The notes under the pieces are model-generated. The model worked only from the letters and a program-made list of their open reading frames with translations. It was not told the DNA's origin and searched no databases. A stretch of DNA of 64,000 bases from Peribolospora baueri. Taxonomy: Eukaryota. Made by a program: the position numbers and the translations under genes. Positions within the stretch are counted from its first letter, which is position 1. Each line of letters begins with the position of its first letter. Location: the NCBI GenBank assembly GCA_029717555.1, contig JAMDHS010000031.1, positions 1 through 64,000 of the forward strand, read 5' to 3'. This document shows positions 1-64,000 of the stretch, piece after piece.

Positions 1-1681
1 GCCGGTGCTGATGGGTGACGTTCGAAGCAACTTTGAGCTGGGACGCTGGAACGGCCGAGGCCGCCAGACTGGGAGAAGGGGCATTGGCGGAAGGCGCTTC
101 GAGTAGGGTGCCACGTGATGGCGCGGAGGACGACCTGTCGCGACTCTGCTCGCGTTCGGATTCGCGTTCGCAAGGTTCCCGAGTCGAAGAAACGGACGTG
201 GGACAAGAAGCGTCGGCTTTGATGGCGGCGTTGAGGGCAACGGTCAAACCCGAAGCGCTGAATCCGCCGCCGATAGGATTTGACGAGACGTCGTAGCTCG
301 CCGCCCGGGAGAACGGGAGACGGGGCGGAGCAAGGGAAGCACCGGCCTTGGCTACGCGCTGCTTTTCAGGATACTCGAGAACGTCCGCGGTGGGCGAATC
401 GCACCGACTCGTGCAGACGCTGCTGCTCCTCGAGCTGGCCGTGCTGCGCACCTCTTCCTCATCACACTTTCTCCAGAGCAGACCGCGAGCGGAGCGATAC
501 TCGCCCGCTCCTTCCGTGTCCTCCGCCGCTGGGGGGGTGCCCGACAGCCTGGCCTTGAGCTCGGCCATGGCCATGTCAAGCGTGGATCTATCCTCCTCCG
601 CCTCCTCCACTGAAACTTCGGCGTCGGCGTCCATGCGCTCAAGGGACGAAGGCCTTCGCGCTGGACTGAGGTTGGGAGATCTGGCCTCAGGTGAGAGCGA
701 CGCCACTCCAGTTGCCTTGGAGCGGCGCGGCGACGAAGACGACAGGCCCTGTTCGGCTTGATCTTCGTCGTCATCGTCCTCGTGTAAGCTCCTGCATAAA
801 GCGAGGGCGAGGCCAGGACCGATGGCGGCGGCTGCGAGCCTGCCGAAGGATCGCACAGAGTGAATAGGCAGAGCGACGGACGACGTATCCTCCGCCGCCG
901 AGTCGGAGGCGCCAGCGTCCGCGGGGACCACGAGGTCATCGCGCCGGCGCTGCTTGCCCGACGACGATGGGGCGTCGACGCGCACGGTAGACGTGGCCGG
1001 TCGTGGCGCGTCCGGCTCAGCGTCGTCATCGTTGTCGTGGTTGTCGTTGTCGTGGTCGTCGCCATCGAGGGAGCCTCCCCACCGCGGGGGCATGCGTAGG
1101 TCCCACTCGCTGCCGACTCTTGTGCATTCGATCGGTGTACGGTCATAGCTCTTGCTGCAGTGCGTGGGGAACGCGAGCGGAGGGTCTTCAGAGAACTGGA
1201 CGTGCCGGCGGGGATGGACGGCAAAGGGAGACGGGCCGGCGTCGTTCGAAGGCAAGACGGCGGTGCAAGCTGAGGAGGAAGAAGAGGATCGGGACATGGG
1301 CGCCTCTTGGTCGGGAACGGAGGCGGGCCAAGCGGGGAGGAGGACGTGAGACGCGGTGGGCGGGCCCCCGCCGCGGTCGCAGTCTGCCGAGTTGTCCCAG
1401 CGAAGCGGACTGCTGGGGGTGCTCTGCGAAGCACCTCTGGGCTTTTTGAGGCACGGTGGCGGGCAGGGCATTTGGACGCGGCTGCCGACAGCCTCGCTGA
1501 CGGGCAGGACAACGGTGGAAGCGGAGGCAAAGCTGTGCGCGCTGGAGGCGGAGGCGGTGGAGTGGACGGTGCTGACGGAGGCCAGGGTATTGATGCTGGC
1601 GAGGCTCGAGATGGAGCTGGTGCGCGAGCGGGTGTAGAGGGGGGTGGGAGGCTGGGCGTGGGTGGAGGAGACGGAGTTCAT
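1..1681 (-). CDS. Ser/Pro-rich disordered protein with RVxF-type PP1-docking motif (3' end outside window)
   Basis: ATG at 1681 (MNSVSSTHAQPPTPLY...). The frame stays open to position 1, so it is absent from the ORF track. Contains RRHVQFSEDPPLAFPTHCSKSYDRTPIEC and acidic tracts. Confidence 0.75.
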   Translation of the reverse strand, partial: MNSVSSTHAQPPTPLYTRSRTSSISSLASINTLASVSTVHSTASASSAHSFASASTVVLPVSEAVGSRVQMPCPPPCLKKPRGASQSTPSSPLRWDNSADCDRGGGPPTASHVLLPAWPASVPDQEAPMSRSSSSSSACTAVLPSNDAGPSPFAVHPRRHVQFSEDPPLAFPTHCSKSYDRTPIECTRVGSEWDLRMPPRWGGSLDGDDHDNDNHDNDDDAEPDAPRPATSTVRVDAPSSSGKQRRRDDLVVPADAGASDSAAEDTSSVALPIHSVRSFGRLAAAAIGPGLALALCRSLHEDDDDEDQAEQGLSSSSPRRSKATGVASLSPEARSPNLSPARRPSSLERMDADAEVSVEEAEEDRSTLDMAMAELKARLSGTPPAAEDTEGAGEYRSARGLLWRKCDEEEVRSTASSRSSSVCTSRCDSPTADVLEYPEKQRVAKAGASLAPPRLPFSRAASYDVSSNPIGGGFSASGLTVALNAAIKADASCPTSVSSTREPCERESEREQSRDRSSSAPSRGTLLEAPSANAPSPSLAASAVPASQLKVASNVTHQHR

Positions 1682-2069
1682 GGAGAGCAAGGACGGGGCA
1701 GGGGAGGAAGAGCGCGAGGTAGGGGGGGAGGGCCACATGTTGGTAGGGGTGTAGGATGAGCGAGGAGGAGGAGGAAGAGACGACGGTCAACGTGTCCCTG
1801 TAGGAGAGCGGGGACGAGAGGAGAAGAGAAGAGGTGAGGTGGTGACGGGCGGTGGCCGTCGAGATGGGCGGGGGCGTGTGGTCAGAAAAGCGCGACGTCC
1901 ATGGCGAGCGACGGGAAGATGGAGCGGGGGAGAGGTGGAGGTGGGCACGGTGAACGGCAGTGAGGAGATGGTGTTTGGTGGGAGGGAAGGAAAAGGGAAG
2001 CGAGTCGAGGGCAGGAGTAAATACGAAATGGGAGGAGGATGGAAGAGGCGAGTAGGGACAGAGCATGCG

Positions 2070-2135
2070 GAGTACACGGAGTGCGCGAGTACGAGTACGC
2101 GAGTACGCGAGTACACAGCATATACATATATATAG
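2070..2135 (-). promoter_or_regulatory. GAGTAC(GC) tandem tract plus TA-rich TATA-like element upstream of the 1681 gene
   Basis: gagtacgagtacgcgagtacgcgagtac followed by tatacatatatatag in GC-rich context, about 440 bp upstream of the ATG. Confidence 0.35.
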
Positions 2136-5060
2136 ACAAGCCTTTTTGTACGCCGCTCGCCGTATGCGCCCGACGGGTCGGCGGGCAGAGCGACGAAAAG
2201 ACAGATGAAAGGGCCTGCTACTGCGGCGAGCGGCTAAAGCAAATGGGAATTACTGCCTTCGTAATTGGTCGTCATCGTTGGCCCCCTCTTGGCGCCCTTG
2301 GCGCCCGCGTTCGCATCCCCTCCCAACCCTTCCCTCATTCGGACCGCCCGCCCGCCGGCGGCCGCCCCCGTTTCTAATCCCCCTTCCCGCTTCGGGACTC
2401 CCCATGGCGCTCTCCCGAAGCTCGGCGCAAATGCACTACATCATCGCCCCGGCCCGCCGCCGTCCAACGCCGGGCCCTCGGTCGAAAGGCGGCGACCTTG
2501 ACTCTCGCAGACGGCGACGCCTCGGCGAGCACGACATAATATAATAGACAGAACACGACGCTTGCTGGGCGGAAACGACCCAAGAGTGGCCGGCCGAGCG
2601 ACCTCTGCCAGGAATGGCAGGCGCAGGCTCGAACGGAATGATGGATGATGCCCAGGACGCATGACCTCGGAAGAAGAATGGGCAGCCCAATTTTTTTCCT
2701 CCCACGCGAGCCGTCCTGGAAATCGCACGCGAGGCCGGCCTTGCCGACCGACCGGACGGACGGACGGACGGGCGACAGACAGCACGCGTATTTGCACATA
2801 CGTACCCAACCAAGAGCCGTACCCCGCCCGGGTCGATGCCAAGCGTTCGCCAAGGAAGCCAAGAAAGAGTACATCCATCTACTACGTTCCTCGGTCCGTA
2901 TAGAGAGGAGATGGCGTGTATGAGAGGCTTGGGCCGGAATGTGCCAAGGCGAGCCAGGATGTGTCTGTGAGAATGCATTGCTATCCACTCACTGTCCGAC
3001 GACCGAGGACGGATGGGACACGGACGGAGGGGAGGGTGTGGTGGTCTGCTGCTCGTGCTGCTCGCGGACGCCGGTCACGCTACTGCGCTGCCGCCGGTGT
3101 CGCCGCGGCTATCGCGCTGCGACGACCATGACATGTGATGATATGACATCACCGTCGCTGAGCCACTCGCCGTTCTTGGGAAGGAAAGAAAGAAGGAAAG
3201 GAGAAATAAGGAAAGCAAGCAAGCGCGGAAACGAGCAAACCCTCGTCTTCCTCTCCGCCGGTCATACATCGGCAAGATCGGGTCATACGACCTGCAAGGA
3301 CGCCGAAGACGCTTCGCTTTGCCTCCCGTTGCACCGTCCGCGTCGTCGGCCACGCACGTCGTCGTCGGATCGGATCGCTTCGCCGTCCCAATGCACCGAC
3401 CTCCCAACGCTTGACGTCGTCCTTCGTCATACTGCGCGCGAGGACGCCGGAAACGGAAACGCACCGACACCGACACGGATACCGACACCGATGCCGATGC
3501 CGATACCGACACCAGCCGAGGGCGCTTGACGGAGCAAGCCGACCCGACCCGGCATTCGCCGTTCTCCCTCCTTCCTCCCTCGCTCAGCGCTACGTCTACT
3601 GGCGCTGTGCAGAGACGTCCAGCGCTCGGTCGGTCGGTCCGTTCGTCGGTCAAGCGGCCGACATGATCTCACCCACGCGACGCCGTCCAACTTTGGTCGT
3701 GCGAGGCAAAAAGCAAGGACTTTCGAGGGGCAGGCGGTCATCGGTCGGGATCGTCTGTACATTTCGGTACGGCCAAACGAGCCCCCACGTTCGAGCTCAC
3801 TGACGACGGCCCGCTCTCCCCTCTTGCATAATAGAACGAACGCGGGCCCGGGCTGGCCATCTCAACTAACCTGGCGGCACGGCGCAAAAGGGCAAGCGCA
3901 ATTCAACAATATGCAATCGACTCGCGCCGAGTTTTGATTCGTTCGTCGACGACGACGATGCCAACGATTCGCTCATCCACCATAAGCGTCTGAATCAGCC
4001 ACAGCTTTTTCCGCCCGGCCAACAGCACAGCGATGATGCACAAGCGACGACGAAGAGAGGACGTCGCGGGATCGTCCCTGCTCGACTCGACTCGATCGAA
4101 GCCGGGGTTTCATTAGCGAAAATGAAAATGAAAATATAATAATGAAAAAAATGAAAAATGAAAAAGGAGCGAGGGAGCGAGGGAGCGGGGAGCAGCGGCG
4201 GGGTCGTTCTAACGTCATGAGCGCCCGACCTTGAGACGACTACAGCACCCACTCCTGCCATCGCACCTGGCGTCTGTCGCTGCTCCGGAGCTGTTTGATA
4301 CGACGTCGTTCCCGACGTTGAGGATATCTTGCCTAACAAGAACGAGGAAAGGGCGGCTAAGGAGGTGATCGTCATAAACGTACGTTTCAATAGTCTTGTG
4401 CGAAGGGCAATGCATGAGTTCTGGCATCAGCACCTACTGACTCATGCTATCTTCGTCTTGCCTAAAACTCTCTCATCTCTCTTGAGGCCGTTGGCGTAGT
4501 TGACGCGCCAGCGGCTGCAGCACTTCAAACTTTGACTGGGCCGCCGAGGTCGAGGTCGAGACGATTTTACGACCCCGACCCCGGCGGATGGACTGGCTTG
4601 GGTGCCGCCGACTATGCGCGACTTCAGCGAGACGAGACGTGGATGGCATGGCGCCGCCACCGCCGCCGGCGGTGCCGCGTCGTCATCCGCACCAAGGCCC
4701 CGTCCACACTCCATTTGAGTGCGCCCCCGCCAGGCGCCCCGTGGCGAGCTCTCAGGGTAGGGAGGCCTCGGACCGCCGCGACGGGCGTACGAGAGAAAGA
4801 GAAAGACAATGCGTTCAACGTGTGAATGGGAATCGAGTGGATCGAGGCGGAGACGACGGGACGGACGACGGGGGCAAAGAGATACAGGACGAGCTGTTGG
4901 GAGAGCTAGCTACAGGGGGAACATGATATCACGCAATGATAGAATATAAGGGATACAAATCGTAGAGAATGCGAAAGTGGTGCGTGTGTCATGTGTGTGT
5001 AGAGGACAGGACAGACGGGGACGATCGAGCGGGGAACGCGCTCACGGCAGTCGCACTCCT

Positions 5061-6004
5061 TCAGCCGATTCGCGCCTGATCGACAGCCTCGCGTTTACCT
5101 TCGACGACGTGGCCGTACGTCGGCGGGGCAGCGTAGGGGCCTACAGGCATCTGCTGCTGGCCGCCATAAGGAACAGTAGGCTGCATGTGCTGACCCTGGC
5201 CGTACCCGTATCCGAACGGCGGATATGGCTGAACGTACTCTTGCTGCTGCTGAACACCGGCGCCGTAGTAGCCTGGCTGGTACCCTTGGTTCTGAGCTGC
5301 TGCCACTCGCCAAAACGCAGCTTGGCGCCTGCGACGTACTAGCAAGCAGAGGGAAATGACGAGCAGGCAGACAGCGGCTGTGGGAGATAGGGGCCGGAGG
5401 GAGGGAAGGTTGGAGCGGGCGTGAGGCCAGATGGTAGAAGATAAGGGAGCAGCGAGAGTCGCAAGATCAGCACTACATGGGCAAGCTGTCAAGATGACAT
5501 CTCCGAGGTGAGTATCGACAATACTCGCCGACGGCGATGGCTACGCCAGACGAGGGCCGACGATGGGGTCCAAGCCGGAGGGAAACGAGACGTCAGAGCG
5601 ACACGGATACCAAGCGCGGGAGGCCATACACCCAGTGCATCGCCTCCAGTCCACTCACCGACTCCAACCCTGACACCGTAAGACCATACGGAGTTGATGC
5701 AGTTACCGAACACGTCGTACTCTGGCGGACAGGAGCGAGAGAGATGGCTAAGTGCGTTGGATGACACGAAATGATTGAGATAGGACCCTGTTCAACCACT
5801 CACTCTGGCACGTATCTGAGTGAAATAAGAACGGAACGGCCACAGAAATAGAAGGGCGGAGCGTGAGCAACACGGAAAAGGGCTGTGGCCTTCGAGTCGA
5901 GATCAGAGGCAGCAGACATGTGCCTGAGCATTGCGCTCACAAGCTCGGACGCCGGACGAGGCAAATGAGAACAGAAGCGGCCAGATGGCGAGGAGGGTGC
6001 TCAT
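5061..6004 (-). CDS. Small type I membrane protein, Rcr1/RCR-like (signal peptide, Cys pair, TM helix, Q/Y/P-rich tail with PPxY)
   Basis: Exons 6004-5941, 5815-5804, 5721-5659, 5540-5529 and 5377-5061 join in frame: MSTLLAIWPLLFSFASSGVRA YTCQKYDVFGNCINSVWSYGVRVGVAIAVAAVCLLVISLCLLVRRRR...APPTY...* (155 aa). Alternative ATG at 6025. Confidence 0.7.
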
Positions 6005-6864
6005 CGCTGTTGCGAGAGGGGCCATGGTGGACTGGGTATAGATAGCAGTGAGAGCTGACAAGGACGGCGAGCGATGGCGACCAGTAGCCACGGTCAGTGC
6101 GGGGAGTGGCCTGAGCGACACGGCGGCTGCGGCCACTGCACGTGCGACCGACATCTGCTCAACGCTATTCATAGACGACGATGCAAAAGACGTCTTCTCT
6201 GCCTCTTCTCCCGCTTTCCGTCGGCGACGGTACGACACGAAGGGAGCGAGGCGCAAAGGCGGAGAACGCAAGCCGCTAGAGAGACCGTCGCCTAACTCGC
6301 ATCGCTTCAACGCCATTGCGATGTCCCAGCCCGCCCTAGACTGCGAGATGGCCAGCCGTCCGTCGGGCGTGCTATTCGGCCTTCCTGCCCCGGCGGTGCC
6401 CACCTCCAGGCGGCGGACAATATGAGATCAGACGCTCCGTTCCCCCTTCATCGTGACGCATGCCCTCTGAGAGCGCACGCGCTAGCAATGGGAGTGCCAA
6501 GGTGGGAGTCATACACAGCAAGTGGGTGTAGACAATCACTCGGGTCCCTCCTGCCCTGCCGGTGCCCCACCGGCAGGCCCAGTTTACGTGGCTTTAATTC
6601 GCCTGTGTACGTCTTTCGCCACTTGGCCGCCTGATGCCCGTTTCCAACTCGTCGCTTCGATTTCTCACTTGCCAGCGAGTGAGCGTGCCATGAGGAAGAG
6701 GAGGGAGGTGGACACGCTGTAAAGCAAAGAGTGCCCGACGGGCGACGATGAGCGTGCGTCACACACCACGTCGCCCCATCACGCACTCTTGAGAAAGCGG
6801 ACTTAAAAACCCGCGCCGAGCCGGCCAGCGCACTCTTCTCCCCATACCGAGACGCAACCCCAAC

Positions 6865-7393
6865 ATGGCTCCCCTGATGATTCCCTTCGTGAGCGTCAAG
6901 GACGTGGAGGCGTCGATCGAGTACTACACCACCTTGCTTGGCTTCTCCCTCGACAGAGACTCGCACTACCCCGGTCAGCACGCGGGGATCTTCTTCGGCG
7001 GCGACTCGGTCCAGACATCGACGGCCACAATGTTTCTTCGCAAAGCGACATCGGCCGAGGAGGGCGCCACTGCCGTCCGGCCGACCGTTGACCTGTGCAT
7101 CTGGTTGAGGGAGCAGGGTAAGGGCAAGGAGGTGGTCGACGAGGTCTACGAGTCCTGCGTGGCCCGGGGTGCTGTTCCCAAGGAGAAACCCGAGGACAAG
7201 CCGTGGAAATGCAGGCAGGCCTCGTTCGAGGATCCAGACGGTGAGCGGACGGGTCTGCACGAGGATCGACGGTTGCCGGCCGAGTCGTCTCACCTCGTCG
7301 TGTTTCTGATACTCCCTCCATGTCGGAAACCGTTCGCGGCTCTTTTCAGGCTACACCATCAATTTCTATTCCAACTTCAGGTACCTCCCCTGA
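6865..7393 (+). CDS. Glyoxalase/bleomycin-resistance (VOC) family protein
   Basis: N-terminal V-x-D-V-x-x-S-x-x-Y-Y-x-x-x-LGF and C-terminal PEDKPW...FEDPDG motifs. Intron 7241-7349 (GTGAGC...TTCAG); last exon gives GYTINFYSNFRYLP*. Confidence 0.85.
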
Positions 7394-8009
7394 ACGTTTC
7401 GTCGCTCGCCGTCCATGTCTTTCCCCAGCACAGCGTCGTCGCTCAATGGTAACCTCGTCCCGTCCGTGACGGCGACAACGAAAACGAATCGAAGGACAAG
7501 AAAGAAAGAGAGCGTTCCTTCCGTCCACTTTATTGCCGCGTCCTGTGCTCCCTTATCTTCATCCTCCTCCTCCCAATGTCGCCTTCGTCGTCACCGCTTC
7601 ACGACCTTGTACTCAGAGAAATCTTCATGTGCCGTCTCTCGTAATCGGCACCCTCCTCTATCTGAGTCGAGCGAGGCGAGAGTTGGAAAAATCCGACATC
7701 TTCTGTTGGAGTCGCTTTGAAATTGATAAATGGGGACTCGGACTTTTCGCGTCGCGTACCGACCGCATTCTCCCTCTATTTGCCCTGCCCGGCTTGTTTG
7801 GGGGCCCATGGAAGGCGAGAAGAGAGAAAAAACCGCCCATTTCATGTATCTCGTTCGAGCTCGGGCGGGGTGAAGATGTTCATGGCCGGTCGAAGAACGT
7901 GCAAGTGCGAAAATGCTGTCTACTGCAACTCACACGCCAGCGTGTCTGCCTCGTATTCGCTCATTCGCATTGTGACGGTGGAGCGCCAGTGGGTTAGGCT
8001 CGGTGAGGT

Positions 8010-9041
8010 TCAGTAGTCCTTGATCCATTGGGCAACGCGGCTCAACTTGTAGCTCATCTTGTCCCTCGCTTTCGGCCGCTTGCCCTCCTCGCCAAGCGTC
8101 CTCCGCACGCGATAGCTCGCGGGCCCCGCGAGCTGAGGCCGACCGTCCGGCGACCAAGCCAGTTGGTGGATGCACATCCGGCGTCCTCCCTCGCCGCCCG
8201 GTTGGTCCCACGCGTGGTACACGATGAACGTGCGCCCCTCGGGCCCCCGCACGACGGTCTGCCCGCCCGGGCCACGGACGCCATCCTTTTCGACGGTGCA
8301 CATGAGCGGCTCGGGGTGGCTCCGAAACGGCCCAAACAAGCTCCTGCTGGTGGCGTATCCGGTGGCGTACTGATCGCCACCGAAGGCGTTGGCGCTGAAG
8401 AAGAGCACATAGGTCCCACTCGGTTGGTGGTAGAACATGTACGGTGCCTCGAGAAGGTTTCCGTGCCACTCTTCCTTAGGTTCCAAGATGCCGTGCCGCT
8501 CGCCTACAAGACTCAGACCGTCCTCGGATAGCATCTGGATCCACAGCGTCGTCTTTGCCGAGTTCTCGTGGTTGCCATCGTTCTTGAAGAGGAGGTAACG
8601 CAGCATGGATTGCGGGTCGTCGAAAGGTTGCGGATCGATCGTGCCGCCCAGCTCGCCCTGGCTGACGATCGGTCCCCGACTTACAAATTGGAACGGGCCC
8701 ATCGGGCTGAACGGTGAGTAGGCCACGCCGATGCTCTGCCGACCCGTGTTGCGGTCGTGCGTGGTGACATAGAGTAGGAAGCCGGGCCTCCCTGAGGGCG
8801 CGCGCACCACCTCTGGCGCCCACACGAATCCGGGCTTGCCCGTCCACGGGGGCATGGGATCCGGGAGTGCGTCGAAGGGCGAGAGCGTCCAGGTGGCAAA
8901 GTCGGTCGAGCTGGCACATTGCACGTTCTTGCCGTTGGAATTGGTCGAATATGCGTACCACGTCCCCGTCGCCTCGTCATGGAAGATGCCCGGGTCTGGA
9001 AAGTCAGTGTCGATCACCGGGTTGGCGTATCGGGGTCGCAT
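8010..9041 (-). CDS. Glycoside hydrolase family 43 (five-bladed beta-propeller; arabinanase/arabinofuranosidase-like)
   Basis: NPVI-x-x-DFPDP, WAPEV, IDPQPF and LLEAP motifs cover the Asp/Asp/Glu catalytic residues; also GPGG. Single exon, 343 aa, no signal peptide. Confidence 0.9.
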   Translation of the reverse strand: MRPRYANPVIDTDFPDPGIFHDEATGTWYAYSTNSNGKNVQCASSTDFATWTLSPFDALPDPMPPWTGKPGFVWAPEVVRAPSGRPGFLLYVTTHDRNTGRQSIGVAYSPFSPMGPFQFVSRGPIVSQGELGGTIDPQPFDDPQSMLRYLLFKNDGNHENSAKTTLWIQMLSEDGLSLVGERHGILEPKEEWHGNLLEAPYMFYHQPSGTYVLFFSANAFGGDQYATGYATSRSLFGPFRSHPEPLMCTVEKDGVRGPGGQTVVRGPEGRTFIVYHAWDQPGGEGGRRMCIHQLAWSPDGRPQLAGPASYRVRRTLGEEGKRPKARDKMSYKLSRVAQWIKDY

Positions 9042-10081
9042 GGCGGCGGCAGAGTGACAGGGTCGGGTCGAGCCGAGGACGACGGGCGAGGTGATGATGG
9101 AAGTGTTGCGACGAGCCCTCCTCGGTCATCGGTCGATTCGACCTAATAATAAAATATCGCGTCTTCCGATCGACGTCATAAAACGCCGGCGGAATGCAAA
9201 GCGCCCGATCGAAGCGACGCGTCCGGGGCGAGCCCGGCTTCGACGTCCGCCAAACAACGGTCGTCCGCTGTTCCCGTGTCTATCAGACGGTGAAAAGCAC
9301 ACACTGCGCTCGAACAAGACAGCGCTTTCGTGACGATCTGCAGAGCATGATAAGCCATGCGTTCAGGCTCTTCGACGTCGATCGAGCAAGACTTGGTGGA
9401 CCATACTGATGTGGGAACCACGTGGCCTCAATGCCGAAGCCCGATTTGGCCCATTTTTCTCGTTTTCAAGTTGATCAGCAGCAAACCATTGACTTGCCCT
9501 TCCTTCAATGGCGCCGCTTCTGACGTGGGTGATCTTTGTCCGCTCTTTTGCAAGTACACCAATCATGGTTCCCGGAAGGACGGGTTCCAAAGTTCTCATC
9601 AAGCCGGCCAAAATTTCTTTCAACGAAGTACGCGCCGACGAGTCGTTCGCGCCCGTCGTGGTCGTCGACGTTCCGGGAGACTGTATTTATCCTATCCTTC
9701 CGGAGTTGCTCAGTTTGTAGTCGATCGGGAACCGCCGAACGGGCCCGTCCTTCTTTGCGCGCGCGTGCGCATGGCACCTCCAGCGCCACGCCACGTCCGT
9801 CAGACGGACGGACGCACTTGATCAGAGGACAGCTATCATCTAGGAGCACGCGAACGGGGTGAACGAAAGTATCCCATTAAGGCCCGTTGTCCACCTGTAA
9901 ATTACCACAGCGCCAAGAGAGATTCGACTGGGAACAGCTAAAAGCCCTGAGGCGCACGTTCACTGTCAAAGGAACGCGCAGAAGGAGGGGGAGTATGGCG
10001 GTGTGGAAGAAAAGGAGGGGCGGGGTAGGGCTGCAGGCTCGGGAAGAGGTACGACCGCAGAACTGGCCATCGAGTGCAAGC

Positions 10082-12946
10082 TTAACCGTTGTTGTTGGTG
10101 AGGACTGTGGAGCGGCAAAGAATCATGACAACGAAGCCGCATGGACGTGAGCAGCGATGACACGAGGGCGGCGCACACCTGGATTCCGTCGAGACTCACT
10201 GGCAGAGGCAAGCACATCCAAGGCGGGCAGCTGGCTCCAGGGGTAGACAGCGTCGTAAGGGCCGTGCCAGTCGACGCCGTACGAAGTAGGGTGGCCGGGG
10301 TTGTCGGAGTCCTTGTCGGTAAGGGCACGGAATTGTACCTACAAGGGGCGTGATGCGTTCATACAGAAAGGTCAAGAGGTCAGTCAGAGACACGGGACGA
10401 CACGTCATTTTCCGGATTCCTCGAAAAGCCGACGCGGCCCGCATTACGGGCACCACCTTTAACGACCTCGATGTTAACCTAAACGATTTACCAACGATAC
10501 TCACGTCGACGTAGGAGTGAATCAGAGTCTGAAGATCCGTGTTGCCGTCGCTGAATTTGTAGAGGATCGCGAGAGCCCTGACCCAGACTGGGGATGGCAC
10601 GCGAGAAAGCGAAGAGAGCCAGTGCAACACCGAGAAAACAATGAAGACAAGAAGGCGGGTTACGTAGTGAGCAGCGTGATGCACGAGCTTCGGTATCGGT
10701 AACATAAAAATTCATCGTCGAGAGTGGTAATGTAGACCGCTTCAGTGCGCCTTTATTACTCACTGCCCTTGAAGAAGCGGCCGTCGTTGTTGCTGTTGTG
10801 CGGGGTACCCTGACCCTCGGTGATGATGCCGTCACTCCCTGAGTGGTCAATTAAATGGAGGTAGACGACGATATGTCAGTCACAAGGACGAGACGGCTAG
10901 AGAAGGGAGAAAAGAAACCGATGAAAAGGACGCACCCTGGAAGTACGAAGTGGTCTTCATGGCGCTGGCCGCAATGTTGATCGCACTAACATCCGAAGGA
11001 AGGAAAGGAGGTCACGACCGTCAGCCGACGTCCTTGGCAGAGAAAATCGAGGAGGGAAAAGAACTGCGAGCGGTCATAGCTACCGCCGTTTCATCCACGA
11101 GTACTCACTCGTTCATCCAGCTATTGTCGCCCGTCACCTTGCTGAGGATACCCGCGGCGGCAACGTACATGCCTTGGTTGTACTACGGGGGGAGGAACAA
11201 AACAGAATGTCGCGTCAGCACATCTACGTCTACCGCACCACTTCCTCCGAACTTTGATCCCTGGCTGCTTCGACGGGTAACGCGGAAAGAAACGCTCACC
11301 GTGTAGTACTGATGCGCAGCGACGCCGCAGTTCGAAGACCCCATGCCGTCGGTGAGGAGGTTGTCCGTCTGGTTGACCATGTGCGCGTTCAACCAGGTCA
11401 CCGACGTCTTCGCCGCGTCCGTGTACTTGGAGTCCTTGGTGAGGAGGGCGAGCCAGGCAGAGAGGCTGCGGTGAAGGCAAATAAGATTGCGTGAAGGTGA
11501 ATACGAAAGAAGGTTTGATTACCACTTGGCCACAGTGTGAGACAGAATCGAGTGACTCACTGAGAGTAAAGGCTACAGGACGGAGGAAGAAGAAGATAAA
11601 GGAGTGGTGAGCGCGGAGGGCCGCAGTGAAATTGGCGCGACGCTACAAGGATGCTCACCCGGTGGTAATGCTGTTCACGTAGTCGTTGTTCTGGTTCGTG
11701 GTCCAGAACGCGCCGCCGGCCATGGTCTTGCCGTTGCAGACGCCCTTGATGGCACCCTTGCCAGGGAAGACGTTGGCAGAGGCATCAGCGGCAGTAATGA
11801 CCCTGCGTAGGGAAAAGGGAGGAGTCAATGACGGAAAATGGCTGCGATTGTGCTCCGATGGAGATACCTACCACTTGGTGCCCTCTTGCTGTAAAGCGAA
11901 CCCGGAGAACGAACATGTCAGTTGCGTCGACGTAGGGCGAATAACGTTATGACAAAAAGTTCTCCGCTCACCCAGTTGGCGATGGCTTCGTTCAAGAACT
12001 CCTTGTCACCGTACGCATTGTAAGCGTAGATAGCGGCGAGACCCCACCTAACGGAGGCAGCATACGGAAGAAGGAGAACAAAATGAGGCGGAGATCTTCA
12101 ACATTACAGGTTCTCAACGTCGAAGGCGGAAGCTCGGCAACCCACCACATAAGGTCGTCGTTGTAGGCGTTTGCACGGAAAGAGGGGTTCTTAGCGAAGA
12201 CAGTCTTGCTGTGGTGATCCGAATGAAGTGGAAGAGTAAGGCAAAAGACGAACAGCGACGAACGCATATAGTCACACAAGTGTGTCAGCGTTTCCCTTCA
12301 TTGGCTCTTTGCTCACGCGGCGGAGAGACGAGTGATTGAAAGATATGCAAGGACGAGCAGGGGGATAGAGGGGAGAAATAAATCCAAAGAGGGACTCACA
12401 TGCCCGAGGACACGGCGTTCTGGTTGGTCTTGTTGTTGGCCCAGTAGTCAACCAACGCCACAGCGGAGAAAGTGTTGGCCGAACTGTGAAAGGGGGGGAA
12501 GCGGTTCATCAGGATCAAGTTCGACGGCATGTTTACTCGCGCTAGGATCGAGAAAAAGGAATTCGACGGCAAGGCGCCCCGAGGGGAGACTCACGGCCAG
12601 TAGTTCATTTGGCCAACATTGTCCGGGCCGCCATCGTTCACGTACGTCAACATCTTGGCCGCACCTGCCTCGGCGATTTCAATCCTTCCCGCCTTCTTAA
12701 TTGGGGTATCATCGTTCTGATGATGGGGAATGGGGTTGAGAGGCGAAAAAAAGGGTCCGTCGATCCGAACGCCGGTCGGAGCGAAGGCTGATCTGATCCA
12801 CTTACCTTCCACGACAACGGCACGCCGAGGTCGACACGCTTGGCCAGGCGCGACCTCTGGCTGTGGGTGCGAGAGTGGGCCTGGACGGCAGAGGGGAGGA
12901 AGGAGGCGGCGGCCAGGAGAGATGTGGCGATCTGAAGCGTCAACAT
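10082..12946 (-). CDS. Secreted glycoside hydrolase family 76 (alpha-1,6-mannanase-like), many exons
   Basis: Signal peptide MLTLQIATSLLAAASFLPSAVQA and a KR propeptide site. YNDD-x-x-WW catalytic motif, NSITTGLY, DGIITEG...NNDGRFFKG, SYVDVQF...WHGP, ending ILTNNNG* at 10082. Confidence 0.85.
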
Positions 12947-14543
12947 CGTCGCGAGTCGCTGCGAAACGAAAGTGAGGGACGAAGAGTAGAGAGAGAGAGA
13001 TAGGAAGGAAAGAGACGCGGGGAGAAGAGAGAGATGGAGAAAAGAAGAGAGAGGTGGAGAAAAGGCGATGGACGCCATTCTGGCGGTGAGCATGGTCAGG
13101 TTTTATGGCACTTTCTTTCTCTCAACATCCTCCTCCACGCCCAACCATTCCGTTCCATTGACTCCATGTCGGCGCAAGGCGACGGTGCAGGAGCCGGGGC
13201 CAAGCAAGCGCTTGCCGTGCCTGGACGAAGTGGCACCGACAGGGAGGATCGCTAGCCGGCGTCGGACGGGGTCATGGGGTAAACGTTTGCCCAAGCGTGG
13301 AGAAAAGGCAGGAAGAACCTCGTGATGCGGGCGCGGTGTCCGAACGTTGAAGCCGTCCCAGTCGGTGTGCAAAGTCTCCACCCGTTCCCGGCGTCCACGC
13401 CCAAGACCGCCAACGATCGGGCGCCAACGCGATCCGCAACAGTCGTCCCGTTTCATCGCACCGCGGATGGCGGTGGCACTCCGCCGACATCCCAAGTCGA
13501 GCGAGTGGACCGGACGCCGAGGGTCGGATGTTGGCACGGGACCAGCCGACGCCCCCTACGTAAGTAACGTCGTCCAGAGAGCCATTGTCGTCGGTCTGTG
13601 ATTGCGAGGCCACGCTCGGCGGCGCACACACAACCACTCTCGTCCCGTTTGCGGGAGCGGCGTTATTGATCCGTCCTATGCCCCGACCCATTAGACCCAT
13701 TACTGTGCGAGCTGACAGCCGTATAGCCGTCGCGGAGGGGACGACGCCACCTCGACCCATCACCGGTATATGTACACACATGATGGATGCCTCACCAGTG
13801 GCCTCGCAAGGTGGAGCGCAAGCCGGCCGCCGCAGCAAGCCAAAGGCCGGCCCCCCCCCTCTTGGTCCTCTTGGTCAATTTCCATGGTAGGGGACGCCGG
13901 CAGAACTGTTGCAATGGCTGCTGTTCGAGCATGCTTCATGAAGCATACTCTTTCATTCACGTCTAAAAACGACCCTGCCATCCTCACCTCGAAGATGTGG
14001 CCCGAGGACGAGAGATGCGCAGGAAAGCGAGCACGTGCTCGGGCAAGATTGTCTTGATCCCCACGAACAACCACTCTATGCGCTAGTATGATACGGGTTT
14101 GTGTGGGACGTCCTTCACCACACTCCGCCGTCCGGTTGGCTCCTGTCTGGCTCAGAATCAGTCTCTACTTTTCTCTGGAATGAGACCGGTTGCGAGACAG
14201 ATCCCAAGGGAGTCGTCCCTACCCCACGATCCGATCAGTCCCTGCCCTGCCCACAACGACTACCACGCAGGCTTCCGACTCTATAGTGTGAGCAGAGGGT
14301 TAGCTACCTCTAGCATCACCTCTAGACGCTGCTTCTCCAACAACGTTTGAATACAGGGGAGAACAATGAGATAGAATGAGCACCGCGCTTCATGCCTCGA
14401 CAACTAGCTTAGTCAGCGATCATTGACTGCGGCGACGAAGGTGTTGGCAGCAACGACGACCGCGGAGCTCCAGCGCTTCTGGACCAGAAGTCTACCGTGT
14501 TCTCCTGTCGACAGGTCGGCGTCCTCGAGCACAAGGAAGGGAC

Positions 14544-17500
14544 ATGTTCGTCTTGCGAGCGTTGTGCACACTCGCTCTCGCCGCGGTTGGCGCTTTGTTG
14601 AGCGTCCACGCCGCCGGGACGAGCGCGCCCTCACCACCGGTTAACGTGCGCTTGAGGACGAGTTGGGCGGCACCTCCGCTGCTGCTCGAGATCCTGTGAG
14701 AATGACCATGCCGCTTCTCAGATATTGTCCGCTTTCATGCTTGTGCGATGATAAGGCCTGTCTAACCCTCGTCGTCATTCGTTCGCTATCCAGAGAATCG
14801 GCATACGCCGAAGACGAGCACTCCTTCCTCCCCCTCCTCACCAATCTCACATCGCCTTCCACTGCCCCGTACGCTCTCACGGACGCACAGCTCTACTCTA
14901 AAGCCCTGTCCACTCTTTCTGCGGAGGATCTGCGCTTTGATCCGGTCACTATAGACGCATTCAATGTTTCCCTATCCCTACACGCCGTCAGTCCCAAAAT
15001 AGAGGCGTTCTACCAGTTCTACGATACGAGCGTCAATGCGAGCTTGGGCGGATTCACGACTGAGGATGGTGAAAGGGTTGGGGAGGGTGATTGTAGAACA
15101 TGGGCGGAGTGGGATGGTATGGCATTTTGCTCGCCGAAGAAGCTCGAGCAAGCTGTCGCCGGCCAAGGCCGGGGCGCGAAGCTCCCGTAAGCTATTGTTC
15201 CACTTGACGACAAGGTTCCTTCGGCCTTTCTCTCTGATTTCTTACGTTTTGCTGCGTTTCTCCTTCACAGAAAAGACTCGGCGAAGCTCCTCCCTTTCGA
15301 TCACATTGAACCAGCGCCGCTCCCGACGTCACCATCCCCCACGTCTCCCTCGTTGGTCATTCTCTATGGGGACCCACTGATGCCGAAATTCCACGACTTC
15401 CACCTGAGCGCGCTGTCTCTCGTTTCCAAAGATGCCTCTTTGCACTATGTTCTTCGTTATGTTCCCCCAGAGAGCCACCACGATCTTCGAGCTCCTCGGA
15501 ATGTCCTGACCGGGTATGGAGCAGCGTTGGACCTCAAAAAGGTGGACTATCTCGTAATTGACGACCGAAAGCTCAAGGCCGGCGTGGTCGATGGCGAAGT
15601 TGAAGGAGCGGTCGATACCCACAAGGACTTGCGCCACGCGCTTTTGTTTGACGATGAGCCGCTCGAAGGGGAGGAGCAGCTGCCGCTCACCGACGAAGAT
15701 CTGAGCGGTGCGTCGCCCTCATCACTTCGTTCACGACGCGGCCACCGCCCTCATCGTGTTTCCATTGTCTTCCCTCCTTTCAATCGTCTCCAGATATCGG
15801 CATAAAGGCAGCATCGCTCCTGAAGCGCTCACCGGATCCGCTGGCCGGCCTCGTCGACCTCTCCCAAAACTTCCCACGCCATGCCATCTCTTTGGCGCGA
15901 CGTACGCGCGTCGACAAAGATGTACGAGATGAGATTGTCCGTATACAGGCTGTCGCCGACGGCACTCCTGCCAAGTTGATCGGTGGGCAGCATTCGTTCT
16001 GGTTGAACGGCAAAAAGATCGACGAAAAGGAACTGGACCCTTTCAAGTAAGTTCCCTGCTTATTCAGCTTCCTCGCCTTATGCGAATTCGTGAGCAAAAA
16101 CTCCACGCTCATGCTTGGCGTGCTCCTTCCATTAGACTCCTTTCGCATCTACGCGGAGAGCGCAATCTCGTATCCTCACTGGTCTCCCTGGGTCTGTCGC
16201 CTCGTGAAGCTGTACACCTCCTCTCGGAGGAGGACATAGGCAACGCGCATTCCGCAGACGACCCCTTGGAAGGAATGTTCGATGCCTCCGATCGTATCGA
16301 GGGCGGCGGCGCCATCACCTGGTGGAACGACCTCGAGAATGACTCTCGCTACCGCCGTTGGCCCTCCGGCCTGGGGGCCCTCCTCCGACCTCCGCTGCCC
16401 GGTCCATTTCATTCAATCAAGCAGAATATCTTCAACATCGTCTTCGCATTAGACCTCTCCAGCCGAAAGAGTTGTAGGTTTATTGCTGAGACCGTCGCTC
16501 AGAACGTGCAGAGAGGCATGGGTGTTCATTTCGGGATCGTGCCAATCGGGTTAGATGACCCTGAGGGTAAGCCCCCCATTCCACGCTTCTAGGTGACAGG
16601 CCTTCTTGTCTATTAGACGGACAGCTGAAGTGCAGAACATCTCACGTTTTTTCGCGCATCCGCGCCCGCAGCTCGGCGAGCCGCTCGGCTTTTCTGGTAC
16701 CTCCTCGGGTCCCATGGAGAGTTGGAGACGGCTCGTTTCCTCTCTCGCCTAGGGTACGCCCGTACGCCTTCTCATCGAGTGGACGTGTCCCTCATTCGGA
16801 GTGAGCTCGAGCGACTCCTGCTTCACTCACCCGCGTCTCCTGCGTCTCCGCGTGGAGCAAAGGAGGACAGGAGTGAGGCGCATAGGGGGGAGGTCGCGAG
16901 GAAGGAGGTCGATAAGCTCATGGAGGAGGTCATCACCACGGAGGACGTCAGCGAGAAGGAGATCAAAGCTAAAGCGTACACCAAGAGGTTAGGCGTGGAC
17001 CTGCCCAGCAATCCCAATGGTTTCATGTTTGTCAACGGCAAGCCGTTCCCTTTGACCGATGTGAGTACATACGCTTCTTCATCCAAGCCTCTTTCGTCCA
17101 TCTCCGTCTAGGACGGGATCCCTAATCATGTCTGTGCCGATCACTGCCATCTTTAGAACTGGCCCATGAGCCTTCAGCAGAGCTTGCTTCAACAGACCAA
17201 CCATTTGCAAAGAAAGGTTGGTCCTCTTCCTTCTTTTAATAGCCCTAGTACAGGACTTCTGCTCATCGAAGTTTGCGTCTGGCGGCTCCAGGTGTTTGAG
17301 GGTGTCTTACAGGACTCGTCGAACGCGTCGACGTACTTTTACGATCTACCTACGACTTACGTCCGTCGTTCGTCAGTCGTCTTTCCCGACTCCGAGGCAA
17401 ACCCGCTCAAAGTCCTCAACCTTATGGCAGCGTTTAAACATCTGGATGATGAGGGGAACAAGCTCACGCAGCGGTTTGTCTACAAAGGTGAGTTGGTCAT

Positions 17501-20500
17501 CAGACTCGTACCGAACCTGCCCGTTTACTTAGGTTTGCTCTACTTTTGTCGCTCAGACGACGAGTCTAGGCCTGAGATGACGGTTTGGGTTATCGGTGAC
17601 ATGGATAGCCCTGGTGGGGCTACCGTCCTGAGAGAAACACTTTTGGCCATGGTGAGTAATACTCACTTTAGGAGCTCCATCAGCCCCGAGTTTGTCCTGT
17701 GCTTACCCCGGAAATGCAATGAACCCTCCATTCTTCAGGACGACAAGTTTCCATTTCAATTCAGGGTCGGAATCGTCCATCAGCCTTCGTCGTCCGCTTC
17801 ACTCCCTGCCAGATCCAGGAGCTCTCTCTCCTCGCACATTTTCAAGCTCCTCGTCTCACCTACCGCGGCTCCCACCCTCCGTCCGAGCGACTTGCTAAAC
17901 CACACAGCTTTGTCGGGAGACTCCCATCAAGAGAGCACGACGGAAGCCAGTGAGCAGGTCGTCTTTCAAGAAGCCACCGACTCGAACGACGTTCAGGCGG
18001 AACGCTTCTGGCAAAGTTACGGTCGCAAGTTCGCTGGAGTCATCGGTATCCGGGAAGGGAACGTGGGTTTCCTGGTCAACGGCCGAGTGTTAGATTCTGT
18101 CGACCCGGAGGACTGGAGCGTGCATGACTTTGAAGCGTTGTTAGCGTATGAGACTAATAAGAGGGTCCGTCCGGTCCTCGACGCACTTGAACGAGTTTAC
18201 CCCGACCCTAAAGTCTTTGACCGGTGAGCAACTCTCTTTTCAATTGTCACGGTCTCTATCAGCTAATTTATTGACTCTGTTTTTTTTTTTTGGGCAGCGA
18301 TAACTGGTGCCGAGTTGCTACTCTGGTATCATCTGTGGTAGCGGAAGCCTACGAGCCGCCAAAACCTGGTCTCTTCATCCTGCCGGCTTTGTCCCGCAAT
18401 CGCGCTTATGAGAAAATAGAAGCCAACCATACGTAAGTGGGCAGGATCCGATTCGGTCGGATTGTTCGCCTCTGACCGCCTGGTTATTCTCCTTGACAGG
18501 GCGTTCGAACTCGGCAACCCGGAGACGGCGCTCTTCCACTGCACTTTCGTCGTTGACCCGCTTTCGGAACTTGTACAAAAGTGGTCCTCTATCATGCAGC
18601 TTCTGGCGGGCATGGAAAGAACTTACGTCAAGGTCATCCTCAACCCGACACCGAACCACAATGATCATCCGATCAAACGGTTTTATCGCTTCCACGCCAG
18701 GCCACAGCTCGAGTTCCTCGAGAGCGGGTAAGAAATACGAACGGCTAGTTTGATTTTCTTCATGCGCACTCATATATTCTCCATTTGCCTTGCTTTCGGC
18801 CGACAGATCCGAAAAGCCCGCTACGATCAGTTTCGTGGGAATGCCGGAAGATGCCGTGCTTACGTTAGGCCTTGAGACCCCGGCGCCATGGCTAGTCATG
18901 CCTGAAGAGGCCATTTACGATCTCGACAACATTCGGCTGAAGGACCTCGACGAGGGCGCTCGAAAGGTTGGCGTAAATGCAGTGTACGAACTGAAGCATG
19001 TGCTCGTGGAAGGTTCGTGCCCATCCGCTTGTGGTAAATCGTACATGGCAGGAACCTGACCGACGATAACTTGCATCTGTCAAGGCCACGCGAGGGACGT
19101 CGTCAAGAAAGAAGTGCCGAGGGGCATGGAACTGATTCTCGCTACCAAAGATCACAGTCATGTCCTAGACACCATCGTCAAAGCCAATCTAGGCTACTTC
19201 CAGTTCAAGGCGAATCCCGGCCTGTGGCAACTGCACATTCGCGGTCAAGGCGTCAGTCGCGCCGTGTACGAATTGGAAAGCGTCGGCAATCAAGGCTGGG
19301 AAAGCCCGCCTATCAATGTAACCGGTCACGATGTTACAGTGACCAGCTTCCAGGGCCTAACAATATACCCAAAGTTCACGAGGAAAGCCGGGATGGAAGA
19401 GGCTGACGTTCTGGAAATCGCAAAGACGGACGACTTTAGTCCCAAAGGATTAGCCAATAAAGTTATGTCATTGTGAGTGTTGCCTCGTGATCGTGCTCCG
19501 CAAGACTTCGTCTCACGTCTTTTTTCCACGAGCATCTCAGGTTCTCTTCACTTACCGGAGGAAAGGACAATAAGGCAGCGCCCGAAGCCGTGGCATCAGG
19601 GAAAAAGGCTGACATCAACGTCTTCACGATCGCTTCGGGCCATCTTTACGAGGTAAGCCTAGTCGTCAACGGGCTTCGAGATCAGACACCACGAGAGAAC
19701 ATTGATGGTTACAATTTTGATTATAGCGTATGACCTACATTATGATTCTCAGCGTTTTGCGCAACGCCAAGAGCAGCGTCAAGTTCTGGTTCATCGAGAA
19801 CTTTTTGGTAGGTAGCGCCAAAACTGTTATCGCGAGACACAGGTGAATTGATATCCTACGTGTTCCCTTGCTGCAGTCGCCGTCTTTCAAAGCGTTCATA
19901 CCACATCTGGCCGCGGAGTACGGGTTTGACTATGAATTGATCACGTACGCTTGGCCGCATTGGCTGCGTGCGCAGAAGGAGAAGCAACGTACCATTTGGG
20001 CGTAAGTTGCACAACAATCGCCTTCGCTCTGGTGGTACCGTGACTGACATAGCTGTTTTATAGATACAAAATTCTCTTTTTGGACGTCTTGTTCCCGCTT
20101 GGGCTTGACAAGGTCATTTTCGTAGACGCAGATCAGGTGAGTCATGTGTGCCGCAAAAGCCGGTACAATGACGCAGAAGCTGACAGTTCGAACACTCACT
20201 CTAGGTGGTGCGCGCCGACCTGAAAGAGCTGGTAGATTTGGATCTGAAAGGAGCACCATACGGTCAGTTCACGATTAGGCTGCTTTTCTCCCACATTTGA
20301 CTGACATTTCATCCGATAACTGACCATCCATAGCATATCCACCAATGGGCGATGACCGCGAGGAAATGGAAGGATTCCGCTTTTGGAAAACCGGTTACTG
20401 GCAGCAATTCCTTCGTGGGCGGCCATATCACATTTCGTGAGTTGAGGTTAGCCTCACGTCTTCTTCACGCCAATTGAGCTGACCATGTAGGATGTCACAG

Positions 20501-21251
20501 CGCCCTTTACGTCGTGGATTTGGACCGCTTCCGCAAGATTGCGGCCGGTGATCGTCTTCGGGGTGAGCTTTCCACTTCTCCTTGGAGCCATAAGCAGATT
20601 GCTGAAATGCTCATGTGTCATATGTGTAGGTCAATACCAAGCGCTTTCGGCGGACCCCAACTCGCTCGCCAATTTGGACCAAGGTGAGCTCCTACGGTCC
20701 AGGCTCCCAGGACTGCAGCTCAAACGGAAATTTCGTGACGCCCCTCTGCGGCCCCAGACCTCCCGAACAACATGCAGTTCCAGATTCCCATCCGGACTTT
20801 GGATAAATCGTGGCTATGGTGCGAGACCTGGTGTTCTGATGAAAGCCTCAAGGACGCGAAGGTGGGTAAAGCAAGAACGGACATGGCTGTACAAGCCGTC
20901 TGGTCGCTGATCGTTGGTACATGTCTCCCACTTTCCCCTCCCATCCCTATCTCAGACCATCGACCTTTGTAGCAACGTGAGTGACAGAGGGGAGACGATT
21001 TCATGGCTGTCGTTCTGAACTTAACACGCCTTGTGTTGCCGCCCCCACAGCCGAAGACGCACGAGCCAAAGCTCGATCGTGCCCGGAGACAGGTGGCCGA
21101 GTGGACTGAGCTGGACGACGAAGTCGCGGCTCTTGCACGGAGGGTAGCCGAGGCGGAAGAGCAGAAGCGCAACGAGGCACGACTGACTTCGATGCCTAGC
21201 ACCAATCACACTCCATCAGCCACCGAGAGCGGCGCACACGATGAGCTGTAA
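14544..21251 (+). CDS. UGGT: UDP-glucose:glycoprotein glucosyltransferase (UGGT, GT24; Kre5/Gpt1 family)
   Basis: Signal peptide [77 protein letters not shown]...[22 protein letters not shown]-terminal HDEL*. Confidence 0.95.
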
Positions 21252-23084
21252 AATCTGCTTCCAGTTTTCATCGCAAAAATCACCATTTCACGGTCCAATT
21301 TGACGAAAATCCTAGTTAGACGTTCACCAAGAAAGCAGTTGAAGAAGACGGTACAGGATGGGTGAAGGGGGCCGTGAGCACGTCGTACTCCGAGCAATAG
21401 GAGAGATGACGAGAGTTGAAGGCCACGGCTGAACGCGTCCCACTTACGGCAGGCCGCGCCGCGCGACTCATTCACACTCGTCCCATCCTCGATAGGATCT
21501 GATGTCCCGCTTTGTTCGAGGAAAGTGCAAACGGCGTCGGCAGATCAGACCTGGTGGAGACATGGCCATAGTCCATCCCCACGTAATCTCTCACTTGATC
21601 TTGCAATCATTCTCCCTTTGATATACCCTTCGGGCTCAGCAGTGGTGGGTATGGCTCTTTTGCCGAATTCTCGACCTTCCGGAGGGAAACCGCGACGGGA
21701 AGGGGTGCGGCGACCGTCTCCCCATTTATTCGCCTCGTCTCCCGGAGCGAAAGCGCAGATGCTTTGAAAGATGGACAGGTCAGAGGATCGGGGCGTTTCG
21801 CTGATAGGAAGCGAGGCCTGCCCGAGACGGCGGCATTCATTCCGATGTCTCCTACTCTTTAACCACGTAGCGAACGGGATGAGATGGGCAGATCCCAATG
21901 TCCGTTCGTCCATTTCTGTCTACACGAAGTTCTTGACACGATGTTGAGGTGCTGGATCTCGCCTGCCGACATTCCCAAGCAAACAAGGACTTCCGGATCG
22001 CCCAGGCCCCCTCCAGCTCGAGCTTGACCGGCATTGGAAGGACGCGGGTGGGAAGAGCGACGGCGTCCTGTTGAGCAGACTCGTCTCGTCCCCTCTTTTC
22101 GCCCGTCGTCGGTCCCATGTTAAGCGAATATCCTTCGAACCTGCGTGCGCGGAAACGAGCTGCAATTGTCGGCCGACAGGGCGTGTCCATATACTGTATA
22201 TGATCGGGGACGACCACCTGACTGACTCCCCCGTCGGCGCGGTGCTCTGGCAGGAGACTGTAGAGCGGACACACGGCAAGCTGCGAACGTTGAAGCAGTC
22301 GAGCATGGTTATACCTGCCTGACCAACTAGGTAATCAGGAGAAGGAGCGCTCGAGACCAGGCCGCCGTTGGCGAGAGAGGGAGATGGATGCTTCTTGCTC
22401 GTCGCGCGGCTGTGCCGATGGCTCGCTACGAAAATAAGTCGATTGACCAGCACAGCATTTCGCCATCGTCGCTATCGCTTCGCCGTCGTCCGTCTTCTCT
22501 CCCCTCCACCAAGTCCCTCTCACCTCTGTCATCGCTCGCCCGCAACACTTACCGAACGTACACGCAACGTCCCCACCTCTCGCGCGGGACAGCGACAGTG
22601 TCATAAAGAGCCCCAAGAACAGGTGAGAAATCCCTCGTATCGGTCTCCCAACGTCCCTACTCTCGCCTGCTCATCGGTTAGCTATGGTATAGCTTACGGC
22701 GCCAGCATCGTCCTCCTTCGTCTCCCTCCGTATCGCTCTACACTTGTCTTGTTACAGTAACCGCTTGGTGGCACCTCTTTCTGTCCGGTCTCGGAAAACG
22801 TTGAGCAAACACTGCAGCACAAGGGCGTTTCAAGTCGAAGGGCCGGCAGCTTTGCGTCGCTCTTCCTTTCGATCGATCGCGAAGCCAGTCTTAGCCCGTC
22901 CGTTTTGTCCTCGAGTCCCTTCTTTTCCCATCCCCCATCCTTGCCAGCCGGCGTCTGCGCTTGTGAAAACCTCTGTTACTTCCTAGGCCCCGTCAACAAG
23001 AACATTCGTCGCCCTTTTCTTCCCCGTCGTCGAGCTCGGCCCTGATCACCTGCAGAGCCCCCAACTTCGTCTCATGTGCTCGCC

Positions 23085-26000
23085 ATGCGTCGCACCGCGG
23101 TGATCGTCGCATCGGCATGGGACGACGATCTCGTCAAGGTCGCCGCCGACGTCGTGCTCAAGCTTGGAGCGCGTATGGATGGCGGCAGAAGCCGTGATGG
23201 GGAGCGAAATGAGCGCGAAGGGGACTCAACCACTGCTGGAACGCAAGAGCGACGAAGCACGTTAAGACCGGAGAAGGAGAGTCAGTACAGGACTGAGTTT
23301 GGCAGATACGTCGATGACGAGTTCGCCCGTAACCTCCTCAGACATGGACTCGATCGGCCGCCCAGCTTGGCACAAAGCCTCGACAACCAGGGAGACAACC
23401 AGCGGGATTTTCTTGGCGCCGACGTTGACTCTTCGTTCGTCAACCGCCTCGTCTCGCCACCTCCGCCTCCACGGCGCTTGTACCCAGTTTCTCTTCCTCG
23501 CATCGACACAAGGCGCGGATCTACCTTACGGGTGTCCTCGGGTTCCGGCCTTCATCTCTCCGCCACGAGTCCTGCGTCCTCAAAGTCCGGGATTTCAAGT
23601 CAAAAGCGAAAGAAGCGGCGCTCGAGAGCCCGCACCAGAGTCATCTGTCTCCACATTTTTGTTCTCCCGCAGCCTGCGCTGCGAGTGAGCCGCGCGCCGG
23701 AATGGGAAGATGCGACCTCGCCGTTTATTGACAAGGCGCGGGAGGCGATAAAAAGGATCAAGGGCCTGGAACGAGGAGCCGGGTGCAAAATCGTGATTAA
23801 GACGGCTCAGCTGGAAACATGGACGAGCGGGAAGAACGAACAGATAGTGCCGGTCAAGATGGACGAGTTGCACGGAGGTATGGGACAGCAGGAGAGCCAG
23901 CTGCAGCGGCGAGGCACCATACGGAGAGCCTCGCACGTAGGCTCGCCAGATCTGCATAATGGCGCTTTCCCCTTCAACTGTCATGGAGACGGCCGTGAGT
24001 CGTGGGAGGCGATCAGGCTCAAGCGGGATGGAACTATCCTCCTTTCTCAGCGACTGGCGGATGCTGGGGACCTTTCGAAGCGCCACGGGATGAAAAAGGT
24101 GAAGCACGTCAGTGGAGCGAAGATGCTAGGCTCCAAGCTCAAGAAAGCCAAGTCCAAAGTGAAGCAGGCCCCTTCGGCGCGATGGCGCCGCTCCGTAGCA
24201 CGCGACGTCCCTTCACCGTTTGCAAACCTCGAGTCTCCTTCCCCTCCTGCCTCCTCCCTCGTCTCACCGTCGTCCGCTCGTGCTGTGATCGGGCGCTTCT
24301 GGCCGACTTGGGCCGCATCCACGGAGAATGGGCTGGCGAAAGCTTATCCTTCGCAACCTCACCACTTTCCCGGTAGTGAAACGGAGCGGAGGGAGCTCTT
24401 CGTCGGCGTGGGTCAGGCGCAGCCAGCGAGGGTATCGGTGTCCAGCGACGTATCGACGCCTGTCGGTTCGTACGGCGATGATATCGCGCGTTCGGCGTCT
24501 TGGTTCGAGTCGACGATGCGGCACGATCTTGAGCGCTCCATCGAGGTCGCCGCTCTAGACCTCACGAACAGGAGCATCTATCGTCGGTCCACCTTGGGGG
24601 CTGGGTCGAAAAGTATCGTGCGCTCAGACGAGGGCGGCACTGACGACGATGAGTGGAACGACGAAGACGAGCCGGTCTCCCCACGTCGACCCGCGTCTCA
24701 GTTGCCATCCCACGTCTCCCGTAGTCACCCGACGTCAATCTCGCCGGTCCTTCTGTCCTCCGCGGATTTGATCGTCCTCGTGGCACCTTCCACTTCGGGC
24801 GACCGTTCAAGGCTGTCTCGAGGCAACTCGCTTGATGAACAGCTCGTGGCGCGACGGACCTGGGGATTTTCCTTGGGCTTTGTCAGCGCCGTTGGGCGAT
24901 ACGTCCTATCAGATGGGGCCAGTCGGGAAGTCAGACTCGAACCTTCGGAGAGTGATTCCCGTGTGCTTGATCCTCGAATGGTCATCTACGTCCCTCCCGA
25001 CATTGTCTCGAATGACGGCCCCAAGGACATGAGCGCGGATCGGACATGGCGCGAGGGGTCGGATGGCGAGCGGAGTCGACCCTTCTCACCCGGGCTAAGC
25101 AAGGAAGCTCGATCTCGACCAAAGTCGGACGTGCCGTCCTTGGCATCTTATTGCACGATCGAAGACGACTACGTCCTCATCCGACCCAGCCATTTCACCG
25201 CAGCCGACGCCACTAAAGCCGATGAGACGACGACGACGCTGCCGTCAGGCATGAAGCTCATCTCAGCTCTGACGGCTTCGGCGAACGCTCGAATGGAACG
25301 TTTGCTAAAGAGCGAACAGCAAGGAGCTTCCGAAGGGCTTCGGCGAGGAGAGATGGCAGGGAACTGGGAAGACGTGAGCCACTCCGAAGATACCCAACTT
25401 GACCCAATGGTTGGGGAGGCTGGCAGACAGCTGGGGAAAGCCACGCCTTCAATGCAACGATGTCAAGGTCAAAGTAGGGCAGGGCCAGGCCATGGACGGT
25501 CCTTCAGCGAAACCAGTTTTGGATCTCCTTACAAGAACAAACCCCTGCCATCACTGCCAAGTAGGACGAGCTCATCCGATATCGTAACCGCGTCTTGCAG
25601 CCGTGAACCGCGGCACAGTCGTTTTCCTCACTCCGCTGGCTTTGGAGCCTCGCAAGGCTGGCCGACCGCGCACTTCGGTCCTTTGCCTTTCTTACCCCAT
25701 TCCACCTATTCGCTCTCGCTATCCGGCCGGTCTCCAGAACAGATCGACCCATTTTCATCATCCGCGGAGGCGGCTTGCTTTGCAACGATGCCGACGCGTG
25801 AGAAAGGCAGTGGAGATGGGAGTCTTCCCTCTTCTTTATCAGCCCTGGAATCCTCAGTCTCGGATTGGGCGCCTGCGTCTACCGCGCCTGCCAGTCTGAT
25901 CAGCGGTGCGGCAGCGTCGAGCCCTCCCGGTCGACCTTGGCGAAATCCCAAGCGGCTACTAGAGCCCCTTGTCGAGGAGTCTCCCTTGTCGACGAGCGAC

Positions 26001-27470
26001 GGTGAAGGGCAAAGCTCGGACACCAAGTTGCCGACCTCTGACGTTCCGGAGAGACGCTTTGTCAGCGTGCAGGTCGTCGACGCCGATGCTATGCAAATCT
26101 TGGAGGCGTGCGGCCAACACTCAACAGAAGAAACACAACCTCGCGCGATGAGCGTGACAAGCTCCCTTACCCGGCAGCATGTCGATCCTGCCATCAGTTC
26201 GAGCCATGAGCTCCCCGGTTTCAGCCCGATCGCCAGAGCTTCTTCAAGATCGTGCATCCTTGGAACTGCTGATGTTGATTCCTCTCCTGGATCTCAAGCC
26301 CCCCAGTCGGCTTCAGGTTCTTGTGTAGCATTGGACCTTGGCCGTGGCTTTACGCCTTTCTCATTCGAAATCGCGGAGCTGGTGGCCTTAATGGAGAAGT
26401 CGTACAGCTCGGGAAAAGAACCGTTCCAGGTCGAGGCGCCGACGAGCCCCCTGCCAAGCGAGCCAGAGCCGCCTTTGGGAGACCATTTGGACTCGCATGT
26501 CCGGCTGGACGTTAGGTCTGGCCAAGAACAGGACGCATTCCTAGCGGCTAGCACAACGCAGCCAGACGCAACGGGGCAAAAACACGCTGAGCATCTGTCA
26601 ACTTTCCAGCCGACGGCGCCAACGAGATCACAAGGCACATGCGCGGCTACGTCGGCCCCACCGAACGATACTTCGGCTGTGCACCCCAGCCCTCTTACCC
26701 GGCGGCCTCTAACCGGTATGACTCGGAGGCCATCTGGGCCGAGACCGCCACTACGCTCGACATCTTCATCGTCGTCGTCTTCGCTCCATCCTCCGGTCGA
26801 TATTCCTTCTCAACGACGGCTCCGCAGATCGCCTTTGTCGATGCTGGCTTCGGATATGAGAAAGTTGGAGGCTACACAATCCTTTCCGCACGAGGCGTCG
26901 CCAGACGACCTGCTCTTCAGGAAGCGCGAGCGGAGCAACAGCAAGGCTACGTCTAACGAATCCACCGGGACCGAGGTTGCCGTGCGGTCTCCCTTGACAA
27001 GGCGCCTGCCCGTGCATCTCACGACCGGCCTTATTCTGCAGGACCGCCCAGCGGTCGAAGAACCCGCTATTTCTCCTCTCTGGTCAGACGCACGCGTGAC
27101 GCTGTCGTCCTCGGAAGTGTACGGTGGATGGCCACGAGACGTCGGCGAGAAGACAGAGGACGGCTTGTCAATCTCGCATTCAACGCTCGAGTCTGATCTG
27201 CAGACTGACTGCTCCATGGTCAATGGCAACGCATCCCGGAGACACTCGAACCCGCCCCCGGTAGCGTCGCCGGTGACGTCAACTGAGCACGCAGTCTTGC
27301 ACGGGATTGTTTCTCGGGAAACTTCGACATCCGGAACGGCGACCACCCTCACCCGCAATAGCAACAGACCCCGAGGCGCCAGGCCGTACATCATGGCTCC
27401 AGTGCGCCCCTCGTCAATGTCGACGACCTCGTCAAGCCGCGAAGATACGGTTCAGCGACTTGCAACTTGA
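23085..27470 (+). CDS. Large, mostly disordered Ser/Pro/Arg-rich hypothetical protein
   Basis: Uninterrupted ~1460-codon ORF, first ATG at 23085. A probable 5'UTR intron lies near 22623-22757. No family recognised. Confidence 0.75.
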   Translation: MRRTAVIVASAWDDDLVKVAADVVLKLGARMDGGRSRDGERNEREGDSTTAGTQERRSTLRPEKESQYRTEFGRYVDDEFARNLLRHGLDRPPSLAQSLDNQGDNQRDFLGADVDSSFVNRLVSPPPPPRRLYPVSLPRIDTRRGSTLRVSSGSGLHLSATSPASSKSGISSQKRKKRRSRARTRVICLHIFVLPQPALRVSRAPEWEDATSPFIDKAREAIKRIKGLERGAGCKIVIKTAQLETWTSGKNEQIVPVKMDELHGGMGQQESQLQRRGTIRRASHVGSPDLHNGAFPFNCHGDGRESWEAIRLKRDGTILLSQRLADAGDLSKRHGMKKVKHVSGAKMLGSKLKKAKSKVKQAPSARWRRSVARDVPSPFANLESPSPPASSLVSPSSARAVIGRFWPTWAASTENGLAKAYPSQPHHFPGSETERRELFVGVGQAQPARVSVSSDVSTPVGSYGDDIARSASWFESTMRHDLERSIEVAALDLTNRSIYRRSTLGAGSKSIVRSDEGGTDDDEWNDEDEPVSPRRPASQLPSHVSRSHPTSISPVLLSSADLIVLVAPSTSGDRSRLSRGNSLDEQLVARRTWGFSLGFVSAVGRYVLSDGASREVRLEPSESDSRVLDPRMVIYVPPDIVSNDGPKDMSADRTWREGSDGERSRPFSPGLSKEARSRPKSDVPSLASYCTIEDDYVLIRPSHFTAADATKADETTTTLPSGMKLISALTASANARMERLLKSEQQGASEGLRRGEMAGNWEDVSHSEDTQLDPMVGEAGRQLGKATPSMQRCQGQSRAGPGHGRSFSETSFGSPYKNKPLPSLPSRTSSSDIVTASCSREPRHSRFPHSAGFGASQGWPTAHFGPLPFLPHSTYSLSLSGRSPEQIDPFSSSAEAACFATMPTREKGSGDGSLPSSLSALESSVSDWAPASTAPASLISGAAASSPPGRPWRNPKRLLEPLVEESPLSTSDGEGQSSDTKLPTSDVPERRFVSVQVVDADAMQILEACGQHSTEETQPRAMSVTSSLTRQHVDPAISSSHELPGFSPIARASSRSCILGTADVDSSPGSQAPQSASGSCVALDLGRGFTPFSFEIAELVALMEKSYSSGKEPFQVEAPTSPLPSEPEPPLGDHLDSHVRLDVRSGQEQDAFLAASTTQPDATGQKHAEHLSTFQPTAPTRSQGTCAATSAPPNDTSAVHPSPLTRRPLTGMTRRPSGPRPPLRSTSSSSSSSLHPPVDIPSQRRLRRSPLSMLASDMRKLEATQSFPHEASPDDLLFRKRERSNSKATSNESTGTEVAVRSPLTRRLPVHLTTGLILQDRPAVEEPAISPLWSDARVTLSSSEVYGGWPRDVGEKTEDGLSISHSTLESDLQTDCSMVNGNASRRHSNPPPVASPVTSTEHAVLHGIVSRETSTSGTATTLTRNSNRPRGARPYIMAPVRPSSMSTTSSSREDTVQRLAT

Positions 27471-28161
27471 GGTGCACCTAGATCGCGGTTCTCCCGGACC
27501 ACCAAGCTCATCCGATCCTTCCTCCTCAGCCGGAATTGAGACACGTTCGACCGTTCCAAGCCGTGCCCTCACCGATATGGCAGAGGTGGCAAGCCTAGTC
27601 GTTCCCCAGAATGCAAGCCCAGATGCGGATCCGCCGTTTAGACAACCGGGACTTTCGCATGTCCATTCCTCCGAAACACTACTTCTCGGTGCCGGAGGGG
27701 GGACGGCTCGCGAGGCCAACGACGACAAGTCTATAGGAGGATCTCATCATACGCTCTCTCCTTCGGGCAGCTCGACGCCTGATCGTCTCCTCCACCTGCC
27801 AAAGGTTGGTACCCCTGATAGCTTCCTGTACAGTTCGTCATTATCGACGTTGGCCCCAGGGCGCCGGAAAGTGCTACCGACTTGAATCGTCTCGCTTGCG
27901 GAGAAAAGCGGGTTGGAAGTCAAGTACTTCGCTCGTCTATCACCCTAATGGCCAGACGGGCCTTTGAACTCCTGCCATCGTTATGCTCTTTCGTCCTCCA
28001 GATATCCCGCATCCCGCTTTTGCATGTATACCTATCAGCTCGCTTTGTATGCAAACCTCATAAGAAATCACGTCTGTTTGCGAAAACGAACTTGTTGTCG
28101 ATTGAATCGAGTTACTATCTGTGCCATCGGAAGACAGGACTTGGATCGACAAGAGAGCCTG

Positions 28162-31100
28162 TCAATAAGGCAACAGTCTCTGCCTTTCCCTGAACTCTCT
28201 CTCGCCTTCACTGTCCTCCGCACCCTCGCCGGCTTCCCGGTCTTCATCAGTCTCTTCCGCTCCTGATGAAGTTTCTTCTTCCCAGCCCTCCAAGAGGGGC
28301 TCCAAGTCGACATGTACCCTCAGTTCCTTTTCGCCCAGCATGTCGTGGAGCGAGCGCAGCTCCGAGCTCGTGAACGTGCCGAGAAGGGGAGGGGAGAAGG
28401 GAAGAATATAGAGTTCTAGGGACGTTGGTATCGAGATGGAAGCCAGAAAGATTAATTGGGATGCCGCCATGTGACGTTGGGTGGTACGAAAACCCGGCCG
28501 GCCAGGACCTCACCTTTGCACCACGGACACTCGCGGATGGCTCGGTAGATCAAGCTTTTGGCACGTGTCAGATGGCCTTGACGCGTTTCAAAGTCTATGT
28601 AGAGCTTCCATACCTCCACTGAAGATTGGACCCTATGCGTCATCGAGCATTGAAAAGAAAGAGATAGGAGAGGCCGGGCGACAGCGTCAGAAATCTTGCG
28701 TAGCCCGCCCGAGCCAGCAGGTCCCGCGGTCTCGACAGTGGTTATGATGGCAGTACTCACCCGCGCTCTTCCACAGCCCTTTCGAACAAGCTCCTGACTG
28801 CGCTCTCGTTAAAACGGTACTGGTCGAGGTGAAGCTCTGCGTAAATGGCGAAAAGCCAAGCCCTGCTGCTCGCGCCCTTCCGCCTGCCGTCGCCACCGCT
28901 CGTATCCATTTCTTGCGCCTTGGTCCTGGCCAACACTCTTTCCTCCAACACCCGTCTCACCCGGCCCTGGACCTTGGTCTTGAGCTCGTTGAAGGCGAAC
29001 AAGCTCAGGAACGCCATGTTGTCGGGGAAGAGGACGATGGCGCGTTCGAGCACGTCGCGCAAGAGGGCTGGACGGAAAGACACGGGCTGCAGAGACGTCG
29101 TGTGTCGGAAGAGAAGTTTGACGTAGGCCATAAATGCCTCCTCCGTCTCAATGCCGGCTGGAATTTCAAGAGTCGACAATGAGCGCAGTCGAGTCTCGTA
29201 CACATCGCAGGCGGCAGGAAGGCCATTAGTGAGGTACTCTAAGAGAGCTGAGCAAAACACGACGTGTCCGGCGTGCCGTGAAAGCGAGTAGGATGTTGTC
29301 TGCGAGGTGAATCCGGCGAGACGACTCTGAAATCTCTGTCTTGCTTTCAAAAGCTGCACGGCCGAAGGCTGGGCCGGATTGTCGCTAAGGAGGTCGTCTT
29401 CAGAGGAATAAATCCCCATATGGAATCAGCTTTCTCGTCCAAGCACTTACAAAGAGGTGAATCGCCGTGGCTCACCATAAGACCCGGCGTCGTCCACTCC
29501 GCTGGCGGCGACCAAAATCGCCCTAGCGCTGCTCTCGCGACCCTCTTCCCACTCCATTTCCGCCCAGACCCGCCAGAGCGCTGGCTCGTCGGCTCGCTTC
29601 TCCTCCGAGAATTGCCGGGACATGGACAACGCGGTGGCGTAGACGGTTCGAGCTCCTTGAAGCTTGCCGGCCTGTCGCTCGAGCCTTGCGTAGGCGTCCC
29701 ATAGGAGCAGGTCTTGTCGAGACGTCTTGAGAAGACGCTTCGCAAGCTTGACCGCCCTGTGACGTCCAAGGCAGGAATCAGGACGGCGGAACCGTACGGA
29801 CCGACGAGAAGGTGCCAGACGACTCACCCCTTTGAGCCGACGGACGCTTCAAACGACAAGTAGGATAGGTCGAAGAAAGGCTCTTGAATGAATGGACGCA
29901 GCTGCTCAAACACATTCCTTCCAAGGCATGCAATGAAGACAGGCAGAAAGAACGTTTCGCCAGTTTTGAGCCAACGAGCGACGGAGAGCTGATGGCCGGC
30001 GGCATAAAGCTCACCTTGCGAACGGGACGTTGACGGTGGCCAAGTCGTCTCTCGTAACGTCCGAGAACCACGGCGTCGGTGATTTTGATGCGATGAGGGT
30101 GTCCACGGCGGTGGGCCAACCCTTGATCGGGCACTCCCACGGTGCCTCCATGCCGCTCTTTCTCTCTCTTTCCATCGGCTCGCCGTCGATGATCTCCCAA
30201 CTCTTGCCTCCTTCGTCTCTGGCCGACCAGAACCGCCGAGAGAGTTGGTGGTTGTACGCCATGGAGGAATGGAGGAAGGCGTCCGTCGTGAACGGCGTCG
30301 TGGTCGGCATCTCCGGAGGAGTGAAGGGCAGGTTGAGAAAGGCGAGCAAGGCGTAGACGAGATGGAGTCGCGGATAGTAGCCGTGCAGTGGGAAGAGCAA
30401 GGAAGCGATGTCGGTGAAGAGAACGGTGCGGTAGGGATCATCTGTCTCGTCATCAATGTCATTGGCGGAGGAGGGCAAGAAAGAGGTCGTGGACCGGGCG
30501 CGTTCGGATGCGGCCCATCGCTCGAACGGGTTGCCGGAAGATACCTCGGCGACTTCCTCGCCCGGCTTGATGGTCGCTTGAGAGGCCGCGTCCCGAGAGG
30601 CAGAGTCATCGTCGCCGCCCTCTTCCCACGCTGCCCATCCCTTCGAGCCTTGCTCGCCGACTCTAGGTCGTTCGGCATTCCAAAACCGCTCTAGGCTTTC
30701 CAGCAAAGCCTCCCTCCACTTTCGGTCTTCCTCCAAACGAGCGTCCGGGCCAGAGTCGGGTACGTATGGTGCGAGTAGGGCTCTAGGCCGGAAAAAGTTG
30801 AGCTCGATAAGTCCCTGCATGAGAGCGATCGCCCTTTCCACATAGCCTGAGCACACAAGCATCACGAGTGAGCTCCAAAGCACAAAATCCATAACGGAGG
30901 GAGGGGGGCGAGACTGACCAGCTTCTTTGAGCATCAAAGCACATCGCACGAGGAGGTAGATCATATTTTCTTCCAGTGTATCCCGGCCTGTTTGCAAACA
31001 GAAATGCCGCGCGTATCAGAGAGCCGCCTACGAGTAGTCCAACCGGGCCGAGTCCCAAACTCACTCGGTGAGGCCCACTGCTCTGCGCCGGCGCGATCTC

Positions 31101-32887
31101 TGAGCTTGCCAATGGCGTCGGCAAAGGTGGCCACGACGGCGTCGACGGCAAAAATGGACCAATCGGTCTGCTTCCACCCGACCCATTCGATCCAAAGCTC
31201 GACGATTTCCGGATGTTCGTCCAACGCGCGGTCCCATTCCTCGTTCAATTTGGACGCGTCCCACAAGCCCGAAGAGGACGCCTCGCGGAGTCTGGCTAGA
31301 ACGAGCACGGGCGAATTGGCGTTGGAAGGGTGGGCGGAGAGGGCGCGTGTGAAGACGTCGAGCTTGATCTCGGCGGCGGCTCGGCGCTTAACCGCTCTTC
31401 TCGCCCTAGCGCCCTCGGTGGTCGTCCTCTTGGCTGCCTTGATGGCCGCCTTACCGCCCTTGTCGGCAGCCAAGCGATCTCCGCCGGAATCTTCGCTGAA
31501 CGAGACGTCGATGATTTCGTCCTGCAAGCGGGCAAGCTCCAACCACGCTTGGACGTCCCCGGGGTCTTCCTTGAGCCTTCGATCCAGGTCACGGTTTCTC
31601 CGCCGTAGAATCTCGTCCCAGCTCTCTCCTTCCTCTTCCTCGCTCTTCTCCGCGTCGCTCTCCGTATCGGAGACAAGCTCTCCAGGTCTCACCACGCCCG
31701 CTATGGACCTATACTCCTGCCCTTCTTCGTGTTCCATCCGTTGGAGAGAGCGAGAGCTCGTAGGAAGGGAGATGAAATCTTGCGCGGGGGACGAGGATCG
31801 GGTGTGGTCCGCTCTCTTGTCAAGACGGACTCGTCGGACGGCTGTGGAATGCGCACGCCATCTTTCCTTTGGATCGATGTATCGGAACACCTGCCGATCG
31901 ATGGACACGCACAAAGACGAAAAGCGGCGGGTGAGCGGAAGCGGGGAACGATGTGGACCGACAGAGTCGTGCTTCGCCGTGACTCACCCTCTTGCCTCCT
32001 TTGACAACCTCGAGCCCGTTACCAGTCTTGGAAGTCTCCTTTGTGATTCTCATACCATCATCGAGGCCCACCACGCGGCCTTGTCCAAGACGATGATATC
32101 TAGGTACCTTGTACCGGTCCAGCGCTCCGTATCGAATATTCAGCTCATCGCCGCGGTTGTCGACGTAGAAGATGGTCGCGTCGGCAGAGATGGCGGACCT
32201 AGTGAGAGATGACGTCGAAGGAGGCCGGCTGGAAGTGGAAGTGGGCGAGAGAGGATGCCGTGCACGGTCTCGAGAGCGTGATCGGTGGCGATGGGATTGC
32301 TGGAAAAAAGGGCGACGATGACGTAGTTGTACGGGTCAAGCTCAAAGAGCGTTTCTTGGTTCTTCGCGATGGCAGCTCACCTTGCGCTCTTCCCTTTCCC
32401 GTCTCCCCCCGCTGGAGTGCCTCTGCCTCGCCGTACCTCGCTCTCCTTCTCTAGAACTGGATCGACTCCGCTTGTGTGACCTGCTCTCCCCCTCCCTGCG
32501 CTCCTTCACTGGCCGGGACGACGTGTGATGGCGAGAACGGTAGTCGTGAGAGCTGTAGCGCACCGCGTCGTTCCCCCCATCGTCCCGCCGTCTTGACGGC
32601 CGCTCTGCTCGCTCCACCGCCTTGCCCTTTCCATGTCGTCGCGCCTTGTCCTCCTCAGCTGCGGGGTCAAAAGAAGAAAAGGATGGAGGGAGGATACGAG
32701 GGCGGGGCTGCGCGTCCGTCTCCGTCAGCCGGACGTGTTCGCCGGCAGCGACGACGGGCCTGAAGGAGGAGAAAGAAGGCGCGATTTTGGTCCGTGAGGA
32801 CTGGACAAAAGGACAAGCAAGGGACGCAAGTACGCGCGTCGTCAGCGCCGAGACGAAAAGCAAAAGCGAGACAAACCGTTCTGACAT
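28162..32887 (-). CDS. NRDE2: NRDE-2/Nrl1 family protein (HAT/TPR-like repeats)
   Basis: N-terminal PSFSSF motifs, then P-x-DV-x-AWL, GY-x-ERA-x-x-x-x-Q-x-x-x-E, FWNAERPRVGE-x-G-x-x-GW, DPYRTVLF-x-DI, LWDAYA-x-LE, CPWCK, EKELR and C-terminal RLLPY*. Multi-exon. Confidence 0.88.
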
Positions 32888-34075
32888 GGTGACCCACCTC
32901 TGCTCTGTCGCCTTCGTCTGCCATATCCTTCGTCCTGAGATGCGGCCAACGTCGATCGGAAGGGGGGAAGAGCGCGTGTGAGAAGATCGTCGGTCAGTGG
33001 TTAGGATGGAGAGCGGTAGCGCACGGGCGTGCTGCGGCAATGTGATCGGGGAGATGGGATGGAAGCGATCCATTCATCCATCATCGACTTTCTCCTCCAT
33101 TCGATATTCGATTCAATCACATGGATGCCTTCTCACGCGCGCCCGAGCCGGGCAGATCGTCACCCTATCTATCCAACGACCCTTGTCCCGGTCTCCACAG
33201 GGACGACCTGGGCGGGTGGCGGGCGGCGGGCGACTGGGGCGCAGCGTGTTTGGGTCCTCATCCAGCTGAAGCATTATTCCGTGTGCCAGGGTCCTGAAAT
33301 CTCTATCGACGGCTGCGGTAACTGCGGTGATGTCGGCTCTGCCTACCGCAAGAAGTCGCGGGCCACTGCGGCGACCGGCGGCGAGCGAAGTTTGGTTGAA
33401 AAACTGGCTGGGACCATTTATTTCGCGCAATTGCTTTGCGGCTACTAACCCTGTTTTATAAATGCCGACTGCGGCAAGGGCGATGTTCGCTGCCTTGTTG
33501 AATTGGCGCTGGTTTTGGGCAGGCATAGAAGGGAAGGGATTCGATTGCATTTTCATCCAACAAAATAGATATAGACATGCTTTGGAGGGGGACGATCGGC
33601 AGAGGCCATGGTCAGAAGACGAGAACTAGCGGACGTCGTTGCCGTTGTGAGCGGAGACGGGACGGGGGTCGTTGTTGACCGTCGCCGTCGTATGCTCCGA
33701 CGTCTTCGGCGAGACGTTTCGGGAAAGCAGTCAAGGTCGAGGTGGTACGGGGGAGCCGGTGTTTGCTCAGCGAGCGTTACGTCCGACGGCCGTCGATGAG
33801 GAGGGGGAAATCGCATTGAGTCTGAATCACGGACGGGGCTACGAGCGGGACCTTGGGCAAAGTATGTGTCGGAGACGCCGTCCCACTTGTCGGCCGGCCC
33901 ACGCTCGTTCGTCCGCAAGGTGTGTCCGTGGGACGGCGGAATGGTGGGATGAAATTGGGGTTAAGATTCGACGCAAACGTTCTGTCGTTCTCTTTGTGTC
34001 TCATACAGGATGAAAGGAAGAAGAGGTGAAGTGAGCGAGGTGAGCGAGGCGGGCGAGGAGGATGAAAAAGGGGAA

Positions 34076-34226
34076 CGGGAGTGGAAGTGGAGCTGGTACT
34101 GGAAGTATAACTGGAAACTGGAGCTGGAGCTCGCCGCTGTCCTGTGGCCCGCAGCGAGTCCGGAAGTGGGTTCGGGTCGGGCTGGAGTGGAAGAAAGGAA
34201 GTGGAAGTGGAAGTGGAAGTGAAGTG
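34076..34226. repeat. Imperfect hexamer repeat (GGAAGT/GGAGCT)n
   Basis: ggaagtggaagtggaagtggaagt and variants in the NRDE2/velvet divergent intergenic region. Confidence 0.7.
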
Positions 34227-35065
34227 AAACAGAAACTGAATCCGGCGGTGCGACTCGGACGGACGACCGACGAGGTGAGACAGCAGGGCGTCGAGGTCGA
34301 CAAGCTTGGCCGACGGACGAGCGAGACCCGAAGGAGCGGCGCGGACGAGCGAGCGAGCGATGGACTGAGCTAAGCTGAGCGGTGTTTGCCTCGACCGTGA
34401 CTGTGATTGTGACCGTCATCATCGTCGCTTCGCATCGCATCGCATCGCCGTCGCTATCGCCGTCGCCGTCCTCGTCGTACGCACGCTTGCTTGCCTGCTT
34501 GCTTGCTTGCCTCACTCCCTACTCGCCCAGCCTTGGCCTCGCTCGCGCTGTCCAAGCGCACCCGTCCGGTGGCTCCCTCGGTCCGGTCGGTTGGTTGGTT
34601 GGTTGGTTGTTTGGTCGGTCGTTCGCCGCCCGCGCTCGCCGGTCGACGTCCCGCTCCGTCTGCCGCTGATCGTTGACCATCGATCGTCCCCACCTGCGCC
34701 GATACGAGACAAGACCAAGCCTCCATCCCCTCCGACCCTGCGAGGCGGCCTGCTCCGCTGTTCTTGGGTGCTCGCAACCGTCGTCTCCTCCTCTCGTGCC
34801 CTCTCCTTCGCCTCTCCCTCGGTTTCATCCGTCCGCCGGGGACAAGCTCGGCGCCAGCTGGCTCTAGTCGGGTACAAACCCTAACAAGGCCATCCATCGT
34901 CTGTCGTCGTCGTCGGCCGTCCTTCTCCTCCTCGCTCCTCGTCCATCATCATCCCAACCACCTCTCAAGGCCATCCTCCATTCCCACCCTTGTCTTCATC
35001 TCCTCCTCCATCTCAACCACACCCCCACCACCTCATCTCACCCCCCATCGCCTCCTCCCGTCCCC

Positions 35066-37507
35066 ATGGACGACGACCGACCCGCCGCCAGCGACCCCAC
35101 CGCCGCCCACCCGAACCGATCATCCCCCCCACCGGGCCTCCGAATCGCCGACCTCGTTGACAAGCACGGACAGCCACCACCCAAGGCCCCACGGTCCTCC
35201 AGGAAGCACCTCCCCTCCTCCACCCCGCCTTCACGTCCGACAGGACGCTCCTCGTCGCCGCCCGTCGCCAGGAAGCCGTCCGCCAGCCGGTCACGGCCCT
35301 CCAAGCCGCCCACCCCGTCCGCCCTCCCCGCCGCCCCTTCCACCGACCTTTCGAAGACCAAGCTCGACGATGGTCCCGCCTACCAGTTTGCCCCAGTCAT
35401 GCAGGTCGTCGAGAACCGCGACCATCTGTAAGTCCAGTCCAGTCCGGTCCTGCCTCGCGCCCCGACCCCGGTCCTCACCGCTCGCCCTCCCCGTCTCCGT
35501 CCTCCCTCGCAGCGAGTACCAGCTCACGATTCGCGAGCAGCCGAAGCACTCTCGCATGTGTGGAGTGGGCGAAAAAGGTGGGCCAGCCGTGCCGCGTGTT
35601 CCTTCTCGCTCGTCACCCACACCGACGTTCTCTCACCCACCCTTCTCGTCTTCCCTCCCCGCAGCCGACCGAAGGCCCATAGACCCCTCGCCCATTATTC
35701 AACTCCGCGTGATCAACCACAACCAATTGCCGACGCCAGGGGAGAGGCCCATGGAGACGTCCAGCGCGCTGCCAGCCACCGGCGACCGTCGATCTTCTCG
35801 TCGCGCCAGCCTCGTCGCGCCGCTGTCCACCTCCGGCCGGCGCGGCACTCCGGTCACTACCTCCGCCGGTCCCGGATGGGAGGACAAGGCGTGGTACCTC
35901 GAGAACCCGTACTACTTCATGTGGGCCTCCCTCGCCCATCCCGACACCGACGAGGAGCTCCACTTGCTCTCCGACGGCAAGACGAGATACACAACGGGCA
36001 GCTCGGTAAGCTGCCTCTACCACCTCACCGACATCGATGGCTCCCAGCAGGGCTTCTTCGTCTTCCCCGACCTCAGCGTCCGTGTCGAGGGCACCTACCG
36101 CCTCAAGCTTAGCCTCTTTGAGACCATCGGCCGCGACATTCATCACCTCAAATCCGTCTACTCTGTCCCCTTTCATGTCTTTACCGCCAAGCGCTTTCCC
36201 GGCATGGAAGGTGGGTGCCACATCCAAAGGTGGCCGGGGGCAATCGACGATACGATCGATCGATCGGTCGTCCATCCAACGTGGACGACCGTTCGTCGAC
36301 CGGAGAAAACGCTACCGCTCGCCGGGCCTGCTGTGCTGACCATGCGATTTTTCTCCTTTCAGAATCCACCCCGCTCTCGCGTGCCTTTGCAGATCAGGGC
36401 CTCAAGGTGCGCGTGCGGAAACATCCGCGGATTCGCGTGCGTGACGACAAAGGCGAGGTCATCACGGACGACGATGATGAAGACGAGGACGACGGCGGCG
36501 GCGGCGACATGGAAGTGGAAAAACCGCCGGTGAAAAAGGCGGCAAAGCGAAGGAAAAGCGCAAGGTCCACGGCCGCACTCGGAATGTCCAAGCTCCAGCT
36601 GCGCGCCAGCCCGGCCCTCAGCACCAGTGGCACGTCCGCCTCGGCCGACCGGCGTCCCAACGGGCAGGGTTATGCGCCAGCCACGCCGGCCACCGCGTCG
36701 TCCTCGTCGCAGAGGACGACGCCGGTCGCAGCTGGTCGGCCGGAGGCAACAGCCGCCGTCGAACCACGATGGGTCGGCTCGTCCGGCGGTGTCGTCGTGC
36801 ACCCGCCGCCCTACGGCCATCCTCCTCCGCCCCCGCTTTCTCACGCTCCCGTCCACCATCGGCCCTTCCATGTCCCCGTGCCGCGCTCCTACGTCGGCCC
36901 TTCTCAGCGGTACGAGCCGGCGGATCGTCAATTCTCTGCGCCCCATTCCACCTACAACCCCGAGCCCTACTATCCGCCTTCCGAGCCTTTTTACGGCGGC
37001 CCTGCTGACCCGCACGCCCAACCGCCGCCGCCGTACTACCGTCCGCCGGCGCCGTCTCACGCCGTCTGGTCACCGTCTCCCATTCGTCCGATGGCGATGG
37101 TCGCGTACGAGCACGCCCGTCCGCCGTCGGCGCCACCGTCGATGCGGGAAGCACCCTCGTCGATGCGAGAAGCGCCGCCACCGTCGTACCCGTCCGCCAC
37201 CGCCGCGCCGCCGCACCCGGCCTATGCCCCAGCCGCCGCCGCCGAGCCGCCCTATTATCCCCATCCCCATCCCCATCATCCCCGACCAGAATCTCCCTAC
37301 CCGGCGCTGCCGCAGCGGCCAGAGTCTCCTTACCCTACTCGGCCAGGGTCCCAAGGGTCGTCGTCGGATCGCTACTTACGAGCTCGCCCCCCGCCCCCGC
37401 CGCCGCTGCTCCAACGCCCTTGGTCCCCCCCGCCCTCCGAACCCGTCCGCCGACCTCCCCCTTCGCGCCTGCAGCAAACCACCGCGCCGCCACCCCCGCG
37501 GGAATGA
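35066..37507 (+). CDS. Velvet-domain transcriptional regulator with Pro-rich C-terminus
   Basis: Approximate exons 35066-35427, 35513-35577, 35664-36210 and 36363-37507. Y-x-L-x-IREQPKHSRMCG-x-G, DRRPIDP-x-PIIQL, FFVFPDLSVRVEGTYRLKLSLF, F-x-VFTAKRFPGMEESTPLSRAFADQG-x-KVRVRK. Confidence 0.95.
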
Positions 37508-38145
37508 AAAAAAAAGACGCCGATCGATCGAATCGAATCCCATCCCATCCTTACCTCTGCCTACATACAATCCCTTCGGGAGGCCCGGCCACGCTTTGTT
37601 TGGTTGGCCCCCGCGTTCGACTTCTTGCGTGTATTCTTACCTCTACCCATCCCATCTACCACCTTCTTCCCTCCCCTCTTACCTTCTTCCCCGCGCCCCC
37701 GCACCCCCTTCCCGTATGCTAGCTCTTCTTGCTTGAATCGCTCGGACACTGTTCTTGCCTGTCTTGCCTGTCCCTCTCCTCCCATTCTTTTTCCCTGGGC
37801 GCCACGCCGACGTGTCACATACATCATCGACTCCGTCCTTCACAGTTCGTTCGTTCGTTCGTCATCGTCGTCGTCGTCACCACGAGCCAAGCCGAAACAC
37901 AGGTATAGATTACAAGTTTCCTCCCATCCCATTCCATTTCGACGACGACAGCGTTTCCCCCAATACGATACGAGTCCTTTTTATCCGAGCCGAGTCGAGC
38001 TGTGCAAGTCCACCGAGGCGAGGCGAGTGCGAACGAAGGCGAGAGAGAAGAGGAGAAGAAGAAGAGAAATTGGGGGGGGGGGGGGAGGGGGGAGGAGGAA
38101 AGCGTTCTTCGAAAATGTGAAGAAAATAAGGATAGACGATCTAAG

Positions 38146-40615
38146 CTAAGCGTCCTCCGCCGCTTCTCCGTTTTCCCGACGAGGTGGCGGCAGAGGCGGG
38201 CGCGGCGTGCCCCATGCGCGGGGAACGGCGCGGACGCGTAACGATGTGGCGAAGGTTAGGCTTGCGACCTGGACGGCCGAAAGGAGGGTTTGCGGGGAGG
38301 GATAGGGATAGGTTTGTCAGTTGAGGTTTTGAATTAAACGAAACGAGAAGAAGAAGTACAGAGAACGCACGATGAAGAGGGCGACCCAGACGGCCTGACC
38401 TCCGAGCCAGCCCTTGTCGACCGAGGCGGCAAAGAGGGCGGTGGTGGAGGCGGGTCCGAGCATGCGCGAGAAGGAGGCGCAGGATTGAGCGATGCCGTTC
38501 AAGGTGCCCAGGCTGGAGCGTGTAGGGGCGGCGTTGTTTAGCAGGAGGGTGGAACAGACTGGGGGAGGAAAGGGTCAGTCAGTCAGTCAGTCAGGGCGAA
38601 ACCAAAAGTACGCGCTGCTCACCAATGCCCATCAGCGAAAAGGCCCTAGAACAGACGATGAGCGCAAAGATAGAGGCCATGATTGCCTTGAAACCGGCGA
38701 GGGCAGCGAGGCGGGCAAAAGGAAAGCCGATGAAGCCGAGAGGGAGAAAGGCGAGGGTGAAGCGGTAGGTGCGCAGGCTGCCGAGGCGTCGCTCGATGGC
38801 GGGGAAGAGGAAGGGCTGGGAGACGAGGGAGAGCAGGCCGTTGGAAGAAAGCAGGAGGCCTGCGAGCGGAAAGAGGATGAGATGGTGTGTCTCCGAAGTG
38901 GACACTGGAGTGGGACGACGGACAAAGACACTCACCAATGTCCCGCTTGCTCAGGTCAACGCCTCCGTTTCGCAAGCTTTCGTCTGTTCAAGACGGGGCA
39001 GATCAACGGTCAGCGCCAGCGATCTCGTCGGCCGCCGCCATGCGCCGACTCACAGCAGAACAAAGGCAGAACGGCCATGTAGGCGGCGTTGATGAGGTTG
39101 TGCAGCGTGAGGCTTGTCAAGATGGCCACGATGGGTCGGGTGAGCAGGTCTCGCGCCTTTGGTGGAGGCGCGTCCTCGGGCGTCGGCGAGGTTGTCGACG
39201 GGCCACCTCGGTCGTCAGGACGCTCCGACGGCGGCGCGTTCTTCGCCTTGTCCTTCGACGCGACGCGGGATGGCAATGTCTGAAAGCGAAACGGAACCGA
39301 AAGTAGATCAGCCAGACGCACCTCCTCGCGGGACGGCTCTCACCCGGCTCACTTCTTGGAGGAAGAGGGTGCCGACGATGATGGCGGCGAGGTTGAAGGC
39401 AGAGGCGACGGCGCAGGGGAGGAAGTAGGGGTATTCGGCGAGAAATATGGAGTTTCCGAAAATGTTCGGAAATTGCTCCACCGGATCGGCGAGACTGCGA
39501 GAAAAGGGAGAAGGTGAGCCGGCGGCCGGTGGGCGGAGAGGAGGGGGAGGGATCAACGAACGCACTATCCTCCGATCAAAGGACCAATGGTAGAGCCTAT
39601 AGAGAAACACAGCGGCAGGAGGGCGAACGCGCTGGGAAAAAAAAGGGGGGCGAAGGGGTGAGTAGTCGAGCGGGCGAGAAAGAAAGACACGGGAGAGCCA
39701 TTTCATCATGGGATTACGAAAAAAAACAATTGGGATACGTTGGAAGGCCCGGCGGACTCACGTCGCTTGATTCGTCTCGTCGGTGATCTCGGCGAGGACG
39801 GCCTTGATGACGGCCACGTTTCCGTTCATCCTGGGCACAAAGGACATGTGGGCGTGAGGGCAAAGAGGGCTGTCAGCGAGCGAGACGAGCGGGGCACACG
39901 AACGGCGTCTGTCGAGGCGATTGACTCACAGGCCGGCGATACATCGGGCGACGATCATGGCTTTGAAGGACTTTGCGAGGCCGAAAGAGAGGACGGAGAG
40001 CATGACGCCGACGATGCCGATGATGGCCACCGGCTTTCGACCAACGCGGTCCGATAGGCGTCCCCAAGCGAAGACTAAAAAGAAAGGGAGGGCGAGATGA
40101 GCGTGGGATGGGTCGCGCGACGATCGGTACCACCGACCGACCGACGGACGACTCACCGGTCATGAACTGGATGGCGGCAAAGACGCTCTCGACGATGCCG
40201 GCGTAGTAGCCAACCTCGCCGCTGGGGAGGCCGGGCATGACATCGGCGATCATGTGATTGATGAAGGGGAAAATGACGGTGTAGGAGATGGCTGCGAAGG
40301 AAGAAGAGCAAGAGGGTAGGTATGATCACCGGTCCGTCCGTTGTCGTTCAAGCCGGCATTCGGCACGCGTCGTCCCTTCGATCCTGTCTGTCACTCACGC
40401 TCGGTGAAGCGCATGACGCAGACGAGGAAGACCTGCATCTTCGGCAGCGGTGTCTGCTCCCTCCTGCTCCGCGCTTTGGCCGGCGCTGCGGAAGACCGGG
40501 AGGGTGTGGAAGAGTCGGGGAGCAGGGGCGTGCGCTCCGTCGGCGGCATCGCGCCGTCGCGATGGTGGCCATCGCCGGCGGCGTCGCCCGTCGCTGGTGG
40601 TCGACCGGGCGGCAT
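38146..40615 (-). CDS. MFS transporter (DHA1/YCR023C-like)
   Basis: ERTPLL, TPLPK-x-Q, VIFPFIN-x-MI, GYYAGIVES, WGRLSDRVGRKP (motif A), YPYFLPC, LGTLNGIAQ. Last exon ends ...EAAEDA* at 38146. Confidence 0.9.
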
Positions 40616-41756
40616 GGGGAGGAGAGTAGGAAGGGGGATAGGAAAGGGGGAGGGAAGAAGAGCGAGCGAGTCAAGCGGGCCGGGTCGACCTCGGGGTTCT
40701 TGTAGGGCGGGGGTAAGCGAGTCGGACGCGAAGGTCACCTCATATCGGGGGAGGACGAAAGAGGGGTGTGGGATGTCGGCTTGGGTTCGCTCTATTCTTT
40801 ACTTGGACGCCGAAGCGGAGGGGCGAGGAGAAGGGATGGGAAGGAGGGAGGACGACATGAAGGTCGACGGGCTGGCCGACTAAACTGGAGAGGGCCGTGC
40901 AGACGCCGTGGAGCCGACGTCGTGGTCCGTCGTTCGTCGTTCGTCCATGGACGGCCGAGCAGAGCAGAGTGTGGATGGAGTCCATCGTCGGTCGACACCA
41001 GACGACAACAGGGATCGACACGAGCCGAGCCCAGCCGAGCCGAACCGAGCCGAGCCGACTGGAGTCGAACGTCGGTGGACTTGTATCGGATAGGGTCGAC
41101 CGACGCTGATGTAAGAGGGTAAGAGCGAGCGAAGAGAGGATCCGGCGGTTGCAGCCGTGCGTAGCGACGCTTGCCGACGGTGCGAGGCGCATCGCATCTC
41201 CGAGTAGAGCAGAGCAGAGCAGACAAGCTCGTCGCGTGACGGACGCTCTGCGCTCTGCCAGACTTTGATGCCGTCCGGCCGTCTATGTACATGTACATGC
41301 TCTACCCTTGTCACGCCCTCAGCCGCCTCCTCGATGCCGCCGATGCCGAGCCGAGCGGTGGGCGAGGGCGAGGGCGAGGGTGAGGGAGAGATCGGGTGAA
41401 AGGACGGACGGATCGGACGCCGCAGCTGACAGGACAAGACAGCACAAGGGCAGGACAGGACTTGCACAAGGAGCGGCGCATAGACGCCCACTGCAAGTCC
41501 GTGCATCTCCCTGTATCTCCGCGCGCCCGCCCCGATCGCGATCGCAATCGCCTTGGCGCTTGTCCGCTCGTGCCGCGCGTTCGCTTGCCTCGCGATCGGT
41601 CGGCCCTGACGCGCGTCGGCGCGGGTCGTGGCGAGATAGGTGGCCAAGCCAGACGAGCAGAAAGACAAGATGGCTTAGAACGTTGCGATGGCGGATACAG
41701 TGATTAATATATAACAAGCGACCCTAGCTTGTTTTGTGCTCACCGGCGACTGGCAA

Positions 41757-41815
41757 AGGCGACGGAGACGACAGAGGCGACAGAGGCGACAGAGATGACA
41801 GAGGCGACAGAGGCG
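41757..41815. repeat. 9-bp tandem repeat (GCGACAGAG)n, about 6 copies
   Basis: ggcgacggagacgacagaggcgacagaggcgacagagatgacagaggcgacagagg. Confidence 0.75.
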
Positions 41816-43797
41816 AGTAGCGCCCCAGCTCGGTCTCTCGCCGCCTCGCCAGGTCATCCGACCAATGCAACGCCTTCTCCTACCTCTCTGTCTCCAACCG
41901 AGCAAGGCCTTTAGTCTGTCCGTGACCACAGACGATGCGGTGCGATGCGATGCGCCTTGCTCGTCCTTTCTTTCTTTTCCGTCCTGCCTGCCTGCCCTCT
42001 TCGCATATACATGCTTCCTGCTGGTCGCGCAGGATGTGAGGAGGGCGGCGGCGACGGGGACGAGCGGCGACGGCGGGGGGTTGCAAAGCGACAGGTGGCG
42101 GTGGGTGGGTGGGATGGATGACCTGCGATCGACAGGATCGTTGCGCACTGCCCATGTTCATCGACGGGGCGTTCATCGATCGACAGGACCCTTCAAGAAG
42201 GAAGGCCCAAGCGTGTGCATAGTGCCGCCAGGCGTCCAATGACGTCACGTGGCGCTTGCCACCACTTGACAGCCGGCTCAATGCAGCGCCGGACCGCCCC
42301 TGCCTCATCGTACCGGCGGGCGGCGTATGTAGAGCGTAAGAGCGTTCGCTGCAGGAGAGAGAGGGACGGGAGCGAGAATACGACAGCGTCGCTCGCGCCT
42401 CGGTTGGAATTGCGATCCTCTGCTGCCTCACCCCATCGCGTCACGTCTCGTCACCGTCTTCTCAGCCGCGCTGCTCCGCGCTGACGGACCAGGAGACCCG
42501 TCCCGAGCCGACACTCGCTCCTTTTTATTCGCACCGCCTTCCTTGCCGCCGTCCCCCTTTCTCGCCGCTGCAGGTCCTCCAGGGTTCTCTTACCACGTCG
42601 GTGCTGATGCCGCACTCTCCAACCTTTTTTTTTTTTTCCTTGTCGCCTTTTTTGTTTTCTCTCTGACTCTCTAAACCTTGACGCGTCGCGGTCAGAGGAG
42701 ACGAGACGCTATGGTCTCCCACTCGTCCAACGCCTGGGTTTTGTTGGGTTGGGTTGGGCATCCGTCGGGGCTTGTGGCCGTTCCCAGCGGTGGCTTGACG
42801 ACTCCACTGACGGTCGCAATGGCTGAAGACATCGCTCCCTGCTGTTTCAACCGCTCACTCCCTTCCTCGACGCTCCCATGTCTGTCGTGAGTGAATTTTC
42901 TTGTCGTAAATGGTCGTGAAGTAAGCGGCCGCCTCTAAGCTCGCGGGCTCTGGAATGCGGAGAGCCAAAGGCCCAACAAGGCAACGAACGGCCTCGCCTT
43001 GTCTCCCCTTCTCCGTTCGGCTGGTGACGATCTCGCATTATCGCTCTGCTGAATCTCCGTGACAGTTGACGTTCGCCTCGCCGATCGAGACGAACACGCA
43101 GCCGGTGACGCCACCTCTGCCCTCTCTAACGTCGCACGCCTCCAATTAGAGTTTCACAATAGGCACGGGTAGATGGGGTCCATCCCAAGCGAAAAAAGAA
43201 AACGGAACGAGAATAAAAAAATGAAAAGGGAAAAGAGGGGGAAATTAGAAAATGGAATAATAAGCGAGACGAAAAAAACTGCCGGCGCCCCCTTCGATGC
43301 ACGCTCATAGCCGTCCATCCGACGCGAGGCGAACGCGGAGGAAGAATCCTACAAAGCTTCTTTCTTCTCCTCTCTCTCTTCGCCCCCAAGCCCGTCTCGC
43401 CCATCTCCGCCGCCCCGTCATCTACGGACACGAAAAAAGTCAATTTAGCCGCCGCCCGTTCGCCCGTCCGCTGAACGTCCGACGTTTCCCCCCCTGCTCT
43501 CGGCTTCGCCCGGTCGCTAAAAGCTTTTCTATGACCATCCGGATCTGGATGCCTCGAGGCACGGCACGGCACGGCACCGTAGAATCGCGTCAGCCGCGCA
43601 GCGCACACCCCGCCCGGTGGAGGAAGGGAGGGAGGGTACGTCGTGTACAGGGTCCGGACGCTGTCTCTCGATCGCTCCCTCGCTCGCTCTGGACCGTGAT
43701 CATCAGCTGAAACTCATCCGGACGGGCGCGGCGCCCTCGTCCGCTCGCCCGTCGGTTCGTCGACAGACTCGGTGACTGGTTCTGCCCGGATGGCTGC

Positions 43798-43821
43798 TAT
43801 AGCTAGCTAGCTAGCTAGCTT
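43798..43821. repeat. (TAGC)n microsatellite
   Basis: tatagctagctagctagctagct. Confidence 0.8.
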
Positions 43822-46800
43822 CGCCGGACCGGCACTGAAGCCTGATTGATTGATCAATAGCGTTTCATTTCGCGCTGGCACAATCTTGATTCTCAAACGG
43901 GCCGAACGGCCCGCGTCGTATTCGCAACGTAAATCCCATATACCCAGGCCGAACAAGCTTCCAGTATTCGTTTCTTGTCGCCCAACGTGGACCGTCCGTC
44001 CGTCCGCCCGCGCGGCACTGAGTTTTGTGGAAGCTTGGACGTGTCGCAAAGATGCCGATTCCTGTAGGACCGACCACCTCACTCACTGGCCGACCCGACC
44101 CGACTTGCGGCCGACGGCTCTTGAGAGAGCGACTCGAAGCGACGCTCGAGTGAGGTCCCCCCCCCCCCCCCCCCAACGGTCGCCAAGAGCCCGAAGCGCG
44201 GTCGCAAGATGAAGGGAGGGCAAACGTGGGGTACTGGGAGACGGAATCGCCCCGATTTCGACCCAGAGGATACATATACGACCACCTCCCCAACGCGCGC
44301 CGGCCCCGGTACCTGTCCAGAGAGGTGTAAACGACAAAAGCATGGTGAGATTCCAAGTCGATCCGCCGGGCGTTCCCGTACAGACGCTCACAACGATTCC
44401 TGTCCTCACCGGCCGAACACAAGGCGTGTTGTCGCTCAGTGCCACCGTCGTTCGCAGATGCCCGCTCCGGCGGTTCGCACTCTTCATCGGCCTCGCCAGT
44501 CAGTGCGCCGCGTCGCGACCCAAACTCGTGCTCACCAACGACGGCGTCACCTCAGTCGAGGCCCGTCAATTGTGAGAACCCGTCGTGCCATGTAGGTGAT
44601 CTGCGCTTTGTTGCGTGGCACTTGTTGGACCCGAGCCGAGCGGCTGACTCGTCGTTCCACCGCCTTATCGCCTCCCTGCCCATACGACGTGGCGGTCACC
44701 GATTTCGTCGCGCCAGTGTGAGTGGACTTTCAGTAACGGACGCGGAGCCGGGCCAGACTGAGCAGAGCATCCGCCTCCCTCCTTTCCATCCTCTCCTTTT
44801 TCGTCCCGTCCGCTGGTTGGCTTTTCTCGCTGGCTTCGTTCGGCGGACGAAAGGCTCGATGTGGCATGGCACGGTGAACCTGTGCCCTTGCGCTGGTCGA
44901 CCATGCCCGTGCGGCTCGCTCGCCCTCGAGCCGGTGGCAGTAAAGAAGCCTGGGCAGGTCAATGACCACCTTGACGAACGGCCCTGCTCGACCTCGTGCT
45001 GCGCGCGGACCAACTGACGCGGAGGGAAACGCGTCGCTCGCAGGCACAGGGCGAAGGAACAAACGACGCGACGCGGCCTGCTGAACCCAACACTGACCCG
45101 TCCCCGCGGTCCGTCTCACCCCTCGGTCTTCTTATCCTCCTCCTTCTTCTTCTGTACGTACAGTCGGAGTGTATCCATCTAGCTGCGCAAGCCCGTCCGG
45201 CAGTCGAAGTGTATCTATTCAACCGCTCAAGCTCGTCCGCCAAGTTAACGGACGAGGACCTGAATGGTTGACCGAGGTTCATGACCTGGGGGTTGTCCCA
45301 TGGCGCAGCGCATTCCGGTCGACCGACGATTTGAGGGAAAAAAAAAAAGCTGAAAAAGGCAATGCCTGGTGGACAGACGAACCGCGCGTGTCGACATGGC
45401 GATGGCGGTAGAGATGCGCCCATTCGACAGGGCCCGCCGCGACGTAGGAAGAGGCCTCGCTCGCACACCAAATGGGCCGCAACTGGCCATCGCTCCTTTC
45501 CCCACATTACAACGTGATCGTCTACGATGACGTGAACCGAGATCGTTTCTCATGGAAAACCATCGGAAGGACCACGAGGGAGGGCGCGTTATCCATACAG
45601 GTATCCGGATGCCCGGGCGATCGCTTTTGAGCGCTGCTATGGATTCTATCATATGAAACGATATATGAAATGATGAGCAGGCCATGTTCCTCTCCTGAAG
45701 ATGAACTATGCGGAGGTCGCACCGATGAGGAAAGTGGAAAAAAATGATGTAGGCATCGAAGCCGACATGGGTGTTGGCAGCAAAAACGACGCCGCCCGAA
45801 ATGAGGCCCTTCTCGTCGAGCCGGCGGAGCCGGTGGGCAAGGCGGATGGGCCGGTAGAGGGGGGTGGGGTACAGGAGCGTACTGGGACAGATGAGCGGTG
45901 ACGAGGGACGGGACTGGGCAAGATGAATGGTGAACGATAGGAAGGCCACCAGGGCACCTGCGAGCGAGGCAAGGAAGAACCGGAGATCGCGAGGAAGACA
46001 GGTTAACTTTGGAAGGACGGGCCACAGGGAGTGGCCGGCGGCGATGCGGGGAACGCTCCCTAGCCGACATACCAATCCCTGAAGGCAACCACGCGATGGC
46101 GGTGCAGAGGGCGAGCTGAGCCAGACGAAATCGACCTTGGCGGAGGAGTAGACGGTGTATATGATGTAAATGGGCGTGGAAAGGAGGAGCCTGCTCTACC
46201 GACGGGGCAGAGTCAATGTCGTCTCTCGCCAGCGGTGGACGCTTCCGCTCACGCCTCGGCACTAAGCGTCGCCAACGCGAACCATGCTGCGATGGCCGCT
46301 TGGACGAGGAACGGCTGTGGGAAGTGAGGTGCGCCCGGTGGGACGTGAGCGTTGGCATGTGCGCTTCACCTTTTTATCGATATGTCTTTCAACGACATAA
46401 CTATGGAAGAAAGAAGGTCGCCAGCGAGCGTAGTCGACGGAAGGATGACGGCGCGGCACGGCATGGCACACTTCCGGGAGCAAAACGCGGTGTGCATAAG
46501 GGGGGACAAGGAACAAGTGGCTGCGAAGACAAAAGCGACAACGTAAGTGAAGGCCCCACCGGAAGGTCGAGTTTGCTTTCGGTGTCCGGCCCCGCAATCG
46601 CGGCGGGCAGTCTCGTCGATGCGGCGGTGCAAAGCGCACAGAGGAAAGAGGGGAGAGGGGAGAAAGCAGAAAACGAGGTGAGGGCCGTGTCGGACACGTC
46701 ATTAACTACTCACCCAAGCACCCGCGGCCAACCTGCTCTGAGGACCGGTTCTCCTGATCGTCGCTCGCCTTGGAATATTTAGGATGGAAGAAAAGGAACA

Positions 46801-46966
46801 CTTCACATAAATGAAGGAACGCGGGTCACGTGCAATGAATCCATCCACGCGATCTTTGGTCATGATCGGGGTCGCGGCGTCCACGCCGTTCGCTATCCTC
46901 AAGCGCCATCGCCATTTTCCATGCCGTGATCCTCGTCGCTTCGCCCGAGCTCGTTCTGCGTAGCTT

Positions 46967-48573
46967 CTAGGACCATGGCACCTTGTCCCATATAGACATT
47001 CCGGTAACATTTCCACGCCATCTCGTTTTCACTTCGGTCGTGCCGAAACAGAGACCACTTTGCCGCCGCCATGCGCTCGCCCGTCTCCGCTGTGGCTGCT
47101 CCTCATAGGGAAATGACGATGGGATCAAGTCCTGATGGAAAGGAGATCGTCGGCTGAATGGACTTTGGGTCGCGGAGAGAAAGCGAATATGACCTACCTC
47201 GCCTCCGTCGTCAGCGTCTCTGCTGGTCACCGCCGCGTCTGTTCCTCTTCGCTGGCAGATGGTCGGCCTTCCTTCTGTCGCCTGGCGCCCATCCTCCCTC
47301 TGCCCCGGACCATCGATATGCTTGCGAGAACGGCGAGACCTTCGGCACGGATTCTGGACGTTAAACGGTGGAAGCGGGTCGCTAAAGGCTTCCAGAGAGG
47401 CCGAGACCAGACCGCCAGCGAGTGTATGCTGTTTTGGAGGAGTCCCCGGGGGCGACGTAGAGCCGAGCGGACGATCTGTGTCGTCCGCCTCGACCTGCAG
47501 CGCCGGGAGAGCCGTCGCCGCTGAGGACAAGACGACGCCGTTGGAGGGAGACGACGGCGATCCACGTCGACTTGGGAAAGGAGACGCAGAACGACATCGG
47601 AGAGCGGTATCAGCCACAACGACCCCGCCGTCCACCCTCCGCCTCTTCGCCGTCCTCCGCGCCCATGCTCGACACCGCGCTTCCTCCTCCGTGCTCGGCA
47701 ATGACTCGGTCCCGCTCGAGCTCTTTTCCTCCTCCTCCTCCTCCTCCTCCTCCTCCTCCTCCTCCTCGGCCGCTCCGGCAAGCCAGCCCTGCCCAACTCG
47801 ACCACCTTCGCGCACGCAGACAAGCACAAGGTCGATACCCGGCCCACCGGCTGATGTAGAAGCGCTCGCACGGCAGTTGCGCAAATGAGACTCGAGGGCG
47901 CGAACGCGCGCCGAGAAGTCCATGCCGTCGACACCAGCACTTGCCACATTGTCGGAGTTCGGATAAAACAGGCGGCGGATGGGTGGTGTGGACGGCGCAA
48001 GGATAAGAGAGAGCTCCTTGCCATCCTTCCTTGACCCCTGCCGTGGAAGCATCGGGGTCGAATGACGTACTGCGAACGGTCCGGCATCGCAATAAGGCAA
48101 GGCTGGAAATTGTGGATGACGGCGTGGACGATAACGGGCGAGCTGCGGAGGAGAAACGCACCCTCCGACTGTCCCAGATCACCGCTGCGCCATCTCCGCC
48201 CCGGGTTCACCATCGCACAGGCCGCACCGGCAGCTCGTCCCTCCTGTCTCTGTCGAATCCAATCTCGAGTCTGACGCACAGCCAGGCAACCAGTGTCAAG
48301 TCCGACAGCCAAGCGGCTAGCGTCCGTTTTGACAGCCAATTTGACGCCGCACAAGCCGTAACTGACCTGAGCGGCTTCTTCGTGCAGCAAGGGTTGTGGA
48401 GGTGACCGGAAATGGAATCGCTCGTCGTTTGGCCTCCAGCTCTCCCATCGAGCTACCGGCCCCAAGTTCGTCTCTGCAGTACGCCGATGCGCTAGCTCGG
48501 ATTCATTCAGGTCATGTGTGTATGGATATATTTGGCCACTAGAGTGCAGGCCTAGGTGCGCAGAGGACAGCAT
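46967..48573 (-). CDS. Possible multi-exon orphan gene with poly-Glu tract
   Basis: Overlapping long ORFs, with plausible donors (CAG|GTCAGT near 48366, G|GTGCGT near 48160) and acceptors. (GAG)n encodes a poly-E run and AKRRRVD is NLS-like. No family recognised. Confidence 0.3.
47727..47767. repeat. (TCC)n trinucleotide repeat
   Basis: About 13 consecutive TCC units. Confidence 0.85.
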
Positions 48574-50475
48574 GGAGGACCTGGGAGGAGACGCTGAGGA
48601 CCGTCCTTCACTTCCAAGAAGTGTGGCACGCGTCTACACGAATGGTTATGTGTACCGACGACACCGATGGTGAATTGCATGCAGATGGTAGCGACGTAGT
48701 GACTGGCTGTTCCCTCCGTCCCTTTTCTTTCGTATTGTCGTCGACGTCGCGCTCGTCTGTACGGCACGTCATGAGGAAGGGAGGGCCTGCTACAGTCAAC
48801 CCTGTCTATAAGCATAAGAGTTGTGTAGCCCGAGTGCTATGCAATATGCGGGAGGTTGACTACCCAGAGGGGTCTATGCATATTTGCCGCAGTCGTTACA
48901 GTCGATAGCGTCCATCAAGACATGAATTCCAAGCTTTACTATAGAGTATGTACACGTCATAACACAACCATGTTCAAGAAGAAGCGGGTGCAGAAAAGAA
49001 CTATCGAAGATCGGTTTGTTTACGCTGCTCGTTGACATGTTCTTTGAAAGAGATGGTGAAACGCGGACAAGCACCCACGTGTAGTAATGTTAGAACTGAC
49101 GTGCATGGACGGAAGTGTATGTTACTGGTTCGTTGTTGTTAATGAGAGCATACAAAGAGGAAAACCGCAGTAACGCCGTTTGCCTACACAGTCATGTCCG
49201 CTTTCAGCCGCGTAACCAAGGTGCACGTGACCCTCAACCCTAACTATGCATGCCGAGGGCGCATAACTGGTAAGGATGTCAGTGCTATGCAATATGCGGG
49301 TATGCCAGCTTGCATATAGACCGGTATTTTGGCTGGGAGCAGTCAATTTTTGGCTGGGGACAAGCGGGAAAAGGAGATCGCTATACACATGGACCCATAT
49401 GCTGACAGACATGGTTGACTGTACCTCGCTCTCTCTGCCTTGAGGCTCTGCTCCATCGACCGTGGGACGTTGAGCGAGCGGAAAAAAAGGACGCCCTGGC
49501 GCGGCCCACTAGTGTTTTGGAATTTGAGCCGGCGGCACTCGCTTCGCTTCTGCTGCGGGCCCTTCCCATTGTTGCGTCTCTTTATAGTCCCTCTAGGCTG
49601 TTCACGGCCTGTATATACGGACTTGCTAAGCGGATTAATCCATCCATCCATCCATCCAACATGGAGCACGAAGACGAGGATCGCTTCTTTCGGGAGCGTG
49701 TCGACACGCGCAGCAGCAAGGCGAGAGTATCTCGGCCCCTGTCCAGTCGGACGTCTGAATATCCGCTCAGGGGGCGAAGATCGGCCTCAAAACGCCGCCC
49801 CGGCATCAATCACGCCAGCATTTTAGTATTTGGTCGGGACAACGATCCAAGGTAAAACACAAAGTGTAGAAAACGCCGTGCAAGGTCGGCAAGCGAGCGC
49901 GGATGCCGGCCTATGAGCTAGCGTGGACGCCGGCCTATGTGCATGCGCCGCCATTCCCGCCGTTCGCTCCGTTTTGTGGCGACGTCAAGATCCGATGGAT
50001 CGGGTCAGGCACGCCGGTGGGGACGAGATGCGCGCCCACCCGCTGGCCCGCCCGCTCCCCGTCGTCCATCTCCACGACGCCGACGCCAGCGTTTTTTTTT
50101 TCGGGACGAACGTAGAGGCTCGTTGGAAAGGCCAGAACTTTTGCGCCCTTCGGTCTCGCCGGCTCTTTTTTGGGACGCACCGGCATGGAACTGGAATGGA
50201 CCAAGACACGTCGTCGTCCCCAACGCTACGCAAGCCGTCCCGCCGTCGCCCGCGGGCATAAAGGGAGGACCTCAGACAGCTTCAACGTCCTCTTTGATCT
50301 TCATCCCATACCGTTCCTTTCACCTTCTCCCGAGCCGGGCTCGTTTCTTGTTGTGGCCTTTTTGCTTTTTCGACTGCAGCCGGACTGCTTCACCACTTCT
50401 TTTTTTTTTTTTTTTTTTATCTTGGGACCTTCTCTACCGCGCCCTTAATCTCAGTCACACTCCCTTCTGTTGACC

Positions 50476-51360
50476 ATGGTCACCTTCAGGAAGGTCGCGT
50501 TCGCCATCGCGGCCGCGGCCGTCGCTCTTGTTGCCCTCCCTCAGGGCCCTGCCAACGCCCTCACCATCCCGGCTAACGTTCGGTTTGAGCGTGCCCTTGC
50601 TCAGAATGACGTCGTCGGCGTTCGCGCCGTCGCCGAGATGGACAATCTCCCCGAATACGTGCCTCGCTTCGTTGAGGTGAGTAAGGCGGCTCGCTCGTCA
50701 TTCAGACCGTCCGTCGGTCGCGTCTTACGGCTGGGGCTCATTCGTCGGACATCTCCGCATTCTGCACGCTGCTTCCACCAGACTGTCGATGGAATGGAGA
50801 AGAGAACGTACCCAACGCCTCCGAAGGTGGACGGTCTGGTCGAGGAGAAGCGGTGGCTCCACGTGAACACCTCCGACCACGGCGGCGAGCACGGCGATAG
50901 GCCCCCCCCTGCTCCTATCCGCGAGACGTTCCCTCACCGTCCCTTCCGTCGCGCCCTTGGCGAGGTGGACGGTCTGGTCGAGGAGAAGCGGTGGCTCCAC
51001 GTAAACACCTCCGACCACGGCGGCGAGCACGGCGATAGGCCCCCCCCTGCTCCTATCCGCGAGACGTTCCCTCACCGTCCCTTCCGTCGCGCCCTTGGCG
51101 AGGTGGACGGTCTGGTCGAGGAGAAGCGGTGGCTCCACGTAAACAACATCACCGGCCACGGGGCGGGTCACGGCGATGTGGCCCCCGCTTCTGTGACTCG
51201 CGTTCATGCGTTCGGTGCTAACGCGAGGGAGATCTCTGGTGACCGTCCCTTCGGTGAGTTAGTCGACTCGCTTGTTAATGGAGTCGTCGGTCGCGTCTTA
51301 CGACTGGAGCTCACATTCATCGTGCATCTGCGTCCACAAAACACCCCATCAGACTCTTGA
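50476..51360 (+). CDS. Secreted KEX2-processed repeat protein (KEP-type peptide precursor)
   Basis: Signal peptide MVTFRKVAFAIAAAAVALVALPQGPANA. Exons 50476-50676, 50782-51253 and 51353-51360 (226 aa). Three VDGLVEEKR|WLHVN units plus an MEKR site. Confidence 0.85.
   Translation: MVTFRKVAFAIAAAAVALVALPQGPANALTIPANVRFERALAQNDVVGVRAVAEMDNLPEYVPRFVEVSKAARSSFRPSVGRVLRLGLIRRTSPHSARCFHQTVDGMEKRTYPTPPKVDGLVEEKRWLHVNTSDHGGEHGDRPPPAPIRETFPHRPFRRALGEVDGLVEEKRWLHVNTSDHGGEHGDRPPPAPIRETFPHRPFRRALGEVDGLVEEKRWLHVNNITGHGAGHGDVAPASVTRVHAFGANAREISGDRPFGELVDSLVNGVVGRVLRLELTFIVHLRPQNTPSDS
50827..51143 (+). repeat. 138-bp coding tandem repeat, two near-identical copies plus a partial third
   Basis: Units start at 50827, 50965 and 51103 (GTGGACGGTCTGGTCGAGGAGAAGCGGTGGCTCCAC). 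The only difference noted between copies 1 and 2 is a synonymous GTG/GTA. Confidence 0.95.
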
Positions 51361-52580
51361 AGAACGGCGTTGGGTTCCGATGCTTTCCCCGATCAATGAG
51401 ACCGCAGAGGACGGAACGAACCCCGCCAAGTTCGTGCCGGGACAGGAACAGGGATCGTCACGGGCGGAGGCCAGGGTCCCCTACAGGTGATTCGCCGGAC
51501 GGGACCACGGCGAGTGTGGGCGGAAGACGTTAATGAGTCTCGATTAAAAATAATCTAAAACTTCGATTGCTATAATATTAATTTTCGCAATCGCTCATTA
51601 TAACGCGAGGACGGTCGGAAATCTAATTAAGGAGATGTAGGTGGGAAGAAAGTGGACGACGTTGTCCACGGGCGGCGTTTTTAGGCAGGACAAGCCCGCA
51701 CTAGCCGCGGTCGGCCGCTGTCATGACGGTGATCTACCGAGATGACGGAGCCTAGGGCCCTCAGATGCCGCTTCATGTCCCCATTTGAAATATGGATTCC
51801 TCTAGACAGAGCCAATGCACGCAACGGGGCAGGCGAGTCAATGTGAGCCAAGGCTCACAGTGATCGTGTCTCGAATCGGCCAGGTCAATCTTTGTCAGTC
51901 TGTCTAGTCTATGTTGGCAGCCAGGCGTGGGGCGTGGGCGTGTTCCGTCGTGTTGGAGAGGACACGAGCAGGGCTGAACTTGATAGCTCAGCCCAGTTCA
52001 CAACGAGCCTGGCTCGAGCAAACGAACGACGAAAGCCGATTGCGATGGTGGGTATTGGCGCCGTAATGCAACCTCATCGCCGAGAACGATGGATAATGGA
52101 TCGGAAGGAAGGAGGACGTTGAAAGGCGTTCAGCCGGTGACACGGAGGCCGAAACTCAAGCTGGCCGGACCGCGATGCGGACGGGTCGGAGACGTCTCGG
52201 TACATGAGCGCCCATGCAAATGTGGGCCTTGTGCACGTCCCAGCGTTTGCTTCCCTTGTCCGTCAACCTCGCACGGCGCAAAGAGGACGAAGGACGGCCG
52301 ACGGTGTCTCTTCTTCTTCTTCGCCCGTCGGCCGTCGCGTTCGCGTCGTCGTCGTGCCCGCAAGATAACCTTGGCAGCTGCGGCAAGCCTCCTCAGATCG
52401 CTGATCGCGCTCCCCCCTCGTCGGCGTGTGCACTCCATTGTCGACCGACGGGGAGGACGACATACCCTACACGTTCTTTCCCTTCTTATTAGCGAGGTCA
52501 ACCCCCCTTAGGCGGATTGCTTTTTTACCATCTCATCCGCCGTACGACCCCTTCGATCTGCACCTTTCCGTCGAGCAACC

Positions 52581-54966
52581 ATGGTACCGGAGACGCCGGC
52601 CGACGACGTGGGGCGACCATCCGGCGACCTGGACGGCAAGCCGAGATCGTCGGTGGACGATAACGGTGGGCATTCTCTTGTCCCACTCCCGTCATGCGCA
52701 TTCCTTTTTTTTCTGTCTCCACGGGCATGCGTGCGGAGGTCGATCGGTTCGGGCGATCTTTTTTGCAAGTCTGACCGCACCTTTTTGCTCTCTTCTTTTT
52801 ATTTTTATTTTTTTCCCTTCGGCGATCGCCAGACGATGTCAACTCACGGAAGAGAGAGCGGGAGGGATCGGTAGAGGTGACGACGCCGAGGGTCAGTCGA
52901 CTGCTGGACGGCCGACGTGAGAAACTGAGATGAGGATGCCTGCTGACCTTTCGTCTCCGTCCCCAACGCGACCGTCAGGGCGGCATCACGGACGAGGCCA
53001 AGGCAATGGGCTTGCCTGCGAAGAAGAACCGCCGAGCGATGAGCTCTTCGGAAGCGCAGCCGGTCGCTCCTACTCCTTCGCGACCGTCAGGAGCTGCCGA
53101 GACGGCGATTCGGATTGCTCCGGTAGAGGAGGAGGAAGAGACGGGGGCCAAGGACGACGAGGAGGGGAGCGACGAGGGCGCGGAGAAAGCAGAGCAGGAC
53201 GCTGGGAGGCAAGCGAACGAACAGTTGTCTGAGGAGCCTTCCGAGAAGAGCGACGCCGATGGCGAGGCTCCCGCCAATGAGACGGCCAAGGTCCAGCAGA
53301 TCCGTGAAAAGGTGCAGGAGATGGGATGGGAGGAGGGAAAGGAAGCGGAGAAGAGAGCGGCCGAGGAGGAACCGGCAGAGACTGGGTCTAAGAAGCCCAA
53401 GAGCACTGCGGTGGGTATTGTTTCCCGCCTGTTTCGTATCTGACGTCTGACCCGGAGTCCCGTTCGCTTCTATGCTCTTTCCAGAAATCTTTCGCCGATT
53501 ATGCATCAATGCCCTCTCCCCTCCTTTCCGCTGCCCCAGCCAAGTCCTCCGCTTCGGAAACCTCGTCCACGTCGACCAAGTCATCCTCGCTCGGGTTTGC
53601 CGCCTTTGCAAACGTACAATCTCCTTTCCTCGCCGCCGCTGCCAGGAACGCGGGCAGCAAATCTTCGTCGGACCAAGCCGTCCCGATTGGGGATAAGGCG
53701 GAGGACAAGACCAAGAACTCTCCAACATCACCTCCGTCATCAAACACGCAAACCCCCTCGTCCACCTCTTCCCTTCTCCCACCTCACCCCACCCCCGCCC
53801 TCGGTACCTCACCCGGAAGCTCCGCATTCCGACCTGCCCTCGGCACCACGATGGCGCCCATAACCGGCGGCTTTGCAGCTTTTGCCGGCGCTTCGCCCTT
53901 GTTGAAAGCGACAGCGGGTGCGCGGAGTTCTAGTCCGTTCGCTGCTGCAGCTCCAAAGACGGCGGAGGAAAAGGAGAAAGAGGGAGAGAGGTCAGAGGAG
54001 CTTCAGACGGAGGAAGAAGACGAGAAGAGGAAGTTCCGGGAGAAGCTCGTGGAAAGAGAGCGTGCGTGCTTTCAGTCGGAAGTGTTCTCGAGAACGCGCA
54101 GACGATCTGTCACCGGTGAGCTGACCATTTTCTTCGTCTCTTTTCGCTCATCTTCTCGCCCGGGCCAGTCGTCACTGGCGAGGAGTCAGAGATGGTGGTG
54201 GAATCGTTGCGGGCCAAGCTATACATCATGGGTGAAGGACAGGCTTGGAAGGAGCGCGGAACGGGCACCGTGAGGCTGAACGTCCAGAGGGATGGCTCGA
54301 GGCGGGCAAGACTAGGTGAGCGAGCGAGATCTGTGCAACACGGCGTCCGGAGGGAAAGTCACTGGTTCGCTTCTGACGTTCTCTCATATCCTCTTGGCGA
54401 GTAGTGATGCGCTCCGACGGCGTCTTACGTGTCATCCTCAATGCTCCCCTCTTTGCGGGCATGTCGTGCGAGCTGGTGCAGGAACGGTACGTTCGCATCA
54501 TCTCCATTGAAGAGGGACAGCTTGTCCACTTTGCTATCAAGGTGAGCCATCGTCGGGCCTCCGCATCCTTGCTCCAATGCGGTTCTGATTCTCCGCTGAA
54601 TCTTTTTCTTCCGTTTCCCAGGCCTTCAACGCTCAGTCTGCGACGGCTCTGTACGATGCTATCCAGGATTACATCCCGCTCGAATCTGCCTCCAAGACTC
54701 CGACACCCGCGCCGACGTCTCCGCCGGGCGCCGGGGGGAATGGCAGCGAGGAGAGGGATGGGCAGGACGTGGAGAAGGGGGGAGAGAAAAAGGACCACAA
54801 GAATGTGAAGGCGGGCAAGGACAAAGGGGATGACGAGAGGCTGAAGAAGGAGATCCAAACGGATGGGGATGAGGAAGACGCAGAGGAGGGCGAGCAAGAC
54901 GGAGAGAATGATGTGGACGAGGGCGAGCAAGACAGAGAGAAGGATGTGGACGAGGGCGAGGACTGA
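52581..54966 (+). CDS. Ran-binding-domain protein (Yrb2/RanBP3-like)
   Basis: RKREREGS and PAKKNR basic motifs, GFAAFA (FG-like) repeats. RanBD reads VTGEE-x-E...RAKLY...WKERGTG-x-VRLN...RL|VMR-x-DGVLRVILN. Acidic repeated tail ends at 54966. Confidence 0.85.
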
Positions 54967-55179
54967 ACGATCCATCGGAGACGGAGCATTATCTACCGGG
55001 CGTTGATCTCTTGCACCGTTTCCGCAATGCTCCTTGGTCCGATCGCACTTGTCTTTGCTTGTGCGCCGTCGCCGCTGTTTCACATGATGTCGCCAGGATG
55101 TGAAATATACTCGCATTTTCCTTTTATCGCCTACGAGCAGACATGCGGGTGGACGCATGCTCTCTCGGTTTTTTCTCCG

Positions 55180-56163
55180 TCAGACCTTCTTCGCCCAGGC
55201 CACGTTGGCTACCATCCCAAACCGGGGAGGGCTCCCTCCGAATTTTTCCTTAGTAGCTTGAGCCTGAGCCTGCTTGAAGGCGCCCATCTCGGCCTCTCTG
55301 AGCCCGACGAGGACGGCGTCGGTGGCGGGATTGGTGGAGAGCATTTTGTACATCTCCTCGGCGCTCTTCTTCGGAGGCATGAACGTCGCTTGCACCGCTT
55401 TGCCTTGGACGTCTCCGAGCCCTGCAGCGGATAGGGTGGCCTTGACATGCTCGAGCTTGGTCCAGGGACCAAGGAAGGGAGCGTCATAAACGGAGGGCGC
55501 CGTCTCTCCGGTACCGCGGAGGGAGAAGATGGATGCCTTGGCTTCGTCGATCAGATCATACATGTCCTGGGACTGCCAGGTCGAGAGGAGCGCTACGCCA
55601 CCTAGTTTGAGGACCCGGCGGAACTCGTTCATGGCCGCACCGATGTCTGGGATGAGCATGGGCCCGAAAAGGAGGAGGGCAAAGGAGACCGATTCAGAGG
55701 GCAGGTTGAGGTGCTTGACGACGGGACGCGGATGTAAGCAGAGCGTGTCAGTAGATGACTACTGCCCAGTCGATTCCAGTCCAATCCGATAGCTCACCTG
55801 GACATCCTGTACCTCTGCTCTGTACTTCCCTCCAAGCTCCCCTTTGTCGACAAGCATCTTGTTGACCTCGTCCACCATCCCCTGCGCAAAGTCGACCGCC
55901 ACCACATCGAGTTTGTTCCCCAGCTCGGCCTTCTCCCCATCCGGGCCATACCGATCGATGAGCAAGCCCAGCTCTGTACCTGTTCCACATGCTGCATCCA
56001 GCAGGACGACCTTGTCTCCATCGGGACACGCTTGGAGGGCATGGTCGAGCATAGGAAAGAGGATAACCGGCAAGAAAGCATCGAAGATGCCAAGCGTCAT
56101 TTGAGACGGGTAGTACGCCGCGTGCTCGCTCCATGCCGAGGGCGAGAAGATCTGTCCCGACAT
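55180..56163 (-). CDS. Class I SAM-dependent methyltransferase
   Basis: Motif I VLLDAACGTG, VDFAQGMV, AEVQDVQ|HLNL, EFRRVLK-x-GG...STW. One intron, approximately 55718-55797. Confidence 0.9.
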
Positions 56164-56682
56164 GCTTGAGTGTTTGTTTGGCTGCCGGTGGGTTGGGAGA
56201 AAGAACAAAAGGGCTTAAGAGGGCGTTGTGTGACTGCTGGCTGGGCGTAGTGGTTTCGGGCGTTACAAGCTTGCTCTGATATGTGGAGTGCTGGCGTGTG
56301 GAAACCAACTACGGCCGCAATTAGGCCGCCCGTGCCACGTTCTGGGTCGGCGATCCATGTCCAAGTGCACCGCGGGGGCCGAAGCGCTGGCGCGGGCGTC
56401 ATCTGACGGGAAGGAATGCATGGACGGAAAGAGCTAATTACGTGTGAGGCGGAGAACCGACGGTGGAACGTAACATCGAGCGACCGAGAACCAAGATCTT
56501 CTTGACCGGCGAAATACCGCTCGCCGCAGAGGATCAGAAAAACATCGACGAATCCTACCGACCGCAAGGGCGTGTTTGTTGATAAATGTACAAGAATGCA
56601 GATATATGGAAGATATTGTCTTCAGCGGACGGTCGAGCAAAGCAAGAAGACAGGCGAGAGAGGACGGAAGGAAACCGTCTAT

Positions 56683-59365
56683 CTATGCCGTCGGGGCGGA
56701 GATGGCAGTGGCACCGCGCCGCTGGTAAAATAGCTGATAGGCTTTGCAAGAGAGCACGTCGGAGAGGGAGGCGCGCGTGACCTTGTCGTCGTCAAAACAA
56801 TACCACTGCGGCCAAGGAAGGGGAGGAAAAGGTGAGACCGGTTGACGAACTGATCTGTTCTGACCCAGTGATGATGGAGACCCACCTCGTCCTTCCACTT
56901 TGTAAAGTTGGTATAATGGCCAGTGTTCATGCTGCCCTCGTGAACGACGACCGAAAAAAGGTCATAGACGTACCCAGCCGTCGCGTCACTGCCGTCGTCC
57001 TCCTCTACGCCTACGCCGTTGGACCCGCCGCCGCCGGTCCTAGACCTGTCTTCGCGAACCCACGGGGTGCAGAAGGGTCGCATATCGAGGCGGAGAGGGA
57101 AGCGGACGCGAGTGTCGATCTTGACGGACGAGGTCGTGTGCTCGAAACGCTGCCGCGTGAGAATATCGGCAGGACGCCACGACGATCAGTCGCGGTCGAT
57201 CGGACCAGACCGTCGCCGCCCGCTCACCTTCAATTGGATACTGAGAACCATGGGCAGCTTGCGAAGGCTCAGCTGCTTGGTGGCCTGAGCAGAGTTGGTT
57301 CCACACTTGGCACAGGCATATGCCTTGGTCGAGAGCGCCTCTGGCGAGGTGTACCTGGGGACGGGAGACGGACAGACAGAAAGGTCAACGACGGAACGGG
57401 GGTTGATGAGTTCGCGAAGGAGAATCCGGCTCACCTCATCAAGCAGCCCATCAAAGTGCCTTCCTCGCTCGTCCCGCCGTCCCCTCCCGCTTCCTTGGCA
57501 TCCTTTTTCACGTCTTTGCTTCTTTTCTTCCCCTTTTTTGCCTCAACCGCCCCCTCATCCTTGCCGTCAGCGCCTTTCTTCTCCGGGCGTACGTCCAAGC
57601 TGATGTCCAACAACGGATCCCTCACGCTCGTCACGTTCCCACAACGCCCGCAACGCACGTCACTCTGCAGCTGTCCGCAAAAAGTTGCGTGTACGGGACA
57701 AGGACAGAGGTTGGGTGGCGTCTCGGCTCGAGAAAGTGGTCGAGGGTCATCGCTGTCGCCGTTGCCATTCGCTGTTCCGCTGCTATCTCTCCGCCGTCGA
57801 GTCCTCGGCCGAATGCCGGGGATGCGATGGCCAGAGCGCTCGAAACCCGAATGCATAGCGTCGAGTGCTGAGATGAAGAGCTCGTGCGCGTCGTGCTGCG
57901 CGTATCCCGTGCTAAGCTCTGATGCTTCTCTGGCCGTCCACATCGAGTAGAGGAAGGTAGTGGGTGCAAAGGCGAGGGGAGCTGGCTTGGACTCGTCAGT
58001 TCTGGCGTAGAACTGTGAGGGAAGAAGAGAAGTTAAGTCAGAGGCCCTCCCCGCACAAATACCTCACGTCGACACACTCACCTCAGATACCACGCGATCC
58101 ATCTCGCATGCTACGCATCCCGAGACGCCGCACAGCTCCGGGTTGTGTCCGTCGCCGAGAAAGAAGTTGCGCAAGGGAGGGTTATGAAGGAAAGACTGGA
58201 TGATGACATTCAGATAGCAGGTGTTGCCAAGGTTCCGCAAACCGCGAGGAGCTGAACAAGCGGGGAAGCAAGTGAGTCGGAGGTCAGTAGGATGCCCGTA
58301 TGATTGCGTTCGATAATAGAGCGGAGGCGTACTCACCGCGGCAAGACAGAGCGGAATCGTTGACAGCAAAAATCTTATCAGGGTCCTCTTCCGCGCTGCG
58401 CTTCTTACCCTTGTCCTTGTCCCTGCCTGCATTCTCCTCCGGAGGAGTGCGCCGGCCGTTAGTGGCAGAGGTGAGGGAAGCCTCGAGCTCCTTGCGCAGC
58501 GCTCGCTCAAAGCGCGCATCGTATACAATATCATCGCAGGCCGAGCAGAAGAGCGCGCCAGTGGTCATGTCCACGGCTGCATAATGACAGAGGAGGCAAA
58601 GAAGAGGAGTAGCGCGTCAAGCCATCGAGCACTATGAGACTCTCTCTTCTCGCCAGATCCCTTCCGGTCATTGCCAATTTTCACTCACCAAAGCCAAGTC
58701 CATCGTGATCGTCCGCAAGATGTTCTCCAATATGACCTCCCTTCCAGCAGGCGGTGAAGGCGCAGGTTAGACAGAGGAACGGTTGTTGCAGCGTCTTGCC
58801 ACACTTTGGGGTCATACAGGCCGGGTGAGGGAGCTACACGATAACACAGGGAAGAAAAGAAGACGAAAGAGAGGAAAAAAGCATGACGATAACGACATAT
58901 TTGTGAGCGGTTGTCACCAAGTCAAATCGGCGATCGACCTCGCCGCGCCGTGTCTGTCACAATCACACTGACCTTTCCGTCCTTGTTAGACAGCGGCGTG
59001 CCGTCCTCCGCCCAATGGCCAGCACCGGTGCGCATGCCACGTACAACCCTGACGCCCCACCGTATGGCCGCCTTGTACCGAGAGAGCAGGGTCAAGAGAT
59101 GTGCGGGCGTTGTGCCTTGCTCCGATGTGCCCGCCTCGCCCTCGCTCTCGGGCTTGCGGGCGAGAAGATGCCGGCAGCCGATCGCGATGGGACGATGGGA
59201 TGACGATGAAGCGGAAGAGCTTGGCGTGGGCACAACCGTACTGTCTCCGACCATCGCAAGTGCGCTCTCCGTCTCGTCGCCGCCGATGCCGGGGCCCTTG
59301 CCGAGCTCGCCGGATGATGCGGTGGACGGGTGGGCCGCCGTCTCTGCTTGCGGGCCGGGTGACAT
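56683..59365 (-). CDS. UBP8: Ubiquitin-specific protease Ubp8/USP22-like (ZnF-UBP plus USP domain)
   Basis: ZnF-UBP exons (CLTCAFTAC, FCSACDD), Cys box GLRNLGNTCYLN, QHDAHE, His box VVVHEGSMNTGHY, WYCFDD, AYQLFY. Confidence 0.9.
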
Positions 59366-59833
59366 CTGAGAATCGATTGCAGGATCTTGATGCAGTGTCG
59401 TGGGCGTGCAACTGCTGAGAATGTCGAGAGCCTTGCCACTTGCCCAAGGTGAGCGAACGGCGCGGTCAAACGGGCGCAACAGAGATGGGGCCAGTCGCCA
59501 GACCCGTTCGCAGCGCTCCGGGCGATGCCACGAAACGGTCAAGCTTTGCACGGCGGCTTTGCGTCGAGCTGCCGTCGGCGACGAAGGCGTCTGGCGTGCC
59601 TGCGAGGCCGGGGGAGAAGGAGGAGGGCGGCAGCGAAGATTGGAGTCGTCCGTCCGACACCTTGCTCGTTCCTCCTCCCTTCGACGACGGGGTCCACTCC
59701 GGGTCCATATCTGGAATGCATCGCCGCAGCAACTCCGGGCATCGACGTCGATGCTGTCCATCCTCCTTCTTTCCTCCATCGCGGCAGCGACGAGGAAATA
59801 AACCCATCCGCCCAGCACCGTTTGCCATCGGAC

Positions 59834-62056
59834 ATGTTCCCCACGCTGAACCTCATCCGCGCCCCATGTCCTGATCACGAACAGGGCGTGTGTACCGACA
59901 AGCGCTTTCGTTGTCCTTTCTCACACGACATACGTGCCGCTGCGTCCAGCTCGGTGTCGGCGACGGCGCCGGTTCCTGTAACAAGACCTGCTGTGAAGGT
60001 CGCCGCTCCTTCCTCTACGACCGCCTCTCCTTCGGACAGCATTCAACGCAGTGAGCAGGGCTCTCGTCTTGCGGCGCCTATTGCACCCTCGCTGAAAGGC
60101 ATCCTGAAGAAGCGGTCTATGTCACCGCCGTCGGAACCTCGGCCAGCAAAGGCGGTGAAGCCGTCTCCTGTCCCTCCCCCTAGCACAGTCACGACGTCAA
60201 CAGTGGTAAAGAAGGAAGAGAAACCAGCGCGCAATGCATATGTGAAGCGACTCGCCGAACAGAGAGTTGGGATGGGCTCTGGGACTTCGGTACCCACTGT
60301 TTCTGTCGGGGAGTCACCGCGAAAGGAGAACAAGGCGGCCGCCACGTTGGTTTCAAAGAAGCTTGCGGAAAACGTCATCAAGCTTGAGAATGGGACGGTT
60401 CAGGCGGTAAGTCGATAAGGCTCTCCGGGCCTTGAAGGAAGGAGCTCACTCCATCTCCTCCGCCTTCTCAGGACCTGAAGCCCAAGCTGGCTCTCATCCC
60501 CAACTCGTACATGCCTCTTCCACAACGCCAGCGTACTCTGGATGCCTTATACGCGCAGCTCGCTCAACATTACGCCGTCCTGCTACCCCGTCACCCCAGA
60601 TTGGCCGCCGAGCACGCGCTGATGCAAGAGGCAGAGGTGTATGCGGCCAACAACAAGCACAGCTATAAGACCGCATCCATCTCGGCGCTCGTCGCGATCA
60701 AGAAGAGGAAGCCAATTGACAGGAAAGAGGCGAAGGCGTCTTTAGACGAGCTCACCGAAGTGGGCACGCAAAAGCAAGTGGAGGAGAAGCGTAAACGTGA
60801 AGAGCAGAGGCGAAAGGGCCGGCTTTCTGCCAGTAGGCTGGAGCGCTATCTCCTCCCAGTATCGGATTTCGACAAGTGGGGCTACATGGCGTCCCCACCT
60901 CCCGGTGTTGGTTCGACGAAGCCGTCGTTGACGGGACAGAAGACAGCTTGCACCCGATGCGGCTCCACGTTTGTCGTCCTCCCGCCGTCGCATCCAGAGT
61001 TCTCCGGCCGGCATGCCTGCTCGTATCACCATGGCCGAAAGCACTGGTCGAAAGGGCGCGGGGAGAAAAAGCTGCTTTGGAGCTGCTGCAAGCTTCCGAT
61101 CGCCGAAGAGGGACCGAACGGGCAAGGTGCCTGCAGTTGGGGCCCGCATGTGTTCAAGGAGGAGGATGTGGAGGCGTTGCACGAACGAGAGGCGTTCATC
61201 AGTATAGGTGATTTGGCAAACGAGTCGAGGAAGGCCGCAAAGGGCAAGGGCCGAGCGAAAGACGATGACGACGACGGTCAAGACGACGGAGCGCAGTTGG
61301 CTATCGCCGCCCTAGATTGCGAGCTTTCATACACCACGGCCGGAATGTCATTAACTCGGCTCACCGTTATCGATGGGGAAGGGCGGACGGTCTTGGACGA
61401 GCTGGTTGCTCCAGGTCGACTGAACGCCCAAGAGGACGACAAAGGTAGGGTGGACGTCCTGGACCTCAACACGCGGTGAGTCTTTTCCCTCCCGTCCCGC
61501 GCCGTCTACCACACTCGACTCAATTTTGCTTCGCCCCTTTCCCCGCCCACCGGCCAGGTTTTCCGGCATAACCGACCTCTCTATGGCCGTCTTCGACCTG
61601 CCTAGCATCCGAAAGGAATTGGCACGGTTCGTTGGCCCGCAGACAGTGCTCGTCGGTCACGGTCTCGAAAATGACCTCAGGGCGCTCAGGTTGACACACC
61701 AGAGAATCGTTGATACCGCTATAGTGAGTCGACGAGCTACTCGGCCTTGGCAAGACGACTGGCTGACGCATGAGCTTGGGGACGCTGTCACAGCTCTTTC
61801 CCCATCCCAAAGGTCCACCGTTCCGACCGGCGCTCAGGGATCTCACCAGTCAGCATCTTGGCAAGTTCATTCAGGTGAGCAAGCGCCAGCCTGCGATTGG
61901 CTATCTGACCCGTCCTTTCCAACCGGCGCTCACAGTCTCTCGTCCTCGGGACAGGACTCCGACCCATCTATCGGTCACTCGTCCGCGGAGGACGCCAGCA
62001 TGGCCTTGGAGCTCGTCCGCTGGCGAGTGGTCCGTGACCAGGAGAAGGGATTATGA
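59834..62056 (+). CDS. REX3: RNA exonuclease Rex3/REXO1-like (DEDDh)
   Basis: N-terminal C..C..CPFSH zinc finger and CxRC...YH-x-G...CC...C..GPHVF region. ExoI ALDCE, NTRFSGI, GHGLENDLRALR, HSSAEDA. Confidence 0.88.
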
Positions 62057-62268
62057 GCGCGTCGGACGACGTTCAGATAATGTACACGGTGCACGTTGCG
62101 CACTCGGGACGACCAAGTTGCCCAAAGCAAAAAGCTGTGAACATGTGATCACGGATGGGAGGCAGAATAAGAGACAGAGAACGATTCTATCCAAGCTAGT
62201 TCCATGTCCTTTTTTTTTTCCTTTCCATGCTCTCATGGTTCCGTCCGTTCGTCCGTTCGAGTCGCCCC

Positions 62269-64000
62269 TTAGAGCTTGCTCTTGCCGGCCGGAAGCCCAT
62301 CTCCTCCAGCAGCGACAGGCCACTTCCCTGGCAGCCCGTCCCTCTTCCTCGCGTCCTCCACCTCCTGAACGATCTGGTCAGAAATGAACAGATCGAGCCC
62401 GAGCTCGTCCATAGGTACGGTGGCAAACTTCGCAAGTTCGGCATTGGTCAGGCGGGACGGCGTGACGGTGGGAGAGGGGTGCGGCCGACGGAGGTAGAGC
62501 TCGTCGATGAGGAAGTTGCCACTGAGGAGGGGGAGAACGGAAGAGATGAGAGAAACGGAAAGAGATTCATGTTCAGTCGACGAAATTCGCAAGCGGTGGC
62601 CAAAACCCGCGCGTTCACGACGACGACGACGGCGGCGGTGCGACTGACCTGAACGTCTTCGCGTCCTCCTTGAAGATGCGCACCGCCGCTTCGGCCATGA
62701 TCTCCGGCGCGCGGTGCTTTTCCGGCTTTCCGGAAGGGTCGACCAGGAGCATGGCCGACGTGCCAACGGTCGTGTAAGGCCACAGACCTGTCCGCGCGAT
62801 GCGATGCGAGGGAGAAAAAAAAAAAAAAAAAAAAAAAAACGAAGGACGGATGAGCGCAAAGCCTGACTGGTGACCATCACTAACCGGCATGCTGCATTTC
62901 GTTCAACGAGCGTCCGCAGCATGGACGCTCACAGTTCGCGGCGATCTCCCCACTCGTCTCCCCAGCGACGCCGAGCATGGCGAGGCTCATTGCGTACTTT
63001 GCCATCGCATACCCGGTGCAACCGGAGAAGTGCCTCTGGACGACATTGGATTGGAGTGGAGGGGAGAGAGTGAGGATGTGAGGGTTGCGTCCGGCTTCGG
63101 CCGAGGCTAGTAGGTGTGGGAGGGCGTGATGGGTGAGCATGTAGGTGCCTCGGGCGTTGATAGAGTGCATGAGGTCGAACTGAGGGACAAACAAATGAGG
63201 AGGGGTGGGGAGATGCCTTCAGTCCGCGGCGTCATGCTAATCGGCGACGATGAGCGCGTGCGTGTAAACGTGAACTTACCGACTTCATCGGCAGGGTCTC
63301 AGCTGGCTGGAGGTTAATAGCCGAGGCCTGCAGGAAGGAAGAACGGTGGAAATCTGGGTCAGTCAAACGAAGCGCCACCCCGCCCCCGCTTCTCCTCTCC
63401 ACCCCAGCCGATGCGCGCGCACACACACGTTGTTGATCAATATATCGAGCCCGCCGAAGCGCTCTACGGTCTTGGCGATAGCTTCTTTGACGGCCTCTTC
63501 CGAGCGCACGTCGACTTGCAGAGCGAGCGCCTTTCCACCCGCGCGCTCGATCTCTGCGGCGGCGGTGTGGATCGTGCCGGGAAGCTGAGAGAAGTCGGAA
63601 ACGGAAGACGGTAGGAAGGGAGATGTGACAGAGGTGGCGAACAGGGCGCGTGAGTAGGAGATCCGAGTCGGACAGACTCACTGGACCGACAGCTTAGTCG
63701 GTACTCGTCCTCCAGTGCCCCCTCCCCTTATCTCCGTTCGTCATGCTCACCTTGGGATGCGGCTCAGCGCTGTCCTCGACAAAAATGGGGGCCGGAGGGG
63801 AATATGCAAAGGATGGAAAGATGAGCAGCGAGGGGCGAGTAGGCTTCGATCCACCTGTCGGACTCATTCATCATTCGGTCGAGCCGTGGCCGACGGCGTC
63901 GGCCCCGGCCATCAACCTCTCTCCCACGCAGCATCCGACCCGTTCGCCCGCCCAACATGCAGCACGCACGCCCTCTCCCTCTCTCTCCTCCACGCCGCCG
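62269..64000 (-). CDS. HSDL2-like short-chain dehydrogenase, peroxisomal (5' end outside window)
   Basis: EPHPK|LPGTIHTAA, GGLDILINN|ASAI, FDLMHSINARGT, NPHILTLSPP, YAMAK (YxxxK), GNFLIDE, C-terminal SKL*. Confidence 0.9.

Follow-up and report, generated by a model that had tools for sequence, protein, structure and literature searches.

A candidate Kex2-processed repeat protein of Peribolospora baueri and the W-L-H start of its predicted peptides

An open reading frame of 294 codons lies at positions 50476–51360 on the forward strand of the 64,000-nucleotide stretch of Peribolospora baueri DNA analyzed here (contig JAMDHS010000031.1, positions 1 to 64,000; in the following, the window). A preliminary description had read this frame as a secreted precursor from which Kex2- and Kex1-type processing would release 31-residue peptides starting with W-L-H, a Cu(II)- and Ni(II)-binding ATCUN motif unmasked by cleavage. 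Two questions arise: whether such a precursor is encoded at this locus, and whether metal binding is what its peptides are for.

Gene structure and layout of the precursor

The raw frame reads in frame through two introns, both of the form GTGAGT...CAG, at 50677–50781 (105 nt, phase 0) and 51254–51352 (99 nt, phase 1). The frame first described does exist, but with these introns removed the precursor would comprise 226 residues and not 294. We infer the splicing from a paralogue elsewhere in the genome, whose homologous intron 1 (112 nt) starts with an in-frame stop codon and therefore must be spliced. Exon 1 (coding part 50476–50676, forward strand as for all features of this gene) would encode a signal peptide, judged from hydropathy to span about residues 1–20 or 1–28, and a pro region; it is 81% identical to exon 1 of the paralogue. 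Exon 2 (50782–51253) carries the peptide cores and spacers, and by default splicing the coding end of exon 3 (51353–51360) adds D-S-stop. A TATA-like box, CATAAA at 50257–50262 (TATAAA in the paralogue), lies in a promoter and 5′ UTR common to both genes. Further upstream, a motif at 50130–50175 is also found at the paralogue locus (L003:810–859), where it occurs twice in the promoter; it is possibly a regulatory element.

The two introns are homologous, with an alignment score of 65 compared with a maximum of 26 in 500 shuffles, and intron 2 is in addition 83% identical over 112 nt to an intron-like stretch in the 3′ UTR of the paralogue, past its stop codon. The homology of introns 1 and 2 suggests that the gene grew when a module of intron plus exon was duplicated. 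Beyond the second acceptor a phase-0 frame of 45 codons (51353–51490) begins with T-L-E-E-R-R|W, and the corresponding frame of the paralogue with I-L-E-R-R|Y. This frame is out of frame under the default splice; skipping of exon 2 would use it. The stretch might possibly be an alternative last exon, encoding another peptide module, or a relic exon.

The layout of the precursor is directly visible and bears out what had been described: an open frame, a hydrophobic N-terminus (Kyte–Doolittle peak of 2.85 with an 11-residue window, at most 0.95 after residue 30), three occurrences of EEKR|WLH, two identical cores and a variant third. Six KR/RR sites divide the spliced precursor into seven fragments, and a tandem unit of 138 nt is present in 2.6 copies within the frame (TRF score 637); this layout of repeats and dibasic sites is far beyond chance. 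Three acidic spacers ending in EEKR, at 50806–50853 (after MEKR), 50953–50991 and 51091–51129, each precede a core. Cores 1 (50854–50952) and 2 (50992–51090) are 31 residues long, start with W-L-H, contain four histidines and an N-T-S sequon and end in HRPF followed by RR; core 3 (51130–51253) is a variant of 43 residues with an N-I-T sequon, its final two residues coming from exon 3. The 31-residue core has a GRAVY of −1.22, with seven hydrophobic residues, six prolines and no tyrosine, and its calculated net charge is −0.9 at pH 7 and +2.2 at pH 5.5. In every core the N-glycosylation sequon adjoins the W-L-H site, and the matching stretch of the paralogue has none.

Copies 1 and 2 differ at only one of 138 nt, synonymously. 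When each position p was compared with p+138, the bases agreed across 50825–51007 (183 nt) except for one synonymous base, which delimits a recently homogenized tract (50825–51145) spanning the spacer plus W-L-H-V-N in all three copies. The His3 codons of the three copies thus lie in one recently copied tract and therefore represent a single event that counts once. A separate contig of 214 nt (C619, L002) consists of the repeat unit only and matches the array with one mismatch; its unit junction is not present in the window array, which suggests an additional, collapsed copy or a different allele.

Paralogues, searches for relatives and the repeat patch in copy 3

The genome search returned three family members, namely the window gene, a paralogue on contig C110 (L003:1176–1875) and a distant gene on contig C95 (L006:1220–1785). 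The C110 paralogue is a direct observation; it encodes 195 residues when spliced and has a single W-L-N payload. Promoter, 5′ UTR, exon 1 and intron 1 are common to it and the window gene (77% identity over 687 nt), and the 65 codons compared in exon 1 show 12 non-synonymous and 8 synonymous differences. All four cores, the three of the window gene and that of the paralogue, agree in VDGxVEEKR|WL and in an internal His-Gly. Position 3 of the paralogue peptide is Asn, one base away from His, beyond about 20 residues the payload cannot be aligned, and the Lys/Asp-rich tail contains a short tandem KDDWTKK repeat and no array like that of the window gene. The third secreted gene, of 149 residues as modelled, has only the ALTIPA..ERAL pro piece in common with the others; it contains LSAR sites, and its C-terminal half is rich in Pro and has two PPPYSP motifs. 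The two genes have different housekeeping genes as neighbors (velvet, NRDE-2, a RanBP1 domain and ubiquitin hydrolase in the window; translin, aminopeptidase P and RTP1 around the C110 paralogue), and neither synteny nor a common cluster was found between the window and the 30 kb around this paralogue. The comparison argues for a constant signal and pro region combined with a payload that is swapped between paralogues. That His3 is the conserved point of the system was not supported: lack of His3 conservation among homologues, a refuting outcome named in the preliminary description, applies to the only close homologue found, which has W-L-N (His3 kept in 0 of 1 independent homologue), and the three His3 go back to one recent copying event. 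A single paralogue does not give the direction of the change, gain in the window gene or loss in the paralogue.

Outside the genome no credible homologue was found, in collections that are sparse in unannotated fungal genomes and lack three of the window's own proteins. The whole open reading frame had no homologue at E ≤ 1 among 8000 candidates, and exon 1 aligned against longer proteins matched none of 8000. A phmmer search with exon 2 against 1.84 billion representatives gave one match, a leafhopper repeat protein (pairwise E 7e-5), which we rejected as a homologue because the match is repeat-inflated and the protein has neither a signal nor the dibasic layout. The ESM Atlas held no usable match to the precursor, metagenome scans confirmed 0 of 598 and 0 of 199 candidates, Pfam at E ≤ 10 returned only sub-threshold noise and no antimicrobial family, and PDB at E ≤ 10 returned nothing. 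The gene thus appears to be a lineage-specific orphan sequence.

The tail of copy 3 is not the product of simple drift. At 51191–51240 it contains, in frame and on the forward strand, the 5′ end of a dispersed non-coding LTR-like repeat: 51191–51237 is 91% identical over 47 nt to non-coding DNA elsewhere in the genome (E about 1e-10). With one repeat locus as query we obtained 12 genome matches spread over 10 places, of which 9 lie outside the window (loci L013–L021 and L023; contigs C616, C635, C317, C208, C21, C33, C25, C164 and C88). The repeat starts with TGTGAC, ends with ...CAACA, contains a 5′ hairpin and a TATA-like run and is 142–226 nt long in the six of nine copies for which both ends were found; in these six no target-site duplication was seen by eye. 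The patch in the window begins at the 5′ end of the repeat and scores 40–74 against the nine copies, compared with 14–23 for unit 1. Five loci carrying the repeat gave no Rfam match, and "solo LTR" is a guess as a label. A fragment of this repeat encodes part of copy 3, where the frame is kept across the patch (net +27 nt). In the flanks of two of the copies (L014, L019) there is a second shared repeat, 83–98% identical over 40–120 nt.

Processing machinery and class of the gene

A Kex2-like gene is present on contig C659. Its product has S8 and P domains, finds kexin as best PDB match (E 2e-72) and is 79–85% identical to Kex2 proteins of Ustilaginomycotina (Tilletia maclaganii 85%, Violaceomyces 83%, Thecaphora frezii 81%, T. 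indica 79%), in a ranking that leaves out three fused agaric models which come top by repeated domains at 70–72% identity. The nearest named relatives being Ustilaginomycotina, we therefore regard the organism as a smut-type fungus. S10 carboxypeptidase matches occur on four contigs and are candidates for Kex1. With both kinds of enzyme encoded, the proposal of a secreted precursor that undergoes Kex2/Kex1-type processing to 31-residue peptides appears sound. Glutamate at P3/P4 of the EEKR site may slow Kex2. Variants with tryptophan at P1′ belonged to the better-secreted ones when Kex2 was screened in Pichia (PMC10135057).

Kex2-processed repeat proteins (KEPs) have been delimited by a signal peptide without a transmembrane segment, a minimum of four fragments on cleavage at KR/RR, a set of three or more similar fragments making up at least 15% of the protein, and a Kex2 protease in the genome (Le Marquer 2019, PMC6339444). 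For the window gene hydropathy alone, with its one N-terminal peak, indicates a signal peptide without a transmembrane segment. Cutting gives the seven fragments described above; the three spacers, and likewise the two cores with the C-terminal variant, are similar as judged by alignment and not by FIMO, the cores amounting to 3 × 31 of 226 residues. Together with the protease on C659, these features identify the locus, as far as sequence can tell, as a real gene of a described class.

KEPs are numerous, with 7878 counted and 2560 of these without homologues (Umemura 2020, PMC7329392); linear peptides from KEPs were detected in basidiomycetes (Vogt 2022, PMC9769878), and longer peptides are typical of yeast-like Basidiomycota (PMC6339444). 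The window gene resembles other KEPs in its signal peptide, its KR/RR-delimited repeats, its orphan sequence and the absence of a nearby DUF3328 gene. It differs in a core that matches nothing found, in having two dibasic sites per unit, so that the acidic spacer would be released separately, and in the xxH start. The earlier statement that the system was not recognizable as described is consequently correct in that no described homologue exists among the sequences searched, but its architecture is that of the KEP class.

No cyclization gene was found near the window gene among the frames scanned. DUF3328 (PF11807) had no match in 220 window frames of at least 120 aa and 124 shorter frames at 42–60 kb, no window frame scanned matched tyrosinase, and a genome-wide DUF3328 search gave zero matches, as did its control search. 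A dikaritin or ustiloxin-type RiPP was therefore rejected, the window frames scanned lacking DUF3328 (UstYa) and the 31-residue core lacking Tyr. The Pfam matches of the window contain no metal-transport or oxidase family; they include GH43 (8013–9125, reverse strand), UDP-glucose:glycoprotein glucosyltransferase (14645–19473, forward), NRDE-2 (29450–31983, reverse), a velvet factor (34677–36530, forward), a RanBP1-domain protein (54120–54401, forward) and a ubiquitin hydrolase (56682–58564, reverse). An open frame of 1474 codons at 23046–27467 (forward) has no Pfam match at E ≤ 0.001.

Possible roles of the secreted peptides

The best explanation, and in our opinion a fairly probable one, is a fast-evolving interface KEP of the Rsp1 kind in which the ATCUN motif is incidental, the role being assigned by analogy. 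The 226-residue precursor would enter the ER, each core would probably be N-glycosylated at its sequon, Kex2 would cut after KR/RR in the late Golgi and a Kex1-type carboxypeptidase would trim the RR, so that the secreted products would be one variant peptide and multiple copies of a 31-mer that is linear, hydrophilic and rich in His and Pro. Signal, pro region and the VDGxVEEKR|WL spacer may be regarded as a constant expression cassette common to the paralogue, while the payload would turn over fast by point changes, tandem amplification and a patch of repeat DNA. Most likely the product is an extracellular peptide at a host or microbe interface comparable to Rsp1 of Ustilago maydis, whose dose would be raised by copy number, and which, given a free N-terminus, would bind Cu(II)/Ni(II). 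Rsp1, Rep1 and Hum3 of U. maydis are smut secreted repeat precursors with Kex2 sites; Rsp1 has 260 residues and hydrophilic repeats, and its function is given as unknown (PMC4617103). The window gene differs from these in that no sequence match was found and only two to three copies are assembled. Rep1 and Hum3 have amphipathic, surface-active repeats, in contrast to the hydrophilic, Pro-rich core, and a Rep1-type repellent was rejected on the GRAVY, hydrophobic and proline counts given above.

The alternative closest to the original proposal is that cleavage-gated Cu(II)/Ni(II) chelation by W-L-H and the internal HG-x-x-HGD, masked until the Kex2 cut, is the selected function, the peptide scavenging or buffering extracellular copper. 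We find this doubtful. W-L-H after KR does fit the ATCUN definition Xaa-Zaa-His (not Cys; Zaa not Pro), as had been stated, and no Ste13 X-A/X-P trimming signature follows EEKR. For ATCUN peptides the log K of Cu(II) binding is 12.3–15 at pH 7.4 (PMC8640992). Any Xaa-Zaa-His peptide binds, however, and binding in the test tube is therefore expected and silent on function. Taken alone, the xxH start is not beyond chance, which also counts against the chelation reading: in a six-frame translation of the window xxH follows 103 of 3349 dibasic sites (3.1%), and by simple scaling about 240 of the 7878 catalogued KEPs would be expected to have such a start. In favor of chelation are the four histidines of each core, the fact that the amplified form is the H3 form, and the persistence of His9 and His13 in the section of copy 3 that has diverged at 8 of 30 nt, with His9-Gly also kept in the C110 paralogue. 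The HG-x-x-HGD cluster, said to be kept in the diverged copy, is indeed the better-kept feature, but not significantly so (P about 0.13). Asn3 of the paralogue, the single origin of the three His3, the absence of metal-related families from the window's Pfam matches and a sequon at Asn5 that could place a glycan beside the site all argue against it. To sum up, the ATCUN reading is chemically valid and biologically weakly supported.

There are precedents for metal sites of this kind. In hepcidin-25 an N-terminal ATCUN is freed by furin (PMC9779829), which means that a metal site unmasked by cleavage already had a described counterpart. As in the window gene, Xaa-Zaa-His is freed there by a Kex2-family convertase and its biological role is unsettled; unlike the window gene, hepcidin-25 is an animal, single-copy, disulfide-rich hormone, and there is no homology. 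The Saccharomyces cerevisiae alpha-factor, an Xaa-His peptide, also binds Cu(II) at its N-terminus (cited in PMC8640992). The open-access literature searched yielded no fungal KEP that starts with an ATCUN motif; its catalogue tables carry no legible sequences, and such a protein may be catalogued unremarked.

A recent trait of this one gene is a likelier reading of His3 than a conserved purpose. If gained recently, His3 might nevertheless be the novelty on which selection acted and which drove the tandem amplification. Carried further, a recent Asn-to-His change would have built the ATCUN in front of the older HG-x-x-HGD, and selection on the site would have driven the amplification; the product would be a glycopeptide with several copper-binding sites that only the Kex2 cut in the late Golgi would arm and that strips or buffers copper at the host surface, and the payload would change when splicing used the relic last exon instead. 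We consider this chain of events unlikely.

An antimicrobial role, for a His/Pro-rich peptide that is cationic at acid pH and acts via copper-driven oxidation or in the manner of proline-rich peptides, seems distinctly improbable. The charge shift between pH 7 and pH 5.5 would suit it, and apidaecin polyproteins are built as well from repeats of peptide, RR and acidic spacer, with a Pro/His/Arg C-terminus in which P-H stands at the same positions of PRPPHPRL as in the core (PMC11549390). Apidaecins are, however, confined to insects, cationic and conserved in PRPPHPRL with its critical penultimate Arg (PMC11549390). This Arg is Pro in the core and only two of eight pharmacophore positions match; with no Pfam match either, an apidaecin-type peptide was rejected. 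More generally the core, close to neutral at pH 7, differs from cationic ATCUN antimicrobials; it is strongly hydrophilic and rich in Pro, and it matched neither a Pfam antimicrobial family nor a PDB entry at E ≤ 10.

It is very unlikely that the peptide is a pheromone- or hormone-like ligand whose constant W-L N-terminus addresses it to a fungal receptor. The alpha-factor is a peptide of 13 residues with His at position 2. Like the window gene it stems from a fungal multi-copy Kex2 precursor and starts with Trp; unlike it, it requires Ste13 trimming and has a known receptor. The invariant W-L after KR would fit a ligand but may merely ride along with the cassette, and the linear, multi-copy layout with no cyclization genes nearby agrees with the proposal of KEPs as fungal hormones (PMC6339444). 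Against this, 31 residues exceed the 9–24 of alpha-pheromones and basidiomycete mating is served by a-type pheromones (PMC6339444). An alpha-type pheromone precursor was rejected on this length and on W-L in place of X-A/X-P after KR.

Least probable is a young or decaying gene without selected function, a duplicated cassette with a drifting payload hit by a mobile-element fragment. The orphan sequence, the repeat-derived patch in core 3, the codon differences in exon 1 and the out-of-frame module after intron 2 speak for it; against it, the frame is open over all copies and the patch, and canonical splice sites, promoter and dibasic sites are kept in both paralogues.

As a KEP the window gene is one more orphan among the thousands catalogued. 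It would also be a natural example of a constant secretion-and-cleavage cassette whose payload is swapped and amplified and into which DNA of a mobile repeat has been recruited. If the metal reading were true, the product would be a peptide secreted by a fungus with a copper site that becomes active through Kex2, a case we have not found in print, and KEPs, for the most part proteins of unknown function, would gain a testable role in competition for metal.
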